A stretch of DNA of 58,905 nucleotides from Phycisphaerae bacterium (GTDB lineage: Bacteria; Planctomycetota; Phycisphaerae; Sedimentisphaerales; UBA12454): the NCBI GenBank assembly GCA_026386845.1, contig JAPLMW010000028.1, forward strand, positions 68,729 to 127,633. The letters are read 5' to 3'. Each line of letters begins with the position of its first letter. Within the stretch, counting starts at the first letter, position 1. Made by a program: the position numbers and the translations under genes. Shown piece after piece: positions 1 through 58,905 of the stretch. The notes beneath the pieces are model-generated. The model had not been told where the DNA came from, searched no databases, and worked only from the letters and a program-made list of their open reading frames with translations.

Positions 1-471
1 CGCTATTTCAGCGGTTGTGCCCTCCGCCTTGTATTTGCCTGTCTGAGGTCGTATGCCAAGATGCGGCATAACAGGGATACCGGCGTCAATTACTGATTTA
101 ATCGTCTCAACATCCGATTCGGTTGCTTCAATCTTAACTATATCGACACCGCCCTGCTTAATAAACCGTTCGGCATTTTTCAGGGTTTCATCAGCACCAT
201 TTTTGCAGCCTTCATAAGGCATATCCGCCACAAGCAACTGCTCAGGAACGGCTTTCCTGACGGCTGCTGTTATCGCTGCCATAAAATCCATTGTTACCGG
301 CAGAGTCGAATCAAAACCGAGCATAAACTGTGCGGCTGAGTCGCCTACCAGCAAAACCTCAACGCCGGCAGCAGCAACAAGTTTGGCACTGGTATAATCA
401 TAACAGCTTACAGCGACAAACTTGCGCCCCTGTGCCTTAGCCTGACGTAATGTAGAAATCGTTACCTTCAT
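1..471 (-). CDS. panB: 3-methyl-2-oxobutanoate hydroxymethyltransferase (partial; 3' end runs off the window)
   Basis: Manual translation of the minus strand from ATG 471: MKVTISTLRQAKAQGRKFVAVSCYDYTSAKLVAAAGVEVLLVGDSAAQFMLGFDSTLPVT...LVADMPY; PanB motifs YD, LVGDS and ADMP. Confidence 0.93.
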   Translation of the reverse strand, partial: MKVTISTLRQAKAQGRKFVAVSCYDYTSAKLVAAAGVEVLLVGDSAAQFMLGFDSTLPVTMDFMAAITAAVRKAVPEQLLVADMPYEGCKNGADETLKNAERFIKQGGVDIVKIEATESDVETIKSVIDAGIPVMPHLGIRPQTGKYKAEGTTAEIA

Positions 472-651
472 ATAATCGTTTTCAACTCCACTTAAAGGAT
501 ATTTGAGATAAACCGGATTAGCAAGCAGATTTTATCGGGCCCTATAGCGATAAACAGGTCCCCAGCAAACAGCAATTTCATCAAAAAAATTACAAAAAAA
601 TACTTGATTTTGAAATAGGAACCACAATAATTAGATATGGAGAATCACAGC

Positions 652-679
652 AAAAAAACCGAGGTATTAACTACTCGGT
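652..679 (-). terminator. Intrinsic terminator-like hairpin upstream of panB
   Basis: Stem ACCGAG/CTCGGT (658-663/674-679) followed on the minus strand by a T run (A run 652-658 on plus). Confidence 0.45.
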
Positions 680-844
680 ATTACGAACTTTTCATCACCC
701 TCCTCTGAAGCCAGATTCTCTTTTTGAGGTCTGGCTTCCTTGATAAATCATATTATTAACCCTGAAAAGACAGGTAGTTAGGGTAAAATTCTGCCATAAT
801 AACTGTTTCAGCAAAAAGACCAAAAATCTATAATAAAGCATAAA

Positions 845-885
845 AACAATATTGTAATTTTTTGTTTTTCAGCTACAATTTTGTA
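845..885. promoter_or_regulatory. Paired TACA-N4-TGTA-type boxes (probable autoregulatory operator of the activator gene)
   Basis: AACAATATTGTA 845-856 and TACAATTTTGTA 874-885, ending 19 bp before ATG 905; same motif occurs at the amtB and glnN promoters. Confidence 0.6.
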
Positions 886-904
886 TATTTTAAGGGCAAA
901 GACT

Positions 905-2434
905 ATGGCAGTAAAATTATCCAAAGAAGTGCAACTGCTGGGCGATATGGCAAGAGCTTTCGCCGAGTCGCTCGACCTTGAGCTGACACTCAAAGCCATT
1001 TTGAAATCTCTTGACACGCATGTCAAACTGCAAAAAGGAACTATTACCCTTCTTGACCCCGGCACTGAAACAATAAATATAAAAGTGGCCCACGGTTTAA
1101 GCGAAAAATCAAAGCAATTGGGCAGCTATAAAATCGGGGAAGGCATCACCGGCACAGTCGTCCAGACAGGCAGAGAAATTGTTGTGCCGGACATTTCCAA
1201 AGACAGCAGATTTCTTCACAAAACACACTCAAGGAAATCAACGCAGGGCAAACAAATCGCCTTTTACTGCGTTCCGATAAAACTCGAAGGCAGAACAATC
1301 GGCACTCTCAGCGTTGACAGACAGGTTCAAAAAGGCGACGATGCAGAGGCTCACCTGAATCTTCTGAATATCATCGCCACAATGGTAGCACAGGCTGTAA
1401 AACTAAACAAACTTGTCGAATCCGAAAAAAGACAGCTTTCAGAAGAAAACCTGCGGCTGAGACAGGAATTAAAAACACATTTCAATATAGATAATATGGT
1501 CGGCACGAGCAACGCGATGAAACAAGTTTACCGATTGATTGAGCAGGTCGCAGACAGCAACGCTACCGTGCTGATTCGAGGCGAAAGCGGCACAGGCAAA
1601 GACCTTGTCGCCCATGCGATACACTACAACAGCAGCAGAGCAAACAAACCCTTCGTAAAGGTAAATTGCACCGCCCTGCCCGAAACCTTGCTCGAAAGTG
1701 AGCTTTTCGGACATGAAAAAGGATCTTTTACAGGCGCAACAGAAAGAAAAATCGGCAGATTCGAGAGAGCCAACGGCGGCTCTATTTTCCTCGATGAAAT
1801 AGGCGATTTTTCCGTAAATTTGCAGATTAAACTGCTGAGGATTATCCAGTTCAGAGAATTCGAACGGGTAGGCGGGACTGAAACCATAAAAGCAAATGTA
1901 AGAATCATCGTCGCTACCAATAAGAACCTCGAAGAACAAATCAAAGAAAAACTATTTAGAGAAGACCTGTATTACAGGATAAATGTTTTCCCGATTTACC
2001 TGCCGCCGCTGAGAGAACGAAAAGATGATATTATGCTCATGGCCGACTATTTTCTCGAGCAGTTTTCAAGAGAAAATAATAAAAAAATTACGCGTATCTC
2101 AACACCGGCAATCGAGATGCTTACGAGCTATCACTGGCCCGGAAATATAAGAGAATTGGAAAACTGTATTGAAAGAGCTGTTCTTCTATGTAATGACGAA
2201 GTCGTGCGCTCGGAACATCTGCCGCCTTCACTGCAAATGATTAAAAAAAGCGATGCTCTACCGGGGCGATCTCTTATAGAGATTATAGAAAATAAGGAAA
2301 GAGAACTTATTATTGATGCCCTTAAAAAATACGGCGGTCAACAAAGAAAAGCCGCAGATGAACTGGGTGTTACGGAAAGAATCCTCGGATATAAGATTAA
2401 AAAATACGGTATCTTCCCCAAACTTCTCTCCTAA
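905..2434 (+). CDS. NifA-like sigma54-dependent activator (GAF - AAA+ - Fis-type HTH)
   Basis: GAF with YKIGEGITG; Walker A GESGTGKD; [15 protein letters not shown] (GAFTGA loop variant); FLDEIG; [10 protein letters not shown]; C-terminal HTH. ATG 905 preferred over TTG 881. Confidence 0.92.
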
Positions 2435-2437
2435 AAA

Positions 2438-2479
2438 TACAATAATGTAATTAAAAAACAGTTCTTATACATTATTGTA
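2438..2479. promoter_or_regulatory. Upstream activator sequence: paired TACA-N4-TGTA boxes
   Basis: TACAATAATGTA 2438-2449 and TACATTATTGTA 2468-2479 are exact reverse complements, 30 bp apart, about 90-130 bp upstream of a sigma54 promoter. Confidence 0.75.
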
Positions 2480-2569
2480 TAAAAAACAAATCATTGCATC
2501 ATCATATATTACTCCTATAACCTCATTTAATACAAGTCGTTATAACCTTTCCACATATTGCTAATTTTC

Positions 2570-2585
2570 TGGCATGAGTATTGCA
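2570..2585 (+). promoter_or_regulatory. sigma54 (-24/-12) promoter of amtB-glnK
   Basis: TGGCATGAGTATTGCA: GG-N10-GC, close to consensus TGGCAC-N5-TTGCA. Confidence 0.88.
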
Positions 2586-2638
2586 CTATATCATAAAAAA
2601 TACTTTGTTTTTAAGAGATGCAATAAGGAGAACAAAAA

Positions 2639-3877
2639 ATGTATGCTAAAATCGACAGCGGCGACACCGCATGGGTACTTATATCGGCGGCACTTGTTAT
2701 GCTGATGACGCCGGGGCTGGCATTTTTCTACGGCGGGCTTGTCAGACGAAAAAATTACCTCAGTGTTCTTATGCAATGCTTCATCGCCCTGGCCGCCCTT
2801 AGTATTCAATGGGTGATATTCGGATACAGCCTGTCTTTCGCTCCAGGCAACAGCTTTATAGGCGGCCTGCAATGGTTCGGACTTAAAGGAGTCGGACTCG
2901 AACCATACGCTGCCTACAGTGCTACTATCCCACATCAAGCATTTATGATATTTCAAGCAATGTTTGCGATAATCACACCTGCTCTTATTATAGGCGCGTT
3001 TGCGGAGCGAATGAAATTCTCGGCGTATCTGGTCTTTATACTGCTGTGGGCAACTTTTGTGTATGACCCAATCGCTCACTGGGTCTGGGGCAGCGGCGGA
3101 TGGCTGAGAAATATGGGCGTTATGGATTTCGCCGGCGGAACGGTCGTTCACATCAATGCGGGCATCGCGGCATTAGTTACCGCGTTAATAATCGGCAAAA
3201 GAACCTGCTATGATAAATACGCAATTGCGCCGCATAATCTGCCGTTCAGCGTTTTAGGGGCTGCCCTGCTTTGGTTCGGCTGGTTCGGCTTTAATGCAGG
3301 CAGCGCACTGGCCGCTAATGGCATCGCGGTAAACGCATTCGTTGTTACCAATACCGCTGGAGCTGTGGCGGCGCTGACTTGGGCATTGATTGACTGGAAG
3401 CTTAACGGTAATCCTACAATGCTCGGAACCATATCCGGAGCAGTCGCGGGATTGGCGGCCATTACGCCAGCGGCGGGATTTGTCGGCATAGGTGCGGCAT
3501 TGATAATCGGCATCGCTGCCAGCATCTTTTGTTTCATTGCCGTCAGTTTTGTGAAACGTACATTTCATTATGACGATTCGCTGGACGCGTTCGGCGTACA
3601 CGGCATAAGCGGTTTCTGGGGAACTTTAGCAACGGGACTATTCGCATCCAAGGCCATAAACCAGGCCGGTGCCGACGGGCTGCTTGCGGGAAACAGCAAA
3701 CAATTTTTTGTACAGCTTATCGCAGCGGTTGCAACAGTAGCTTACGCATTCATTGGTACGTACATCATCTACAAATTGATTGATGCAGTCATCGGCGTAC
3801 GAGCAACTGAAGAAGACGAAGCAATAGGGCTTGACCTGGCTGAGCACAATGAGCGTGCTTATACAATGCTGGAATAA
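2639..3877 (+). CDS. amtB: Ammonium transporter
   Basis: [58 protein letters not shown]. Confidence 0.97.
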
Positions 3878-3903
3878 ACCAAAATATCAAAAGGAAACTA
3901 AAT

Positions 3904-4245
3904 ATGAAACTGATAATCGCCATAATTCAACCTCACAGACTCGAACAAGTAAAAGAAGAACTCTATAAAGAAGAAGTTAATCTTATCACCGTAAGCGAAG
4001 TGCTCGGTCACGGCAGACAAAAAGGTGTAACCGAAGTCTATCGCGGTGTAAGAGAGACAGGAAACCTGCTGCGGAAAGTCCGCCTTGAAATAGCGGTAAA
4101 TGAAAACTTCGTCGAACGGACAATAAAAGCCATTATGACAGGCGCGAAAACGGGGCAGACCGGTGATGGGAAAATATTCGTGATAGACCTGCCCGAATGT
4201 ATCAGAATCCGAACCGGTGAACGCGGCGGTGAAGCTATCGGTTAA
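3904..4245 (+). CDS. glnK: PII nitrogen regulatory protein
   Basis: [32 protein letters not shown]; directly downstream of amtB. Confidence 0.95.
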
Positions 4246-4270
4246 TAAAAATAGACAATTACGTAAAAAA

Positions 4271-4312
4271 TACATTATTGTAGATTTATATATAAAAATC
4301 TACGATAATGTA
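4271..4312. promoter_or_regulatory. Upstream activator sequence: paired TACA-N4-TGTA boxes
   Basis: TACATTATTGTA 4271-4282 and TACGATAATGTA 4301-4312, 30 bp apart, within a 17-bp one-mismatch inverted repeat. Confidence 0.75.
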
Positions 4313-4401
4313 TATATGCAAAAAATTGTATTGAATTTGTATTCTTTTATAATATCCTTTACAACAATGACCTGCAGCAATTTTTGCATTAAATTACAAT
4401 A

Positions 4402-4417
4402 TGGTATGGTTATTGCA
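4402..4417 (+). promoter_or_regulatory. sigma54 (-24/-12) promoter of the glutamine synthetase gene
   Basis: TGGTATGGTTATTGCA: GG-N10-GC; same distance from the boxes as at amtB. Confidence 0.8.
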
Positions 4418-4520
4418 TATTAAGTAATAGTATAGCTGCAGGGCCGAATGTAAAAATTGTTTTGTATCTCTAAATAATAAAAGGATAATTACAAGTAATC
4501 CAAATAACAGGAGTATAAAA

Positions 4521-6629
4521 ATGAGCGAAAATTTTGAACCGGTAACCGTGTTATTCGGCAAAAACGTCTTCAATGATGTCGTAATGAGGGAACGGCTGCC
4601 AAAGAATGTCTATAAAGAATTCAAAAAGACAATAACAGAAGGCAGGTTTCTTGATACGAGCCTCGCTAATGTAGTGGCCAACGCGATGAAAGACTGGGCG
4701 ATTGAAAAAGGCGCAACACATTTTTGTCATTGGTTCCAGCCGATGACCGGACTGACCGCTGAAAAACACGATTCGTTCATTTCGCCAACCACGGAAGGCA
4801 CAACCATTATGGAATTCAGCGGCAAAGAACTTACACAAGGCGAACCCGACGCATCGAGCTTTCCATCCGGCGGCCTGCGGGCGACCTTTGAGGCAAGAGG
4901 CTATACGGCATGGGACTGCACAAGCCCGGCATTCATCAAGGAAACAGGGAAAACTGTCACTCTTTATATTCCCTGCGCGTTTTTCTCGTATAACGCTGAG
5001 GCACTCGACAAGAAAACTCCCCTGCTAAGGTCTATGGATGCTCTGAACAAACAAGCAATCAGGGTATTAAAGGCTTTGGGAAATAATACCTCGAATAGTG
5101 TCGGCGCAACATTAGGGCCGGAACAAGAATATTTCCTGATTGACAGAAGATTCTTTGAAAAAAGACTCGACCTGATGCTTACGGGACGGACGCTGTTCGG
5201 AGCGCCAACGCCACGAGGACAAGAAATGAGCGACCATTACTTTGGTGCGCTGCACGAAAGGATCGCTTCGTTTATGCATGAGGTCAATGTGGAACTTTGG
5301 AAGCTTGGGGTATCCGCAAAAACTCAGCATAATGAAGTGGCACCTAATCAATATGAACTGGCTCCGGTATTTTCCACTGTAAATGTAGCTACGGACCATA
5401 ATCAGCTTGTTATGGAAACACTGCAAAAGGTCGCTCTGAGACACAATTTCGTGTGCCTGCTCCACGAAAAACCGTTTACCGGCGTCAACGGGTCGGGCAA
5501 ACATAATAACTGGAGTATGGTTACCGACGACGGCATTAATCTGCTCGACCCGGGCAGCACACCGCATGATAATATGGTATTCCTCGTAATGCTTTGCGCT
5601 GTCATCCGTGCGGTTGATAAATACGCCAAACTGCTCCGCGCAAGTGTAGCAACCGCAGGAAACGACCACCGGCTCGGCGCTCATGAAGCCCCGCCGGCTA
5701 TTGTGTCCGTTTTCCTCGGAGACCAGCTAACGGATATATTAGAACAACTCGCTGCCGGCGGCGCGAAAGAATCTAAGGCCGGCGGACATCTGAAATTAGG
5801 TGTCTCTGTTTTGCCGCCGCTGCCGAAAGACAGCACCGATAGAAACCGAACATCTCCATTCGCTTTTACCGGAAATAAATTCGAATTCCGAATGGTTGGT
5901 TCATCACAATCGACCGCAGGGCCTATGTTCGTCCTGAATACCATTGTCGCTGATGTGCTGAAAGAAATCGCGGATGAGCTGGAAAAAAGCTCGAATGTAA
6001 AAACATCCGCTCAAAAAATATTGAATAAAATAGCAAAGGAACACAGCAGAGTTATTTACAACGGCGATAACTATACCGCAGAATGGGCCAAAGAAGCCGA
6101 GAAACGCGGTTTGCCGAATATTAAATCGACCGTAGAATCGCTGGAAACCATTATGGATGATGAAAATGTCAAACTTTTTGTAAACCATAAGGTCCTCAGC
6201 AAAGCGGAACTAAATGCAAGGACTGAAATTCTGCTCGACGCTTATAGTATGACGATAAATATCGAAGCAAAAACCACTTTGAATATCGCACAAAGACAGA
6301 TTCTGCCGGTCGCAATTGAATATTCCGGCAAACTGGCAAAGGCTGCCGAACGTATCGGTAATGCGGGAAGCAACCCGGACACTCAAAAGAAAATACTCGA
6401 CAAGACCTGCGAACTGATAAGCGAATTGAATAACGGCATCGATGAACTTAAAAAAGCCGCTGCCGCAGCAATCGGTATTGACGACACGGCAAAAAGAGCG
6501 GAAAATTGCAGAGACATCGTTGTGCCTGCAATGAGCCGGGTAAGAAAAGCCGCCGACAGTCTGGAAATGATTGTCGATGCCAGGATGTGGCCGCTGCCGA
6601 CTTATGCGGAAATGCTATTCGTTAAATAA
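4521..6629 (+). CDS. glnN: Glutamine synthetase type III
   Basis: 702 aa; [78 protein letters not shown]. Confidence 0.96.
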
Positions 6630-6660
6630 CAAATTTAAAATTACATAATTAACACAGCAG

Positions 6661-6693
6661 ATGGCCGATTTGGAACAGAAAATCGGCTATTTT
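6661..6693 (+). terminator. Intercistronic stem-loop (weak terminator or mRNA stabiliser)
   Basis: ATGGCCGATTT/AAATCGGCTAT 11-bp stem with one G-U pair, followed by only a short T run. Confidence 0.5.
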
Positions 6694-6707
6694 ATGGAAT
6701 AATAAAA

Positions 6708-9700
6708 ATGGCAAGAAAACAACAGACAGACTGCGGATTATATGAAGTGCGCACCGAGCACGATGCCTGCGGTATCGGAGCTGTTGTAAATATTTCCGGC
6801 AAAAGCGACCATTCCATAATCAATTACGGCAAGGAAATCCTTGTAAATCTCCACCACCGCGGAGCGGCCGGCGCCGATGAGACCACAGGCGATGGAGCGG
6901 GAATACTGTTCCAGATTCCACACGAGTTTTTTTTTGCACATAGTAAAAAACTCAATATAAATCTTCCACAACCCGGCAAATACGCCGTGGCAATGGTATT
7001 TTCCCCGAAAGATAATGAACTCCGGGAAAAATGCCTCTCCATATTCCAGCAGGCAATCGAACTGCACGGAATGAAAATCATCGGCCAGCGTATCGTGCCG
7101 GTGAAACCGGACTGCCTCGGCAAAATCGCTCTTGAAGCAGAACCGCATATCAGCCAAATTTTCATCGATGCCTGCGGCTTTGAAAGGATAGAACTCGAAA
7201 GAAAATTATTTTTGGCAAGAAAAAGAACTGAAAAGCAAATCAGGGGAAAATTCGGCGATGCAGGCAATGATTTTTACATCTGCTCACTGAGCAGCAGAAC
7301 AATATGCTATAAGGGAATGTTTATGGCGTGGCAATTGTTCGCCTATTATCCGGATTTGGCGGATGAAAATGTCAAAAGCGCACTGGCAATAGTTCATCAA
7401 AGATACAGCACAAATACATTTCCAAACTGGAAGCTGGCCCAGCCTTTCCGCTGCATCGCACATAACGGTGAAATAAATACATTAAGCGGAAACAAAAGCA
7501 GTATGGCCGCAAGAGAATATAAAATGGCCTGCGAAAAATTCGGACAGTTTATGCCCGATTGTTTTCCGGTGCTTGTGCCGGACGGCAGCGATTCGGCCTG
7601 CTTCGATAACGCTCTGGAACTATTAGTGCAGGCGGGGCGCACCCTGCCGCACGCTATGATGATGATGATTCCTGAGGCCTTCGGGCAAAAATACCATATA
7701 AGCACGGATAAACGCGCTTTTTACGAATACCACTCCGCCATAATGGAACCGTGGGACGGCCCTGCCGCAATGGTTTTCATGGACGGACAAATAATCGGCG
7801 GAACGCTCGATAGAAACGGCCTAAGACCCTGCCGATATATCGTAACAACTGACGGCCTTGCGATTCTGGCAAGCGAGGCCGGCGTTGTGGAATTTCCACC
7901 GGAAAAAATCCAGATGAAGGGACGTCTTCAGCCCGGCCATATGTTCCTCGTCGATACGGCTGAAGGCAGAATTGTTACTGATAACGAAATAAAAAGCAAA
8001 ATATCGAGACAAAAACCATACAGACGCTGGCTCGATGAAAACCGCATCGAACTTCGCGGCCTTTTCGATAGTCCCAAACTCGTAACGAGCGACTCTGAAA
8101 CCATTTTCCAGCGGCTTAGAATGTTCGGGTTTACCCGTGAAGAACTAAAAATGATTATTACGCCGATGGCCGTCAATGGTCAGGAACCGGTCGGGTCTAT
8201 GGGAAATGACGCGGCGATGGCGGTGCTGAGCAATAAACCGAAACTGCTGTTCAATTACTTCAAACAGCTTTTCGCCCAGGTTACGAACCCGCCGATTGAC
8301 CCGCTGCGAGAAGGATTAGTAATGAGCCTGATGGGCTTTACCGGCAGAAAACTAAATATCCTTGAGGAAACACCGCAGCATTGCAGACAATTAAAACTGC
8401 CTCATCCGATTCTTACCAATGAAGACATCGAACGTCTCCGTTCGGTAAATCGGGCCGATTTTAAAATCGCTACTGTCAATGCCTTGTTTGATTCTCAAAC
8501 AAATGACTCTGCCAAGAGTCTGCGTAATGGAATTGATAAACTCGTAAATAATGCAATAGAAGCCGTCAAAAACGGTTCTTGTCTTCTAATAATAAGCGAC
8601 AAACTCGCATCGGAAAATATGGCACCGATTCCTTCGCTGCTTGCGACTGCCGCTGTGCATAATGGACTGCTAAAAGCAGGATTAAGAGCAGACGCAGGCA
8701 TTATTGTTGAAAGCGGAGAACCGAGAGAAGTAATGCATTTTTGTCTGCTGTGCGGATATGGTGCAAACGCGATAAATCCATATCTTGCATTTGAGTGTCT
8801 CGATGAGATGCAAAGACAAGGCGAATTGCCGACCAGTATGGACCCGGTGCAAATCGCGGATAATTACATCGCCGCGATAAAAAAAGGCATCCTGAAAACA
8901 ATGAGCAAGATGGGAATTTCGACACTGAGAAGCTATCATACCGCGCAGCTTTTTGAAGCGATTGGCCTCAATAAAGAGCTCATAAATGAATTTTTCACAA
9001 ATACAAGCTCCCGAATCGAAGGCATAGGTCTTAAAGAAATAGCCAAAGAGACGCTTATACGGTATCAACATGCCTTTGAGCCGAGAAAAGGCGGCGAACT
9101 TGAGCTTGAATTCGGCGGCGAATATCACTACAGAAACTCCGGCGAAGCGCATCTTTGGAATCCGATAACAATTTCCCGTCTTCAGCACGCTGTAAGAAAC
9201 AACGACCAAAAGGCTTATAATGAATATGCAAAGGCTGTCAATCAGCAGGGGCAAAAACTATGTACATTAAGGGGGCTTTTTGAATTTAAAGACACCCAGC
9301 CAATACCAATTGAGGAGGTTGAGCCGGCAAGCGAAATTGTAAAAAGATTCTGCACCGGCGCTATGAGCCACGGCTCGATAAGCAAAGAGGCTCACGAATG
9401 TGTCGCTGCCGCTATGAATAAAATCGGGGCAATGAGCAATACCGGCGAAGGCGGCGAAGATGAAGAAAGATACATTGAGAAAAAAGGTAAGGTTTCACTG
9501 AATTGTGCTATAAAGCAGGTCGCAAGCGGAAGATTCGGCGTTACTATAAATTATCTGTCTCACGCAAAAGAATTGCAGATTAAAATGGCTCAGGGCGCAA
9601 AACCGGGCGAAGGCGGACAATTGCCGGGGCATAAAGTAACGGAAGAAATAGCGAAATTACGATATTCGACGCCGGGCGTTACGTTAATATCCCCCCCGCC

Positions 9701-11267
9701 GCACCACGATATTTATTCAATTGAAGACTTGGCACAGCTTATTTATGACCTGAAATGCAGCAATCCCGGCGTGAAAGTCTCGGTCAAACTCGTCGCTGAA
9801 GTCGGTGTGGGAACCATAGCGGCAGGCGTCGCGAAAGGCAATGCCGATGAGGTCTTAATCAGCGGACACGATGGCGGAACAGGGGCAAGCCCGTTAAGCT
9901 CAATCAAACACACCGGCTGTCCGTGGGAGCTGGGACTTGCGGAAACTCAGCAGGTGCTTGTGAATAATAACCTGCGGGACAGGATTACCGTTCAGGCTGA
10001 CGGACAAATGAAGACCGGCAGAGATGTGGTTATCGGCGCCCTGCTCGGCGCTGAAAGATTCGGATTCGGCACTGCGGCGTTGGTTACATTAGGCTGCACG
10101 CTGCTTCGCAAATGCCACGAAGGAGCCTGCGACTTCGGAATAGCAACACAGGATAAGGAATTAAGGGCAAGATTTGCGGGAAAACCGGAGAACCTCGAAA
10201 GATTTATATTTTTCGTCGCCGAGGAAGCCAGACAGATTATGGCTCAACTGGGATTCAGAAAAGTTGAAGATATGGTCGGCAGAGCCGATTACCTTTGCAC
10301 TAAAAAAGCTATTGAACATTACAAAGCAAAAGGACTGGATTTTTCAGCTATCTTTTATAAGCCCGACACATCGGACGGCAGAGCTATAAGAAAAATTAAT
10401 CCGCAGCCGGATAAATTAGCCGACCACCTTGACTGGCAGATCCTTGAAAAAATAAAAACTGCTATCGACAGTAAACAAAAAGCGGCCATTGAAATGCCGA
10501 TTCGCAATGTCAACAGAACTGTCGGAACAATAATAAGCAACTATATCGTAAGAAAATATGGGCCGAAAGGGCTGCCGGACGGCACTATCGAGTTAAATTT
10601 CACCGGCTCGGCGGGTCAGAGTTTCGGGGCATTTCTTGCGCCGGGAATCACACTGAAACTTATCGGCCAAAGCAATGACTATCTTGGAAAAGGTCTCTCC
10701 GGCGGCAGAATTGTTGTAAAAACGCCTGAGGGCTCACCATTCGCGGCTCAGGAAAATATTATCGTCGGCAATACCCTGCTTTACGGCGCTACAAAAGGTG
10801 AGGCATTCATCAACGGTATGGCAGGAGAAAGATTTGCGGTGCGGAACAGCGGAGTTATCGCGGTCATAGAGGGACTGGGCGACCACGGCTGTGAATATAT
10901 GACTGGCGGAACTGTGGTTGTTCTGGGTAAAACGGGGTGTAATTTTGCGGCGGGAATGAGCGGCGGCATAGCTTACGTTCTCGATGAAATGCAATTATTT
11001 GATACGCTGTGCAATCTCGATATGGTGGAACTTGAAAGTATCCGGCTAAATGAAGACAAAAAACTCTTAAAAGAACTTATCGAAAAACATTATAAATGGA
11101 CGCAAAGCAAACAGGCGGAAAGGATTTTAAATTCCTGGTCAGATATGTTAGGCCGATTTGTGAAGGTTATACCGATTGATTATCGAAAATCACTTGAAAA
11201 GATGAGAGCCGCTGAAGATCGAAACACTGAGACAACGCCTGCGACGGAAGAGGTGTTCTATGGCTGA
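6708..11267 (+). CDS. gltB: Glutamate synthase large subunit
   Basis: HDACGIG N-terminal Cys, HQRYSTNT, EPWDGPA, KQVASGRFGV, AQGAKPGEGGQLPG, 3Fe-4S Cys cluster. Confidence 0.98.
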   Translation: MARKQQTDCGLYEVRTEHDACGIGAVVNISGKSDHSIINYGKEILVNLHHRGAAGADETTGDGAGILFQIPHEFFFAHSKKLNINLPQPGKYAVAMVFSPKDNELREKCLSIFQQAIELHGMKIIGQRIVPVKPDCLGKIALEAEPHISQIFIDACGFERIELERKLFLARKRTEKQIRGKFGDAGNDFYICSLSSRTICYKGMFMAWQLFAYYPDLADENVKSALAIVHQRYSTNTFPNWKLAQPFRCIAHNGEINTLSGNKSSMAAREYKMACEKFGQFMPDCFPVLVPDGSDSACFDNALELLVQAGRTLPHAMMMMIPEAFGQKYHISTDKRAFYEYHSAIMEPWDGPAAMVFMDGQIIGGTLDRNGLRPCRYIVTTDGLAILASEAGVVEFPPEKIQMKGRLQPGHMFLVDTAEGRIVTDNEIKSKISRQKPYRRWLDENRIELRGLFDSPKLVTSDSETIFQRLRMFGFTREELKMIITPMAVNGQEPVGSMGNDAAMAVLSNKPKLLFNYFKQLFAQVTNPPIDPLREGLVMSLMGFTGRKLNILEETPQHCRQLKLPHPILTNEDIERLRSVNRADFKIATVNALFDSQTNDSAKSLRNGIDKLVNNAIEAVKNGSCLLIISDKLASENMAPIPSLLATAAVHNGLLKAGLRADAGIIVESGEPREVMHFCLLCGYGANAINPYLAFECLDEMQRQGELPTSMDPVQIADNYIAAIKKGILKTMSKMGISTLRSYHTAQLFEAIGLNKELINEFFTNTSSRIEGIGLKEIAKETLIRYQHAFEPRKGGELELEFGGEYHYRNSGEAHLWNPITISRLQHAVRNNDQKAYNEYAKAVNQQGQKLCTLRGLFEFKDTQPIPIEEVEPASEIVKRFCTGAMSHGSISKEAHECVAAAMNKIGAMSNTGEGGEDEERYIEKKGKVSLNCAIKQVASGRFGVTINYLSHAKELQIKMAQGAKPGEGGQLPGHKVTEEIAKLRYSTPGVTLISPPPHHDIYSIEDLAQLIYDLKCSNPGVKVSVKLVAEVGVGTIAAGVAKGNADEVLISGHDGGTGASPLSSIKHTGCPWELGLAETQQVLVNNNLRDRITVQADGQMKTGRDVVIGALLGAERFGFGTAALVTLGCTLLRKCHEGACDFGIATQDKELRARFAGKPENLERFIFFVAEEARQIMAQLGFRKVEDMVGRADYLCTKKAIEHYKAKGLDFSAIFYKPDTSDGRAIRKINPQPDKLADHLDWQILEKIKTAIDSKQKAAIEMPIRNVNRTVGTIISNYIVRKYGPKGLPDGTIELNFTGSAGQSFGAFLAPGITLKLIGQSNDYLGKGLSGGRIVVKTPEGSPFAAQENIIVGNTLLYGATKGEAFINGMAGERFAVRNSGVIAVIEGLGDHGCEYMTGGTVVVLGKTGCNFAAGMSGGIAYVLDEMQLFDTLCNLDMVELESIRLNEDKKLLKELIEKHYKWTQSKQAERILNSWSDMLGRFVKVIPIDYRKSLEKMRAAEDRNTETTPATEEVFYG

Positions 11268-12681
11268 GATAAAAGGCTTTTTAAAATATAAACGCAAAAA
11301 AACAGGCTATCGGCCAATTGAGCAGAGAATTCTGGATTACAAAGAAGTCGAGCTTGCTCTTACGCCTGACGATATTATCCAGCAGGCGGCAAGATGTATA
11401 GACTGCGGAATACCATTCTGCCACGGCGTCGGCTGTCCATTGGGAAATAATATACCTGAATTCAACGATATGATTTATAAGGGACAGTGGCAAAAGGCCT
11501 GCCAGATTCTTCATTCGACAAATAATTTTCCGGAAATTACCGCCCGCGTCTGCCCTGCCCCGTGCGAAACGGCCTGCACACTGGCGATAAACGATGAGCC
11601 GGTATTTATAAGACAAATCGAATACCAGATTGTCGAGCGGGGCTTTAAAGAAGGCTGGATAAAACCGGTTATCGCAAAACAAAAAACGGTCAAAAAAATA
11701 GCAATTATCGGTTCAGGACCGGCTGGTTTAGCGGCGGCACAGCAGCTTGCAAGAGCAGGACATAATGTTGTGGTCTTTGAAAAAGACGAAAAAATCGGAG
11801 GCCTTTTAAGATATGGAATACCCGACTTCAAACTTGAAAAAACTGTTTTAGACCGAAGACTTGCCCAGCTTGCCGCTGAAGGCGTTCAATTTCAGACCGG
11901 CGTCGAGGTCGGAAAAGATATATCCTCACACTATCTAAAGAAAATGTTCGATTGCATCTGCCTGACGATGGGCGCAGGTGAACCGCGAGACCTTGCCGTT
12001 ACAGGCAGAGGCTATGAAAATGTCGTATTCGCATGGGATTATCTCGTTCAACAAAACAAAGTCTGCAATGGTGAAAAAATTGAAGGAAAAACAATTACCG
12101 CCAAAGATAAAATCGTAATAGTCATAGGCGGCGGAGATACCGGCAGCGATTGTGTCGGAACTGCCCGCAGACAAGGCGCAAAAAAGATTTATCAGCTTGA
12201 AATACTGCCGAAACCGCCAAACATTAGGCCTGAAGATACTCCCTGGCCGACATGGCCGAGAATTATGAGAACATCCTCGTCGCACGAGGAAGGCTGCGAA
12301 AGAATCTGGGGCGTCAAAACGACAAAACTTTCAGGCGTCGAGACAAGCGTAAGCGAACTGCACGGCTGCCAGGTCGAATGGATAAAAACCCCCAGAGGCT
12401 GGAATATTAAAGAGATAGCAGAGACGGAATTTTCGATAAAGGCAGACCTTGTGATTCTTGCGATGGGCTTTCTGCACGTAAAACAGGAAGGCCTGGTAAA
12501 AAGCCTGCAGCTCAAGCTCGATGAAAACGGCAATATCGCTATTAATGATTTCCGAACCAGCGACCCGGCCGTTTTTGCCGCGGGCGATTCGGTTCTCGGG
12601 GCTTCGCTGGTAGTCAAGGCAATCGACACAGGAAGAAGAGCGGCTGAACAAATTAACAAATGGCTTATGGACAAAAAGTAA
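11260..12681 (+). CDS. gltD: Glutamate synthase small subunit
   Basis: RCIDCGIPFC, RVCPAPCE, GSGPAG, GGGDTGSDC; overlaps the gltB end. Confidence 0.97.
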   Translation: MAEIKGFLKYKRKKTGYRPIEQRILDYKEVELALTPDDIIQQAARCIDCGIPFCHGVGCPLGNNIPEFNDMIYKGQWQKACQILHSTNNFPEITARVCPAPCETACTLAINDEPVFIRQIEYQIVERGFKEGWIKPVIAKQKTVKKIAIIGSGPAGLAAAQQLARAGHNVVVFEKDEKIGGLLRYGIPDFKLEKTVLDRRLAQLAAEGVQFQTGVEVGKDISSHYLKKMFDCICLTMGAGEPRDLAVTGRGYENVVFAWDYLVQQNKVCNGEKIEGKTITAKDKIVIVIGGGDTGSDCVGTARRQGAKKIYQLEILPKPPNIRPEDTPWPTWPRIMRTSSSHEEGCERIWGVKTTKLSGVETSVSELHGCQVEWIKTPRGWNIKEIAETEFSIKADLVILAMGFLHVKQEGLVKSLQLKLDENGNIAINDFRTSDPAVFAAGDSVLGASLVVKAIDTGRRAAEQINKWLMDKK

Positions 12682-12716
12682 ATAATCTGTAAAATGGCAC
12701 AAAAACGGGAAATTAA

Positions 12717-14357
12717 ATGAGCTTAAGAACAGGTCTTGCACAAATAAATACAACCGTCGGGGACTTTGCAGGAAATATTGATAAAATCCGGCAGATGTAT
12801 GCCCGCGCAAAACAGGAAAAAGTCGAGCTGCTTGTCTTTCCGGAACTGAGCATCTGCGGCTATCCGCCGGAAGATTTGCTGCTCAAAAAGCATTTTCTTG
12901 CCGAAAACAAAAAAGCTGTCCAGCAGCTCGCGAAAGATTGTCCCGATATAACAATAATGGCAGGTTTCGCAGAAGCCGCTGACGGGGTCTGCTTCAACGC
13001 TCTGGCTATCCTCGGCGGCGGGAAAATCACAAAAGTTTACCACAAAACCCTGCTGCCGAATTACGGTGTATTCGACGAGAAAAGATATTTCAACAGCGGC
13101 GGTGAACCGGCAGTAATAAAAATAAAAGACATATCCGTAATCTGCACGATATGCGAAGATATATGGGAAATTCAATGGCTGAAAAAATTCCTGTCCGGCA
13201 TACCTGGAAAAAATCTTATTATCAACATATCAGCCTCACCATTTCACGCGGGCAAAATAAAACAGAGAATTGCGGTTCTGGAGGATTGCGCCAGAACATT
13301 AGGCTGCCCTATCGCATACTGCAATGCCGTCGGCGGTCAGGACGAACTTGTTTTTGACGGCAGAAGTATGTTTGTCGATTCGACCGGCAAACTTATCGCC
13401 AAAGCTGCGGCATTTGAAGAAGACTTGCTCATCGCCGACATCGAAGCGGACGGACAGATAAAGGCAGAATCCACACCAACAAAGACCGACTACACAGAGG
13501 AAATTTACCAGGCACTTGTGCTTGGGACAAGAGATTACATCAAAAAGAACGGCTTTAATAAGGCACTTATAGGTTTAAGCGGAGGAATAGACTCGGCTCT
13601 TACCGCCGCTATCGCTGTCGATGCTCTCGGAAAAGAAAATGTCATCGGCGTTACAATGCCGACAAGATTTAACGCGGCTGAAACCATAAGCGATGCTGAA
13701 AAGGTCGCGAAAAATCTCGGTATAGAATTTCATAATATACCCATCGAGCCTGTACTGAAGAATTTCAATCAGGAACTTGGCAAAGTTGCCGGCTGGAATG
13801 AAAAAGGTTTGGCTTATGAAAATCTGCAGGCAAGAATCAGAGGCACTATTCTGATGTCAATGAGCAACCAATTCGGATACCTCGTTATGACGACAGGCAA
13901 TAAGAGCGAAACCGCCGTGGGATACTCAACACTCTACGGCGATACTGCCGGCGGTTTTTCCGCGATAAAAGATGTGCCGAAAACGGTCGTCTATCAGCTA
14001 AGCGAATATGTAAACAAACTGCACGGCAGAGAAATTATACCTCAAAGCGTTATTACAAGAATACCCACAGCCGAACTGCGATTCGGACAGAAAGACAGCG
14101 ATTCGCTGCCGGAATACGACATTCTCGATGGTATATTAAAAGCTTATATCGAAGAAGAAAAATCGCTGCCGGAAATTGTTAAGCAGGGTTTCGATGCCGA
14201 GACTGTTTTAAAAGTCATCGGGATGGTTGACCGAAATGAATATAAACGGCGTCTATGTCCGCCGGGTGTTAAAATCACTCCAAAAGCATTCGGACGAGAC
14301 AGGCGGATGCCTATTACCAATCTTTATCGACAACAAATTCCGCGACAAAATAATTAG
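12717..14357 (+). CDS. nadE: Glutamine-dependent NAD+ synthetase
   Basis: Nitrilase-like domain (FPEL, LPNYGVFDEKRYF, ICED) plus synthetase domain (GLSGGIDS, ENLQARIRG, TGNKSE). Confidence 0.96.
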   Translation: MSLRTGLAQINTTVGDFAGNIDKIRQMYARAKQEKVELLVFPELSICGYPPEDLLLKKHFLAENKKAVQQLAKDCPDITIMAGFAEAADGVCFNALAILGGGKITKVYHKTLLPNYGVFDEKRYFNSGGEPAVIKIKDISVICTICEDIWEIQWLKKFLSGIPGKNLIINISASPFHAGKIKQRIAVLEDCARTLGCPIAYCNAVGGQDELVFDGRSMFVDSTGKLIAKAAAFEEDLLIADIEADGQIKAESTPTKTDYTEEIYQALVLGTRDYIKKNGFNKALIGLSGGIDSALTAAIAVDALGKENVIGVTMPTRFNAAETISDAEKVAKNLGIEFHNIPIEPVLKNFNQELGKVAGWNEKGLAYENLQARIRGTILMSMSNQFGYLVMTTGNKSETAVGYSTLYGDTAGGFSAIKDVPKTVVYQLSEYVNKLHGREIIPQSVITRIPTAELRFGQKDSDSLPEYDILDGILKAYIEEEKSLPEIVKQGFDAETVLKVIGMVDRNEYKRRLCPPGVKITPKAFGRDRRMPITNLYRQQIPRQNN

Positions 14358-14378
14358 TTTACAGCACGGATGTAAAAA

Positions 14379-17300
14379 ATGCCCAAACGAACAGATATCC
14401 ATAAAATAATGATAATAGGCTCCGGCCCTATAGTAATAGGTCAGGGCTGCGAGTTCGATTACTCCGGCGCCCAGGCCTGCAAGGCTCTGAAAAAAGAAGG
14501 CTATCAGGTAATACTGGTCAACAGTAACCCGGCAACCATTATGACAGACCCTGAACTTGCCGACCACACCTATATCGAACCGATTACGCCGGAAATGATT
14601 GAAAAAATCATCAAAAAAGAAAAACCGGATTGCATTTTGCCGACACTCGGCGGACAAACAGGACTTAACACGGCCGTCGCGCTTGCAGAAAGCGGCGTCC
14701 TGAAAAAATACAATGTTAAACTCATCGGAGCAAACCTCGCCACAATAAAAAAGGCTGAGGAACGCGACAGATTTAAAAAGATTATTCTCGATATCGGCCT
14801 TGAAGTGCCGAAAAGCGGATATGTCCGCAACTGGGAAGAAGCTCAAAAAATTGTCGCGCAGGTCGGTTTTCCCGCGATTATCCGCCCTTCTTATACCCTT
14901 GGCGGAACAGGTGGAAATGTCGCGTATAACGCTGAGGAATACAAGGAATTTATCCACTGGGGGCTAAACCTCAGCCCTAAAGGAGAGGTGCTGGTAGAAG
15001 AATCGGTCCTCGGCTGGAAAGAATATGAATTAGAGGTAATGCGGGATAAAAAAGACAATGTTGTGATTGTTTGCTCGATAGAAAATCTCGACCCGATGGG
15101 AATTCATACCGGCGACAGCATTACGGTAGCGCCGGCACAGACACTAACCGATAAAGAATATCAAACAATGCGCGACGCGGCGCTGAAAATCATAAGAGCA
15201 ATCGGCGTTGAAACCGGCGGCTCAAATATCCAGTTTGCCGTCAATCCCCAAAACGGCAAAATGTATGTAATCGAGATGAATCCTCGTGTTTCGAGAAGCT
15301 CATCTCTTGCCTCAAAAGCCACCGGCTTTCCAATCGCCAAAATCGCTTCGCTGCTGGCAGTCGGCTATACGCTCGATGAAATACCAAACGACATAACAAA
15401 AAAGACACCCGCCTGTTTCGAGCCGTCAATAGATTACTGCGTTGTAAAATGGCCGCGGTTTACATTTGAAAAATTCCCGGCAACAAATCCGGAACTGACT
15501 ATCCAGATGAAAAGCGTCGGCGAAGCAATGGCAATCGGCAGAACATTTAAAGAGGCATTCCAGAAAGCCATACGCTCGCTTGAAATCGACCGATATTCGC
15601 TCGACAGAAAACATATCGACTCAAAAATAGATAACGAACGGCTTAAGCAGATACTGCGGGCTAACCGCTGGGATAAAATCTGGTATGTCGCCGAGGCTCT
15701 GAGAAGAAAACTGCCGATTAATGAAATTTATGAGCTTACGAAAATTGACCCCTGGTTTTTGAACAATATTGACCAGATTGTTCAGTTTGAGGACAAAATA
15801 AGCATAAAAAATCTCAAACAGGCCAAGAAACTGGGCTTTAGCGATAAGTATATCGCATCAAAATTAAATATGCCTGAGACACAACTCAGAAAACAGCGAA
15901 TCGCCGACGGAATTTGTGCCGTTTATAAGATTGTCGATACCTGCGGGGCAGAGTTTGAGGCAAATACGCCTTATTTGTACTCTACGTATGAAGACCAGTG
16001 CGAGGCAAATCCGACAAAAAGAAAGAAAGTCATCATACTCGGCGGCGGACCAAACCGAATCGGACAGGGAATTGAATTCGACTACTGCTGCTGCCACGCT
16101 GCATTCGCGCTGAAGGAAATCGGTATCGAATCCATAATGGTAAACTGTAATCCCGAAACGGTCAGCACAGATTACGATACATCAGACAGGCTTTATTTTG
16201 AGCCTTTGACTTTCGAAGATGTGATGAACATTGTCGAAAAAGAAAAGCCTGACGGTGTTATCGTTCAGTTCGGAGGCCAAACACCCCTGAAACTGGCAAA
16301 CGCCCTGTCAAAAGCAGGCGTGAAAATCATCGGCACAAGTCCCGACAGTATCGATGCCGCAGAAGACAGAAAACGGTTTAACAAAATAGTCGAAAAACTA
16401 AAGCTTAACCAGCCGCTGAGCGGCACAGCAATGAATTATGCGCAAACGGTCAAAATCGCAAGGAAATTGGGCTACCCCCTGCTTATACGGCCATCGTTCG
16501 TATTGGGCGGAAGAGCGATGCAAATTGTCTATGACGAAACAGAACTGAAAAGCTGCGTTGAAAACGCTATCGCTGTTTCAGATAAACACCCAATTTTAAT
16601 CGACAAATTTCTTGATGATGCAGCCGAGCTTGACGTTGACGCAATAAGCGACGGCAAAACCGTCGTTATCGGCGGGATTATGGAACACATCGAAGAGGCT
16701 GGTATTCATTCAGGAGACAGTGCCTGCTCTCTGCCGCCGTTTTCGTTAAGCCCTGCCTTAATCAAGGAGATAAAATGGCAGACAAAAATGCTCGCACTGG
16801 AACTAAATGTAATAGGTCTGATGAATATCCAGTTTGCAGTAAAGGATAATCAGATTTACATACTCGAAGTCAATCCGCGGGCATCGAGAACAGTGCCGTT
16901 TGTCAGTAAGGCTATCGGCGTTCCGCTGGCCAAATTGGCCGCAAAAGTGATGGCCGGAAAAACGCTTAAAGAACTCGGATTTACAGAAGAAGTACACAGA
17001 AGCTATTATTCCGTCAAAGAAGCTGTCTTTCCATTCCTGAAATTCCCCGGCTGCGATACGCTGCTGGGGCCTGAAATGCTTTCGACCGGCGAAGTAATGG
17101 GATTGTCCGATGACTTCGGCATCGCTTATGCTAAATCGCAGATTGCAGCGGGGAATAACCTGCCTACAGGCGGAAATATCTTTATCAGCGTTAAAGATGC
17201 TGACAAGCCAAAGGCTGTCGAGATAGCAAAAAAACTCCATCAGATGGGATTTAAACTTCTCGCTACAAAGGGAACCTGCATCGAGCTAATCAAGAACAAT

Positions 17301-17564
17301 GTGCCATCGGAATTCGTATTGAAAATGACCGAAGGCAGACCGCACATTGTTGATTTGATTATCAATAATCAGATTGCCATGATTATAAATACCACGGTCG
17401 GCAAACAAACAATCAAGGATTCGTTTGCGATAAGAAGAACCGCCCTTGACCGCAATGTGCCTTATACTACGACAATCAGAGGCGCCGCGGCGGTTACAAA
17501 AGCAATCGAATCGCTAAAACAGAAAAAGACAGATGTAAAGCCAATACAACTGTATTACAAATAA
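14379..17564 (+). CDS. carB: Carbamoyl-phosphate synthase large subunit
   Basis: MPKRTDI...[17 protein letters not shown]; two ATP-grasp halves; C-terminal MGS-like domain. Confidence 0.98.
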
Positions 17565-17577
17565 GGAAATAAAGTGA

Positions 17578-17663
17578 ATCCCGTTAGAATCAGAAATTGA
17601 AAAAAAGATTTTTAACGGGATGAATCAATGTTTATAATTTAAAAAGGATTCTAACGGGATGAA
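17578..17663. repeat. Inverted/direct repeat element overlapping the carA start
   Basis: ATCCCGTTAGAATC 17578-17591 is the exact reverse complement of GATTCTAACGGGAT 17647-17660; a second right-arm copy gives a TAACGGGATGAA direct repeat at 17613-17624 and 17652-17663. Confidence 0.75.
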
Positions 17664-18774
17664 AGGCATATTATTACTCGAAGATGGAACATGCTTTCGC
17701 GGCTGCGGATTCGGAGCTGAAGATAAAAAGTGCGGAGAAGTAGTCTTTAATACCGCTATGAGCGGTTATCAGGAAATACTTACAGACCCTTCTTATCACG
17801 AACAGATTGTAACAATGACCTATCCTTTAATAGGCAATTACGGCACAAACACGCTGGACGTGGAATCCAATAAACCTTATCTGAGCGGATTTGTCGTAAA
17901 GGAAAACTGCAATTTCCCAAGTAATTGGCGAAATCAAATTTCGCTCGATGATTACCTTAAAAAACATAACATACCCGCTCTCGAAGACATTGACACGCGA
18001 AAATTAGTTATGCTTCTCCGCCAAACCGGTGCGATGAAAGGTATTATCTGCACAGATGGAACAAGCATTAAAAACCTGAAAGACGAACTTGACAAATATC
18101 CCGGCCTTGTTGATAGAGATATTGTAAAAAACGTCTGCACAAAGAAAAGCTATACGTGGGATAAACCTGTTGAAAATGAATTCGGCCAGACCATAAAACC
18201 ACAGGCTAAATACAACGTTATCGTTTTCGATTACGGCATAAAGCAAAATATTCTGCGGCTTTTAGTTTCGCACGGCTGCAAGGTTACGGTCGTGCCGGCA
18301 GATACAACCGCTGAAGAGGTTCTTAAACAAAAACCTGATGGCGTATTTTTGAGCAACGGCCCCGGCGACCCCGGTCCTATAAGCTATGCCATCGAAACCA
18401 TACGCAAACTGCTGGGCAAAGTACCAATATTCGGGATATGTCTCGGCCATCAGCTTTTAGGTCTTGCGGTCGGCGGCGATAGATTTAAATTAAAATTCGG
18501 CCATCACGGTGCAAACCATCCGGTCAAAAACCTAATCACCGAAAAGATTGAAATTACCAGTCAGAACCACGGATTCTGCATCGACCCGGATTCACTGCTT
18601 GATAAAGATGTGCAGATTACACATATGAATTTGAATGATAACACACTGGAAGGTTTCCGCTGCAAAAATGTGCCGGCATTTGCCGTGCAGTATCACCCCG
18701 AAGCCTCGCCCGGCCCGCACGATTCAAATTATTTGTTCGGCGAATTTATAGAACTAATGGACAAAGTAAAATAA
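17659..18774 (+). CDS. carA: Carbamoyl-phosphate synthase small subunit
   Basis: GEVVFNTAMSGYQE, SNGPGDP, GICLGHQ, QYHPEASPGPHD. Confidence 0.98.
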   Translation: MKGILLLEDGTCFRGCGFGAEDKKCGEVVFNTAMSGYQEILTDPSYHEQIVTMTYPLIGNYGTNTLDVESNKPYLSGFVVKENCNFPSNWRNQISLDDYLKKHNIPALEDIDTRKLVMLLRQTGAMKGIICTDGTSIKNLKDELDKYPGLVDRDIVKNVCTKKSYTWDKPVENEFGQTIKPQAKYNVIVFDYGIKQNILRLLVSHGCKVTVVPADTTAEEVLKQKPDGVFLSNGPGDPGPISYAIETIRKLLGKVPIFGICLGHQLLGLAVGGDRFKLKFGHHGANHPVKNLITEKIEITSQNHGFCIDPDSLLDKDVQITHMNLNDNTLEGFRCKNVPAFAVQYHPEASPGPHDSNYLFGEFIELMDKVK

Positions 18775-18781
18775 CCGCCGA

Positions 18782-21202
18782 CTATTGAAATTTCTCATAC
18801 GGCCACATTTCAAGGCCGCCGTCGAGAACCTTTACATCCTTAAAGCCCTCGTGTTTTAATATAATCGCAGCCTCATAAGCCCTGAGCGAATAATTACAAA
18901 ACGCCACAATAGGTTTATTCCTGTCAAGCTCAACAAAACGGGAACGCAGCGAAGCAAGAGGAATGAAAACCGCACCGTTCATCCTTTCGTGCTGATACTC
19001 CGACGGTGTTCTTACGTCCAGCAAAGTAAAATCCTTCTTTTCCTGTAACATCTGCCAGACTTCTTTCGGATTGATGCCGTCCATCAGGCCGTCGAGTTTG
19101 TTGCGGGCTACATTTGCGGCTGTGATAATATTGTCAATCACCGGCGAATACGGCGGAGCATAACACAAATCAAGGTTCGCAATCTGCTCAACCGTCATCT
19201 TCGCCGCAATCGCAGTCGCGGCAACATCAATTCGCTTATCGCCATTGCCGGCGCCTATGGCCTGTGCGCCGAGAAGCCTGCGGGTCTCTTTATCAACAAC
19301 AAGTTTTAACATCACAACCTCTGCACCGGGTACAAAATGCTCTCTGTCCGGCGCGGGAACAAGAACTGAAACAACATTGAAACCAGCCTGTTTGGCCGTA
19401 AATTCCGTAAGACCTGTAACGGCAACGTTATAATCAAAGACCTTACAGGCCACGGTGCCGAGGATCGGGGCAAACGTATCGTTTCCGCCGCAGATATTTA
19501 CCGCGGCCACTCTGCCCTGCTTATTAGCGGTTGAGCCGAGAGGCACATAACAGGGTTTTTGCGTAATCATATCTGTATTCTCGACGCAATCACCGGCAGC
19601 ATAAATGTCCGGGTCTGATGTCTGCATTTTAGGATTGATTTTGATACCGCCGGTTGTGCCGATTTGGAGGCCGGCCTGCTCTGCCAATGCGACATTGGGC
19701 CTGTGGCCGACCGCGATTATCACGAGATCAGCAGGATATGTGCCTCTGCCGGTTACGACTGATTCGACAGTGCCATTACCCTGAAACTTTTTCACCTCAG
19801 TCTCAATAAGAACTCGCACACCGTGCGATTCAAGCTGATTTTCGACGAGCATCGCCAATTCGCTATCGAGAAGGCGGAAAATCTGCGGAAGTTTTTCGAC
19901 AATTGTCACCCTGCAGCCTTTTTTAACAAGGGCTTCGGTCATTTCAATTCCTACAAGGCCGCCGCCGACAATAACAACATCACGAGCCTTGCCCCTGTCG
20001 AGGGCAGATTTTATACCTTCGGCATCGGTTACACCGTGAAGGGTAAAAATGTTGCCAAGCTTGATTCCTTCTATATCAGGCATAACAGCCACTGAACCGG
20101 TTGCGAGAACAAGTTTATCGTAATCGAGCAGCGATTCTACCCCATCGAGCAGATATTTTACGCGGACATATTTCTTTTTGCGGTCAATCTCAATCGCCTC
20201 GGTCTGATTCATAAGGTGAACATTCTTGACCTGCTGGAAGAATATCGGGTCGCGCACAACACCGGCAGGCGAACTCATCAGCTCGCTCTGGTCTTTGACA
20301 GTGCCGCCGATATAATACGGCAGACCGCAGCCCGCATAAGAGAGCAGCCTGCCCTTCTCGACAATAGTTACATCGGCATCGGGGTCAAGCCGCATAATTT
20401 TAGCGGCAACCTTAGGCCCCGCCGCTACTCCGCCAATTATTACTATTTTCATTGGCTTTTTCATTTTTTTATCTCCTGATATCTGCTGGGCTGCTGGTTG
20501 GGGGGCAGCCTTGAGATTTACTATAAGTTCAGCACCTCCGAGGTGCGATTTTTCGATATGGACGTTTCCGCCTACGGCGTCAACCATCGCCTTTACAAAG
20601 GCAAGGCCCAGACCGATGCCGGGCCGTGATGAGGCGTGTGCGCCGGATGTTCTGTAAAAGGGCTGAAAAACATTCCGGCGGTTTTCCTCAGAAATTCCAA
20701 TGCCCGAATCAGCGATTCTTATCTGATATGAATGAATTGAACGGTCATATAAAAGAATCATTTCAATCCTGCCGTTGTCAGGCGTGTATTTAACAGCATT
20801 CGACAGCAGTGCCTCAAGAACCTCCGTTATTGCTGCTTCAGTTCCAAATGCCCAGGCAGGTTCAGCGTCAATTTTCGCTGTAAGCGTGATATTATGCGGG
20901 CGGGCATGCTGTATCCAGGCGGCTGAGGTTTTGCGAACAAGCAGGGAAAGCTCGACCGTACCGCTGAATGCCCTGGGGTCGCTGACGGCCTTAGAGATTA
21001 TAAGAAGTCTCTGCGCGGCCTTGAGCGACTCATCACAACGCTCAATCGCCCTTTGCAGAAGGTCTTTCTGGCGAGGCGTAAGCGGGCCGGCAAATTCGCC
21101 GAGGAGCGTCTGCAAAATCGTGCCAACGGTAGAAACCGGTCCTCTGAGCTGATGAGCTACCAGCGACGCGAATTTCAGAGGGTCGGTTATAAGGTCTTTC
21201 AT
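18782..21202 (-). CDS. Fusion: histidine kinase (HisKA+HATPase) - CoA-disulfide reductase-type flavoprotein - rhodanese
   Basis: H-box VAHQLRGP, N-box LLSNAVKYT, G1 DSGIGI, F-box FQPFYR, G2 GIGLGLA; then GGVAAG, SYAGCGLPY, GGGLVG, YAPPYS; then LLDVRT...AFCNYSLRA. Start 21202 chosen because ATG 21214 overlaps the -10 box. Confidence 0.88.
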   Translation of the reverse strand: MKDLITDPLKFASLVAHQLRGPVSTVGTILQTLLGEFAGPLTPRQKDLLQRAIERCDESLKAAQRLLIISKAVSDPRAFSGTVELSLLVRKTSAAWIQHARPHNITLTAKIDAEPAWAFGTEAAITEVLEALLSNAVKYTPDNGRIEMILLYDRSIHSYQIRIADSGIGISEENRRNVFQPFYRTSGAHASSRPGIGLGLAFVKAMVDAVGGNVHIEKSHLGGAELIVNLKAAPQPAAQQISGDKKMKKPMKIVIIGGVAAGPKVAAKIMRLDPDADVTIVEKGRLLSYAGCGLPYYIGGTVKDQSELMSSPAGVVRDPIFFQQVKNVHLMNQTEAIEIDRKKKYVRVKYLLDGVESLLDYDKLVLATGSVAVMPDIEGIKLGNIFTLHGVTDAEGIKSALDRGKARDVVIVGGGLVGIEMTEALVKKGCRVTIVEKLPQIFRLLDSELAMLVENQLESHGVRVLIETEVKKFQGNGTVESVVTGRGTYPADLVIIAVGHRPNVALAEQAGLQIGTTGGIKINPKMQTSDPDIYAAGDCVENTDMITQKPCYVPLGSTANKQGRVAAVNICGGNDTFAPILGTVACKVFDYNVAVTGLTEFTAKQAGFNVVSVLVPAPDREHFVPGAEVVMLKLVVDKETRRLLGAQAIGAGNGDKRIDVAATAIAAKMTVEQIANLDLCYAPPYSPVIDNIITAANVARNKLDGLMDGINPKEVWQMLQEKKDFTLLDVRTPSEYQHERMNGAVFIPLASLRSRFVELDRNKPIVAFCNYSLRAYEAAIILKHEGFKDVKVLDGGLEMWPYEKFQ

Positions 21203-21212
21203 ACAAATTAAC

Positions 21213-21241
21213 ATTATACTTTATGTTAAAAACATTGGCAA
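21213..21241 (-). promoter_or_regulatory. sigma70-type promoter of the kinase-reductase fusion
   Basis: TTGCCA-N17-TATAAT on the minus strand; ATG 10 nt after the -10 box. Confidence 0.65.
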
Positions 21242-21251
21242 TAATTGAAAT

Positions 21252-21280
21252 TTGTCAGATTATTTAATTTATGCTATACT
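21252..21280 (+). promoter_or_regulatory. sigma70-type promoter (extended -10) of the GH20-anmK-murQ operon
   Basis: TTGTCA-N17-TATACT preceded by TGn; ATG 21288 lies 7 nt after the -10 box. Confidence 0.65.
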
Positions 21281-21287
21281 AATTTGT

Positions 21288-23015
21288 ATGACTGTCAGGG
21301 ATGAAAAATTATTTGAAAAATTGCTGATACCGATAAGGAAAGTTACCTTTCAAAAGGGTTTTTTCCAGACCGGCAAGACATTCAAGCCGAAAACATATCA
21401 CGATAAAACAGTCAAAAACGGCGAAGGATACAAAATCAGGATTACGCCAAGAGGAATTGAAGTTTTCGCCGCGACAGACGCCGGAGTATATTATGCCATA
21501 CAGACATTAAAAGACCTTGCGAAGATTTACGGAAACAGGCTGCCTGCATGCGTAATAGAGGACGAGCCGGACTTTAAAAGACGAGGCGTTTACCTTGACT
21601 GTTCCAGAGGAAAAGTGCCGAAACTTAAGACGCTTAAGGATTTAGTTATACGACTTGCACACTGGAAAATAAACGAATTGCAGTTATATATCGAAAATGT
21701 CTTTGCCTTCAAAAAACATCCCCAAATCGGCAAAGGTTACAGTCCATTTACGCCGGATGAGATTCTCGAACTTCAGGATTATTGCCGGATGCACCACATA
21801 AAACTGGTTGGTTCACTGGCGAGTTTCGGTCATTTTGAAAAAATCCTCGCTCTGCCGAAATATCGCCATCTCGGCGAGATGCCCGGTTTCAGGGGTTTTC
21901 CCGGAGGCACAACGCTCTGCCCTGCCGATGCCGGCTCGATTAAACTTGTCAGCGAACTTTACAGCGAATTTATACCGCTGTTTGAGGCAAAGGATTTTAA
22001 TGTCTGCTGCGATGAAACGTGGGAATTAGGTAAAGGCCGAAGCAAAAAATTGGCAGACCGTATCGGAACAGGTCGGGTTTATCTGGAGTTCCTTTTAAAA
22101 ATTTATCGCCTGTGTCAAAAATATGGAAAACGAATGAATGTTTGGGCAGATATTGTCCTCAAATATCCCGAATTGATGAGCAAATTGCCAAAAGATATAG
22201 TCCTGCTTAACTGGGAATATGAACAGGACGGTAAAAACATTTATAAAACCAAAGACATAGCTAAAGCAAAAATTCCTTTTATGGTCTGCCCCGGCACAAG
22301 CGGCTGGCTGACTCACGGTTCCCGGCTGCCTAATTCAATAACGAATGTAACTAATTTTGCTGCGCAAGGTCGTAAATTTGGCGCCGAAGGCCTGCTCAAT
22401 ACCGACTGGGGTGATAACGGCCATCGCAATTTTCTGGGAGCAAGCCTTCATAGTTTTGCACATGGAGCGGCACATAGCTGGAACGGCAAAGCGGTTGATA
22501 ATGCTAAATTTACCGACAATTTCTGCACGCATTTTTTCGGCGAACATACGGGCCGATTGGCCAATGCAATTCGTTTACTGGGCAGCACTTACATTACCTG
22601 TGGAACAAACGTTCCGAACAAAAGCTGGCTGTATTTCGCACTCATTGAGCCCATAAAAAACAATCAACCTGATAATCCGATTGATTTGATGAAAGAAAAA
22701 GGCCTGCGAAAAATAATCGAGCAACTTTCAGATGAATCTATCTGGCCGAAATTGCCGAAATCGGCTGAAAATTTCGAAAAAATCTCTTTTGACGAATTGA
22801 AACTTGCCGCGAAAATGGATTGTCTCTCCGCAAGGCGGGCACTTGCGGTAAAAATCCTGCGGGCCGGCAAAAAAGTAAATAAGAAGGAATTACAGTTCAT
22901 AAATAAACAGATGAAGAATATAGCAAAAGACTTTAAGAAATTGTGGCTGATACGAAATAAAGTCTCACGTTTGCAAGATAACTTACGATTATTCAAACAG
23001 GCAGGAATAAAATAA
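21288..23015 (+). CDS. Glycoside hydrolase family 20 (beta-N-acetylhexosaminidase-like), no obvious signal peptide
   Basis: EGYKIRITP..IEV, IEDEPDFKRRGVYLD.SR, KINELQLY.E, catalytic DE in NVCCDETWE, TDWGDNGH. Confidence 0.82.
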   Translation: MTVRDEKLFEKLLIPIRKVTFQKGFFQTGKTFKPKTYHDKTVKNGEGYKIRITPRGIEVFAATDAGVYYAIQTLKDLAKIYGNRLPACVIEDEPDFKRRGVYLDCSRGKVPKLKTLKDLVIRLAHWKINELQLYIENVFAFKKHPQIGKGYSPFTPDEILELQDYCRMHHIKLVGSLASFGHFEKILALPKYRHLGEMPGFRGFPGGTTLCPADAGSIKLVSELYSEFIPLFEAKDFNVCCDETWELGKGRSKKLADRIGTGRVYLEFLLKIYRLCQKYGKRMNVWADIVLKYPELMSKLPKDIVLLNWEYEQDGKNIYKTKDIAKAKIPFMVCPGTSGWLTHGSRLPNSITNVTNFAAQGRKFGAEGLLNTDWGDNGHRNFLGASLHSFAHGAAHSWNGKAVDNAKFTDNFCTHFFGEHTGRLANAIRLLGSTYITCGTNVPNKSWLYFALIEPIKNNQPDNPIDLMKEKGLRKIIEQLSDESIWPKLPKSAENFEKISFDELKLAAKMDCLSARRALAVKILRAGKKVNKKELQFINKQMKNIAKDFKKLWLIRNKVSRLQDNLRLFKQAGIK

Positions 23016-24124
23016 TGCGTATAGTCGGTTTAATGTCAGGCACAAGTGCTGACGGCGTTGATGCCGCTGTTGTTGACATCAATAAAAACAAAGTTAAACT
23101 GCTGGCTTTTGACACATTCGAATACTCACCGCAATTAAGAAAAAATATTCTTGATATTGCCGAACAAAAAACCTGCAGGGCCGCGGATATCAGCCGACTG
23201 AATTTCGCTATCGGAGAAGTTTTTGCTGATGCAGTTATCAAATTATGCAGAAAAAATAAAATCAATCTGAAAACTATTGATTTGATAGGTTCGCACGGCC
23301 AAACGATTTATCATAATCCAAAAGGTAAAATCCGCTCAACGCTCCAGATTGGCGAACCATCCGTAATTGCTTATAAAACCGGGAAAACCTGCGTAGCGGA
23401 TTTCAGGCCAAAAGATATGGCGGCAGGCGGACAAGGCGCTCCCCTGGTGCCATTCGCGGATTACTGGCTGTTCAAACATAAAAGAAAAAACCGGGCCGTT
23501 CAGAATATCGGTGGAATCGCCAATGTAACCTATCTTCCTGCGGGGACAGGACTTAAAAAAACAATCGCCTTCGATACAGGGCCGGGAAATATGATTATCG
23601 ACCGAATCGCAACTATTTTCAGCAAAGGAAAATTACATTACGATAAAGACGGTAAAATCGCCGCGAAAGGCAAGGTAAATAAAAAACTGCTCGATGAAAT
23701 GATGAGGCATCCGTTTCTGCGGAAATTACCGCCTAAATCGACCGGCAGAGAAGAATTCGGAGCGGCTTATACCGGAAAATTTATTAAACGGTCGATATCG
23801 TTTGAGGATATGCTCGCTACCGCCACCGCTTTTACAGCCGATAGTATCGTAGATGCGTATAAAAAATTCCTGCCTTCCATGCCGGACGAAATAATACTCT
23901 GCGGCGGCGGCGCGAAAAATAAAACGTTAGTTAAAATGCTGCGGCAGAATATAAAAAGCAAAATACTTTTGACCGATGATTTCGGCATAAACAGCGATGC
24001 CAAAGAAGCCGTCTCTTTTGCCATCTTGGCTTATGCAGCAATAAAGGGCATCGCAAATAACGTCCCCGGCGCTACAGGGGCAAAAAAATCATTAGTTTTA
24101 GGGAAAGTAATACCGGCACAATGA
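23015..24124 (+). CDS. anmK: Anhydro-N-acetylmuramic acid kinase
   Basis: GLMSGTSADGVD, GSHGQT, DFR..DMAAGGQGAPLVP, NIGGIAN, FDTGPGN, PKSTGRE. Confidence 0.96.
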   Translation: MRIVGLMSGTSADGVDAAVVDINKNKVKLLAFDTFEYSPQLRKNILDIAEQKTCRAADISRLNFAIGEVFADAVIKLCRKNKINLKTIDLIGSHGQTIYHNPKGKIRSTLQIGEPSVIAYKTGKTCVADFRPKDMAAGGQGAPLVPFADYWLFKHKRKNRAVQNIGGIANVTYLPAGTGLKKTIAFDTGPGNMIIDRIATIFSKGKLHYDKDGKIAAKGKVNKKLLDEMMRHPFLRKLPPKSTGREEFGAAYTGKFIKRSISFEDMLATATAFTADSIVDAYKKFLPSMPDEIILCGGGAKNKTLVKMLRQNIKSKILLTDDFGINSDAKEAVSFAILAYAAIKGIANNVPGATGAKKSLVLGKVIPAQ

Positions 24125-25029
24125 AAACACATAAATTACTTCCAACCACAGAAAAGCGTAATCGCAGAAGCAGGAACATCGACCGGTTGTCAACTATGCA
24201 AATAGTTAAGTTAATCAACGCAGAAGACAGATTAGTCGCACCGGCAGTCGGCAAAGAGTATAAAAAAATTGCCGCGGCGGTCGATATGATAGTCGAGCGT
24301 TTTAAGAAAAACGGCAGGCTCTTTTACGTCGGGGCCGGCACAAGCGGCAGGCTCGGCGTTTTAGACGCCTCGGAATGTCCGCCGACATTCGGCGTAAGCC
24401 CCCTGCTGGTGCGGGGCATTATCGCTGGCGGCAAACGGGCATTGGTAAGGGCTGTTGAAGGAGCTGAAGATAAGGTAAATGACGGCGTTGCCGCTATAAA
24501 CAGATACAAAATTTCCGCAAAAGATGTTGTCGTCGGCATCGCAGCTTGCGGACTTACGCCCTTTGTGAGGGTCGCACTGAAAGAAGCAATGAAAAAAGGG
24601 GCTGGCACAATTTTTATCACCTGTGCGCCGGAGGCAATCAAAGATATCCCGGCCCAAATAATTATAAATCCTGTCGTCGGGCCGGAGGTAATCACCGGCT
24701 CAACAAGAATGAAGGCAGGCACCGCGACAAAACTTGTACTTAATACTCTTACGACTACGGCTATGATAAAGATGGGTAAAGTTTATGGCAATCTGATGGT
24801 TGACCTGATGGCGACAAATAATAAATTACGAGACAGGTCTGTTCGAATTGTTTCAGAAATGACCGGTTTATCTAAATCAAAAACTGCCAGTCTCCTCAAA
24901 AAAGCAAAAGGAAAAGTTAAGACTGCTATTGTGATGCACTTTCGCGGTATTGATTTTCAGCAGGCTGAAAATATCCTCAACAAAAATGAACAATCTTTGA
25001 GGAAAGCAATAGGAAGACAATGGTTTTGA
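24121..25029 (+). CDS. murQ: N-acetylmuramic acid 6-phosphate etherase
   Basis: TEKRN, GAGTSGRLGVLDASECPPTFG, GPEVITGSTRMKAGTA. Confidence 0.96.
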   Translation: MKTHKLLPTTEKRNRRSRNIDRLSTMQIVKLINAEDRLVAPAVGKEYKKIAAAVDMIVERFKKNGRLFYVGAGTSGRLGVLDASECPPTFGVSPLLVRGIIAGGKRALVRAVEGAEDKVNDGVAAINRYKISAKDVVVGIAACGLTPFVRVALKEAMKKGAGTIFITCAPEAIKDIPAQIIINPVVGPEVITGSTRMKAGTATKLVLNTLTTTAMIKMGKVYGNLMVDLMATNNKLRDRSVRIVSEMTGLSKSKTASLLKKAKGKVKTAIVMHFRGIDFQQAENILNKNEQSLRKAIGRQWF

Positions 25030-26453
25030 GCGGAATTGATTTAACAATAGTTTTATCGGCGGTTTTTCTGCTTTTTGTAATTTCCTATATTTTTGGCCGC
25101 AGGGAAAAAAACACAAATGATTTCTTCCTCGGTGAAAGAAAAATCCCTTCCATTGTGGCCTGTCTGTCTTTTGTCGCTACTGAAGTCAGCGCACTGACAA
25201 TTGTAGGAGTACCTGCAACCGCTTACAGCGAAAACTGGGAGTATCTGCAATTTTTCATTGGCTCGGCGGCAGCGCGAATAATGGTAGCATTCTTATTTAT
25301 TCCTGTTTTTTACAAATATAATTGTACAAGTATTTATGAGTTTTTAAGGCATCGTTTCGGACCCCAAACTCAATACGCCGGCTCGATTTTCTTCTTTGTT
25401 ACACGTCTAACAGCTTCAGGCGTAAGGCTTTATGCAGCCTGTATGGGAATCGGGATTATTTTAGGGTGGAGCCTGGGACAATCGCTGCTTATTTTCACTA
25501 TTGTAAGCATCATTTTTATCGCATTTGGCGGAATAAAAGCAGTTGTCTGGGCCGGAGCATACCAGACTATCATTTTTTTCTCCGCAGGTATCGCATTATT
25601 AATATATCTTTATTTACATATTGAAGGCGGTCTATCATCTGCATGGCAGATAGCAGATAATGCAGGACGATTGAGTATTTTTAAATTCGATTTTAACCTC
25701 AACGACCCCACAACTTTCTGGGCAGGTACTGCCAACGCTTTTTTTATCGGTTTGGCGGTTTTTGGCACAGACCAGGAACTAATGCAGCGATTGCTCACCG
25801 TTAAAACAAGAAAGAAAAGTCAAAACGCGATTTTCCTGACAATAGCAACAGCGTTTCCAATACTCTGCATATATCTTGCAATCGGCACTTTGCTTTACGT
25901 GTTCTTCCAGCAAAATCCTCAGGCAATCCAGCCGGCAAAGACCAAAGAGGTTATTTCGTATTTTACGGCAAATTTTTTGCCGGCAGGGTTGAAAGGACTA
26001 ATCCTTTCAGCGATTATATTAGCCAGTATAGATTCGCCGCTAAGCTCGCTGTCGTCTTCATTCGTGATGGATATCTATCGCCCTCTTATCAGGAAAAACG
26101 CGACTGAAAAACACTATTTATTTATCTCGCGGACTGGAGTAATTGGTTTTGGTTTAATTTTAGCGATTATTGCGATAACTTGTCAGCCGGTCGAAAATAT
26201 TCTGTGGTTTGCATTCGAGATAATTTCTCTTACCGGCGGAGCTACGCTGGGCATTTTTCTGCTCGGCGTTCTTACAAAAAGGAAAGCAAATATCGGCAAT
26301 GTCGTAGCGATGATTATCAGTACCCTATCTATGATTGCACTGCTACTTCTTTCCCATAAAGGAGTTATAAATCTGGCGTGGAGCTGGCTGATTGTCTTAG
26401 GAACGGCGATGACTTTTGCCCTGAGTTATCTTTTCAGTATTTATCGCAAATAA
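25020..26453 (+). CDS. Sodium:solute symporter (SSS family)
   Basis: Polytopic membrane protein; DFFLG.R, ATEVSALT..G.P, SIYEFL..RFG, GGIKAVVW, DQELMQR. Confidence 0.9.
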   Translation: MVLSGIDLTIVLSAVFLLFVISYIFGRREKNTNDFFLGERKIPSIVACLSFVATEVSALTIVGVPATAYSENWEYLQFFIGSAAARIMVAFLFIPVFYKYNCTSIYEFLRHRFGPQTQYAGSIFFFVTRLTASGVRLYAACMGIGIILGWSLGQSLLIFTIVSIIFIAFGGIKAVVWAGAYQTIIFFSAGIALLIYLYLHIEGGLSSAWQIADNAGRLSIFKFDFNLNDPTTFWAGTANAFFIGLAVFGTDQELMQRLLTVKTRKKSQNAIFLTIATAFPILCIYLAIGTLLYVFFQQNPQAIQPAKTKEVISYFTANFLPAGLKGLILSAIILASIDSPLSSLSSSFVMDIYRPLIRKNATEKHYLFISRTGVIGFGLILAIIAITCQPVENILWFAFEIISLTGGATLGIFLLGVLTKRKANIGNVVAMIISTLSMIALLLLSHKGVINLAWSWLIVLGTAMTFALSYLFSIYRK

Positions 26454-26465
26454 TAAATATAAATC

Positions 26466-27707
26466 TTACCTTCGTCGCCAGCGTGAATGACGCCGTTTTT
26501 GGCCGGGAACAGAAAATTTATGTGTGTGCGGCTTTGAATGAGATTTATCTGCGGATTGACTCTGATACAAATCCGCCACGTAAGCAAAGTCGGGACATTT
26601 TTCCCGTTTAAAGCTTCGGCCAATAAATTTTTCAATCTGACGAAGATATTTCTCCTCATCGCGCGAAACAAGCGTAATCGCGTCACCTGTGGCTGTGGCC
26701 CGGCCGGTACGACCGATGCGATGAATATAGTCCTCCGCAATTACAGGCACATCAAAGTTTATGACATGTGAAATTCCTTCAACATCTATGCCGCGCGCAG
26801 CAATGTCGGTTGCAACCATAACCTGGAATTTATTGTCTTTGAAGCCCTCCATTGCCCGCTGGCGCTGGCCCTGAGTTCGGCCGGAGTGTATCGCGATCGA
26901 TTTAATGCCCGCCCGCTGGAGCCGATAACTAATCCTGTCGGCACCGTGCTTTGTGCGGGAAAAAACAAGGACGCTGTACATCCCTCCTTTTTGGAGCATA
27001 TGCAGTAGGATATCTATTTTCTGTTCCTTTTGGACAGGATAGATATGCTGCGTAATAGTCTCGATTGGGTTATGCTCCCGGCCAACCTGAATTATTTTTG
27101 GATGATTCATTACCCCTGCAGCCAGAGCCTTCACTTCGGGCGGTATAGTAGCGGAAAAAAGCATTGTTTGACGTTTTGTAGATACAACTGCGATAATTTT
27201 TCGCACATCGTTGATAAATCCCATATCGAACATACGGTCGGCTTCGTCGATAACAAGCACTTCGATGTGCCTCAGGTCGATAGTTCGCCGCTGCATATGG
27301 TCGATAAGACGGCCCGGCGTAGCGACAATGATGTCAACGCCGCGGCGAAGTGCGGCAAACTGGCCTTGAATATTCACGCCGCCGTAAACGGCAAGAGTGT
27401 GCATATGCAGGAATCGGCCGTAGCCGATGATACACTGTTCAATTTGCACCGCAAGTTCGCGAGTCGGGGTAAGAATCAGCGCTTTTATACATTTGTTTTT
27501 GGCCGCGTGCTCGTGGCTGAGCCGGTTTAAAATAGGCAGCACGAAAGCGGCAGTTTTGCCTGTGCCGGTCTGGGCGCAGCCGATAATATCTTTGCCTTCA
27601 ATCGCGGCTGGAATTACCTGAGACTGAATTTCTGTAGGAGCTGTGTAGCCGGTAGCAAGAATACCCCGTACCAGCGGATCGGAAAGGCCTAATAATTTAA
27701 ATGGCAT
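26466..27707 (-). CDS. rhlE: DEAD-box RNA helicase, RhlE-like
   Basis: AQTGTGKT, PTRELA, TPGRL, DEAD, SAT, ARGID, HRIGRTGRA. Confidence 0.9.
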   Translation of the reverse strand: MPFKLLGLSDPLVRGILATGYTAPTEIQSQVIPAAIEGKDIIGCAQTGTGKTAAFVLPILNRLSHEHAAKNKCIKALILTPTRELAVQIEQCIIGYGRFLHMHTLAVYGGVNIQGQFAALRRGVDIIVATPGRLIDHMQRRTIDLRHIEVLVIDEADRMFDMGFINDVRKIIAVVSTKRQTMLFSATIPPEVKALAAGVMNHPKIIQVGREHNPIETITQHIYPVQKEQKIDILLHMLQKGGMYSVLVFSRTKHGADRISYRLQRAGIKSIAIHSGRTQGQRQRAMEGFKDNKFQVMVATDIAARGIDVEGISHVINFDVPVIAEDYIHRIGRTGRATATGDAITLVSRDEEKYLRQIEKFIGRSFKREKCPDFAYVADLYQSQSADKSHSKPHTHKFSVPGQKRRHSRWRRR

Positions 27708-27774
27708 AAGAAAATCCTAAAATCAAAATAGCGGGAATTTCACCCGGAAAGTTAAATAAAGCTAACGTACACTG

Positions 27775-29961
27775 CTAAGAAACGATTAACTGAGTTTCAT
27801 ACAAGCTGCGATAAACCGGGCAGTTTTCCATCAATTCTTCGTGCTTGCCCTGCGCAACTATATGCCCCTTATCCATCACTACTATTATATCCGATGATAT
27901 TATGGTGCTGAAACGATGCGCTATTATAAAACTAGTCCTGTCCCGCATCAATTCCTCCAGCACCTTATGTATCTTGGCCTCGCTATCGGCGTCAACCTGG
28001 CTCATCGCCTCGTCAAAAATAAGTATTGACGGATTTTTCACTATCGCCCGAGCTATAACTATGCGCTGCAGCTGCCCTCCGCTGAAGCCGCTGCCATTTT
28101 CGCCTATAACCGTGTCATAACCGTCCGGCAGAGGCTCTATGAATTCATGGACATAGGAACGCTTCGCTGCCGTAATAATATCCTCCATTGTCGCATAAGG
28201 ATTGCCGTAGCCGATATTCGCCGCTATCGTATCGTTAAACGTAACAACATTTTGAGTAACCATCGCTATATGGCCGCGCAGAGACCTGAGCGTGCAATTC
28301 TTTATATCGATACCGTCTATTAGAATCCTGCCGCTGTCCGGACTGAAAAAACGAGGCAGCAGATTTATAAGCGTCGTCTTACCGGAACCGTTAGGCCCTA
28401 CTATCGCTATGTTATGACCGGCTTTGACCAACAAACTGACCTTCTTCAACACAGGCTCCGCACAATTCGGATAGGTAAATACAATATCCTGAAATTCTAT
28501 TTTGTCCCTGATTTGTTCAATTTCCACCGAGCCCGGCTCTTCATATTCAACCGGACTATCGAGAAGCTGAAAAACTCTATCGCCGGCCGCGTTACAATCC
28601 TGTATCTGATTCCACACATCGCTGGTTTTGCGAACCGATTCTGCCGCTACGCCAAGTGCAATTAGTAAACCGAAAAAGGTGCTGGCCTGCATATTGGCAT
28701 TCGTAACCCAAATTATGCCCAAAAGAAGCGCCGCTGAACCGGCAATCATACCGAGAACATCCAGCAAAGGCATTGTTATAGAATCAACTTTGGCCAAACG
28801 AAGCGTCTGCTTGAGAAGTTTTTGGCTTATACTATTGTAAATGTCAGCTTCGTACTTCTGCCGATTATATACCTTTACAACTCGAACCGCAGAAATGGTC
28901 TCCTGAAGTTTGCCGAGCATAACGGCTGTGCTGCGAAGAGACCTGCCGGAATATTTACGTATCCTGCGGCCAAAAAGAGCCATAAGATATATTACAAGAG
29001 GCGCAAGCGACAAGAAAATCAGCGTTAACTTGAAACTCAACAGCATCGCGGCAACCAGCATAAAAACCGCCTTCAGCGGCTCCTGAAGGCTTTTGCCAAG
29101 CAATACACGGATGCCTTTGCCTATGCCGTTAACATCGCCTATCATTCTACTTACCGCATCAGAAGTGCCGTAAGTCGTAAAGTACCCGACAGGCATATAC
29201 ATCGCATGCTCAAAAAGCTCCTCACGAAGCTGAGCGGTGGCAACCTGCACAATCTTGGCGCCTAAATACTTTTGAATAAATGTGCCAATGCAACGGAATA
29301 TAGTTACCACCATCATCGCAACAATTATAAAAATCACGGCGTCCTTACGGGCTTCCTTGGAATTGTCTCGAGGCAAAAGACTTAATGCCTTCTGTACGTT
29401 CTCCATTACAACCCACTTTACTCCCCACTGCCAGCGGGCAGCAAAACCGGCATTGTCGTACAGCCAGCCAGCGGGCTTTCTCATTACAAGCTGCATCGAT
29501 AAAGCCTCAGCATTGCTGATTCTGCGAATGTTCATTTTCAAGAAACCATCACCGGACGCCGAGGCAAGCTGCTCCAATACTTTGGTCGATAACTCCTTTG
29601 TCGCAACATCATTCGAATCTTCACTGACAGAAATTATCACGTCACTTACTTTAAAACCGGCCTGCTCAGCAAGACCGCCCTTTTTCACCTTAAGCACCTT
29701 CAAACCATAAAGCATCTCCTCGTTGTGAAGGATATCCGTCGTATCTGGGACATAAAAATCCATTCCATACCGCCACTGGCAGGTACTGCGGTCTATCCAG
29801 CCGTGAAGACCTTCCTCGCCCATCATCACCTTCAGCAGAGGTATAACTGTCATAAAACTTAATGAAAACAGCAAACTGACTATAACCACAGACAGCAATA
29901 CCACCAGTACATTGCCCCATTGTGGCCAAACATACTTCCATATACGCCAAAATGAATCCAT
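27775..29961 (-). CDS. MsbA-like ABC exporter (TMD+NBD) with a PDZ-like insert in the first extracytoplasmic loop
   Basis: GPNGSGKT, FSGGQ, ILIFDE, IAHR; large loop after TM1 containing GLKVLKVKKGGLAEQAGFKVSDVIISV; ATG 29961 has a GGAG RBS. Confidence 0.88.
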   Translation of the reverse strand: MDSFWRIWKYVWPQWGNVLVVLLSVVIVSLLFSLSFMTVIPLLKVMMGEEGLHGWIDRSTCQWRYGMDFYVPDTTDILHNEEMLYGLKVLKVKKGGLAEQAGFKVSDVIISVSEDSNDVATKELSTKVLEQLASASGDGFLKMNIRRISNAEALSMQLVMRKPAGWLYDNAGFAARWQWGVKWVVMENVQKALSLLPRDNSKEARKDAVIFIIVAMMVVTIFRCIGTFIQKYLGAKIVQVATAQLREELFEHAMYMPVGYFTTYGTSDAVSRMIGDVNGIGKGIRVLLGKSLQEPLKAVFMLVAAMLLSFKLTLIFLSLAPLVIYLMALFGRRIRKYSGRSLRSTAVMLGKLQETISAVRVVKVYNRQKYEADIYNSISQKLLKQTLRLAKVDSITMPLLDVLGMIAGSAALLLGIIWVTNANMQASTFFGLLIALGVAAESVRKTSDVWNQIQDCNAAGDRVFQLLDSPVEYEEPGSVEIEQIRDKIEFQDIVFTYPNCAEPVLKKVSLLVKAGHNIAIVGPNGSGKTTLINLLPRFFSPDSGRILIDGIDIKNCTLRSLRGHIAMVTQNVVTFNDTIAANIGYGNPYATMEDIITAAKRSYVHEFIEPLPDGYDTVIGENGSGFSGGQLQRIVIARAIVKNPSILIFDEAMSQVDADSEAKIHKVLEELMRDRTSFIIAHRFSTIISSDIIVVMDKGHIVAQGKHEELMENCPVYRSLYETQLIVS

Positions 29962-30096
29962 TAAATATCTCCGGTTTAATCTGCGCAATATGCGCAAAAA
30001 GGAATCCCAGATACTAAGAAAATGTCAGGTATCTGTCAAGGAATTTAAAAACGCCTAACCATAACAAATATAACCTGTTAAAACAGGCAAAAACAA

Positions 30097-30124
30097 TTGA
30101 CATTGGCCTCATTTTGGCTATCAT
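30097..30124 (+). promoter_or_regulatory. sigma70-type promoter of the polysaccharide operon
   Basis: TTGACA-N16-TATCAT. Confidence 0.6.
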
Positions 30125-30165
30125 CGGCGGTAAATCATTTATTACATTCAGACAGAGAGTATTAT

Positions 30166-30930
30166 ATGAAAGCTGTTATTTTGGCCGGCGGGTTCGGCAC
30201 AAGAATTACCGAAGAAAGCTTCTTGAAACCAAAGCCGATGGTTGAAATCGGTGAAAAACCCCTCCTCTGGCATATTATGAAAATTTACTCCCACTACGGC
30301 ATAAATGAGTTCATCGTATGCTGCGGGTACAAGGGATATATGATTAAAGAATATTTCGCAAATTACTTCCTGCATATGTCAGACGTTACTTTCGATATGC
30401 AGTCAAACAAAATGCAGATACATCAAAAACACTCTGAACCATGGAAAGTTACCCTGGTTGATACCGGCATCGATACAATGACCGGCGGCAGACTAAAACG
30501 CGTAGCGAAATATATCGGCAATGAAACTTTCTGCTTTACCTACGGAGACGGCCTGGCCGATATCGACATTAACAAACTTATCGACTTCCACAAACAACAA
30601 AAAGCCCTTGCAACCGTAACCGGGATTCAATCGATTGGAAGATTTGGAGCACTCGATATAAAAAATGACCGAGTTGTAAAATTCAAAGAAAAGCCGGAGG
30701 GAATATGGATTAGCGGCGGATTTTTTGTCCTTGAACCGCAGGTAATTGACCTTCTGAAAAACGATCAGACCGTATGGGAAAAAGAACCCCTCGAGCACCT
30801 TTCAAAAACAAAACAATTAGCTGTCTATCTGCACAACGGCTTTTGGGCGGCTATGGACACTCTCAGAGATAAAAATCATCTCGAATCGCTCTGGCAAAGC
30901 GGAAAAGCTCCCTGGAAAATATGGCAATAA
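30166..30930 (+). CDS. rfbF: Glucose-1-phosphate cytidylyltransferase
   Basis: MKAVILAGGFGTRI.EE...PKPMVEIG, TMTGGRLKR, TYGDG, GFWAAMDTLRDK. Confidence 0.96.
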   Translation: MKAVILAGGFGTRITEESFLKPKPMVEIGEKPLLWHIMKIYSHYGINEFIVCCGYKGYMIKEYFANYFLHMSDVTFDMQSNKMQIHQKHSEPWKVTLVDTGIDTMTGGRLKRVAKYIGNETFCFTYGDGLADIDINKLIDFHKQQKALATVTGIQSIGRFGALDIKNDRVVKFKEKPEGIWISGGFFVLEPQVIDLLKNDQTVWEKEPLEHLSKTKQLAVYLHNGFWAAMDTLRDKNHLESLWQSGKAPWKIWQ

Positions 30931-31988
30931 ACAAAAAATTCTGGGAAAAAAAGACCATCCTCATAACCGGCCATACAGGATTCAAAGGCTCCTGGCTGTC
31001 TATATGGCTAAATATGCTCGGTGCAAATCTGCACGGATATGCCCTCAAACCGGATACAAAGCCGAATATGTTCGAGATTGCCGGCGTTAAAAAAATTATA
31101 AAATCAAATATCAGTGATATCCGGGATTATAATAAGCTCCTGGCTGTGATGAAAAAATGCCAGCCGCAGATTATTTTCCATCTGGCAGCTCAGCCGCTTG
31201 TCCGTCAGTCCTACAAAGACCCGCTCGAAACATATCAGACAAATATCCTCGGCACAGCGAACCTGCTTGAAGCTGTAAGATATGTCAAGTCTGTCCGGGC
31301 CGTAATCGTCATCACAAGCGACAAGTGCTACGAAAATAAAGAATCAAATTACGCCTATAAAGAATCCGACCCTCTTGGCGGTTATGACCCATACAGCTCA
31401 AGTAAGGCCTGTGCTGAAATAGTAACCGCAACATATAGAAATTCATTTTTCGCAGATTCTAATGTTGCTGTCGCATCGGCAAGAGCCGGAAACGTCATCG
31501 GCGGCGGCGACTGGGCAGCCGACAGACTCGTTCCGGATTGTATTAAGGCATGGATAAAAAATAAAATTGTCGAAATAAGATACCCCAAAGCCGTCCGACC
31601 CTGGCAGCACGTGCTTGAACCGCTGGCGGGATATATCATTCTCGCCGAAAAACTCTGCAAAAATGGCAGAAAATTTGCCCGTGCGTGGAATTTCGGGCCG
31701 GATGAAAAAAATACTAAAAACGTCGCTTTTGTCGTTGATAATATCGCTAAACTGTGGGGCAAAAAAGCCAAATGGAAAATAACGACTGCGAAACAGCCGC
31801 ACGAAGCAATGTTATTAAAACTTAAATGTTTAAAGGCCAAATCAGAATTGCTGTGGAAACCAGTCTGGAATATCGAAAAGACACTTGAAAAAACCGTCCA
31901 ATGGTATAAAACTTATCTGGAAAATCCCAAAAACATCATAGATACGACAACTGGACAAATAAATCAGTATATGAAAGATTCGAAATGA
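30921..31988 (+). CDS. rfbG: CDP-glucose 4,6-dehydratase
   Basis: TGHTGFKGSW, HLAAQPLV, TSDKCYEN, DPYSSSK, RPWQHVLEPL. Confidence 0.96.
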   Translation: MAINKKFWEKKTILITGHTGFKGSWLSIWLNMLGANLHGYALKPDTKPNMFEIAGVKKIIKSNISDIRDYNKLLAVMKKCQPQIIFHLAAQPLVRQSYKDPLETYQTNILGTANLLEAVRYVKSVRAVIVITSDKCYENKESNYAYKESDPLGGYDPYSSSKACAEIVTATYRNSFFADSNVAVASARAGNVIGGGDWAADRLVPDCIKAWIKNKIVEIRYPKAVRPWQHVLEPLAGYIILAEKLCKNGRKFARAWNFGPDEKNTKNVAFVVDNIAKLWGKKAKWKITTAKQPHEAMLLKLKCLKAKSELLWKPVWNIEKTLEKTVQWYKTYLENPKNIIDTTTGQINQYMKDSK

Positions 31989-33340
31989 GTTTGCCAAAAG
32001 GATTAAAGCAAACCGAAAAAAAACTAAAAACACAGGCATTCCTGCTTGCTAAAAAATATTATAAACTTGTCCACCAACCGCAGCAGAAAAAAGAATTTAT
32101 TCCCGGCAAATCACGCATAAACTATAGCGGACGATTCTATAATGAAAAGGAATTAATAAACCTCATTGACAGCAGTTTCGATTTTTGGCTTACCGCCGGG
32201 CCTTATACCGAAAAATTTGAAAAACTGCTGGCTGAAAAGATAGGTGTTAAATACTGCTGCTTTGTAAACTCAGGCTCCAGTGCAAATCTTCTGGCTGTTA
32301 TGGCATTGACTTCGCCTCTGCTGAGAGACAGGCAGCTTTGTTCCAAAGATGAGGTGATAACCGTTGCTGCAGGATTCCCAACTACAGTAACTCCGATTAT
32401 CCAGACCGGTGCGATACCCGTATTCGTCGATATTACCATACCACAGTACAATATCGACGTTAAAATGCTTCAAAAAGCTTTGTCTAAGAAAACTAAAGCT
32501 GTCATAGTCGCACATACCCTCGGAAATCCTTTCGATATCGACAAAGTTGTCGCTTTTTGCAAAAAACATAATCTCTGGCTGATTGAAGATAACTGCGATT
32601 CGCTCGGCTCAATCTATAAAAACAGGTCCACCGGCTCATTTGGCGACATAGCGACAAGCAGTTTTTATCCGCCCCATCATATAACCACCGGAGAAGGCGG
32701 AGCAGTCTATACAAATAATCCTGTATTAAACCGTATCATTCTATCGCTGCGTGATTGGGGCAGAGATTGCTTTTGTCCCAGCGGTAAAGATAACACCTGC
32801 AAAAAAAGATTTTCTCAGCAGTTAGGCCAGCTTCCTTTTGGATACGACCATAAATATACCTACAGCCATTTTGGCTATAATCTCAAGGCGACTGACCTGC
32901 AGGCCTCTATCGGCTGTGCCCAGCTTGAAAAATTAGACAGCTTTGCAAGGGCACGAAGAAACAATTGGCAAATTCTTTATGATGGGTTGAAAAACCTTGA
33001 AGAATTTTTCATATTACCGCAGCCGCAGAAAGACTCAAAACCGAGTTGGTTCGGCTTTATGCTTACGGTCAGACAAAATGCCCCTTTCAGCCGTGATGAT
33101 ATTGTCCGGTATCTCGAACAGAATAATATTCAGACCCGGATGCTGTTTGCGGGCAATTTTCTTCGCCAGCCGGCCTTTGACCGGATGCGAAAACAGAAAA
33201 ACACCTATAAAATCATTGGCAAACTTAAAAACACAGATATTATAATGAATAACAGTTTCTGGCTCGGCGTTTATCCTGGCTTGAACAAACCAATGCTGGA
33301 TTTTATAATTAAAAAAATACGAAGGTTTTCGCGAAGATGA
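31985..33340 (+). CDS. rfbH: CDP-4-keto-6-deoxyglucose 3-dehydrase (E1, DdhC)
   Basis: NSGSSANL, EDNCD, SFYPPHHITTGEGG (His in place of the PLP Lys), RDWGRDCFC...DNTC Fe-S Cys, GYDHKY. Confidence 0.95.
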   Translation: MSLPKGLKQTEKKLKTQAFLLAKKYYKLVHQPQQKKEFIPGKSRINYSGRFYNEKELINLIDSSFDFWLTAGPYTEKFEKLLAEKIGVKYCCFVNSGSSANLLAVMALTSPLLRDRQLCSKDEVITVAAGFPTTVTPIIQTGAIPVFVDITIPQYNIDVKMLQKALSKKTKAVIVAHTLGNPFDIDKVVAFCKKHNLWLIEDNCDSLGSIYKNRSTGSFGDIATSSFYPPHHITTGEGGAVYTNNPVLNRIILSLRDWGRDCFCPSGKDNTCKKRFSQQLGQLPFGYDHKYTYSHFGYNLKATDLQASIGCAQLEKLDSFARARRNNWQILYDGLKNLEEFFILPQPQKDSKPSWFGFMLTVRQNAPFSRDDIVRYLEQNNIQTRMLFAGNFLRQPAFDRMRKQKNTYKIIGKLKNTDIIMNNSFWLGVYPGLNKPMLDFIIKKIRRFSRR

Positions 33341-34224
33341 AAAAGATAAAAGTTGGAATCATTGGCACTGGTAATATAGGTACCGATCTATTAATAAAGA
33401 TACAGCGATCTGATGTGTTGCAATGCAGCATTTTTATGGGTAGGAATCCTGATTCAATCGGTATTAGAAAAGCCGAATCGATGGGGGTCAGAACCTCGCT
33501 AGACTCAATCGATGCTATCGTGAAAGACCCATCCTGCTGTGAAATTGTATTTGATGCTACGTCGGCAAAAGCCCATTTTTATAATGCACCGATACTTAAA
33601 AAACTAGGTAAGTACACTATTGACCTGACTCCTTCGCAGGTAGGCAAAATGTGCGTGCCTGCGATTAATATGTCTGAATGCCTTGATGTCGACAACGTCA
33701 ACCTTGTAACGTGCGGCGGACAGGCGGTAATACCGCTTGTGGATGCAATAATGCGAGTTCATCCGGATACCAGCTATGTTGAGGTAGTTGCCAGTATTTC
33801 TTCAAAGTCGGCAGGTGCGGGAACAAGAGCAAATATTGACGAATTCACCCAAACAACAAAAGACGCAATAATATCATTGGCTAATGCACCAAAAGCTAAA
33901 GCGATAATTGTCCTCAATCCTGCTGAACCCCCCATGCTTATGCATAATACAATATATGCCAAAATTGATAGGCCGGATATCGACAGGTTAAGGGATGAGA
34001 TATTATCTGCCGCTGAAAAAATTCAGGATTACGTACCCGGATATAAGGTAACCCTTGGTCCTGCAGCAGAGCGTGGAAGGGTCACGACTATGATAGAGGT
34101 TGTCGGACTGGGTGATTACCTACCAAAGTATTCAGGAAATCTGGACATTATTACTTGTGCAGCAGTTAGAGTTGCGGAGGAATATGCCGGAAATAGAATT
34201 TTGAAAATGGGAATCAGACGGTGA
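33337..34224 (+). CDS. Acetaldehyde dehydrogenase (acylating), DmpF/MhpF family
   Basis: IIGTGNIGTDL, VFDATSAKAH, NLVTCGGQA, SAGAGTRANIDEF, GDYLPKYSGNLDI. Confidence 0.93.
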   Translation: MKKIKVGIIGTGNIGTDLLIKIQRSDVLQCSIFMGRNPDSIGIRKAESMGVRTSLDSIDAIVKDPSCCEIVFDATSAKAHFYNAPILKKLGKYTIDLTPSQVGKMCVPAINMSECLDVDNVNLVTCGGQAVIPLVDAIMRVHPDTSYVEVVASISSKSAGAGTRANIDEFTQTTKDAIISLANAPKAKAIIVLNPAEPPMLMHNTIYAKIDRPDIDRLRDEILSAAEKIQDYVPGYKVTLGPAAERGRVTTMIEVVGLGDYLPKYSGNLDIITCAAVRVAEEYAGNRILKMGIRR

Positions 34225-35264
34225 GTGAGATTTTATTTTTCGATTCTACTTTAAGAGACGGCTCTCATGCCGTTAAACACAACCTTGTTGCCGATGATAT
34301 CAGCCAATATTGTCAAAATGCCGACAGCATTGGTTTTCATACGATTATCGTTGGACACGGCAACGGATTGGGAGCATCTTCCCTGCAAGTCGGGGAATCT
34401 GCTATTTCCGATGAGCAGATGTTGACCAGTGCTCGTAAGAATCTCCAGAAAACCCGGCTGGGTGTGTTTCTCATACCAGGATTTGGAACTATAAGAGACG
34501 ATTTGTCTCCTGCGATAGAACTTGGTGTAGATTTAGTTTGTGTAGCGTCACACTGCACCGAGGCAGATGTTACAAAACAGCATATCGAATATTCAAGGCA
34601 AATGGGAAGGGATGCCTATGGAATATTGATGATGCAACACAGGGCATCAAAAGAACAATTATTACAGGAAGCCCTGAAGATGCAGGATTACGGGGCACAG
34701 GGTGTAATTCTAATGGATTCAGCGGGGTCTTCTGTCGTAGATGAAACTGCCGAGAGAATCAGCTATCTGGTTGAACGCCTGAATATAGCTGTGGGTTTTC
34801 ATGCCCATAATAATCTCGGTCTGGCAATAGCAAACTCTTATGTTGCGATAAAAGCTGGTGCATCGATTATTGATGGTACCGTCCGCGGCTTTGGAGCAGG
34901 GTCGGGCAACTGTCAACTGGAAGTCCTTGCAGGGCTTTTGTGGAAACTCAAAATTAATAGCCATCTGGATTTTTTTGGATTGCTTAATTTAAGCGAAAAC
35001 ATTGTGGCGAAAATGATGTTAAAGCCTCAGGGGATAACCGCAACCGGTCTGGTTAGCGGGCTTGCCGGAATATTTTCAGGTTTCGCTCCACATGTAGAGG
35101 AAGCGGCAAAAAGATACGGCGTCTGTCCTTGGGAGTTATTTATTGAACTTGGCAGAAGAAAAATGGTCGCAGGCCAGGAAGATTTTATTGTTGATGTTGC
35201 TATGTATCTGGCTCAAAGAAAAAAAACAGGTGAAGACGGATATCAGATTGAAGCGCTGCTTTGA
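34221..35264 (+). CDS. 4-hydroxy-2-oxovalerate aldolase, DmpG/MhpE family
   Basis: DSTLRDGSHA, VGHGNGLGASS, HCTEAD, GFHAHNNLG, GFGAGSGN, GQED. Confidence 0.93.
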   Translation: MSEILFFDSTLRDGSHAVKHNLVADDISQYCQNADSIGFHTIIVGHGNGLGASSLQVGESAISDEQMLTSARKNLQKTRLGVFLIPGFGTIRDDLSPAIELGVDLVCVASHCTEADVTKQHIEYSRQMGRDAYGILMMQHRASKEQLLQEALKMQDYGAQGVILMDSAGSSVVDETAERISYLVERLNIAVGFHAHNNLGLAIANSYVAIKAGASIIDGTVRGFGAGSGNCQLEVLAGLLWKLKINSHLDFFGLLNLSENIVAKMMLKPQGITATGLVSGLAGIFSGFAPHVEEAAKRYGVCPWELFIELGRRKMVAGQEDFIVDVAMYLAQRKKTGEDGYQIEALL

Positions 35265-35296
35265 TTAAATTGTGAATACATATAGAAAGGTACAAT

Positions 35297-37087
35297 ATGC
35301 GAGTTGCTGATTTTATTTTTAAGTTTCTATCCGATAAAGGGGTCGATGCTGCATTTATGGTCTCTGGCGGACAAGCAATGTTTCTCGTTGATGCCCTGTA
35401 TCAAAATAGAAATATCGATACGATATGCACTCACCACGAACAGGCTGCGGGGATGTCAGCAGACGCGTACGGCAGATATAAAGGCCCGATTGGCGTTGCT
35501 CTGGTTACGGCAGGTCCCGGCGGCATTAATGTTCTCAACGGTGTAGTGGGTGGATGGACAGACTCGTCTCCCATGATGATTATTTCCGGACAATCCGCGT
35601 TATCACATGTACAATACCAGGAAAATACCGGTATTCGACAATCCGGGATACAGGGAATCAATATAAAACCGATGGTCAAATGTGTAACAAAATATTTTGT
35701 GACGGTCGATGACCCTAATAAGATATTGTACTATATGCAGAAGGCTTATCATCTTGCGACTACCGGCAGACCGGGACCTGTATGGATTGATGTCCCCATC
35801 GACATTCAAAAAATGGAAGTCTCCAACAAGTTATTAGAAGAATATTGCCCATCAACCGAGAACTCGGAAATATTCCAGAATGAAGACCATATAGAGGAAG
35901 TTTTGAAATTGCTTGAATCATCGCAGCGGCCTTTATTTCTCGCTGGCCAGGGTATTAGATTAGCGGATGCCGTTGAGAAGTTTAATGACATTATAAACAA
36001 GTTGAAAATGCCGATTATAACTTCCCGGTTGGGCATTGACCTGATTCACAGCGACAGTGAATTGTATGTTGGCCGCCCGGGTATATACGGCGAACGTTCC
36101 GCGAATTTTGCCATTCAAAATGCAGATTTACTTATTGCAGTAGGTTGTCGATTAGCGTCTGCTTTGATAGGTTATAATCCCAAAGACTTTGCCAGGAATG
36201 CCAAGATAGCTATCGTAGATATAGACATGAAAGAACTCGAAAAACCCATTGCAGAGAGAGCTTTGAAAATCCGTTGCGATGCTAAAGTCTTTCTGAAAAA
36301 TCTGCTATCTCGTCTCGATGAGGTAGATATTGCAAACTATGATAAATGGATTAAAAAATGTAATGAATGGAAAGAAAAGTATCCCGTTGTTTTGCCTTCA
36401 TACAAAGATGAAAAACCGGTAAACTCTTATTACTTTACAGATAAATTATCTCAGGCCGCAAGCTGTGATGATGCTATAGTAGTCGATACTGGTTCTTGTT
36501 TTCATGTGGCTTGTCAGACTTGGAAAATTAAAAAAGGCCAGCGTTTTCTGACAACAGGAGGAATTTCAACAATGGGATATTGGCCGGCGGCAATAGGCGC
36601 CTGTGTTGCAAATAAAAAACAAAGAACTATAGTAATTACCGGTGATGGTTCACTACAGATGAATATCCAGGAATTCGCTACAATAAAACATTACAATCTC
36701 CCAATAAAAGTAATTATCTTCAATAATAATGGGTATCTGCTTATCAGACATACACAAAAGAACTTTATGGAAGGAAGATTATTTGGAGAAGGACCGGCTA
36801 CCGGTGTATGGTGCCCTGATTCTCTGCGCATCGCCGAAGCCTACGGCATCAAGGGAGTAAGGATTGAGTCGTCAGATGAGGTAGAAGCTAAAATCAAGGA
36901 AGTCATGAGCTGGAATGGACCGGTTATTTGTGATGTAATGACGCCTGAGTGGCAGCTGATTATTCCAAGAGTCTCATCCGAGAAAAAATCTGATGGAACT
37001 CTTGTATCCAGTGCTTATGAGGATATGTATCCATTTCTTGACCGCGGCGAGTTCCGCTCTGAAATGATAATAGAACCCCTCGACTAA
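35297..37087 (+). CDS. ThDP-dependent acetolactate-synthase-like carboligase (YerE-like)
   Basis: HHEQAA, VTAGPG, GRPGPVWIDVP.D, GDGSLQMNIQE...NNNGY; located in a sugar-nucleotide operon. Confidence 0.85.
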   Translation: MRVADFIFKFLSDKGVDAAFMVSGGQAMFLVDALYQNRNIDTICTHHEQAAGMSADAYGRYKGPIGVALVTAGPGGINVLNGVVGGWTDSSPMMIISGQSALSHVQYQENTGIRQSGIQGINIKPMVKCVTKYFVTVDDPNKILYYMQKAYHLATTGRPGPVWIDVPIDIQKMEVSNKLLEEYCPSTENSEIFQNEDHIEEVLKLLESSQRPLFLAGQGIRLADAVEKFNDIINKLKMPIITSRLGIDLIHSDSELYVGRPGIYGERSANFAIQNADLLIAVGCRLASALIGYNPKDFARNAKIAIVDIDMKELEKPIAERALKIRCDAKVFLKNLLSRLDEVDIANYDKWIKKCNEWKEKYPVVLPSYKDEKPVNSYYFTDKLSQAASCDDAIVVDTGSCFHVACQTWKIKKGQRFLTTGGISTMGYWPAAIGACVANKKQRTIVITGDGSLQMNIQEFATIKHYNLPIKVIIFNNNGYLLIRHTQKNFMEGRLFGEGPATGVWCPDSLRIAEAYGIKGVRIESSDEVEAKIKEVMSWNGPVICDVMTPEWQLIIPRVSSEKKSDGTLVSSAYEDMYPFLDRGEFRSEMIIEPLD

Positions 37088-38040
37088 TCCCCGTCCGTTT
37101 CGCTGAATCTGCTCTTTTTAAACAAACGCGGGAGATTTGCCATCAGCAAAATAAAAAATACTATCCGACTATAAGCCAGACGACTGAGACCAAGTTTAAA
37201 CATAGATATTTTCGCATTAAGCCCCCTTTTGCCGAGACCTTCCCGCACAAGCCTTTTGAGCAAATGATAGTGTATTTCTTTCTGCTCTTTTGCGGTGAAC
37301 TGGCCATACATATGCGGGAATTCAAATGCAATGTTTGCAAGAAGCAGCCGTTCTTTAATCAGGCGAAAATCAACACCGTGTATCGCGCTTTCCGACTTAT
37401 CGTGAATTCTTAGAAAACTCAAAATTTCCGGTACTATGTATGCATCGCCGACACCCAGAAGTCTCATCCACATATCAAGGTCGCCAAGCCAGTATTTCCA
37501 CATAAGATTAAATAATCCGATATGCAAATCTTTTCGCCGAAATATCACGCTGCTCGGACTGCCGACCCAGTTGCCGTCAAAAAACAAGCTCTTCTGCCCC
37601 TTTTTCCCGTTAAGTAACCCTGTGTTAGGGAAAAATTTTTCATCACGAACCAAATCACTCTTGCCAAATGCCTTATTAAAAGATGTTGCAAGCGAGACGC
37701 TCGGATTTTTATCCAACACATTCACAAAACCCTCGAGACAGCGAGTATCAAGCAAATCATCTGAAAAAATCGGTTTGATATACTCCCCCCTGCCAAGCAA
37801 AATCCCTCTATTAAGATTGCCTATTACACCAAGATTACTGTCATTAATATAAAAACGTATGCGGCTGTCTTTCGATGCATATTTTTTGATTATCTCAACA
37901 GTTCCATCCGTCGAGCAATTATCCGTAATAATCAGCTCAAAATCACTAAATGTCTGATTCAATACGCTCTCTATGGATTCGCCGACATAATCCTGCCGAT
38001 TATAACAGGGTAAACAGACACTTACTTTCGGTTCCGGCAT
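37084..38040 (-). CDS. Glycosyltransferase family 2
   Basis: VSVCLPCYN, SVLNQT, DNCSTDGT, SDD. Confidence 0.9.
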   Translation of the reverse strand: MPEPKVSVCLPCYNRQDYVGESIESVLNQTFSDFELIITDNCSTDGTVEIIKKYASKDSRIRFYINDSNLGVIGNLNRGILLGRGEYIKPIFSDDLLDTRCLEGFVNVLDKNPSVSLATSFNKAFGKSDLVRDEKFFPNTGLLNGKKGQKSLFFDGNWVGSPSSVIFRRKDLHIGLFNLMWKYWLGDLDMWMRLLGVGDAYIVPEILSFLRIHDKSESAIHGVDFRLIKERLLLANIAFEFPHMYGQFTAKEQKEIHYHLLKRLVREGLGKRGLNAKISMFKLGLSRLAYSRIVFFILLMANLPRLFKKSRFSETDGD

Positions 38041-38119
38041 AAATAATCTTCCCTGAATTTTGGTTGCTCTAATCAGTCATTACAATATAATGTTTATCGT
38101 TATTTAGCAATCGAAATTT

Positions 38120-39175
38120 ATGCCTTTAACCCAAACAGATTTAAACCATATTCTCAAAAACACCGAGCCGCTATGGCAACGGGCGGCAAATAAACGTTTT
38201 TTCATCACCGGCGGCACAGGTTTTATCGGCAAATGGTTATTAGAAAGTTTCGCATACGCAAATCGCCGGCTTAACCTCAATTGCCAAATGCTGGTTCTGT
38301 CGCGCTGGCCTGAAAAATTCGTCCGGCAATACCATCACTTCGCAAATTTTGATGAAATCAAATTCCTAAAGGCCGAGGTTGAAAATTTTGAATTTCCTGA
38401 TGGAAAATTCGATTACATAATTCACGCCGCTACTGAAGCCAGCGCAACGCTTAACACCGAAAAACCTCTCGAAATGACAGATACTATAATTGAAGGCACA
38501 AAAAGAACGCTGAATTTCGCAAGACAATGCGGGGCAAAACGTTTTCTGTTTTTAAGTTCCGGCGCCGTTTATGGTAAACAGCCGGATAATTTGCCGCTTA
38601 TGCCGGAAAACCATAACGGTGCCCCCGACCCGCTGGACATACTCAGCGCCTACGGACAGGCCAAACGAACCGCTGAATTGTTTTGCGGCATTTATTACAA
38701 AAATTATGGTATAGAAACCACCATAGCCCGCTGTTTCGCTCTTGTCGGACCGTATCTGAACCTGAATATTCATTACGCAATCGGCAACTTTATCCGGGAT
38801 GCCTTAAAGGGCGGACCAATAATCGTAAACGGCGATGGAACCCCCCTGCGTTCCTATCTCTACGCCGCTGACCTTGCGATATGGTTGTGGACAATGCTCT
38901 TCAAAGCCGAACCCTCAACAGCTTACAATGTCGGCTCGGATATTCCAATCAGCATCGCTGACCTTGCACACAAAATAGCGGCTATCGTATCGGACAAATG
39001 CAAAGTGCAAATCGCGAAAAAGCCCGGTCTGATTACAGAAAGACAACGATATGTTCCCTGTATAGATAAAGCCAGAACCGAACTTGGACTTGACTGTTGG
39101 ACTATACTTGAAGATTCGATAAAACGCACAATACAGTTCTACAGAGGGAAAAAACAGGATAATTTCTATGAATAA
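38120..39175 (+). CDS. NAD-dependent epimerase/dehydratase/reductase (extended SDR; YerF-like by context)
   Basis: TGGTGFIG, IHAA, SSGAVYG, YGQAK (YxxxK), GDGTPLRSYLY. Confidence 0.88.
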   Translation: MPLTQTDLNHILKNTEPLWQRAANKRFFITGGTGFIGKWLLESFAYANRRLNLNCQMLVLSRWPEKFVRQYHHFANFDEIKFLKAEVENFEFPDGKFDYIIHAATEASATLNTEKPLEMTDTIIEGTKRTLNFARQCGAKRFLFLSSGAVYGKQPDNLPLMPENHNGAPDPLDILSAYGQAKRTAELFCGIYYKNYGIETTIARCFALVGPYLNLNIHYAIGNFIRDALKGGPIIVNGDGTPLRSYLYAADLAIWLWTMLFKAEPSTAYNVGSDIPISIADLAHKIAAIVSDKCKVQIAKKPGLITERQRYVPCIDKARTELGLDCWTILEDSIKRTIQFYRGKKQDNFYE

Positions 39176-40274
39176 GCGAATCGTCCTGTGTACGGGAGCC
39201 GAAATCTTTTTGCAAAATCGTATATTCGACCCTGAATGGGCCGCAAAATTCCCCGGCGCAGAAACAATGTCGGAACTGGCAAAACTGGCAAAAAAAGAAA
39301 ATACAGATATCGTTACCAGCGATATAGCTTTGTCGCATATAAATAAGGGAGACTGGCAGCCGAATGAAGTCAACCTTATTATGGAAGCAGACAACCCGCA
39401 GGGGTTTGAGTTAATGAAGCTCGGCTGCAAGCCAAAAATACTCCAATGCTTTGAATCACCCATATTTGCCTGGCCGTTCTATGACAAACTTGACCAGCTT
39501 GCCCCGAAATTTGAGCATAGAATTCTCTTTAGAGGCGCATTTGAAAAATTTCACACAGATTACGGACAAAACCACCCTGCTCGATTCCCAATATTTCACA
39601 AGGGTACAAAATTTGCAATAAAACCCTGGAATGAAAGAAAAGATGTCGTTCTTGTCGCAGCCAACAAACACTGGAAAAAATCTAGTTTTCCTCTCTCTTT
39701 CAAACCTGAAAAATATCTCAAATGGTGGCGAAAATTAAATTCTCCTACTTTAAAAGACGCTATCCACGACGAACTGCAAGGCAAAAGACTCGAAGCAATT
39801 GAGTTTTTCGCGGCACAGAACAAAATCGATATCTTCGGACGCGAATGGCAAAATCTCTCTAAGCTTCCGTCTCAATGGCAAAAACGATTAGCTCCTGTTA
39901 TCAGCAGGCTTGACCCACAACCCTGCGAAGATAAAATCGAAACAATAAGCAACTACAAATTCGCCGTCTGCTTTGAAAATGTCGCTTATCCGGGCTATAT
40001 TACAGAAAAGATTATTGATTGCTTAGTCGCAGGTATTATTCCTTTATATTTAGGTGCACCGGATGTTGCCGATTTTATTCCACAAGATATCTTTATTAAT
40101 GTGAAAAATTTTGACAATTTTCAGCAGCTCAATAAATATATGGAAAGCATCACTGAGAAAACAGCAATGAAAATAATAAACTCTGGTAGAGCTTTTCTTA
40201 TGTCTCCCGCTGCACAGTTTCACAGTTTTGAAGGATTTGCCGAGTTTCTGTTCGAACTGCTTAAAAAGGACTGA
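39168..40274 (+). CDS. Glycosyltransferase, GT10-like
   Basis: IDIFGREW and the C-terminal GT10 motif YKFAVCFEN...GYITEKIIDCL.AG.IPLYLG. Confidence 0.75.
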   Translation: MNKRIVLCTGAEIFLQNRIFDPEWAAKFPGAETMSELAKLAKKENTDIVTSDIALSHINKGDWQPNEVNLIMEADNPQGFELMKLGCKPKILQCFESPIFAWPFYDKLDQLAPKFEHRILFRGAFEKFHTDYGQNHPARFPIFHKGTKFAIKPWNERKDVVLVAANKHWKKSSFPLSFKPEKYLKWWRKLNSPTLKDAIHDELQGKRLEAIEFFAAQNKIDIFGREWQNLSKLPSQWQKRLAPVISRLDPQPCEDKIETISNYKFAVCFENVAYPGYITEKIIDCLVAGIIPLYLGAPDVADFIPQDIFINVKNFDNFQQLNKYMESITEKTAMKIINSGRAFLMSPAAQFHSFEGFAEFLFELLKKD

Positions 40275-40278
40275 AAAA

Positions 40279-41022
40279 ATGAAAAAAATCATCAAAAGAT
40301 GGCTCAGACCACTGATAAAAACCAATATCATTGAAGGAATCATACAATATCAGCGATTCATCAGCGATTGGCGCAAATATAAAAAACTCGAAGGCGCAGA
40401 ACCGATAAAACTAAAGGATTCTTATCCCTGCCTGTTCGACAGAAGCGAAACTTTTTCTCCCGGCAGTCATTACTTTTATCAGGACATCTGGGCATTTACA
40501 AGAATATATAACTCAAAAACTCCTCTGCACATCGATGTCGGCTCAAAAGCCGAATTCGTATCATTTTTGACGGCAATTACCAATATTGAATTTATTGATA
40601 TACGCCCTCTCGATGCACCATATCTTAAAAACCTCAAAAGCATCGCAGGCTCTATCCTGCAAATGCCTTATGATGACAACTCCGTAAAATCTCTATCCTG
40701 CCTTCATGTCGCAGAGCATATTGGCCTAGGCAGATACGGCGACCCGCTCGACCCAAAAGGGACAATAAAAGCCGCTCGTGAACTTGCCCGTGTCCTTGCG
40801 CCGGGTGGAAATCTTTACTTTTCACTGCCCGTTGGAAAACCAAAAGTCTGCTTTAACGCACACAGAATACACTCGCCAAAACAGATACTTGAATACTTTT
40901 CAGATTTAAGACTCGTCGAGTTCAGCGTCTATGACGACCAGAAAAGATTTATCGAAAATACAGACCCTGTCTCAGTGGAAAATAATAAATTCGCCTGCGG
41001 TATGTTCTGGTTTACAAAATAA
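40279..41022 (+). CDS. DUF268-like SAM-methyltransferase-fold protein
   Basis: HYFYQDIWA, HIDVGS, DIRPL, SLSCLHVAEHIGLGRYGDPLDP, FNAHRI. Confidence 0.75.
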   Translation: MKKIIKRWLRPLIKTNIIEGIIQYQRFISDWRKYKKLEGAEPIKLKDSYPCLFDRSETFSPGSHYFYQDIWAFTRIYNSKTPLHIDVGSKAEFVSFLTAITNIEFIDIRPLDAPYLKNLKSIAGSILQMPYDDNSVKSLSCLHVAEHIGLGRYGDPLDPKGTIKAARELARVLAPGGNLYFSLPVGKPKVCFNAHRIHSPKQILEYFSDLRLVEFSVYDDQKRFIENTDPVSVENNKFACGMFWFTK

Positions 41023-41048
41023 TGGAAATTTAGTAGTATTTGCTCACT

Positions 41049-41741
41049 ATGAACGTTCGACCGAAATATCCTCTCTATCTGCCGGTATTCTTAAGAACAG
41101 GCTGGTCCGTCAGCAGAAAAATAAATGCTCTTGTTCCAAAACTGCTGACTGAACAACAAATACAGCAGTTCCAGGCTGTAGAAGGACACACGACACTTCG
41201 ACAATGTGCTACTTTGTTTTACCTGGCCCATATCAGTACAAAAACTGCCGGCAGGATAGTGGAAATCGGCTCATTCAAAGGAAAATCAACCTGCTGGATG
41301 GCTAAAGCCCTGCAACTGGCAGGCTCAAACGAAAAAATCGCCGCCGTTGACCCTCACATAAACACACGCAACCCCGGCGTTGTGCCGGATTACAAAGAAG
41401 ATTCCAGTTTTGATGCCTTCTTGAATAACTTAAAAAGCTGCGGTGTAACTCAATATGTAGAACCGGTTAAACAAACGTCTAAGGATGCCGCGAAAAACTG
41501 GAAACAGCCTATAAAGTTGCTTTTCATTGACGGTTCCCATCTATATGATGATGTAATGCTTGACTTGAAGCTCTGGGAACCCCGGCTTAATATCGGCGGT
41601 ATTGTTGTAATGCATGACACAAAACCTATAGGACCCCGAGTGGAAGTCAGAAAAGCAATGAATGACTATATTGTAAAAAGCAAACGCTTTAAGGAACTGC
41701 TTCAACTTGAAAATATGGCCTGCTTCACAAAAATGAAGTAA
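41049..41741 (+). CDS. Class I SAM-dependent methyltransferase
   Basis: IVEIGSFKGKST, AVDPH, LLFIDGSH.Y, GGIVVMHD. Confidence 0.85.
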   Translation: MNVRPKYPLYLPVFLRTGWSVSRKINALVPKLLTEQQIQQFQAVEGHTTLRQCATLFYLAHISTKTAGRIVEIGSFKGKSTCWMAKALQLAGSNEKIAAVDPHINTRNPGVVPDYKEDSSFDAFLNNLKSCGVTQYVEPVKQTSKDAAKNWKQPIKLLFIDGSHLYDDVMLDLKLWEPRLNIGGIVVMHDTKPIGPRVEVRKAMNDYIVKSKRFKELLQLENMACFTKMK

Positions 41742-41747
41742 TTATAT

Positions 41748-42704
41748 ATGCCGACTGTTTCAATTATAATTCCGACTTATAACAGATGCGACCTTTTGCT
41801 GCAAACGATAAACTCCGTCCTCGCACAGGACTCCAGAGACTTTGAGATACTTGTCATAGACGATGGCTCCACCGACCACACCGGACAAACCGTTGCCGAA
41901 ATAAAAGATAATCGCATAAAATATTTCCCTAAAAACAACGGTGGAAGGTCATCAGCCAGAAATTTCGGCTTGAAAAAAGCACAGGGACAATTTATCTGCT
42001 TCCTCGACTCAGACGACTTATGGCCCGGCAATTTCTTAAGAACTATGACGAGCCGCCTGCAAAAAAATCCTCAATACGGCGCGGCATATTGTATGAGAAC
42101 CCTGCTGTTTGAAGACGGTTCAACCAAACCTTCATATCAGAAAGAATTTTTCTTCTCAGGGCAAATAACTTCCCAACTATTCCAAAAAACCTTCATTCAA
42201 ACATCAACAATCTGCTTCAGAAGGGAAATACTTGAGGATATATTTTTCGATGAATCTCTTAACAACGGCGAAGACGTCGATGTATGGCTGAAAATATCGA
42301 CGAGAACTAAATTCCTCTTTGTGCCGGATATTCAAATTATATACAGGCAGCAAACTCTGCCGGACACAGCTGAGTTCGACTCCAAATACTGCAACCGTAT
42401 CCGCGTCCTCGAAAGATTTTACTTTAAACTCGGCGGAAATAAATATATCCCCCGTAAAATTGCGATGAGAAAGCTCAGTTATGCTTACCGCAGCGCCGCG
42501 AAAAAAGCCCTCAAAGCCGGCTGCCGGAAAGCCGCTATAGAGCTTACAAAAATGGCCCTGCAATTCCAAAAATGGCAAATACGTCTTTATCTTGACCTGA
42601 TAAAAGCTTATAATATAAACAGGAAAAATGATAAAATGCCGGACTGGCAAATGCCAAAACCATTGGAAATAAACGGCAGTTCTATTGCGGGAGAACCGAA
42701 ATGA
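41748..42704 (+). CDS. Glycosyltransferase family 2
   Basis: VSIIIPTYNR, DDGSTD, ARNFG, FLDSDD, GED. Confidence 0.92.
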   Translation: MPTVSIIIPTYNRCDLLLQTINSVLAQDSRDFEILVIDDGSTDHTGQTVAEIKDNRIKYFPKNNGGRSSARNFGLKKAQGQFICFLDSDDLWPGNFLRTMTSRLQKNPQYGAAYCMRTLLFEDGSTKPSYQKEFFFSGQITSQLFQKTFIQTSTICFRREILEDIFFDESLNNGEDVDVWLKISTRTKFLFVPDIQIIYRQQTLPDTAEFDSKYCNRIRVLERFYFKLGGNKYIPRKIAMRKLSYAYRSAAKKALKAGCRKAAIELTKMALQFQKWQIRLYLDLIKAYNINRKNDKMPDWQMPKPLEINGSSIAGEPK

Positions 42705-43498
42705 ACATAGTAACAGCAGGCGATTCCGGTTTCTTCCACTGTTTAAAAGAACTGGCAGACAGCGTAAGAAAAATTTACAACAAACCGGTCATCCTCTACG
42801 ACATCGGTCTTACAGAAGAACAAAAAAAACAAATAGACGCTGTTATTATACCTATACAGGTTACCGAAAAAGTAAACCACAAAGGAAAAAGTTTGCTTGC
42901 AACATCAGGAATACCCAGCACACGCGCCACACATAAACCGTTTTGCGTCAGGCATTATTTTGAAAATTTTTCTGAACCGATGATTCTCGTCGATGCAGAC
43001 TGTTTGTTTACAGCAAAGGTCGAAGAAACAGGCTTTGACGTAGGCGTTACCTGCTACAAATCAAAGAAAAAAAATATCGACTATTATAACGGCATTATCA
43101 ACTCAGGCGTCATATTCTTTAACAGCCCTGCCGAAAAACTCGTCAATTGCTGGGCTGAAGAATGTGAAAAAGAATTAACCACCGATCAGAAAGCTCTGTC
43201 CGACGTCCTCAGCCGGACTATAAACTGGAATATATTTAATAAAGTCCAGGACTGGAACGGCCTGAAAATAAAAATATTCAATACAAAAATATATAACGAC
43301 TTTCACCTGACCAAAAAAGGCAAAATCCTTCACTTTATAAATACAAAACACGATAAAGACATCTATGAAAAGCTCATCGATGGATATAAACAGGGAAAAG
43401 ACATACGAAAGATGTTCAGGTGGATAAAACGAGGCAAAAAAACACGACTCGAACGACTGTTTGAGAATATTACTAATTTTGTTAAATTCAACGGATAA
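42701..43498 (+). CDS. Putative GT-A fold nucleotide-sugar transferase
   Basis: VILYDIGL, HKP, LVDAD (DxD), INSGVIFF, DQKAL; locus context. Confidence 0.6.
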   Translation: MNIVTAGDSGFFHCLKELADSVRKIYNKPVILYDIGLTEEQKKQIDAVIIPIQVTEKVNHKGKSLLATSGIPSTRATHKPFCVRHYFENFSEPMILVDADCLFTAKVEETGFDVGVTCYKSKKKNIDYYNGIINSGVIFFNSPAEKLVNCWAEECEKELTTDQKALSDVLSRTINWNIFNKVQDWNGLKIKIFNTKIYNDFHLTKKGKILHFINTKHDKDIYEKLIDGYKQGKDIRKMFRWIKRGKKTRLERLFENITNFVKFNG

Positions 43499-43499
43499 G

Positions 43500-44375
43500 A
43501 TGATTATAATATGCTTAAAAGGTGGTCTGGGAAATCAGCTCTTTCAATATGCTGCGGCAAGAAGTCTCGCCCACATTCACAAGACCGCAGTCAAACTCGA
43601 TACAACAGCCTACTATTATGGCGGTCCGCGGCAATTCGAATTGTCTCATTTCAATATCCAGGAGAATATCGCGGTTGCCGCAGAAATTGAAAAACTGACC
43701 GAAGCAAGGCAAAACAGACTCCAGAAATCGTTCTATTCCCTGCTGCACAGCCACTCCAAACTATCGCCAAATCACATCAGATATAACAAACCGCAGTATA
43801 AAGCTGATTTTTTCAAACTGTCGGACAATATCTATCTCGAAGGCTATTGGCTGAGTGAAAAATATTTCAGCAATATAAAGGACATAATTCGCCAGGAGTT
43901 TACATTCAAGGAAAAACCAGACGATAAAAATCAGAAGCTTGCGGACAATATCACTGCTGTAAATTCCGTAAGTATTCATATCCGCAGGGGCGACTATACA
44001 GAAGACTCAAAAGCCGTTCAAAGTCACGGCATCTGTTCAGTGCAGTATTATCGTGATTGCATTGAATATATTACAAAAAAAGTAGAAAATCCCCATTTCT
44101 TTATCTTCAGCGACCGGCCCGAATGGAGCAAAGATATATTAAAGCTATCATATCCAGCTACTTACATAAGCCAAAACTTCGGCGAAAAAGATTATGAAGA
44201 TATGCGGATTATGTCTCTTTGCAAACACAATATCATCGCCAACAGCACATTTTCCTGGTGGGCCGCATGGCTTAATTCCAATCCCCAAAAAATAGTACTC
44301 GCACCCCAAAAATGGTTTGCAGACAAAAAATTTAATATTGATGATATTGTCCCCGCCGGCTGGATAAAAAAATAA
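43500..44375 (+). CDS. Glycosyltransferase family 11 (alpha-1,2-fucosyltransferase-like)
   Basis: GGLGNQLFQYA, GYW.SEKYF, HIRRGDY, FSD, IANSTFSWWAAWL. Confidence 0.92.
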   Translation: MIIICLKGGLGNQLFQYAAARSLAHIHKTAVKLDTTAYYYGGPRQFELSHFNIQENIAVAAEIEKLTEARQNRLQKSFYSLLHSHSKLSPNHIRYNKPQYKADFFKLSDNIYLEGYWLSEKYFSNIKDIIRQEFTFKEKPDDKNQKLADNITAVNSVSIHIRRGDYTEDSKAVQSHGICSVQYYRDCIEYITKKVENPHFFIFSDRPEWSKDILKLSYPATYISQNFGEKDYEDMRIMSLCKHNIIANSTFSWWAAWLNSNPQKIVLAPQKWFADKKFNIDDIVPAGWIKK

Positions 44376-44383
44376 CGTCAGGA

Positions 44384-45487
44384 TTAAACCAGGGCTTTCG
44401 CTGGTTTCTTTACTTTCAAATACTTCTTGATCGAATCACAAATATACACTATCTGCTCATCGGTCAAAAACGACGACGACGGCAGCCATAGCCCCCTGTG
44501 GCAGTAATTTCTCGAAACAGGATATTCTCTGCCGTTAGCATAAATCTTTTGCTCATTTATTGGCGGATATACCGTCCGGCTACCGACCTGATTCTGTTTA
44601 AGATGCTTTTGAAGCTCCTGTGGATTTTCAAGATATATATCTATAAACCACGGCGATGTCTGGTCGAATGTCGGAATAAATTCGAGGCCGTCAATACCGC
44701 CAAGCTCAGACTCGTATAACCGATACATTTCTTTCTTGCGTATGACCCTTTGCGGCAGTTTTTTCATCTGCTCAATACCAATAACAGCCTGGAGGTCTGT
44801 AAATTTGAAATTATACCCCATCTCATCATGCCAGTCCGTACCGCCTGTTTCCCTGCCGAAATCTTTTATCTTCTTTATCTTTTGATATAGCTCTTCACTG
44901 TCCGTGACCAGAGCACCGCCCTGCCCGGTCGTTATAATCTTAGGCGAACTGAATGAAAAAACACCAATATCACCGAAAGTACCAAGGTGCTTCCTGCCGT
45001 GGAACGATCCCAGAGACTGTGCGGCATCTTCAAGAAAATATAAATCATGTTCCCTGCAGAAATCAATAAAAGCACCCATATCAGGCGACCTGCCGTTAAG
45101 ACTGACAAGTAAAACAGCTTTTGTTTTTTTTGTAAGGGCTTTTTCGGCACAATTTAAATCCATACATAACGTTTGCGGTTCAATATCGACCAGTATCGGC
45201 GTTGCACCAACTAGCCTGACGGCATTTGCCGTGGCAATCATTGTATAATCAGGCACAAGTACCTCGTCGCCCGGCCCGATACCTGTCGCCCACAAAGCCA
45301 CTGCAAGGCTGACCGTGCCATTATTAACCACACAGCAGAATTTACTTCCAGTATATTCGGCAATCATCTGCTCAAACTGCTCTGTTTTCTTGAACTCCGT
45401 TAGCCACGCACCGGACCTGAGATATTCAACCATATGGTTAATCTCATTCTCGTCAATCCAGGGAGCCATCTGATGTATAAATTCCAT
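44384..45487 (-). CDS. DegT/DnrJ/EryC1/StrS sugar aminotransferase
   Basis: NGT.SL, EDAAQSLG, SFSSPKIITTGQGG (PLP Lys), GYNFK. Confidence 0.9.
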   Translation of the reverse strand: MEFIHQMAPWIDENEINHMVEYLRSGAWLTEFKKTEQFEQMIAEYTGSKFCCVVNNGTVSLAVALWATGIGPGDEVLVPDYTMIATANAVRLVGATPILVDIEPQTLCMDLNCAEKALTKKTKAVLLVSLNGRSPDMGAFIDFCREHDLYFLEDAAQSLGSFHGRKHLGTFGDIGVFSFSSPKIITTGQGGALVTDSEELYQKIKKIKDFGRETGGTDWHDEMGYNFKFTDLQAVIGIEQMKKLPQRVIRKKEMYRLYESELGGIDGLEFIPTFDQTSPWFIDIYLENPQELQKHLKQNQVGSRTVYPPINEQKIYANGREYPVSRNYCHRGLWLPSSSFLTDEQIVYICDSIKKYLKVKKPAKALV

Positions 45488-45506
45488 AATTACCTCGGTA
45501 ATCGGT

Positions 45507-45905
45507 TTAAATCAAAACCTTGTCTTTTTCAACAGAAACAAACGGACCGTTCTTACACTCAATTATCTTGGTATCAGGAGCCAGAATCTCGTAGCCGTGT
45601 CCGCCGGCAAGCATTATCATTAAATCTCCGGCCACAAGAACCTCGCTGCGGAAAACAGAGTCATTCTCGTCATATAAATCAACCTTTACTGAACCAGACA
45701 TCACTACAATACACTCCTGTGTAATGGTATTGACCCGTTCATTGGGAATATGTTTATGAGTATTGAGTTTTTTGCCTTTATGATACCACCAGGTGCCTGC
45801 CTGAATGAACGTATCATTGGCAGTCAGAAAATCAAGTCCTTCTTTCCATTCGTCCTTCCTGTGGACAACAGCATATAAAACTCCATTTTTCTCAATAGCT
45901 TTCAT
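45507..45905 (-). CDS. Small cupin-fold protein (WbuC-like)
   Basis: HKH...TQE.IVV..G...GGHGYE...ECKNGPF; ATG 45905 preferred. Confidence 0.65.
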   Translation of the reverse strand: MKAIEKNGVLYAVVHRKDEWKEGLDFLTANDTFIQAGTWWYHKGKKLNTHKHIPNERVNTITQECIVVMSGSVKVDLYDENDSVFRSEVLVAGDLMIMLAGGHGYEILAPDTKIIECKNGPFVSVEKDKVLI

Positions 45906-46014
45906 AAAGCTCCGGAAACCACCTAAATTCTCTAAAATCCTACCCACCACGCAATCAAATAGCAATTATTTTCAGGCTTCTTTATCAAGTTTCAGTAAAA
46001 ACTGTAACATATTG

Positions 46015-46043
46015 TTGACAAAACCACTTATGAACCTTAAAAT
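46015..46043 (+). promoter_or_regulatory. sigma70-type promoter
   Basis: TTGACA-N17-TAAAAT, 39 bp before GTG 46083. Confidence 0.7.
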
Positions 46044-46082
46044 CCTAAATATTCGTAATTAGAAAATCAAAGGCGACAAGAA

Positions 46083-47030
46083 GTGTTAGAAAAAATCATT
46101 AGCAATATTGTATTTACAAAGAATAGACCTCTGCAGATGCACAGTTATTTGCTGAGTCTTTACAAAAGTTTGCCGGAAAATTTTATTCAGACCTATATTA
46201 TTTACAAGAAAGATTTATTCGACCGGCAGTATCAGCAGCTTTTTGAAAAATACCCGAATTGTGTTGTAATATATGAGAAAAATTTCCACGATGACCTCGT
46301 TAATCTGATAAACAGTCTGACCTCAAAATATGTTCTCTTCGGCACTGATGATGTCGTCTTATTCGACTCTATTGACCTGAATATTATAAATGAAACATTC
46401 GAAAGTTCCCCGAATGACATATTAGGATTTTCACTGCGTCTCAGTCTCGAATACGCTAAAAGCAGTCCAGACAAAGTAGAAGAAGTCAAAGCGGCCGGTC
46501 AGACCGTATATAAAGTCAACTGGAAGAAGAGCAGAACAGCCAACTTGAAATATCCATTTGAGGTCGATGCTACAATTTATAAAACCGAATTAGTCAAGAA
46601 AATCATCAATGCAATCGCTAAAGAGCACCGTTTACTTAAAAAAATATTCGACCCGGATTCGCTGAGAATCAGAACTCTTAAAAAAGTTATTTCCATGAAA
46701 AATTTTCTGGCTTCGCTCGAGACTTTCTATAATCCCAATACACTTGAAACTCTCGGTTATCGGTGGTGTAAAAATCACAAGAATAAAATACCAGACTATC
46801 TGTTTTTCAAAAAAATCTGTGCAATCGCATTACAAATCAACACTGTTAATGCCGTAAAGGAAATTGATATAGAAAAGCACTCCATAAAAAGCAAAAGCGG
46901 CAGTAATATTGAGGAATTAAACGAAATGTACAAACAGGGTTTTCTTGTCGATATCGACCATATAGCTCAACTAAAACCGATTCTCGCACTGTGCAACGAT
47001 GAATTCTTCAAACTAAAGAAACAGAAATGA
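46083..47030 (+). CDS. Hypothetical protein, possibly a GT-A-like glycosyltransferase
   Basis: 315-aa ORF; IVFTKNRPLQ and LFGTDDVV resemble GT-A motifs; end of the polysaccharide locus. Confidence 0.55.
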   Translation: MLEKIISNIVFTKNRPLQMHSYLLSLYKSLPENFIQTYIIYKKDLFDRQYQQLFEKYPNCVVIYEKNFHDDLVNLINSLTSKYVLFGTDDVVLFDSIDLNIINETFESSPNDILGFSLRLSLEYAKSSPDKVEEVKAAGQTVYKVNWKKSRTANLKYPFEVDATIYKTELVKKIINAIAKEHRLLKKIFDPDSLRIRTLKKVISMKNFLASLETFYNPNTLETLGYRWCKNHKNKIPDYLFFKKICAIALQINTVNAVKEIDIEKHSIKSKSGSNIEELNEMYKQGFLVDIDHIAQLKPILALCNDEFFKLKKQK

Positions 47031-47068
47031 TTTTTCTCAAGTCTTTAAATTACAACGTCTTGTGAAAA

Positions 47069-47113
47069 TGGAGCCAACAGGATTCGAACCTGCGACCTCT
47101 TGCATGCCATGCA
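47069..47113 (-). mobile_element. att site: 3' half of tRNA-Ala(GGC), boundary of an integrated island
   Basis: Minus strand TGCATGGCATGCAAGAGGTCGCAGGTTCGAATCCTGTTGGCTCCA contains the anticodon loop (GGC), T arm and 3' acceptor strand; no D arm or 5' acceptor strand upstream. Confidence 0.85.
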
Positions 47114-47205
47114 CCTGACAAAAATGCTACAATCCCCTAATTTCCTTTAAAATCAACAGTTATAAAGTACGCAAACTCAATAAAACCTGTTAAATACCTT
47201 TAAAT

Positions 47206-47412
47206 ACAGCCGCATATGAACGGCGGAGCTTGATTATTACGACAAACCTGCCGTTCGAAAGCTGGACAGAGGTGTGCGGGTCTGAACGATTGACTGGTGC
47301 GATGCTGGACAGGCTGACGCATAAGGTTCATATTATCGAGGCCAACGGGCAGAGTTATCGTCTTGAGCAGAGCCGTAAACGTTTGGCAAGACAGCAGAAG
47401 GCAACAGGTTAG
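47206..47412 (+). pseudogene. istB: IstB ATPase C-terminal fragment
   Basis: AAYERRSLIITTNLPFESW.EV.G.ERLTGAMLDRLTH..HII..NGQSYR; no Walker A/B part. Confidence 0.85.
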
Positions 47413-47485
47413 GATTGAAATTGACAGCCGGGGCGGTCCTGGCTATATATAAAGCTGGTGGTACATTTTTACTCCGCCGTTCACA
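47206..47485 (+). mobile_element. IS21-family remnant (istB 3' end plus right terminal repeat)
   Basis: IstB C-terminus followed by ...GGTACATTTTTACTCCGCCGTTCACA ending in CA at 47485. Confidence 0.82.
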
Positions 47486-47724
47486 ATATCAGTTCTGCCG
47501 CCATATTTGTCCAACTCGACTTTTTTTGAATAGGGTTTAAAGCCGGACACCATATCGATTGTCCGCGTATCATACTGTTTCCACTCTTTCTGTGAGGGGC
47601 TATTCTTAACCTGAACCTGTATATACTGCTGAGGCTTTTTCTCCGTGTTTATCTCCTTACAATAAGCTTCAGAGCAACACGCAATCACAACTAATAAAAC
47701 AAAATACGGAAATAATTTAAGCAT
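47486..47724 (-). pseudogene. Secreted protein truncated by the IS21 end (possibly a glycoside hydrolase N-terminus)
   Basis: Signal-like MLKLFPYFVLLVVIACC; the frame runs ...LDKYGGRTDI directly into IS terminal-repeat sequence (VNGGVKMY). Confidence 0.6.
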
Positions 47725-47770
47725 CTTCCAAATCTCCTGAATAGGGCTCGTTTTCTCCACAGAGCTACGA

Positions 47771-48859
47771 TCACTGTGGTTCTAATTTTTCAAGTATCTT
47801 TTGATTTATCTCGATATTTGCTTTTTTAACCGTATCACCTACTAACTGGTCATATTGCTGGTCAAGATATTTTGTTTTCACCACAGCCTTGATGTTTTCA
47901 TAGGGAAGATAACTGCCGGAAATTTTTGAAATACATTTTACCACATAAACTGTATTTTCAGAAACGGCCAGTTTTAAACTCTGGCCGGGAACCAGTGCCT
48001 TAACCTTTTTAAAGTTTTTGCTGTTGGTAAAAATCTCGCCGAGCCGATCATTGTTGATCTCATCGAATCGGCGGTAAGAAACCTTTATATCCTTTCTATC
48101 AACATACCCTTGCATTATCTGTTCAATACCTCGTCCCCCCTTTATGTTGGAAAGAATTTTTCTGGCCGTCGATTCCAATAGTTCAGCGTTTTTTTTAGGA
48201 TTAGACTGCTCCGTAACTTGTATGGTAACCATCTCAAGTGTTAGCGTTTCCGCCATTTTAAAGATATCACATTTGTGCTCGTCGTAAAATGCTCTTAACT
48301 TTTGTTCAGTTACACCAAATTGTTCCTGCGATAATTTTTCTTTGGCTTGTATTTGCAGGTTGGCCATCCAGTGTCCATAATACTGGAGCTGTGTGTAGCG
48401 GACTGGCCCGTAGATAACCCGTTTTTGCTGCACCGCTTTTTCTCTCTCGCGGTTCAGCTTTTCGAGATTGTCAAGAAAAACAGAATAACTGGTATCCTGG
48501 ATCAGTCCGAGTTCTTTGAATAAGATCTGCTGAACCTTTTCCGAGACGACATGTTCGATCGTTCTTTTGCGAAGTATTGCTTTGGGAGTTGTGCCCTCAC
48601 AATCGTGATCCCAGAAGCCTTTGCCGTAATCCAGATTGTACCGTGTTTTAACATATTCAAACACGCCGGCTCGTTCCTGCTGCATGAACCATCTGAATTC
48701 TTCAATGCTGACTGCGTATCCATTCACAAAGAGAAGGGGCTCTTTATCCGGAGGTGCATCGATTGCTTTTGCTGATAAAAGAATCGATGTCGTAAAAAAC
48801 CATAGAAGAAATATTTGCCTGCAATTATATTTCACGTTTATTTCAAACGGCAAATTCAT
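47771..48859 (-). CDS. Exported SurA/PrsA-like (parvulin-fold) chaperone-like protein
   Basis: Signal peptide; LFVNG..VS.EEF, VTEQKLRAFYDEH, YLPYENIK.VV...Y.....KKANIEIN. Confidence 0.6.
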   Translation of the reverse strand: MNLPFEINVKYNCRQIFLLWFFTTSILLSAKAIDAPPDKEPLLFVNGYAVSIEEFRWFMQQERAGVFEYVKTRYNLDYGKGFWDHDCEGTTPKAILRKRTIEHVVSEKVQQILFKELGLIQDTSYSVFLDNLEKLNREREKAVQQKRVIYGPVRYTQLQYYGHWMANLQIQAKEKLSQEQFGVTEQKLRAFYDEHKCDIFKMAETLTLEMVTIQVTEQSNPKKNAELLESTARKILSNIKGGRGIEQIMQGYVDRKDIKVSYRRFDEINNDRLGEIFTNSKNFKKVKALVPGQSLKLAVSENTVYVVKCISKISGSYLPYENIKAVVKTKYLDQQYDQLVGDTVKKANIEINQKILEKLEPQ

Positions 48860-50571
48860 ATATTTGACAACCAGTTTTCTGCCAGTTTCGAGAAATCAAC
48901 AAAATTAACTCTGCCGCTTTTATCGATATCGCATCCACCGCACCAGTCCGGTGCGATGCAGCTATTGAGCCATTGTCCTGCCAATTCCCGCATATCGTTC
49001 CAGTCCACAATGCCGTCTGTTGCCGCATCTCCGATTATATATTCATTTGCACCTCTGTCGGCTATGCCGTTTATCGGAACTGGATTGCCCCAGTAATCTT
49101 TCCCGCCGTTATTTGCTATCGTCATACCGCTATCGACACATGGAGAATATGGCCGCAGCATATAACCATCTACACTGTCCAATCCTATTCCACCGGTGCC
49201 GGGATTAACAAGATTCGGATCGCTTGTCAGCTTGTTGGGGTCATTCGGCTCGCCTGAAGGATGGTTGCCATAGAAAACGTTGTGGCTGAATATCCGGGTG
49301 GCCCCGCTAAACCACTGATAGCTGGCGGTAGGGCTCATATTGTAGAAAATGTTGTTATAAAAATAATATGTCTTTGTGGTGGTACGCCTGTCGTCGATAA
49401 TCCTCGGCGAAAGATCCGAAGGTATGTACACAGTGTTATTGTAAATATACGTGCTTGTGTTCGCATAATTCATGCAGAAAATGCTGCCCTTGTCATTGCG
49501 GCTGATGTTGTATCTCACAATGACGTTGTCGTCCGCCGCGACAGTGCACTGCCAGAATAAACCGTGATTGTTATTATGGCTGTAACTGTACTGGAAGATA
49601 CAATGAGGACTTTGAAGGTCAGCGTCGTAAAGACTGCCGTCGCCGCCGGTTGTTTTATTAAGATACCCTTCGTTGTATTGAAACACCGTTCCCCGGCAAC
49701 TGCGTGAGAATATCGTATTGCCCGTTAAGGCACGTTCTGCCGTGTCCCAGCAGACATTGTATTCGATAAGACCGGTTTCATCAGTCAGCCGAATTATCAT
49801 CGCATTCTTTGCGACGTCGTTTATTGAGTTGTTACGTATTACAAGGTTTGTTATTTTCCGCTTGTCCCAGGCGGCCGTTCCAGGATAGTCAGACACGGAT
49901 TTCTGGTTGTTAATGGCGATTCCCTGATTGTCAACCGTTGATATCACACAGCCTTCAATGAGAATATCGTTAAACCGTGTGGGCGTGTTAGTATCATCAA
50001 TGGTTTCCACAATTATGCCGCCTGTCCGCTTGCCCTCCATGCTCGTTTCATCAACTATGCCCTTTATGTTATGAATGTAACAATTTCGCACATATAAATG
50101 TTCAACCGTCCCAAAGTTTGATGCGCTTAGATAGACCCCTCTCCGGTCACCTTCAGCGGCATTATAGTCAGTGGTTATCTCGAGGTTATTGATTTCCCAA
50201 TACGACTGGTTGGACAAATAAACCACACCATTGCCCGTGGTGGTGCCGCTATTGATTATCGGTTTTGCGCCGGTGCCGTACATATCAATTACGATGGGAT
50301 TGCCGGATGCGCCGGAGCCAAGGGGATGAAGCTGCGTAGTGCCCGTCCAACTGCCATCTGCCTTGAAAAGGATTTGATCGCCCGCTACAAATGTCGTGAC
50401 GTTGACTTTAGTGAGCGTTTTCCACGGCGTACTCGTACTGGTTCCATTGTTTGTATCGTTTCCATCTACGGAATCCACATAATACGTAACAGCCCGCAAC
50501 GGTGCTGCAGCCATCACAAATACTGCTAAAATCACATATCGTTTAATGACTATTTCAAACGGAAAATTCAT
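48856..50571 (-). CDS. Secreted right-handed beta-helix (pectin-lyase-like fold) enzyme with C-terminal dockerin-like pair
   Basis: Signal peptide; YYVDS..GND...GTS...PWKTL; Asn-ladder repeats; GDAATDGIVDWND...CDIDKSGRVNFVDFSKLAENWL. Confidence 0.8.
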   Translation of the reverse strand: MNFPFEIVIKRYVILAVFVMAAAPLRAVTYYVDSVDGNDTNNGTSTSTPWKTLTKVNVTTFVAGDQILFKADGSWTGTTQLHPLGSGASGNPIVIDMYGTGAKPIINSGTTTGNGVVYLSNQSYWEINNLEITTDYNAAEGDRRGVYLSASNFGTVEHLYVRNCYIHNIKGIVDETSMEGKRTGGIIVETIDDTNTPTRFNDILIEGCVISTVDNQGIAINNQKSVSDYPGTAAWDKRKITNLVIRNNSINDVAKNAMIIRLTDETGLIEYNVCWDTAERALTGNTIFSRSCRGTVFQYNEGYLNKTTGGDGSLYDADLQSPHCIFQYSYSHNNNHGLFWQCTVAADDNVIVRYNISRNDKGSIFCMNYANTSTYIYNNTVYIPSDLSPRIIDDRRTTTKTYYFYNNIFYNMSPTASYQWFSGATRIFSHNVFYGNHPSGEPNDPNKLTSDPNLVNPGTGGIGLDSVDGYMLRPYSPCVDSGMTIANNGGKDYWGNPVPINGIADRGANEYIIGDAATDGIVDWNDMRELAGQWLNSCIAPDWCGGCDIDKSGRVNFVDFSKLAENWLSNI

Positions 50572-50633
50572 ATATTTGACAACCACCTTTCTGCCAGTTT
50601 CGAGAAATCAACAAAATCAACTCGGCCGCTTTT
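50568..50633 (-). pseudogene. Orphan dockerin-tail remnant
   Basis: Intergenic DNA translating KSGRVDFVDFSKLAERWLSNI*, almost identical to the end of the 48856-50571 gene, with the same ATGA overlap. Confidence 0.75.
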
Positions 50634-50717
50634 GACGCAGACCGGTGACAAAAAGATTCGCTCTGCCGCCAAAATGAATTTTTAGAGGTATCCTAATCCT
50701 AAAATATTAAGCGTCCT

Positions 50718-50746
50718 ATTATAGCATACTGGTATTCTTATTGCCA
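50718..50746 (-). promoter_or_regulatory. Possible internal sigma70 promoter
   Basis: TGGCAA-N17-TATAAT with extended TGn on the minus strand. Confidence 0.4.
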
Positions 50747-53665
50747 GCATTCTTCTGCTGGATTGCGGTTGCAGGTCAACCAGTCTTCCGCGAACTGGAG
50801 TATTTCGAGCCAATCGCCGGCCCATACATTCGACAGGATGGCATAATCGAAGAAATTCACCTGACAGTCGCCGTCAATGTCAGAGGCTATCGGAGCAGTA
50901 CAGCTCCATTTCAAAGTTGTAGCGTTTGCATCTGGCGACCAGCCGGTTTCATTGTGATTTTCGCTGAGGTCGCGAGCCTTTACCGTGTATGTATAACTCG
51001 TACTCGGCGACAGGTCTGTATCGGTGTAGTTCGGCTCTGCCTGCCATCCGCTGTTATGGTCGGTAATGGTAGTATTGGCAAAGTAGTACTCAATACCGCT
51101 TATATCTGTTGCTATCGTCGCTGTCATTGTAATAGAACTGCCGCTGGTCGCATTTGGTTCAATTGCCCATGTCATCGGATTAGGCGAAGGCGCGTTGGTA
51201 TCCGGCGGTGCATTTGTTGTGGCTGATGCCGGCGGCGAAGAAGCCGCTGTCTCATTATTGCTTGTACTCAAATCACGCGCCTTTACGGTGTATGTGTACG
51301 TCGTGCTGGGCGACAGGTCTGTATCGGTATATGTCGTACCCGCCTGCCAGCCGCTGTCATGGCCACCACCTGCCGTGCAGGCAAAATAATATTCTACGCC
51401 GCTGATATCTGTAGCGGTTGTCGCCGTCATGGCAATCGAGGTGGGGCCTGTTGAGTGCGGTGTTGTTGCCCAAGTCATAGGATTCGGTGTAGGCGCGTTG
51501 ATATCGGCTAATGTGGCAAAATTCTCGGAAGACCATCCGCCTGTGTTTTGGGCGAGACTGGTATCATGTGCTATTACCTGATAACTGTATGTGCCTGGAT
51601 TAAGACCTGTATCGATATATGTGCTGCTTGCCTGCCAGCCGCTGTCATGCTCGCCGTCTGCAATGCTTGTGAAGTAGTATTCAACGCCGCTGTCATCAGT
51701 TGCGGTAGTAGCGGTCATTGAAATCGAATTACTGCTGACCTGATGCGGCACAACTGCCCACGTCATTGGATTAGGCTGTGGCGGGCTGGTATCCGCCGCC
51801 GTAGTCGCGGAGGCAGGTGTTGAATCCGCGGTTACATTGAGATTTTCGCTGAGGTCGCGAGCCTTCACCGTGTATGTATAACTCGTGCTGGACACCAGAC
51901 CTGTATCAGTATATGTCGCACCGGACTGCCAGCCGCTGTTATGGTCGGCAATGGTGGTATTGGCGAAGTAATACTCCACACCGCTGATATCTGTAGCAGT
52001 TGTTGCCGTCATGGAAATCGAGGTGGGGCCTGTTGAGTGCGGTGTTGTTGCCCACGTCATCGGGTTAGGTGTTGGTGCGTTGGTGTCCGATACTATGGGT
52101 GCCCACTCGTGGGCCCCTCTGTCTGTAAGGCTGTTGTATGGAACACTATTGCCCCAGTAATCCAGTCCGCCATTACCGGCAATCGTCATACCGGAATCTA
52201 TGCAGGGCGAACCTGCCTGCAGCATATAACCATCGACGGTATCAAGACCGATACCGCCGCTGCCCGGATTAACGAGCATCGGATTGCTGGTCAGCTTGTG
52301 CGCATCGCTCGGCTCGCCCGATGGATGCACTCCATAAAACACGTTGTAATTAAATGTTTTAGTCATGCTGCTAAAATCATAGGAGGCACCCGTGTTCAGG
52401 ATGTAGAAGATATTATTATATGCATATATGGTATGCGTAGCCTGTCTGTAATCGAAGAGTAGTTGTGAAGTGGCGGTGTTGGGAATATACACCGTGTTGT
52501 TGTAAATGTAGGAGCTGGCCGTCGCGCCGGAATCGCCGCTGAAAGCGAAAATAATGCCCTTGTCATTGCGGCTTATGTTGTATCGCACAAGAACGTTGCT
52601 GTTTGCGCCATCGGTGGATGGGTATGTCCAGAACAAACCCTGCGTATTGTCATGGCTGTAGCTGTATTGAAAAACGATGCTCGGACTCCGAAGGTCCGCG
52701 TCATAGAGACTGCCGTCATGGTCTGAAGGGGCTGGACCCGCGTTGTTGCCATATCCCTCATTATACTGGAATACAGTGCCCCGGCAACTGGCGGTAAATA
52801 TGGTATTGCCGGAGTCAAGTGTCGCCGTATTGTATAATAAATTATTTTCAACCAGACAGCTCTCATCTGTGTTCCGGATGATCATCGCGTTCTTGGTTAT
52901 GTCACTTATCACGTTGTTCCGTATTATAACGTTGGTCGCCTTCATGGCATTCCATGCAGTAGTCCCAGGATAAACACTGGACGTCCCCTTGACGGCGACG
53001 ATACCCTGATTACGGCATGTTGTAATTGTGTTGTCTTCGATCAGAATATCGTTAAACCGAGTCGTACTGCTCCTGCCTTCCACAAGTATCCCGCCGGTCC
53101 GCTTGGCAGTGGTATCGCTGTCTGACAAGCTGAGTAGACCCTTTATATGGTGAATATAACAGTTTCGCACATAAAGGTGATTAAAAGTCGTCGAGGCGGT
53201 ACTCGCGCCCAAATATATCCCTCTCCTCTCACCATTGTCGGCAGTATAGTCAGTGGTTATTTCAAGGTTATTGATTTCCCAATACGACTGATTATCCAGC
53301 CACACCGTTCCAGTATTTAGCCCAACGGTATTGCCGCTATTGATTATCGGTTTTCCGGCATTCGGGTCGCCGTACATATCGATTATGATGGGGTTGCCGG
53401 ATGAGCCGGAGCCAAGGGGATGAAGCTGTGTGGTGCCTGTCCAACTGCAGCCTGCCTTGAAAAGAAGGCTGTCCCCCGCCGCGAAGGTCTTGGTATTGAC
53501 TTTAGCGAGTGTTTTCCACGCGTTACCTTGGCTGGTTCCACTGTTTGCGTCATTACCGTTCACGGAATCCACATAATACGTAACAGCCTGTAGCTGTGCT
53601 GCCGCCAGTGCGAACACCGCTAAAATAACATATCGTTTAATGACTATTTCAAATGGCAAATTCAT
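50738..53665 (-). CDS. Secreted beta-helix enzyme with four FN3-like repeats and a dockerin-like tail
   Basis: Paralogue of its neighbours; 4 x P.PNPMTW...MTAT.ATD.SG.EYYF...SGWQ...Y.DT.L; SDIDGDCQVNFFDY. Confidence 0.8.
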   Translation of the reverse strand: MNLPFEIVIKRYVILAVFALAAAQLQAVTYYVDSVNGNDANSGTSQGNAWKTLAKVNTKTFAAGDSLLFKAGCSWTGTTQLHPLGSGSSGNPIIIDMYGDPNAGKPIINSGNTVGLNTGTVWLDNQSYWEINNLEITTDYTADNGERRGIYLGASTASTTFNHLYVRNCYIHHIKGLLSLSDSDTTAKRTGGILVEGRSSTTRFNDILIEDNTITTCRNQGIVAVKGTSSVYPGTTAWNAMKATNVIIRNNVISDITKNAMIIRNTDESCLVENNLLYNTATLDSGNTIFTASCRGTVFQYNEGYGNNAGPAPSDHDGSLYDADLRSPSIVFQYSYSHDNTQGLFWTYPSTDGANSNVLVRYNISRNDKGIIFAFSGDSGATASSYIYNNTVYIPNTATSQLLFDYRQATHTIYAYNNIFYILNTGASYDFSSMTKTFNYNVFYGVHPSGEPSDAHKLTSNPMLVNPGSGGIGLDTVDGYMLQAGSPCIDSGMTIAGNGGLDYWGNSVPYNSLTDRGAHEWAPIVSDTNAPTPNPMTWATTPHSTGPTSISMTATTATDISGVEYYFANTTIADHNSGWQSGATYTDTGLVSSTSYTYTVKARDLSENLNVTADSTPASATTAADTSPPQPNPMTWAVVPHQVSSNSISMTATTATDDSGVEYYFTSIADGEHDSGWQASSTYIDTGLNPGTYSYQVIAHDTSLAQNTGGWSSENFATLADINAPTPNPMTWATTPHSTGPTSIAMTATTATDISGVEYYFACTAGGGHDSGWQAGTTYTDTDLSPSTTYTYTVKARDLSTSNNETAASSPPASATTNAPPDTNAPSPNPMTWAIEPNATSGSSITMTATIATDISGIEYYFANTTITDHNSGWQAEPNYTDTDLSPSTSYTYTVKARDLSENHNETGWSPDANATTLKWSCTAPIASDIDGDCQVNFFDYAILSNVWAGDWLEILQFAEDWLTCNRNPAEECWQ
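50920..52087 (-). repeat. Four tandem FN3-like coding repeats of about 100 aa
   Basis: PNPMTW...GVEYYF...SGWQ...YTVKARD repeated, with high DNA identity. Confidence 0.85.
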
Positions 53666-53670
53666 ATATT

Positions 53671-56190
53671 TTACAACCAGTTTTCCGCCAGTTTCGAGAA
53701 ATCAACAAAATCAACTGTGCCGCTTTTATCAATATCGCATCCATTGCACCAATCTGGCGAGCTGCATGTATTGAGCCACTGACCGGCAAATATCTGCATA
53801 TCGTTCCAGTTCACAATGCCGTCCTTTGTCACATCTCCAGGTATATCATCGAATACCTCGATGGTAGCAAACTGTTCGTCGGACCATCCGCCTGTGTTGT
53901 GGGCGAGACTGGTATCACGTGCTCTTACCTGATAACTGTATGTGCCCAGACTAAGACCTGTATCGATATATGTGCTGCTTGCCTGCCAGCCGCTGTCATG
54001 CTCGCTGTCTGCAATGTTTGTGAAGTAGTATTCAACGCCGCTGTCATCAGTTGCGGTAGTAGCTGTCATTGAAATTGCATTACTGCTGACCTGATGCGGC
54101 GTAATTGCCCACGTTATAGGATTAGGCAGTGGCGGGCTGGTATCCGCCGCCGTGGTCGCGGAGGCAGGTGGTGAATCCGCGGTTACATTGAGATTTTCGC
54201 TGAGGTCGCGAGCCTTCACCGTGTATGTATAACTCGTGCTGGGCACCAGACCTGTATCAGTATATGTCGGACTTGCCTGCCAGCCGTTGTTATGTCCGCC
54301 GCCCGCGGTACAGGTGAAGTAGTATTCAACACCACAGGCATCTACAGCGGTTGTCGCCGTCATGGCAATCGAGGTGGGGCTTGTTGAGTGTGGTGGTGTT
54401 GCCCATGTCATCGGGTTCGGCCTCGGCGCAGTTGTATCCGATGGGTCTGTGCCAGGCCACTCATAAAATCCTCTGTCGGTTATGCCATTGTACGGCATTT
54501 CATTGCCCCAGTAGTCAAATCCGCCGTTATTGGCAATGTTCATACCGGAATCTATACAGGGCGAATCCGGCTGAAGTTTATAGCCATCAACGGTATCCAG
54601 ACCAAGTCCAGTTACCACATACAACCAGTTCTTTGCCAGTTTCGAGAAGTCAACAAAATCAACTTGGCCGCTTTTATCAATATCGCATCCGCCGCACCAG
54701 TCCGGTTCGATGCAGCTATTGAGCCATTGACCTGCCAATTCCTGCATATCGCTCCAGTCCACAATGACGTCATTTATCACATCTCCTGGTATATCACCAG
54801 TGCCCGGATTAACGAGCATGGGATCGCTTGTCAACCTGTTGGGATCATCATTGTCATTTGGTTCACCTGAAGGACAGTGGCTGTCGTTATAGAAAACGTT
54901 ATGGCTGAATATCCGGGTGGCCCCGCTAAGAAAGTTGTATGTGGCGGTAGTGCTCATATTGTAGAAAATGTTGTTGTAAAAATAATATGCCTTTGTGGTG
55001 GCTTGCTTGTCGTCGATAATCGTCGGCGAAAGATCCGAAGGTATATACACAGTGTTATTGTAAACATACGTGCTTGTGTTCGCATAACTCATACAAAAAA
55101 TGCGCCCCTTGTCGTTGCGGCTGATGTTGTATCTCACAATGACGTTGTCGTCCGCCGGGTCAGTGCACTGGGTAAACAAACCATCATTGTTATTATGGCT
55201 GTAACTGTACTGGAAGATACACTTGGGGCTTTGCATGTCCGCGTCATAGAGACTGCCGTCTTTGCTGCCGTCGGCTTTATTAAGATACCCTTCGTTGTAT
55301 TGAAACACCGTTCCCCGGCAACTGCGTGAGAATATCGTATTGCCCGTTAAGGCACGTTCTGCCGTGTCCCAGCAGACATTGTATTCGATAAGACCGGTTT
55401 CATCAGTCAGCCGGATTATCATCGCATTCTTTGCAACATCATTTATGGAATTGTTCCGAATAATAACATTCGTAAACTTTCGTCTATCCCAATAAGTCGT
55501 ACCGGGATAATCAGTTGATGCAACCTTGTTGTTCAAGGCGATTCCCTGTTGGTCAACCGTTGATATCACACAGTTTTCAATGAGAATATCGTTAAACCGA
55601 GTAGGCGTCGTATTATCAGCAACGGTTTCCACAACTATGCCGCCGGTCCGTTTGGCTTCAAGGTCACCATCCGTGCCGATTTTGCCCTTTATATTGTGAA
55701 TATAGCAATTTCGCACATATAAATGTTGCACTGTCCCAAAGTTTGATGCGGCAAGATAAATTCCTCTCCTGTCGCCGCCGCTGTTTGCATCATTGATTAC
55801 TTCGAGGTTATTAATCTCCCAATACTTCTGATTGTATAAATAAACCGCGCCATTACCAATTACACCGTTCCCATCAATAATCGGTTTTCCGGCATTTGGG
55901 TCGCCGTACATATCAATAACGATCGGGTTAATAGGAGGACCGGCCGCCCCGGAGCCAAGGGGATGAAGCTGGCCTATCCAGATACCGCCCGCCTTGAAAA
56001 GAAGGTAGTCCCCCGCCGCAAATGTCTTGGCGTTGACTTTAGCGAGTGTTTTCCACGCAGTACCTTCGCTGGTGCCGTTGTATGTATCGTTTCCATCTAC
56101 GGAATCCACATAATACGTAACAGCCTGCAGTTGTGCTGCCGCCAGTGCGAATACCGCTAAAATCACATATCGTTTAATGACTGCACGCAT
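53671..56190 (-). CDS. Secreted beta-helix enzyme with an internal dockerin-like insert, two FN3-like repeats and a C-terminal dockerin-like pair
   Basis: Same signal peptide and beta-helix motifs as the paralogues; dockerin-like pair present twice. Confidence 0.8.
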   Translation of the reverse strand: MRAVIKRYVILAVFALAAAQLQAVTYYVDSVDGNDTYNGTSEGTAWKTLAKVNAKTFAAGDYLLFKAGGIWIGQLHPLGSGAAGPPINPIVIDMYGDPNAGKPIIDGNGVIGNGAVYLYNQKYWEINNLEVINDANSGGDRRGIYLAASNFGTVQHLYVRNCYIHNIKGKIGTDGDLEAKRTGGIVVETVADNTTPTRFNDILIENCVISTVDQQGIALNNKVASTDYPGTTYWDRRKFTNVIIRNNSINDVAKNAMIIRLTDETGLIEYNVCWDTAERALTGNTIFSRSCRGTVFQYNEGYLNKADGSKDGSLYDADMQSPKCIFQYSYSHNNNDGLFTQCTDPADDNVIVRYNISRNDKGRIFCMSYANTSTYVYNNTVYIPSDLSPTIIDDKQATTKAYYFYNNIFYNMSTTATYNFLSGATRIFSHNVFYNDSHCPSGEPNDNDDPNRLTSDPMLVNPGTGDIPGDVINDVIVDWSDMQELAGQWLNSCIEPDWCGGCDIDKSGQVDFVDFSKLAKNWLYVVTGLGLDTVDGYKLQPDSPCIDSGMNIANNGGFDYWGNEMPYNGITDRGFYEWPGTDPSDTTAPRPNPMTWATPPHSTSPTSIAMTATTAVDACGVEYYFTCTAGGGHNNGWQASPTYTDTGLVPSTSYTYTVKARDLSENLNVTADSPPASATTAADTSPPLPNPITWAITPHQVSSNAISMTATTATDDSGVEYYFTNIADSEHDSGWQASSTYIDTGLSLGTYSYQVRARDTSLAHNTGGWSDEQFATIEVFDDIPGDVTKDGIVNWNDMQIFAGQWLNTCSSPDWCNGCDIDKSGTVDFVDFSKLAENWL

Positions 56191-56204
56191 AACTTTATCC
56201 TTAT

Positions 56205-58691
56205 CTATTTAAGATGTGTATCGAAGAATTTTATAACCATAGGTCGCAGGTCATAACCGTTTGGCTGAAGGTCAAAAGTATGCCCTAATCCTGACAGAAG
56301 ATGAAGTTCACTTGGAACATTATTTTCTCTGAGTTTCTGGTCGAATTCGATGGACTGATTGTAATCTGCAGTTGTATCTTTTGTGCCATGCAGAATTAAA
56401 AATGGCGGGGCATTTTTACTTATATGACTGACAGGGGAAACCTTTTTCCATAATTCCGGACATTCATTGCGACCGCATCCAAGTACCGTAGGTGTTGCAC
56501 CGTCTTTCAGTACTCCATTTGGTTCGCCTGTAGGTGAAGTCTCCCGTCGCGTCAGCAGATTTGAGACGCCATACATATCAACAACAGCCTTAACGCGTGT
56601 TGAAACACCTGTGTAAGGCTGAACAGGGTCAAATTCCGGGTCATCTCCCGTGAGTCCGACCATTGCGGCAAGATATCCGCCCGCCGAGCCGCCAATGACA
56701 CCTATGGAATTGGCATCGATATTATATTTATTTGAATTTACACGAAGAAATCGCACTGCGATTTTACAATCATACAGATGTTGGGGCCAACTCTTCGGTC
56801 CCAATTTATAATTTATACTGGCGCAGACAAATCCAGCCTTTGCAAGAGTTGTGGCGATATTTATCTCACGATTACGAACTTTGTCTCCTTCTACCAGTCC
56901 GCCGCCGTGAATTATAATAACAGCAGGCAGTTTTTTCGTCACAGGTTGTGCGGGATAGTATAAGTCAAGCTTTTCTTTGCGATCTGCGCCAAGATAGTCC
57001 ATATCCTTTATTACTTTGACTTCAACAGGAAGTCCATTGGCATCTTGACGTATCTGTGCTGCTGTATTGGCATCTTTTTCCTGTGCGGTTGTTGAAGATG
57101 CTGCAGTTGCCGGGTTATCAAGCATATTGGAATCTACCCAGTCATCTGTCCTGAATGGCAGAGCAGGCAAACCTTCTTTGTTATAAAGACTGCATTGCGG
57201 ATATCTATTCCAGGCATATCTTACAGCGACTGGCTTAGCAACTTTCGGACTGGAAACTATAATCCTATGTCCGTCCAATGTGGCATTCGCCGGAACAAAA
57301 TTTTTATCTTGACCGGCAATTTGAAATCCGGTTGCCGGCAAATTCCGAAATTCGAGCCCGGTGCCGATATGCGTAAATTCAAGCACAGCGTTGCCGTCAT
57401 TGATATCCATCCGTTTGAAAACAGGGCCGGAATATTCAATTTTTTCACCATATACCAATGCCCGTGCAACAACAGCAAGTCTTGCTCCAACCTCCTGCTT
57501 TCGCGGCGGATGTATGTCATTAGGTTCGCCTAAATCAATCGCAGATGCCATGCCGGTATTTGGTACAGAAATCGCCATTGCCTGTGATTCCCTCAGTAAA
57601 GGCCATTTGTTTGCCTTGTCGTTGTCGAAACCGGCATATTGCACAAACAAGAATGGGAAATCTCCCTGACCCCAGTCACCTCGCCAATTTCTGATCAGGG
57701 CGGGAAAGAGTTTTCGGTATATAAGCCATCTGCCCGAGTCAGACTCGCCCTGATACCATATAACACCTTTGATTCCATAAGGCTGTATCGGGGCCACATA
57801 TCGATTATATAGTGCCGAAGGGCGTTTAAAATGATATGGTTCCAAAGGAGCTTTAGGCGGGTCCTCTTTGAATTCATTACCGGATGCTTTCGCCGTTTCC
57901 TGCTTTGTTTTATATATTCCCAACTTCTCTTCATAAACTTTTTTCTCCTGCGGATAATTCGCAACCAGTTCCGCATAAGATTTAAGAATAGGTTCAAAGT
58001 CAGGATCCGACTTGAGGGTTTCCTGACTCATCCATGTAGCCGCGGCAGTACCGCCGACACTGACTTGTATCAATCCAATTGGTATATTGCTGGCTTTTGT
58101 CAATTCTCGAGCAAAAAAATAGGCTACACCTGAAAATTTTGCCGCTGTTTCGGGCGTACATTCCTGCCACTGGCCCTGGCAATTCGTCTGACGCTGATCC
58201 GCAGGCTGACCTGAAACTGAATTCGGACTTATCACCTTGAAAAGGCGAATGTTGGGATTAGCGGCCTTTGCAATCTCTGACGCAGCGTTAGAACATCTGC
58301 TGAGTTCAAACGACATATTTGACTGTCCGCCGCACACCCACACCTCCCCTGCAATAACATTTTTGAAAACGAGCTGATTACTGCCTTGAATTTTCAATTC
58401 GTAAGGTCCACCGGCCTTGGGAGACCTGAGTTTGACGGTCCAGCGGCCATCCTTGCCGGCCGTAGCGATTACTGAGTCTTTGCTCCAGTTTCCCGATACG
58501 GTTACTTTTTCATCATTATCTGCCCAGCCCCAGACAGGAATATTTGCATCCTGCTGAATTACCATATTGTCGCCAAATATCGATGGAACTCTTACCTCGG
58601 CCAAGAGGGGATACGTCGTACATAATAGAAACATTAATCCTATCCAGACCATTCGTGAATAAGAATGACGATATATTCTTTCTATGTTCAT
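56205..58691 (-). CDS. Sialate O-acetylesterase-like (SGNH) domain fused to an HSL-family alpha/beta hydrolase
   Basis: GEVWVCGGQSNM, WYQGESD, DIHP; then IHGGG, GGSAGG, HGTKD, GH catalytic motifs. Confidence 0.87.
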   Translation of the reverse strand: MNIERIYRHSYSRMVWIGLMFLLCTTYPLLAEVRVPSIFGDNMVIQQDANIPVWGWADNDEKVTVSGNWSKDSVIATAGKDGRWTVKLRSPKAGGPYELKIQGSNQLVFKNVIAGEVWVCGGQSNMSFELSRCSNAASEIAKAANPNIRLFKVISPNSVSGQPADQRQTNCQGQWQECTPETAAKFSGVAYFFARELTKASNIPIGLIQVSVGGTAAATWMSQETLKSDPDFEPILKSYAELVANYPQEKKVYEEKLGIYKTKQETAKASGNEFKEDPPKAPLEPYHFKRPSALYNRYVAPIQPYGIKGVIWYQGESDSGRWLIYRKLFPALIRNWRGDWGQGDFPFLFVQYAGFDNDKANKWPLLRESQAMAISVPNTGMASAIDLGEPNDIHPPRKQEVGARLAVVARALVYGEKIEYSGPVFKRMDINDGNAVLEFTHIGTGLEFRNLPATGFQIAGQDKNFVPANATLDGHRIIVSSPKVAKPVAVRYAWNRYPQCSLYNKEGLPALPFRTDDWVDSNMLDNPATAASSTTAQEKDANTAAQIRQDANGLPVEVKVIKDMDYLGADRKEKLDLYYPAQPVTKKLPAVIIIHGGGLVEGDKVRNREINIATTLAKAGFVCASINYKLGPKSWPQHLYDCKIAVRFLRVNSNKYNIDANSIGVIGGSAGGYLAAMVGLTGDDPEFDPVQPYTGVSTRVKAVVDMYGVSNLLTRRETSPTGEPNGVLKDGATPTVLGCGRNECPELWKKVSPVSHISKNAPPFLILHGTKDTTADYNQSIEFDQKLRENNVPSELHLLSGLGHTFDLQPNGYDLRPMVIKFFDTHLK

Positions 58692-58748
58692 AGCACCTTA
58701 GACTCCTTAACTCGCCATGTTGAGGCCTATAAGTCAACGCAATACCAG

Positions 58749-58905
58749 TTATTTGCCAATTTCCACTATCAGGAAAACCAATCCGACAATTCCAAATGCA
58801 ATCACAATTGAAATCAGGAACCCAATAATATCAGTCTTGTCCCATTTGCCGAGCTCCCAGTCTGAATTCGGAAATAGCTTAAGATGATTGAATCGATCCG
58901 GATTC
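58749..58905 (-). CDS. Membrane protein C-terminus, probably an SSS-type symporter (partial)
   Basis: Manual translation NPDRFNHLKLFPNSDWELGKWDKTDIIGFLISIVIAFGIVGLVFLIVEIGK*; terminal TM helix. Confidence 0.5.
   Translation of the reverse strand, partial: NPDRFNHLKLFPNSDWELGKWDKTDIIGFLISIVIAFGIVGLVFLIVEIGK

Follow-up and report, generated by a model that had tools for sequence, protein, structure and literature searches.

A single gene on the minus strand of the stretch of DNA analysed here (the window, 58,905 nucleotides from a Phycisphaerae bacterium) encodes a histidine kinase core fused in frame to a complete enzyme related to CoA-disulfide and persulfide reductases and ending in a rhodanese domain. 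Judged by its domains and motifs, the kinase part is a sensor-less HisKA-type core, and the fusion, as far as homologues tell, is conserved in anaerobic Phycisphaerae. I propose that it joins an orphan kinase to an Npsr/CoAPR-type reductase, that the state of the enzyme would serve as the input, and that phosphotransfer would report sulfane sulfur against NADH, a reading to which I give an even chance.

The features are collected in Table 1. Residue numbers throughout are those of the longest in-frame open reading frame (18782..21214, 810 aa), beginning at 21214. The -10 box of a predicted promoter, rated strong, overlaps the first in-frame ATG of that frame, and public homologues are 806 aa long, so the true start is taken to be the ATG at 21202. 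These are the gene limits that the original prediction had given. By the position of the promoter, the mRNA would be nearly leaderless. Contigs from one metatranscriptome run (X19) match the gene at four places, each with 1-16 differences, but the share of words is small and may reflect carry-over of DNA instead of expression.

Table 1. Features of the fusion gene, with coordinates in the window and residues of the 810-aa frame.
Feature	Residues	Coordinates	Strand	Basis
Predicted sigma-70-like promoter, TTGCCA-17 nt-TATAAT		21213..21241	minus	11 of 12 consensus matches
Fusion protein CDS, 806 aa		18782..21202	minus	ORF, translation, length of public homologues
DHp / HisKA dimerisation and phosphoacceptor helices	14-75	20990..21175	minus	Pfam, alignment
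Phosphoacceptor His	H21	21152-21154	minus	within DHp / HisKA
Conserved DHp Cys	Cys60	21035-21037	minus	within DHp / HisKA
HATPase_c ATP-binding domain, with N, G1, F and G2 boxes	126-236	20507..20839	minus	Pfam, alignment
Variable linker, Ala/Lys/Glu/Pro-rich, 18 residues	237-254	20453..20506	minus	alignment
FAD/NADH-binding pyridine nucleotide-disulfide oxidoreductase (Pyr_redox_2)	255-547	19574..20452	minus	Pfam, alignment
Redox Cys	Cys296	20327-20329	minus	within Pyr_redox_2
Pyr_redox_dim dimerisation domain, with YAPPY motif	589-693	19136..19450	minus	Pfam, alignment
Rhodanese domain	716-804	18803..19069	minus	Pfam, alignment
Rhodanese active-site Cys	Cys773	18896-18898	minus	within rhodanese domain

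Is the fusion real? One might suppose that it is a mis-assembly, a frameshift or a read-through peculiar to this one MAG. There is a relative in which the fusion gene is split over two adjacent frames, and one low-depth contig of run X4 (depth 3, side 20) omits 74 nt at 20668-20743, a kind of low-depth joint that, as the comparison tool warns, often stems from other organisms. But a 3213-nt contig of run X1 spans 19284-21300 and a contig from another study (X3) spans 20057-20635, both with 0 gaps, and an X4 contig spans 20441-20773. No insertion or deletion at the junction is listed in any of the four runs, and contigs from three studies cross it, the linker at 20453..20506 included; the original prediction had suggested mapping reads across 20440-20520. 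The best 120 database homologues are all full-length fusions, and the catalytic residues are invariant. On these grounds the artefact is ruled out, its probability being vanishingly small.

In the kinase half, the HATPase_c domain, at 73.5 bits, easily clears its cut-off of 26.4, and the HisKA match, at 22.0 bits, lies under the gathering cut-off of 26.9, a model that some homologues do pass in their precomputed domain lists. The translation contains H21, N139, D169xGxG, F186 and G199xGxG. H21, Q22, P26, N139, D169, G171, G173, F186, G199, G201 and G203 are each found in every row of an alignment of 121 (the window's own protein accounts for two of them), and H21 falls in register with the H-box histidine of HK853. 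There is little room for anything else: only 16-20 residues stand ahead of the phospho-histidine in the window's protein, and no member of the family has an N-terminal sensor, most having 16-18 residues before the histidine. Where homologues come from longer reading frames, a Pfam scan found no domain in the extra N-terminal part. The bare core, the in-frame fusion to a whole enzyme and the named motifs of both halves had all been predicted from the letters of the DNA, and all stand, supported by the Pfam domains, the gap-free contigs over the junction, the homologues with both halves and the strong conservation of the catalytic residues.

The H box itself is not of the usual kind. It reads H-Q-x-x-S/G/A, as compared to the customary H-E/D-x-x-T/N, and the glutamine that replaces the usual acidic residue at H+1 (Q22) is present in 121 of 121 rows. 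At H+4 the same rows have S in 57, G in 46, A in 9, E in 8 and T in 1. Amongst other kinase representatives, 283 H-box-like matches give E or D at H+1 in 255 and T or N at H+4 in 230. The acidic residue at H+1 helps autophosphorylation, and phosphatase activity requires T or N at H+4; this kinase may therefore have slow or atypical chemistry. The core has one cysteine only, Cys60, which the HK853 alignment places in DHp helix 2, a region I take to be near the surface that contacts the receiver. It is kept in 113 of the 121 rows (93%); the other 8 have Ile or Ser and still possess the whole architecture.

In the enzyme half, Pyr_redox_2 matches with 223 bits, and the translation holds the FAD and NADH glycine motifs, Cys296, YAPPY (685-689) and Cys773. 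Cys296 is the single redox cysteine of an S-x-x-x-C-x-L-P-Y motif and is found in 121 of 121 rows; G261, G262, G266 and G417 of the FAD and NADH motifs are also invariant. The rhodanese cysteine, Cys773, is present in 103 of the 121 fused rows (17 have Ser or Gly instead) and in 19 of 19 close unfused orthologues. By match counts, its loss shows no association with whether a genome possesses another CoADR paralogue (4 of 7 genomes against 8 of 17). The enzyme scores below the cut-offs of both NCBIfam equivalogs for CoA-disulfide reductase (431.9 against 578.8 for TIGR03385 and 388.7 against 458 for NF007123), hence that name is unsuitable.

Mean identity to the query is 0.73 over the enzyme half and 0.53-0.57 over the kinase half. 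When fused enzymes are set against their close unfused orthologues, almost no column differs: strict thresholds yield no conserved residue specific to the fusion, and loose thresholds yield four weak ones. The enzyme half is thus under the constraints of a free enzyme. The genome from which the window comes (95.8% complete) has no second CoADR-like gene, and as the sole such enzyme there the fusion protein probably also does the catalytic job.

What connects the halves is much less conserved. The segment containing the linker measures 28-37 residues across the homologues, with a mean identity to the query of 34%, and a methionine is often kept just ahead of the first strand of the enzyme, probably a former start codon. 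The alignment suggests a flexible tether; a rigid element for transmission, or a signalling helix, would look different.

The original prediction had also called for a search of other genomes for the same architecture. HATPase_c and Pyr_redox_2 occur together in 120 of the best 120 database homologues and Rhodanese in 119, and the family, when clustered at 90% identity, still comprises 120 clusters or more. In a sample of the class, the fusion is found in about 26 of 401 genomes (25-26), spread over seven GTDB families, and in a sample of the phylum in 3 of 401. All six relatives from the window's own family have it. Twenty-six genomes of the class sample have a match to the kinase core at E<=1e-40, with the core in a fused frame in 25 and alone in one. 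When the search is confined to proteins of nearly the same length matching the core at E<=1e-42, Pyr_redox_2 is present in 67 of 67. One homologue comes from Anaerobaca lacustris, a species that is in culture and has a valid name; its protein has Gly at the position of the rhodanese cysteine.

The phylogenetic evidence points to a fusion that arose once. The kinase core forms a separate clade (SH-aLRT 99, branch 1.44), no more than 32% identical to any other kinase representative, and the groupings inside that clade match those of the enzyme tree, as would be expected of one fusion event and co-inheritance thereafter. As judged from the alignments, both halves are inherited under purifying selection. 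The clade consists of cores fused to the CoADR-RHD enzyme and, rarely, of secondary stand-alone cores. In the enzyme tree, fused enzymes and close unfused ones are intermingled. Either half can be lost. The stand-alone cores (239 aa) are intact reading frames on several contigs, and four of five keep Cys60. The one whose context is known, in a genome of the class, has no adjoining CoADR-Rhd gene, and when a stand-alone core was used as a query against genome and metagenome contigs, it returned generic kinases plus one further fused gene.

A kinase needs something to phosphorylate. The original prediction held that the window contains no response regulator, and indeed Pfam scans found no receiver domain in the window's other reading frames, nor is there one anywhere on the contig, all 32 PF00072 matches of the genome lying on other contigs. 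Amongst 20 homologous loci there is no conserved adjoining response regulator, and for this reason the fusion protein is considered an orphan kinase. In only 3 of the 20 loci is a single-domain receiver found two genes away or closer; these receivers are mutually unrelated, and none has a close orthologue in the window's genome. That genome does offer candidate partners, nine or more receiver proteins that stand apart from any kinase. One of the roughly nine has orthologues, at 62-77%, in four of five relatives of the window's family. Elsewhere this same receiver has one possible match, at 47%, its other matches being at the level of paralogues, a divergence at which orthologues and paralogues are inseparable. 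The gene neighbourhoods of the fusion are otherwise not conserved, save that hydrogenase genes adjoin it in 3 of the 20 loci. One member of the window's family has rex and a group-4 NiFe-hydrogenase-like complex immediately downstream of the fusion gene and in the same orientation, a cluster not found in the window's genome.

How might such a protein work? The model is of a cytoplasmic, homodimeric, bifunctional protein made from one gene, in which the flexible linker, about 18 residues long, would tie an orphan HisKA core to an NADH-dependent persulfide/polysulfide reductase plus rhodanese. The enzyme half would be the input. Its signal might be the occupancy of FAD and NADH, a mixed disulfide of Cys296 with CoA or a persulfide at that cysteine, or a persulfide on the rhodanese. 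The redox or sulfur state of the enzyme would then alter how the DHp and CA domains meet, with the conserved Cys60 possibly taking part in the coupling, and phosphotransfer to an orphan response regulator would report the load of sulfane sulfur against the supply of NADH. A plausible output in fermentative anaerobes would be the choice of electron sink, H2 production or sulfur reduction. That a C-terminal enzyme reports the state of sulfane sulfur, CoA or NADH through the kinase is plausible and, of the readings of the sequence, the most economical. Several observations weigh against it: the variable linker, the want of a fusion-specific conserved surface on the enzyme, the unusual H box, the lack of a conserved adjoining regulator, the loss of either half in some lineages and the poorly conserved neighbourhoods. 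The glutamine at H+1 and the replacement of the rhodanese cysteine in 17 of 121 rows are complications that the original prediction had not seen.

An alternative view places the switch in the kinase itself: as sulfane sulfur rises, Cys60 would become persulfidated, thiolated by CoA or bridged to its partner in the dimer by a disulfide, and the tethered reductase and rhodanese would reset it with NADH, acting as an eraser and not a sensor. I consider this unlikely. Cys60 is the only cysteine of the core, nearly always kept, even in most of the stand-alone cores, and presumably well placed with respect to the receiver; a flexible linker would let the active site of the enzyme reach it. On the other hand, those proteins with Ile or Ser at this position retain the architecture, and losses of Cys60 and of Cys773 do not co-vary (there are 0 double losses where about one is expected by chance). 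Or perhaps the enzyme comes first, the protein being chiefly the cell's persulfide reductase and the kinase core gating the reductase through ATP binding or autophosphorylation, or stabilising the dimer, with no signalling to any regulator. The lack of another CoADR-like gene in the window's genome, the higher conservation of the enzyme half, the failure to find a partner regulator on the contig or amongst the 20 loci and the non-canonical H box all lean that way. But an invariant phosphoacceptor histidine and a complete ATP lid are the signature of phosphotransfer, stand-alone cores persist as intact reading frames, and close unfused enzymes evidently function with no core at all. All told, this seems rather improbable.

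The fusion may also be passive, the disappearance of a stop codon having joined adjacent genes, with halves that act independently and a kinase that senses via some separate partner. Then the fusion would only fix stoichiometry or co-expression. A linker that is variable and of low complexity, with a methionine often at the enzyme's old start, is what one would expect of such an accident, as are the recurrent events of fission and loss and the want of fusion-specific residues on the enzyme. It is harder to see why every near-length core match should then be attached to the enzyme, why 25 of the 26 genomes of the class sample with a core should have it fused, why the union should be retained across at least seven families, or where the core, which has no other domain for the purpose, would get its signal. 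I hold a merely passive fusion to be distinctly improbable. The proposal that the enzyme's state is the input to the kinase also has a bolder form, that this is the first two-component kinase with a complete, active flavoenzyme as its C-terminal sensor, turnover or thiol state gating phosphotransfer (possibly via Cys60), which would give anaerobic Phycisphaerae a direct sensor of sulfane sulfur and NADH governing the choice between H2 and sulfur. That form is a tentative one, possible but open to real doubt. With a homologue in cultured Anaerobaca lacustris, the proposal is directly testable. The sensors of sulfane sulfur known to date comprise one-component repressors and NreB-like Fe-S kinases; if the proposal is true, a two-component route would be added to them, and it could explain how fermentative planctomycetes of sediments match electron disposal to sulfur supply.

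There are well characterised relatives of both halves. The best solved relative of the enzyme half is Npsr of A. fulgidus (6pfz; 507 bits over residues 255-804), followed by CoADR-RHD of B. anthracis (3icr; 368 bits), Npsr of Shewanella loihica (3nta; 355 bits) and the CoA-persulfide reductase (CoAPR) of E. faecalis (8a56; 340 bits). Residues 255-810 align with all four from end to end, sharing the FAD and NADH motifs, the redox cysteine and the loop of the rhodanese cysteine, but the solved enzymes, at 551-588 aa, have no N-terminal kinase. AfNpsr, according to PMC7969121, is a persulfide/polysulfide reductase with CoA tightly bound. Closer to home, CoADR-Rhd-TusA-DsrE paralogues in the same class share the enzyme core at about 40% identity and add further domains; these are C-terminal sulfur carriers in place of a kinase, and the proteins form a separate clade. 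The kinase core shares DHp and CA with HisKA sensor kinases such as HK853 of T. maritima (3dge/2c2a), WalK (4u7n) and CpxA (4biu), aligning over residues 10-238 with His, N, G1, F and G2 in register. Unlike them, it lacks any N-terminal input, be it transmembrane, HAMP, PAS or another, and its extra domains are a whole enzyme C-terminal to CA. In almost all studied histidine kinases, so far as I am aware, the signal enters by way of domains N-terminal to the DHp helices. With about 16 residues before the phospho-histidine and an enzyme only at the C-terminus, this kinase, if it is regulated, must receive its signal by a different route.

The idea of a kinase that reads redox or sulfur state has precedents. 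RegB, ArcB, NreB, MmoS and the LOV kinases are redox- or thiol-sensing or flavin-linked kinases, and they rely on small N-terminal sensor domains that bind a cofactor, or on quinone sites in the membrane. The notion of a state read via a cysteine, an Fe-S cluster or a flavin is common to them and to the fusion, but in the fusion that role would fall to a complete catalytic flavoenzyme, about 560 residues long, that comes after the kinase. Nor is it new that a working metabolic protein should double as a sensor, as do trigger enzymes and transporter-kinase fusions of the CbrA type. The literature searched has no paper on a fusion of a kinase with a CoADR/Npsr enzyme, no case of a kinase with a C-terminal soluble oxidoreductase and no description of the architecture, which the original prediction had rightly called unfamiliar from characterised systems. 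NreB appears as a sulfide sensor in PMC9918477. In CbrA the order is reversed: the transporter part is N-terminal and membrane-bound, whereas the metabolic part of the fusion is a soluble oxidoreductase at the C-terminus.

The protein is a real, conserved and bifunctional fusion of a histidine-kinase core (DHp and CA domains) with a persulfide reductase and its rhodanese domain. Contigs assembled from three public sequencing runs cross the linker without a gap: one of 3213 nt from run X1 spans 19284-21300, another from run X3, a different study, spans 20057-20635, and a third from run X4 spans 20441-20773. No insertion or deletion is listed when the assembled contigs of four public runs are set against the fusion gene; one low-depth X4 contig omits 74 nt within the CA domain, which fits the pattern of joints from other organisms. 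The best 120 matches in a collection of 5.8 billion proteins, 97% down to 55% identical to the query, are all about 800 aa long with both HATPase_c and Pyr_redox_2, and all except a partial record (119/120) also have Rhodanese. The original prediction of an in-frame fusion therefore holds at the place where it might have failed (20440-20520, judged on assembled contigs) and in the homologues, which share the same architecture.

The first ATG of the longest ORF is overlapped by the -10 box of a sigma-70-like promoter, and public homologues have 806 aa, starting at the second Met. The likely gene is therefore 18782..21202, as originally predicted, expressed from a near-leaderless mRNA. It is a standalone gene, convergent with carA, 7 nt separating the gene ends, and divergent from a GH20/anmK/murQ-like/SSF cell-wall recycling cluster. 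The same cluster adjoins the fusion gene in G726, a relative of the same genus.

Features of the fusion gene, its product and its surroundings (residues are numbered on the 810-aa ORF)
Feature	Position	Strand	Mean identity to query	Details
Longest ORF	18782..21214	minus		810 aa
Promoter	21241..21213	minus		TTGCCA, 17 nt, TATAAT; 11/12 matches
HisKA	residues 14-75			Pfam, 22.0 bits, under gathering score
HATPase_c	residues 126-236			Pfam
Pyr_redox_2	residues 255-547			Pfam
Pyr_redox_dim	residues 589-693			Pfam
Rhodanese	residues 716-804			Pfam
DHp segment			0.57	
CA segment			0.53	
Linker	20453..20506		0.34	
Reductase segment			0.73	
Rhodanese segment			0.64	
Nitrogen-assimilation block	881-18774	plus		long, co-directional, ending 7 nt from fusion gene stop: GAF-sigma54 activator, amtB, P-II protein, type III glutamine synthetase, glutamate synthase large and small subunits, NAD synthase, carB, carA
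Cell-wall recycling cluster	21252-26453	plus		GH20 hexosaminidase, anhydro-MurNAc kinase, MurQ-like SIS protein, sodium:solute symporter
Three large ORFs	48856-56190	minus		576, 975 and 839 aa, no Pfam match at E<=1e-6; adjoin 828-aa SASA/BD-FAE carbohydrate esterase

Every motif named in the original prediction is found in the translation, and most are under strong constraint. In an alignment of 121 rows (two of them the window's own protein), the H box (H21, Q22, P26), N box (N139, A140, T144, P145), G1 (D169, S170, G171, G173), F box (F186) and G2 (G199, G201, G203, L204) are invariant at the positions given, as is the redox Cys296. The rhodanese Cys773 survives in 103 rows, whereas 17 have Gly or Ser there; the losses are spread over several lineages, among them Anaerobaca lacustris and one member of the window's own family. 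All 19 close unfused orthologues retain it. Then there is Cys60, in DHp helix 2, which the original prediction passed over. It is the sole Cys of the core and is kept in 113 of the 121 rows, and its conservation points to a possible thiol switch within the kinase half. No row has lost both Cys60 and Cys773, but chance alone would give about one such double loss. The linker differs between members in both length and sequence, has many Ala, Lys, Glu, Pro, Asp, Ser and Gly residues, and often retains a Met directly ahead of the enzyme's first beta strand, apparently the start codon of a once-separate enzyme gene.

How did the two halves come together? The kinase core was used in a phmmer scan of 1.84 billion representatives, 78 of which matched at E<=1e-30, and close and short matches were scanned with Pfam. 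These proved to be fused proteins or their fragments, together with four stand-alone cores, 238-239 aa long, which terminate precisely at the junction. All 67 near-length proteins matching at E<=1e-42 carry the enzyme; shorter proteins at E<=1e-35 number only 8, mostly contig-end fragments, and all other representatives checked are generic multidomain kinases with 26-32% identity. One cluster of stand-alone cores is found repeatedly, on at least six contigs. In a relative's genome, G510, the sequence downstream of the stand-alone core is non-coding, an unfused enzyme lies on another contig, and the core is nearly identical to that of a congener's fused protein. The core tree places fused and stand-alone forms together in one clade (SH-aLRT 99), the latter scattered within it. 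Groupings in the enzyme tree match those of the core tree, with fused and unfused forms interleaved in one clade, and G460 has both forms of the enzyme, as sisters. In G496 (L089:3200-3315), the frame upstream of an unfused CoADR-Rhd retains the coding sequence for the CA domain's last strand, a remnant of a kinase half secondarily lost. Taken together, these observations indicate a single fusion, after which the two halves were inherited vertically as a pair and either one was repeatedly lost; the number of events is uncertain, since both trees are quick (the core tree by ML) with open backbones.

The source names of fused homologues include Sedimentisphaerales, Phycisphaerae, Anaerohalosphaeraceae and the cultured A. 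lacustris. In a sample of the class, 26 of 401 genomes have the fused gene, the window's own included: all six relatives in its family and members of six further families. A phylum-wide sample gave 3 of 401, and in one of these (G124) the gene is split over two adjacent frames. In most of the other genomes the CoADR-Rhd, about 560 aa long, is unfused, and many also encode a paralogue of 40% identity with additional TusA and DsrE domains. At six loci of same-class relatives (L097, L098, L099, L100, L105, L106), this second class measures 815-852 aa, is about 40% identical, has C-terminal TusA and DsrE (DrsE_2) domains and forms a separate clade. Two fused homologues from MAGs are labelled with other phyla, P0045 (Krumholzibacteria) and P0283 (Lentisphaerae), and the P0045 core branches within the clade of the window's own family; the labels suggest horizontal transfer or mis-binning.

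The fusion protein very probably still serves as the cell's persulfide reductase, because no second CoADR-like gene is present in the window's genome (95.8% complete) and almost no residue of the enzyme half separates fused from free orthologues. I propose that the enzyme half is also the input of the kinase. The family has no other sensor: 16-18 residues precede the His in most members, and the N-terminal extensions of the few longer ORFs hold no domain recognisable by Pfam, so the predicted lack of an N-terminal sensor stands. Three points make the proposal reasonable: the protein has no other part that could take a signal, both module families are obligate dimers, and the core clade occurs essentially only with the enzyme.

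Rigid mechanical coupling of the halves is disfavoured, as far as sequence can tell, by the flexible linker and the absence of any detectable fusion-specific surface. The same two features leave room for a thiol switch at Cys60, serviced by the enzyme, for an enzyme-first role of the kinase half, and for a passive fusion in which the halves work independently.

If the enzyme is the input, what receives the output? Neither the window, as originally noted, nor the rest of its contig holds any of the genome's 32 receiver-domain matches, about nine of which have no kinase nearby. Comparison of 20 homologous loci, with flanks up to 8.5 kb, found no common neighbour beyond close relatives. Single-domain receivers lie within two genes in three loci, related neither to each other nor to anything in the window's genome; ECF sigma factors are nearby in three, and hydrogenase genes flank the fusion gene in three. 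At the second copy in G529 (L073:9-10927), a co-directional NADH-linked NiFe hydrogenase operon (NuoE/NuoF-like, MvhD, NiFe small and large subunits) leads straight into the fusion gene. Locus L081 has the same hydrogenase families and a single-domain receiver convergent on the fusion gene. In G706, of the window's own family (L069:470-10987), rex and a group-4 NiFe-hydrogenase-like complex lie downstream of the fusion gene on the same strand; the window's genome lacks this complex. The G706 cluster also encodes a Fer4_22 protein and an FAD/NAD-binding protein, its membrane complex has an antiporter-type subunit, and Ser replaces the rhodanese Cys in the G706 fusion protein.

The kinase half aligns with the cores of HK853, WalK and CpxA, H21 in register with their phosphoacceptor His. 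Its H box, H-Q-x-x-S/G/A-P, a peculiarity absent from the original prediction, departs from theirs and others': in the 283 H-box-like matches from the remaining kinase representatives, Glu/Asp occupies H+1 in 255 and Thr/Asn occupies H+4 in 230. An acidic residue at H+1 aids autophosphorylation, and Thr/Asn at H+4 is required for phosphatase activity, so this clade may be a slow or one-directional kinase. Among solved structures, the best match to the enzyme half, aligned over its whole length (507 bits), is the A. fulgidus NADH persulfide reductase 6pfz; PMC7969121 describes this enzyme as persulfide- and polysulfide-specific, with an active-site Cys and a catalytic CoA that is tightly bound. 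The next solved relatives are B. anthracis CoADR-RHD, Shewanella Npsr and E. faecalis CoA-persulfide reductase; the nearest NCBIfam models are CoA-disulfide reductase equivalogs, with scores under their cut-offs. Databases label the homologues 'FAD-dependent oxidoreductase' or, once, 'histidine kinase'. The architecture was unfamiliar when predicted, and full-text searches of the literature turned up no account of any CoADR/Npsr enzyme joined to a kinase. Each half comes from a well-known family; what is new is the architecture, with the signal route that it implies.
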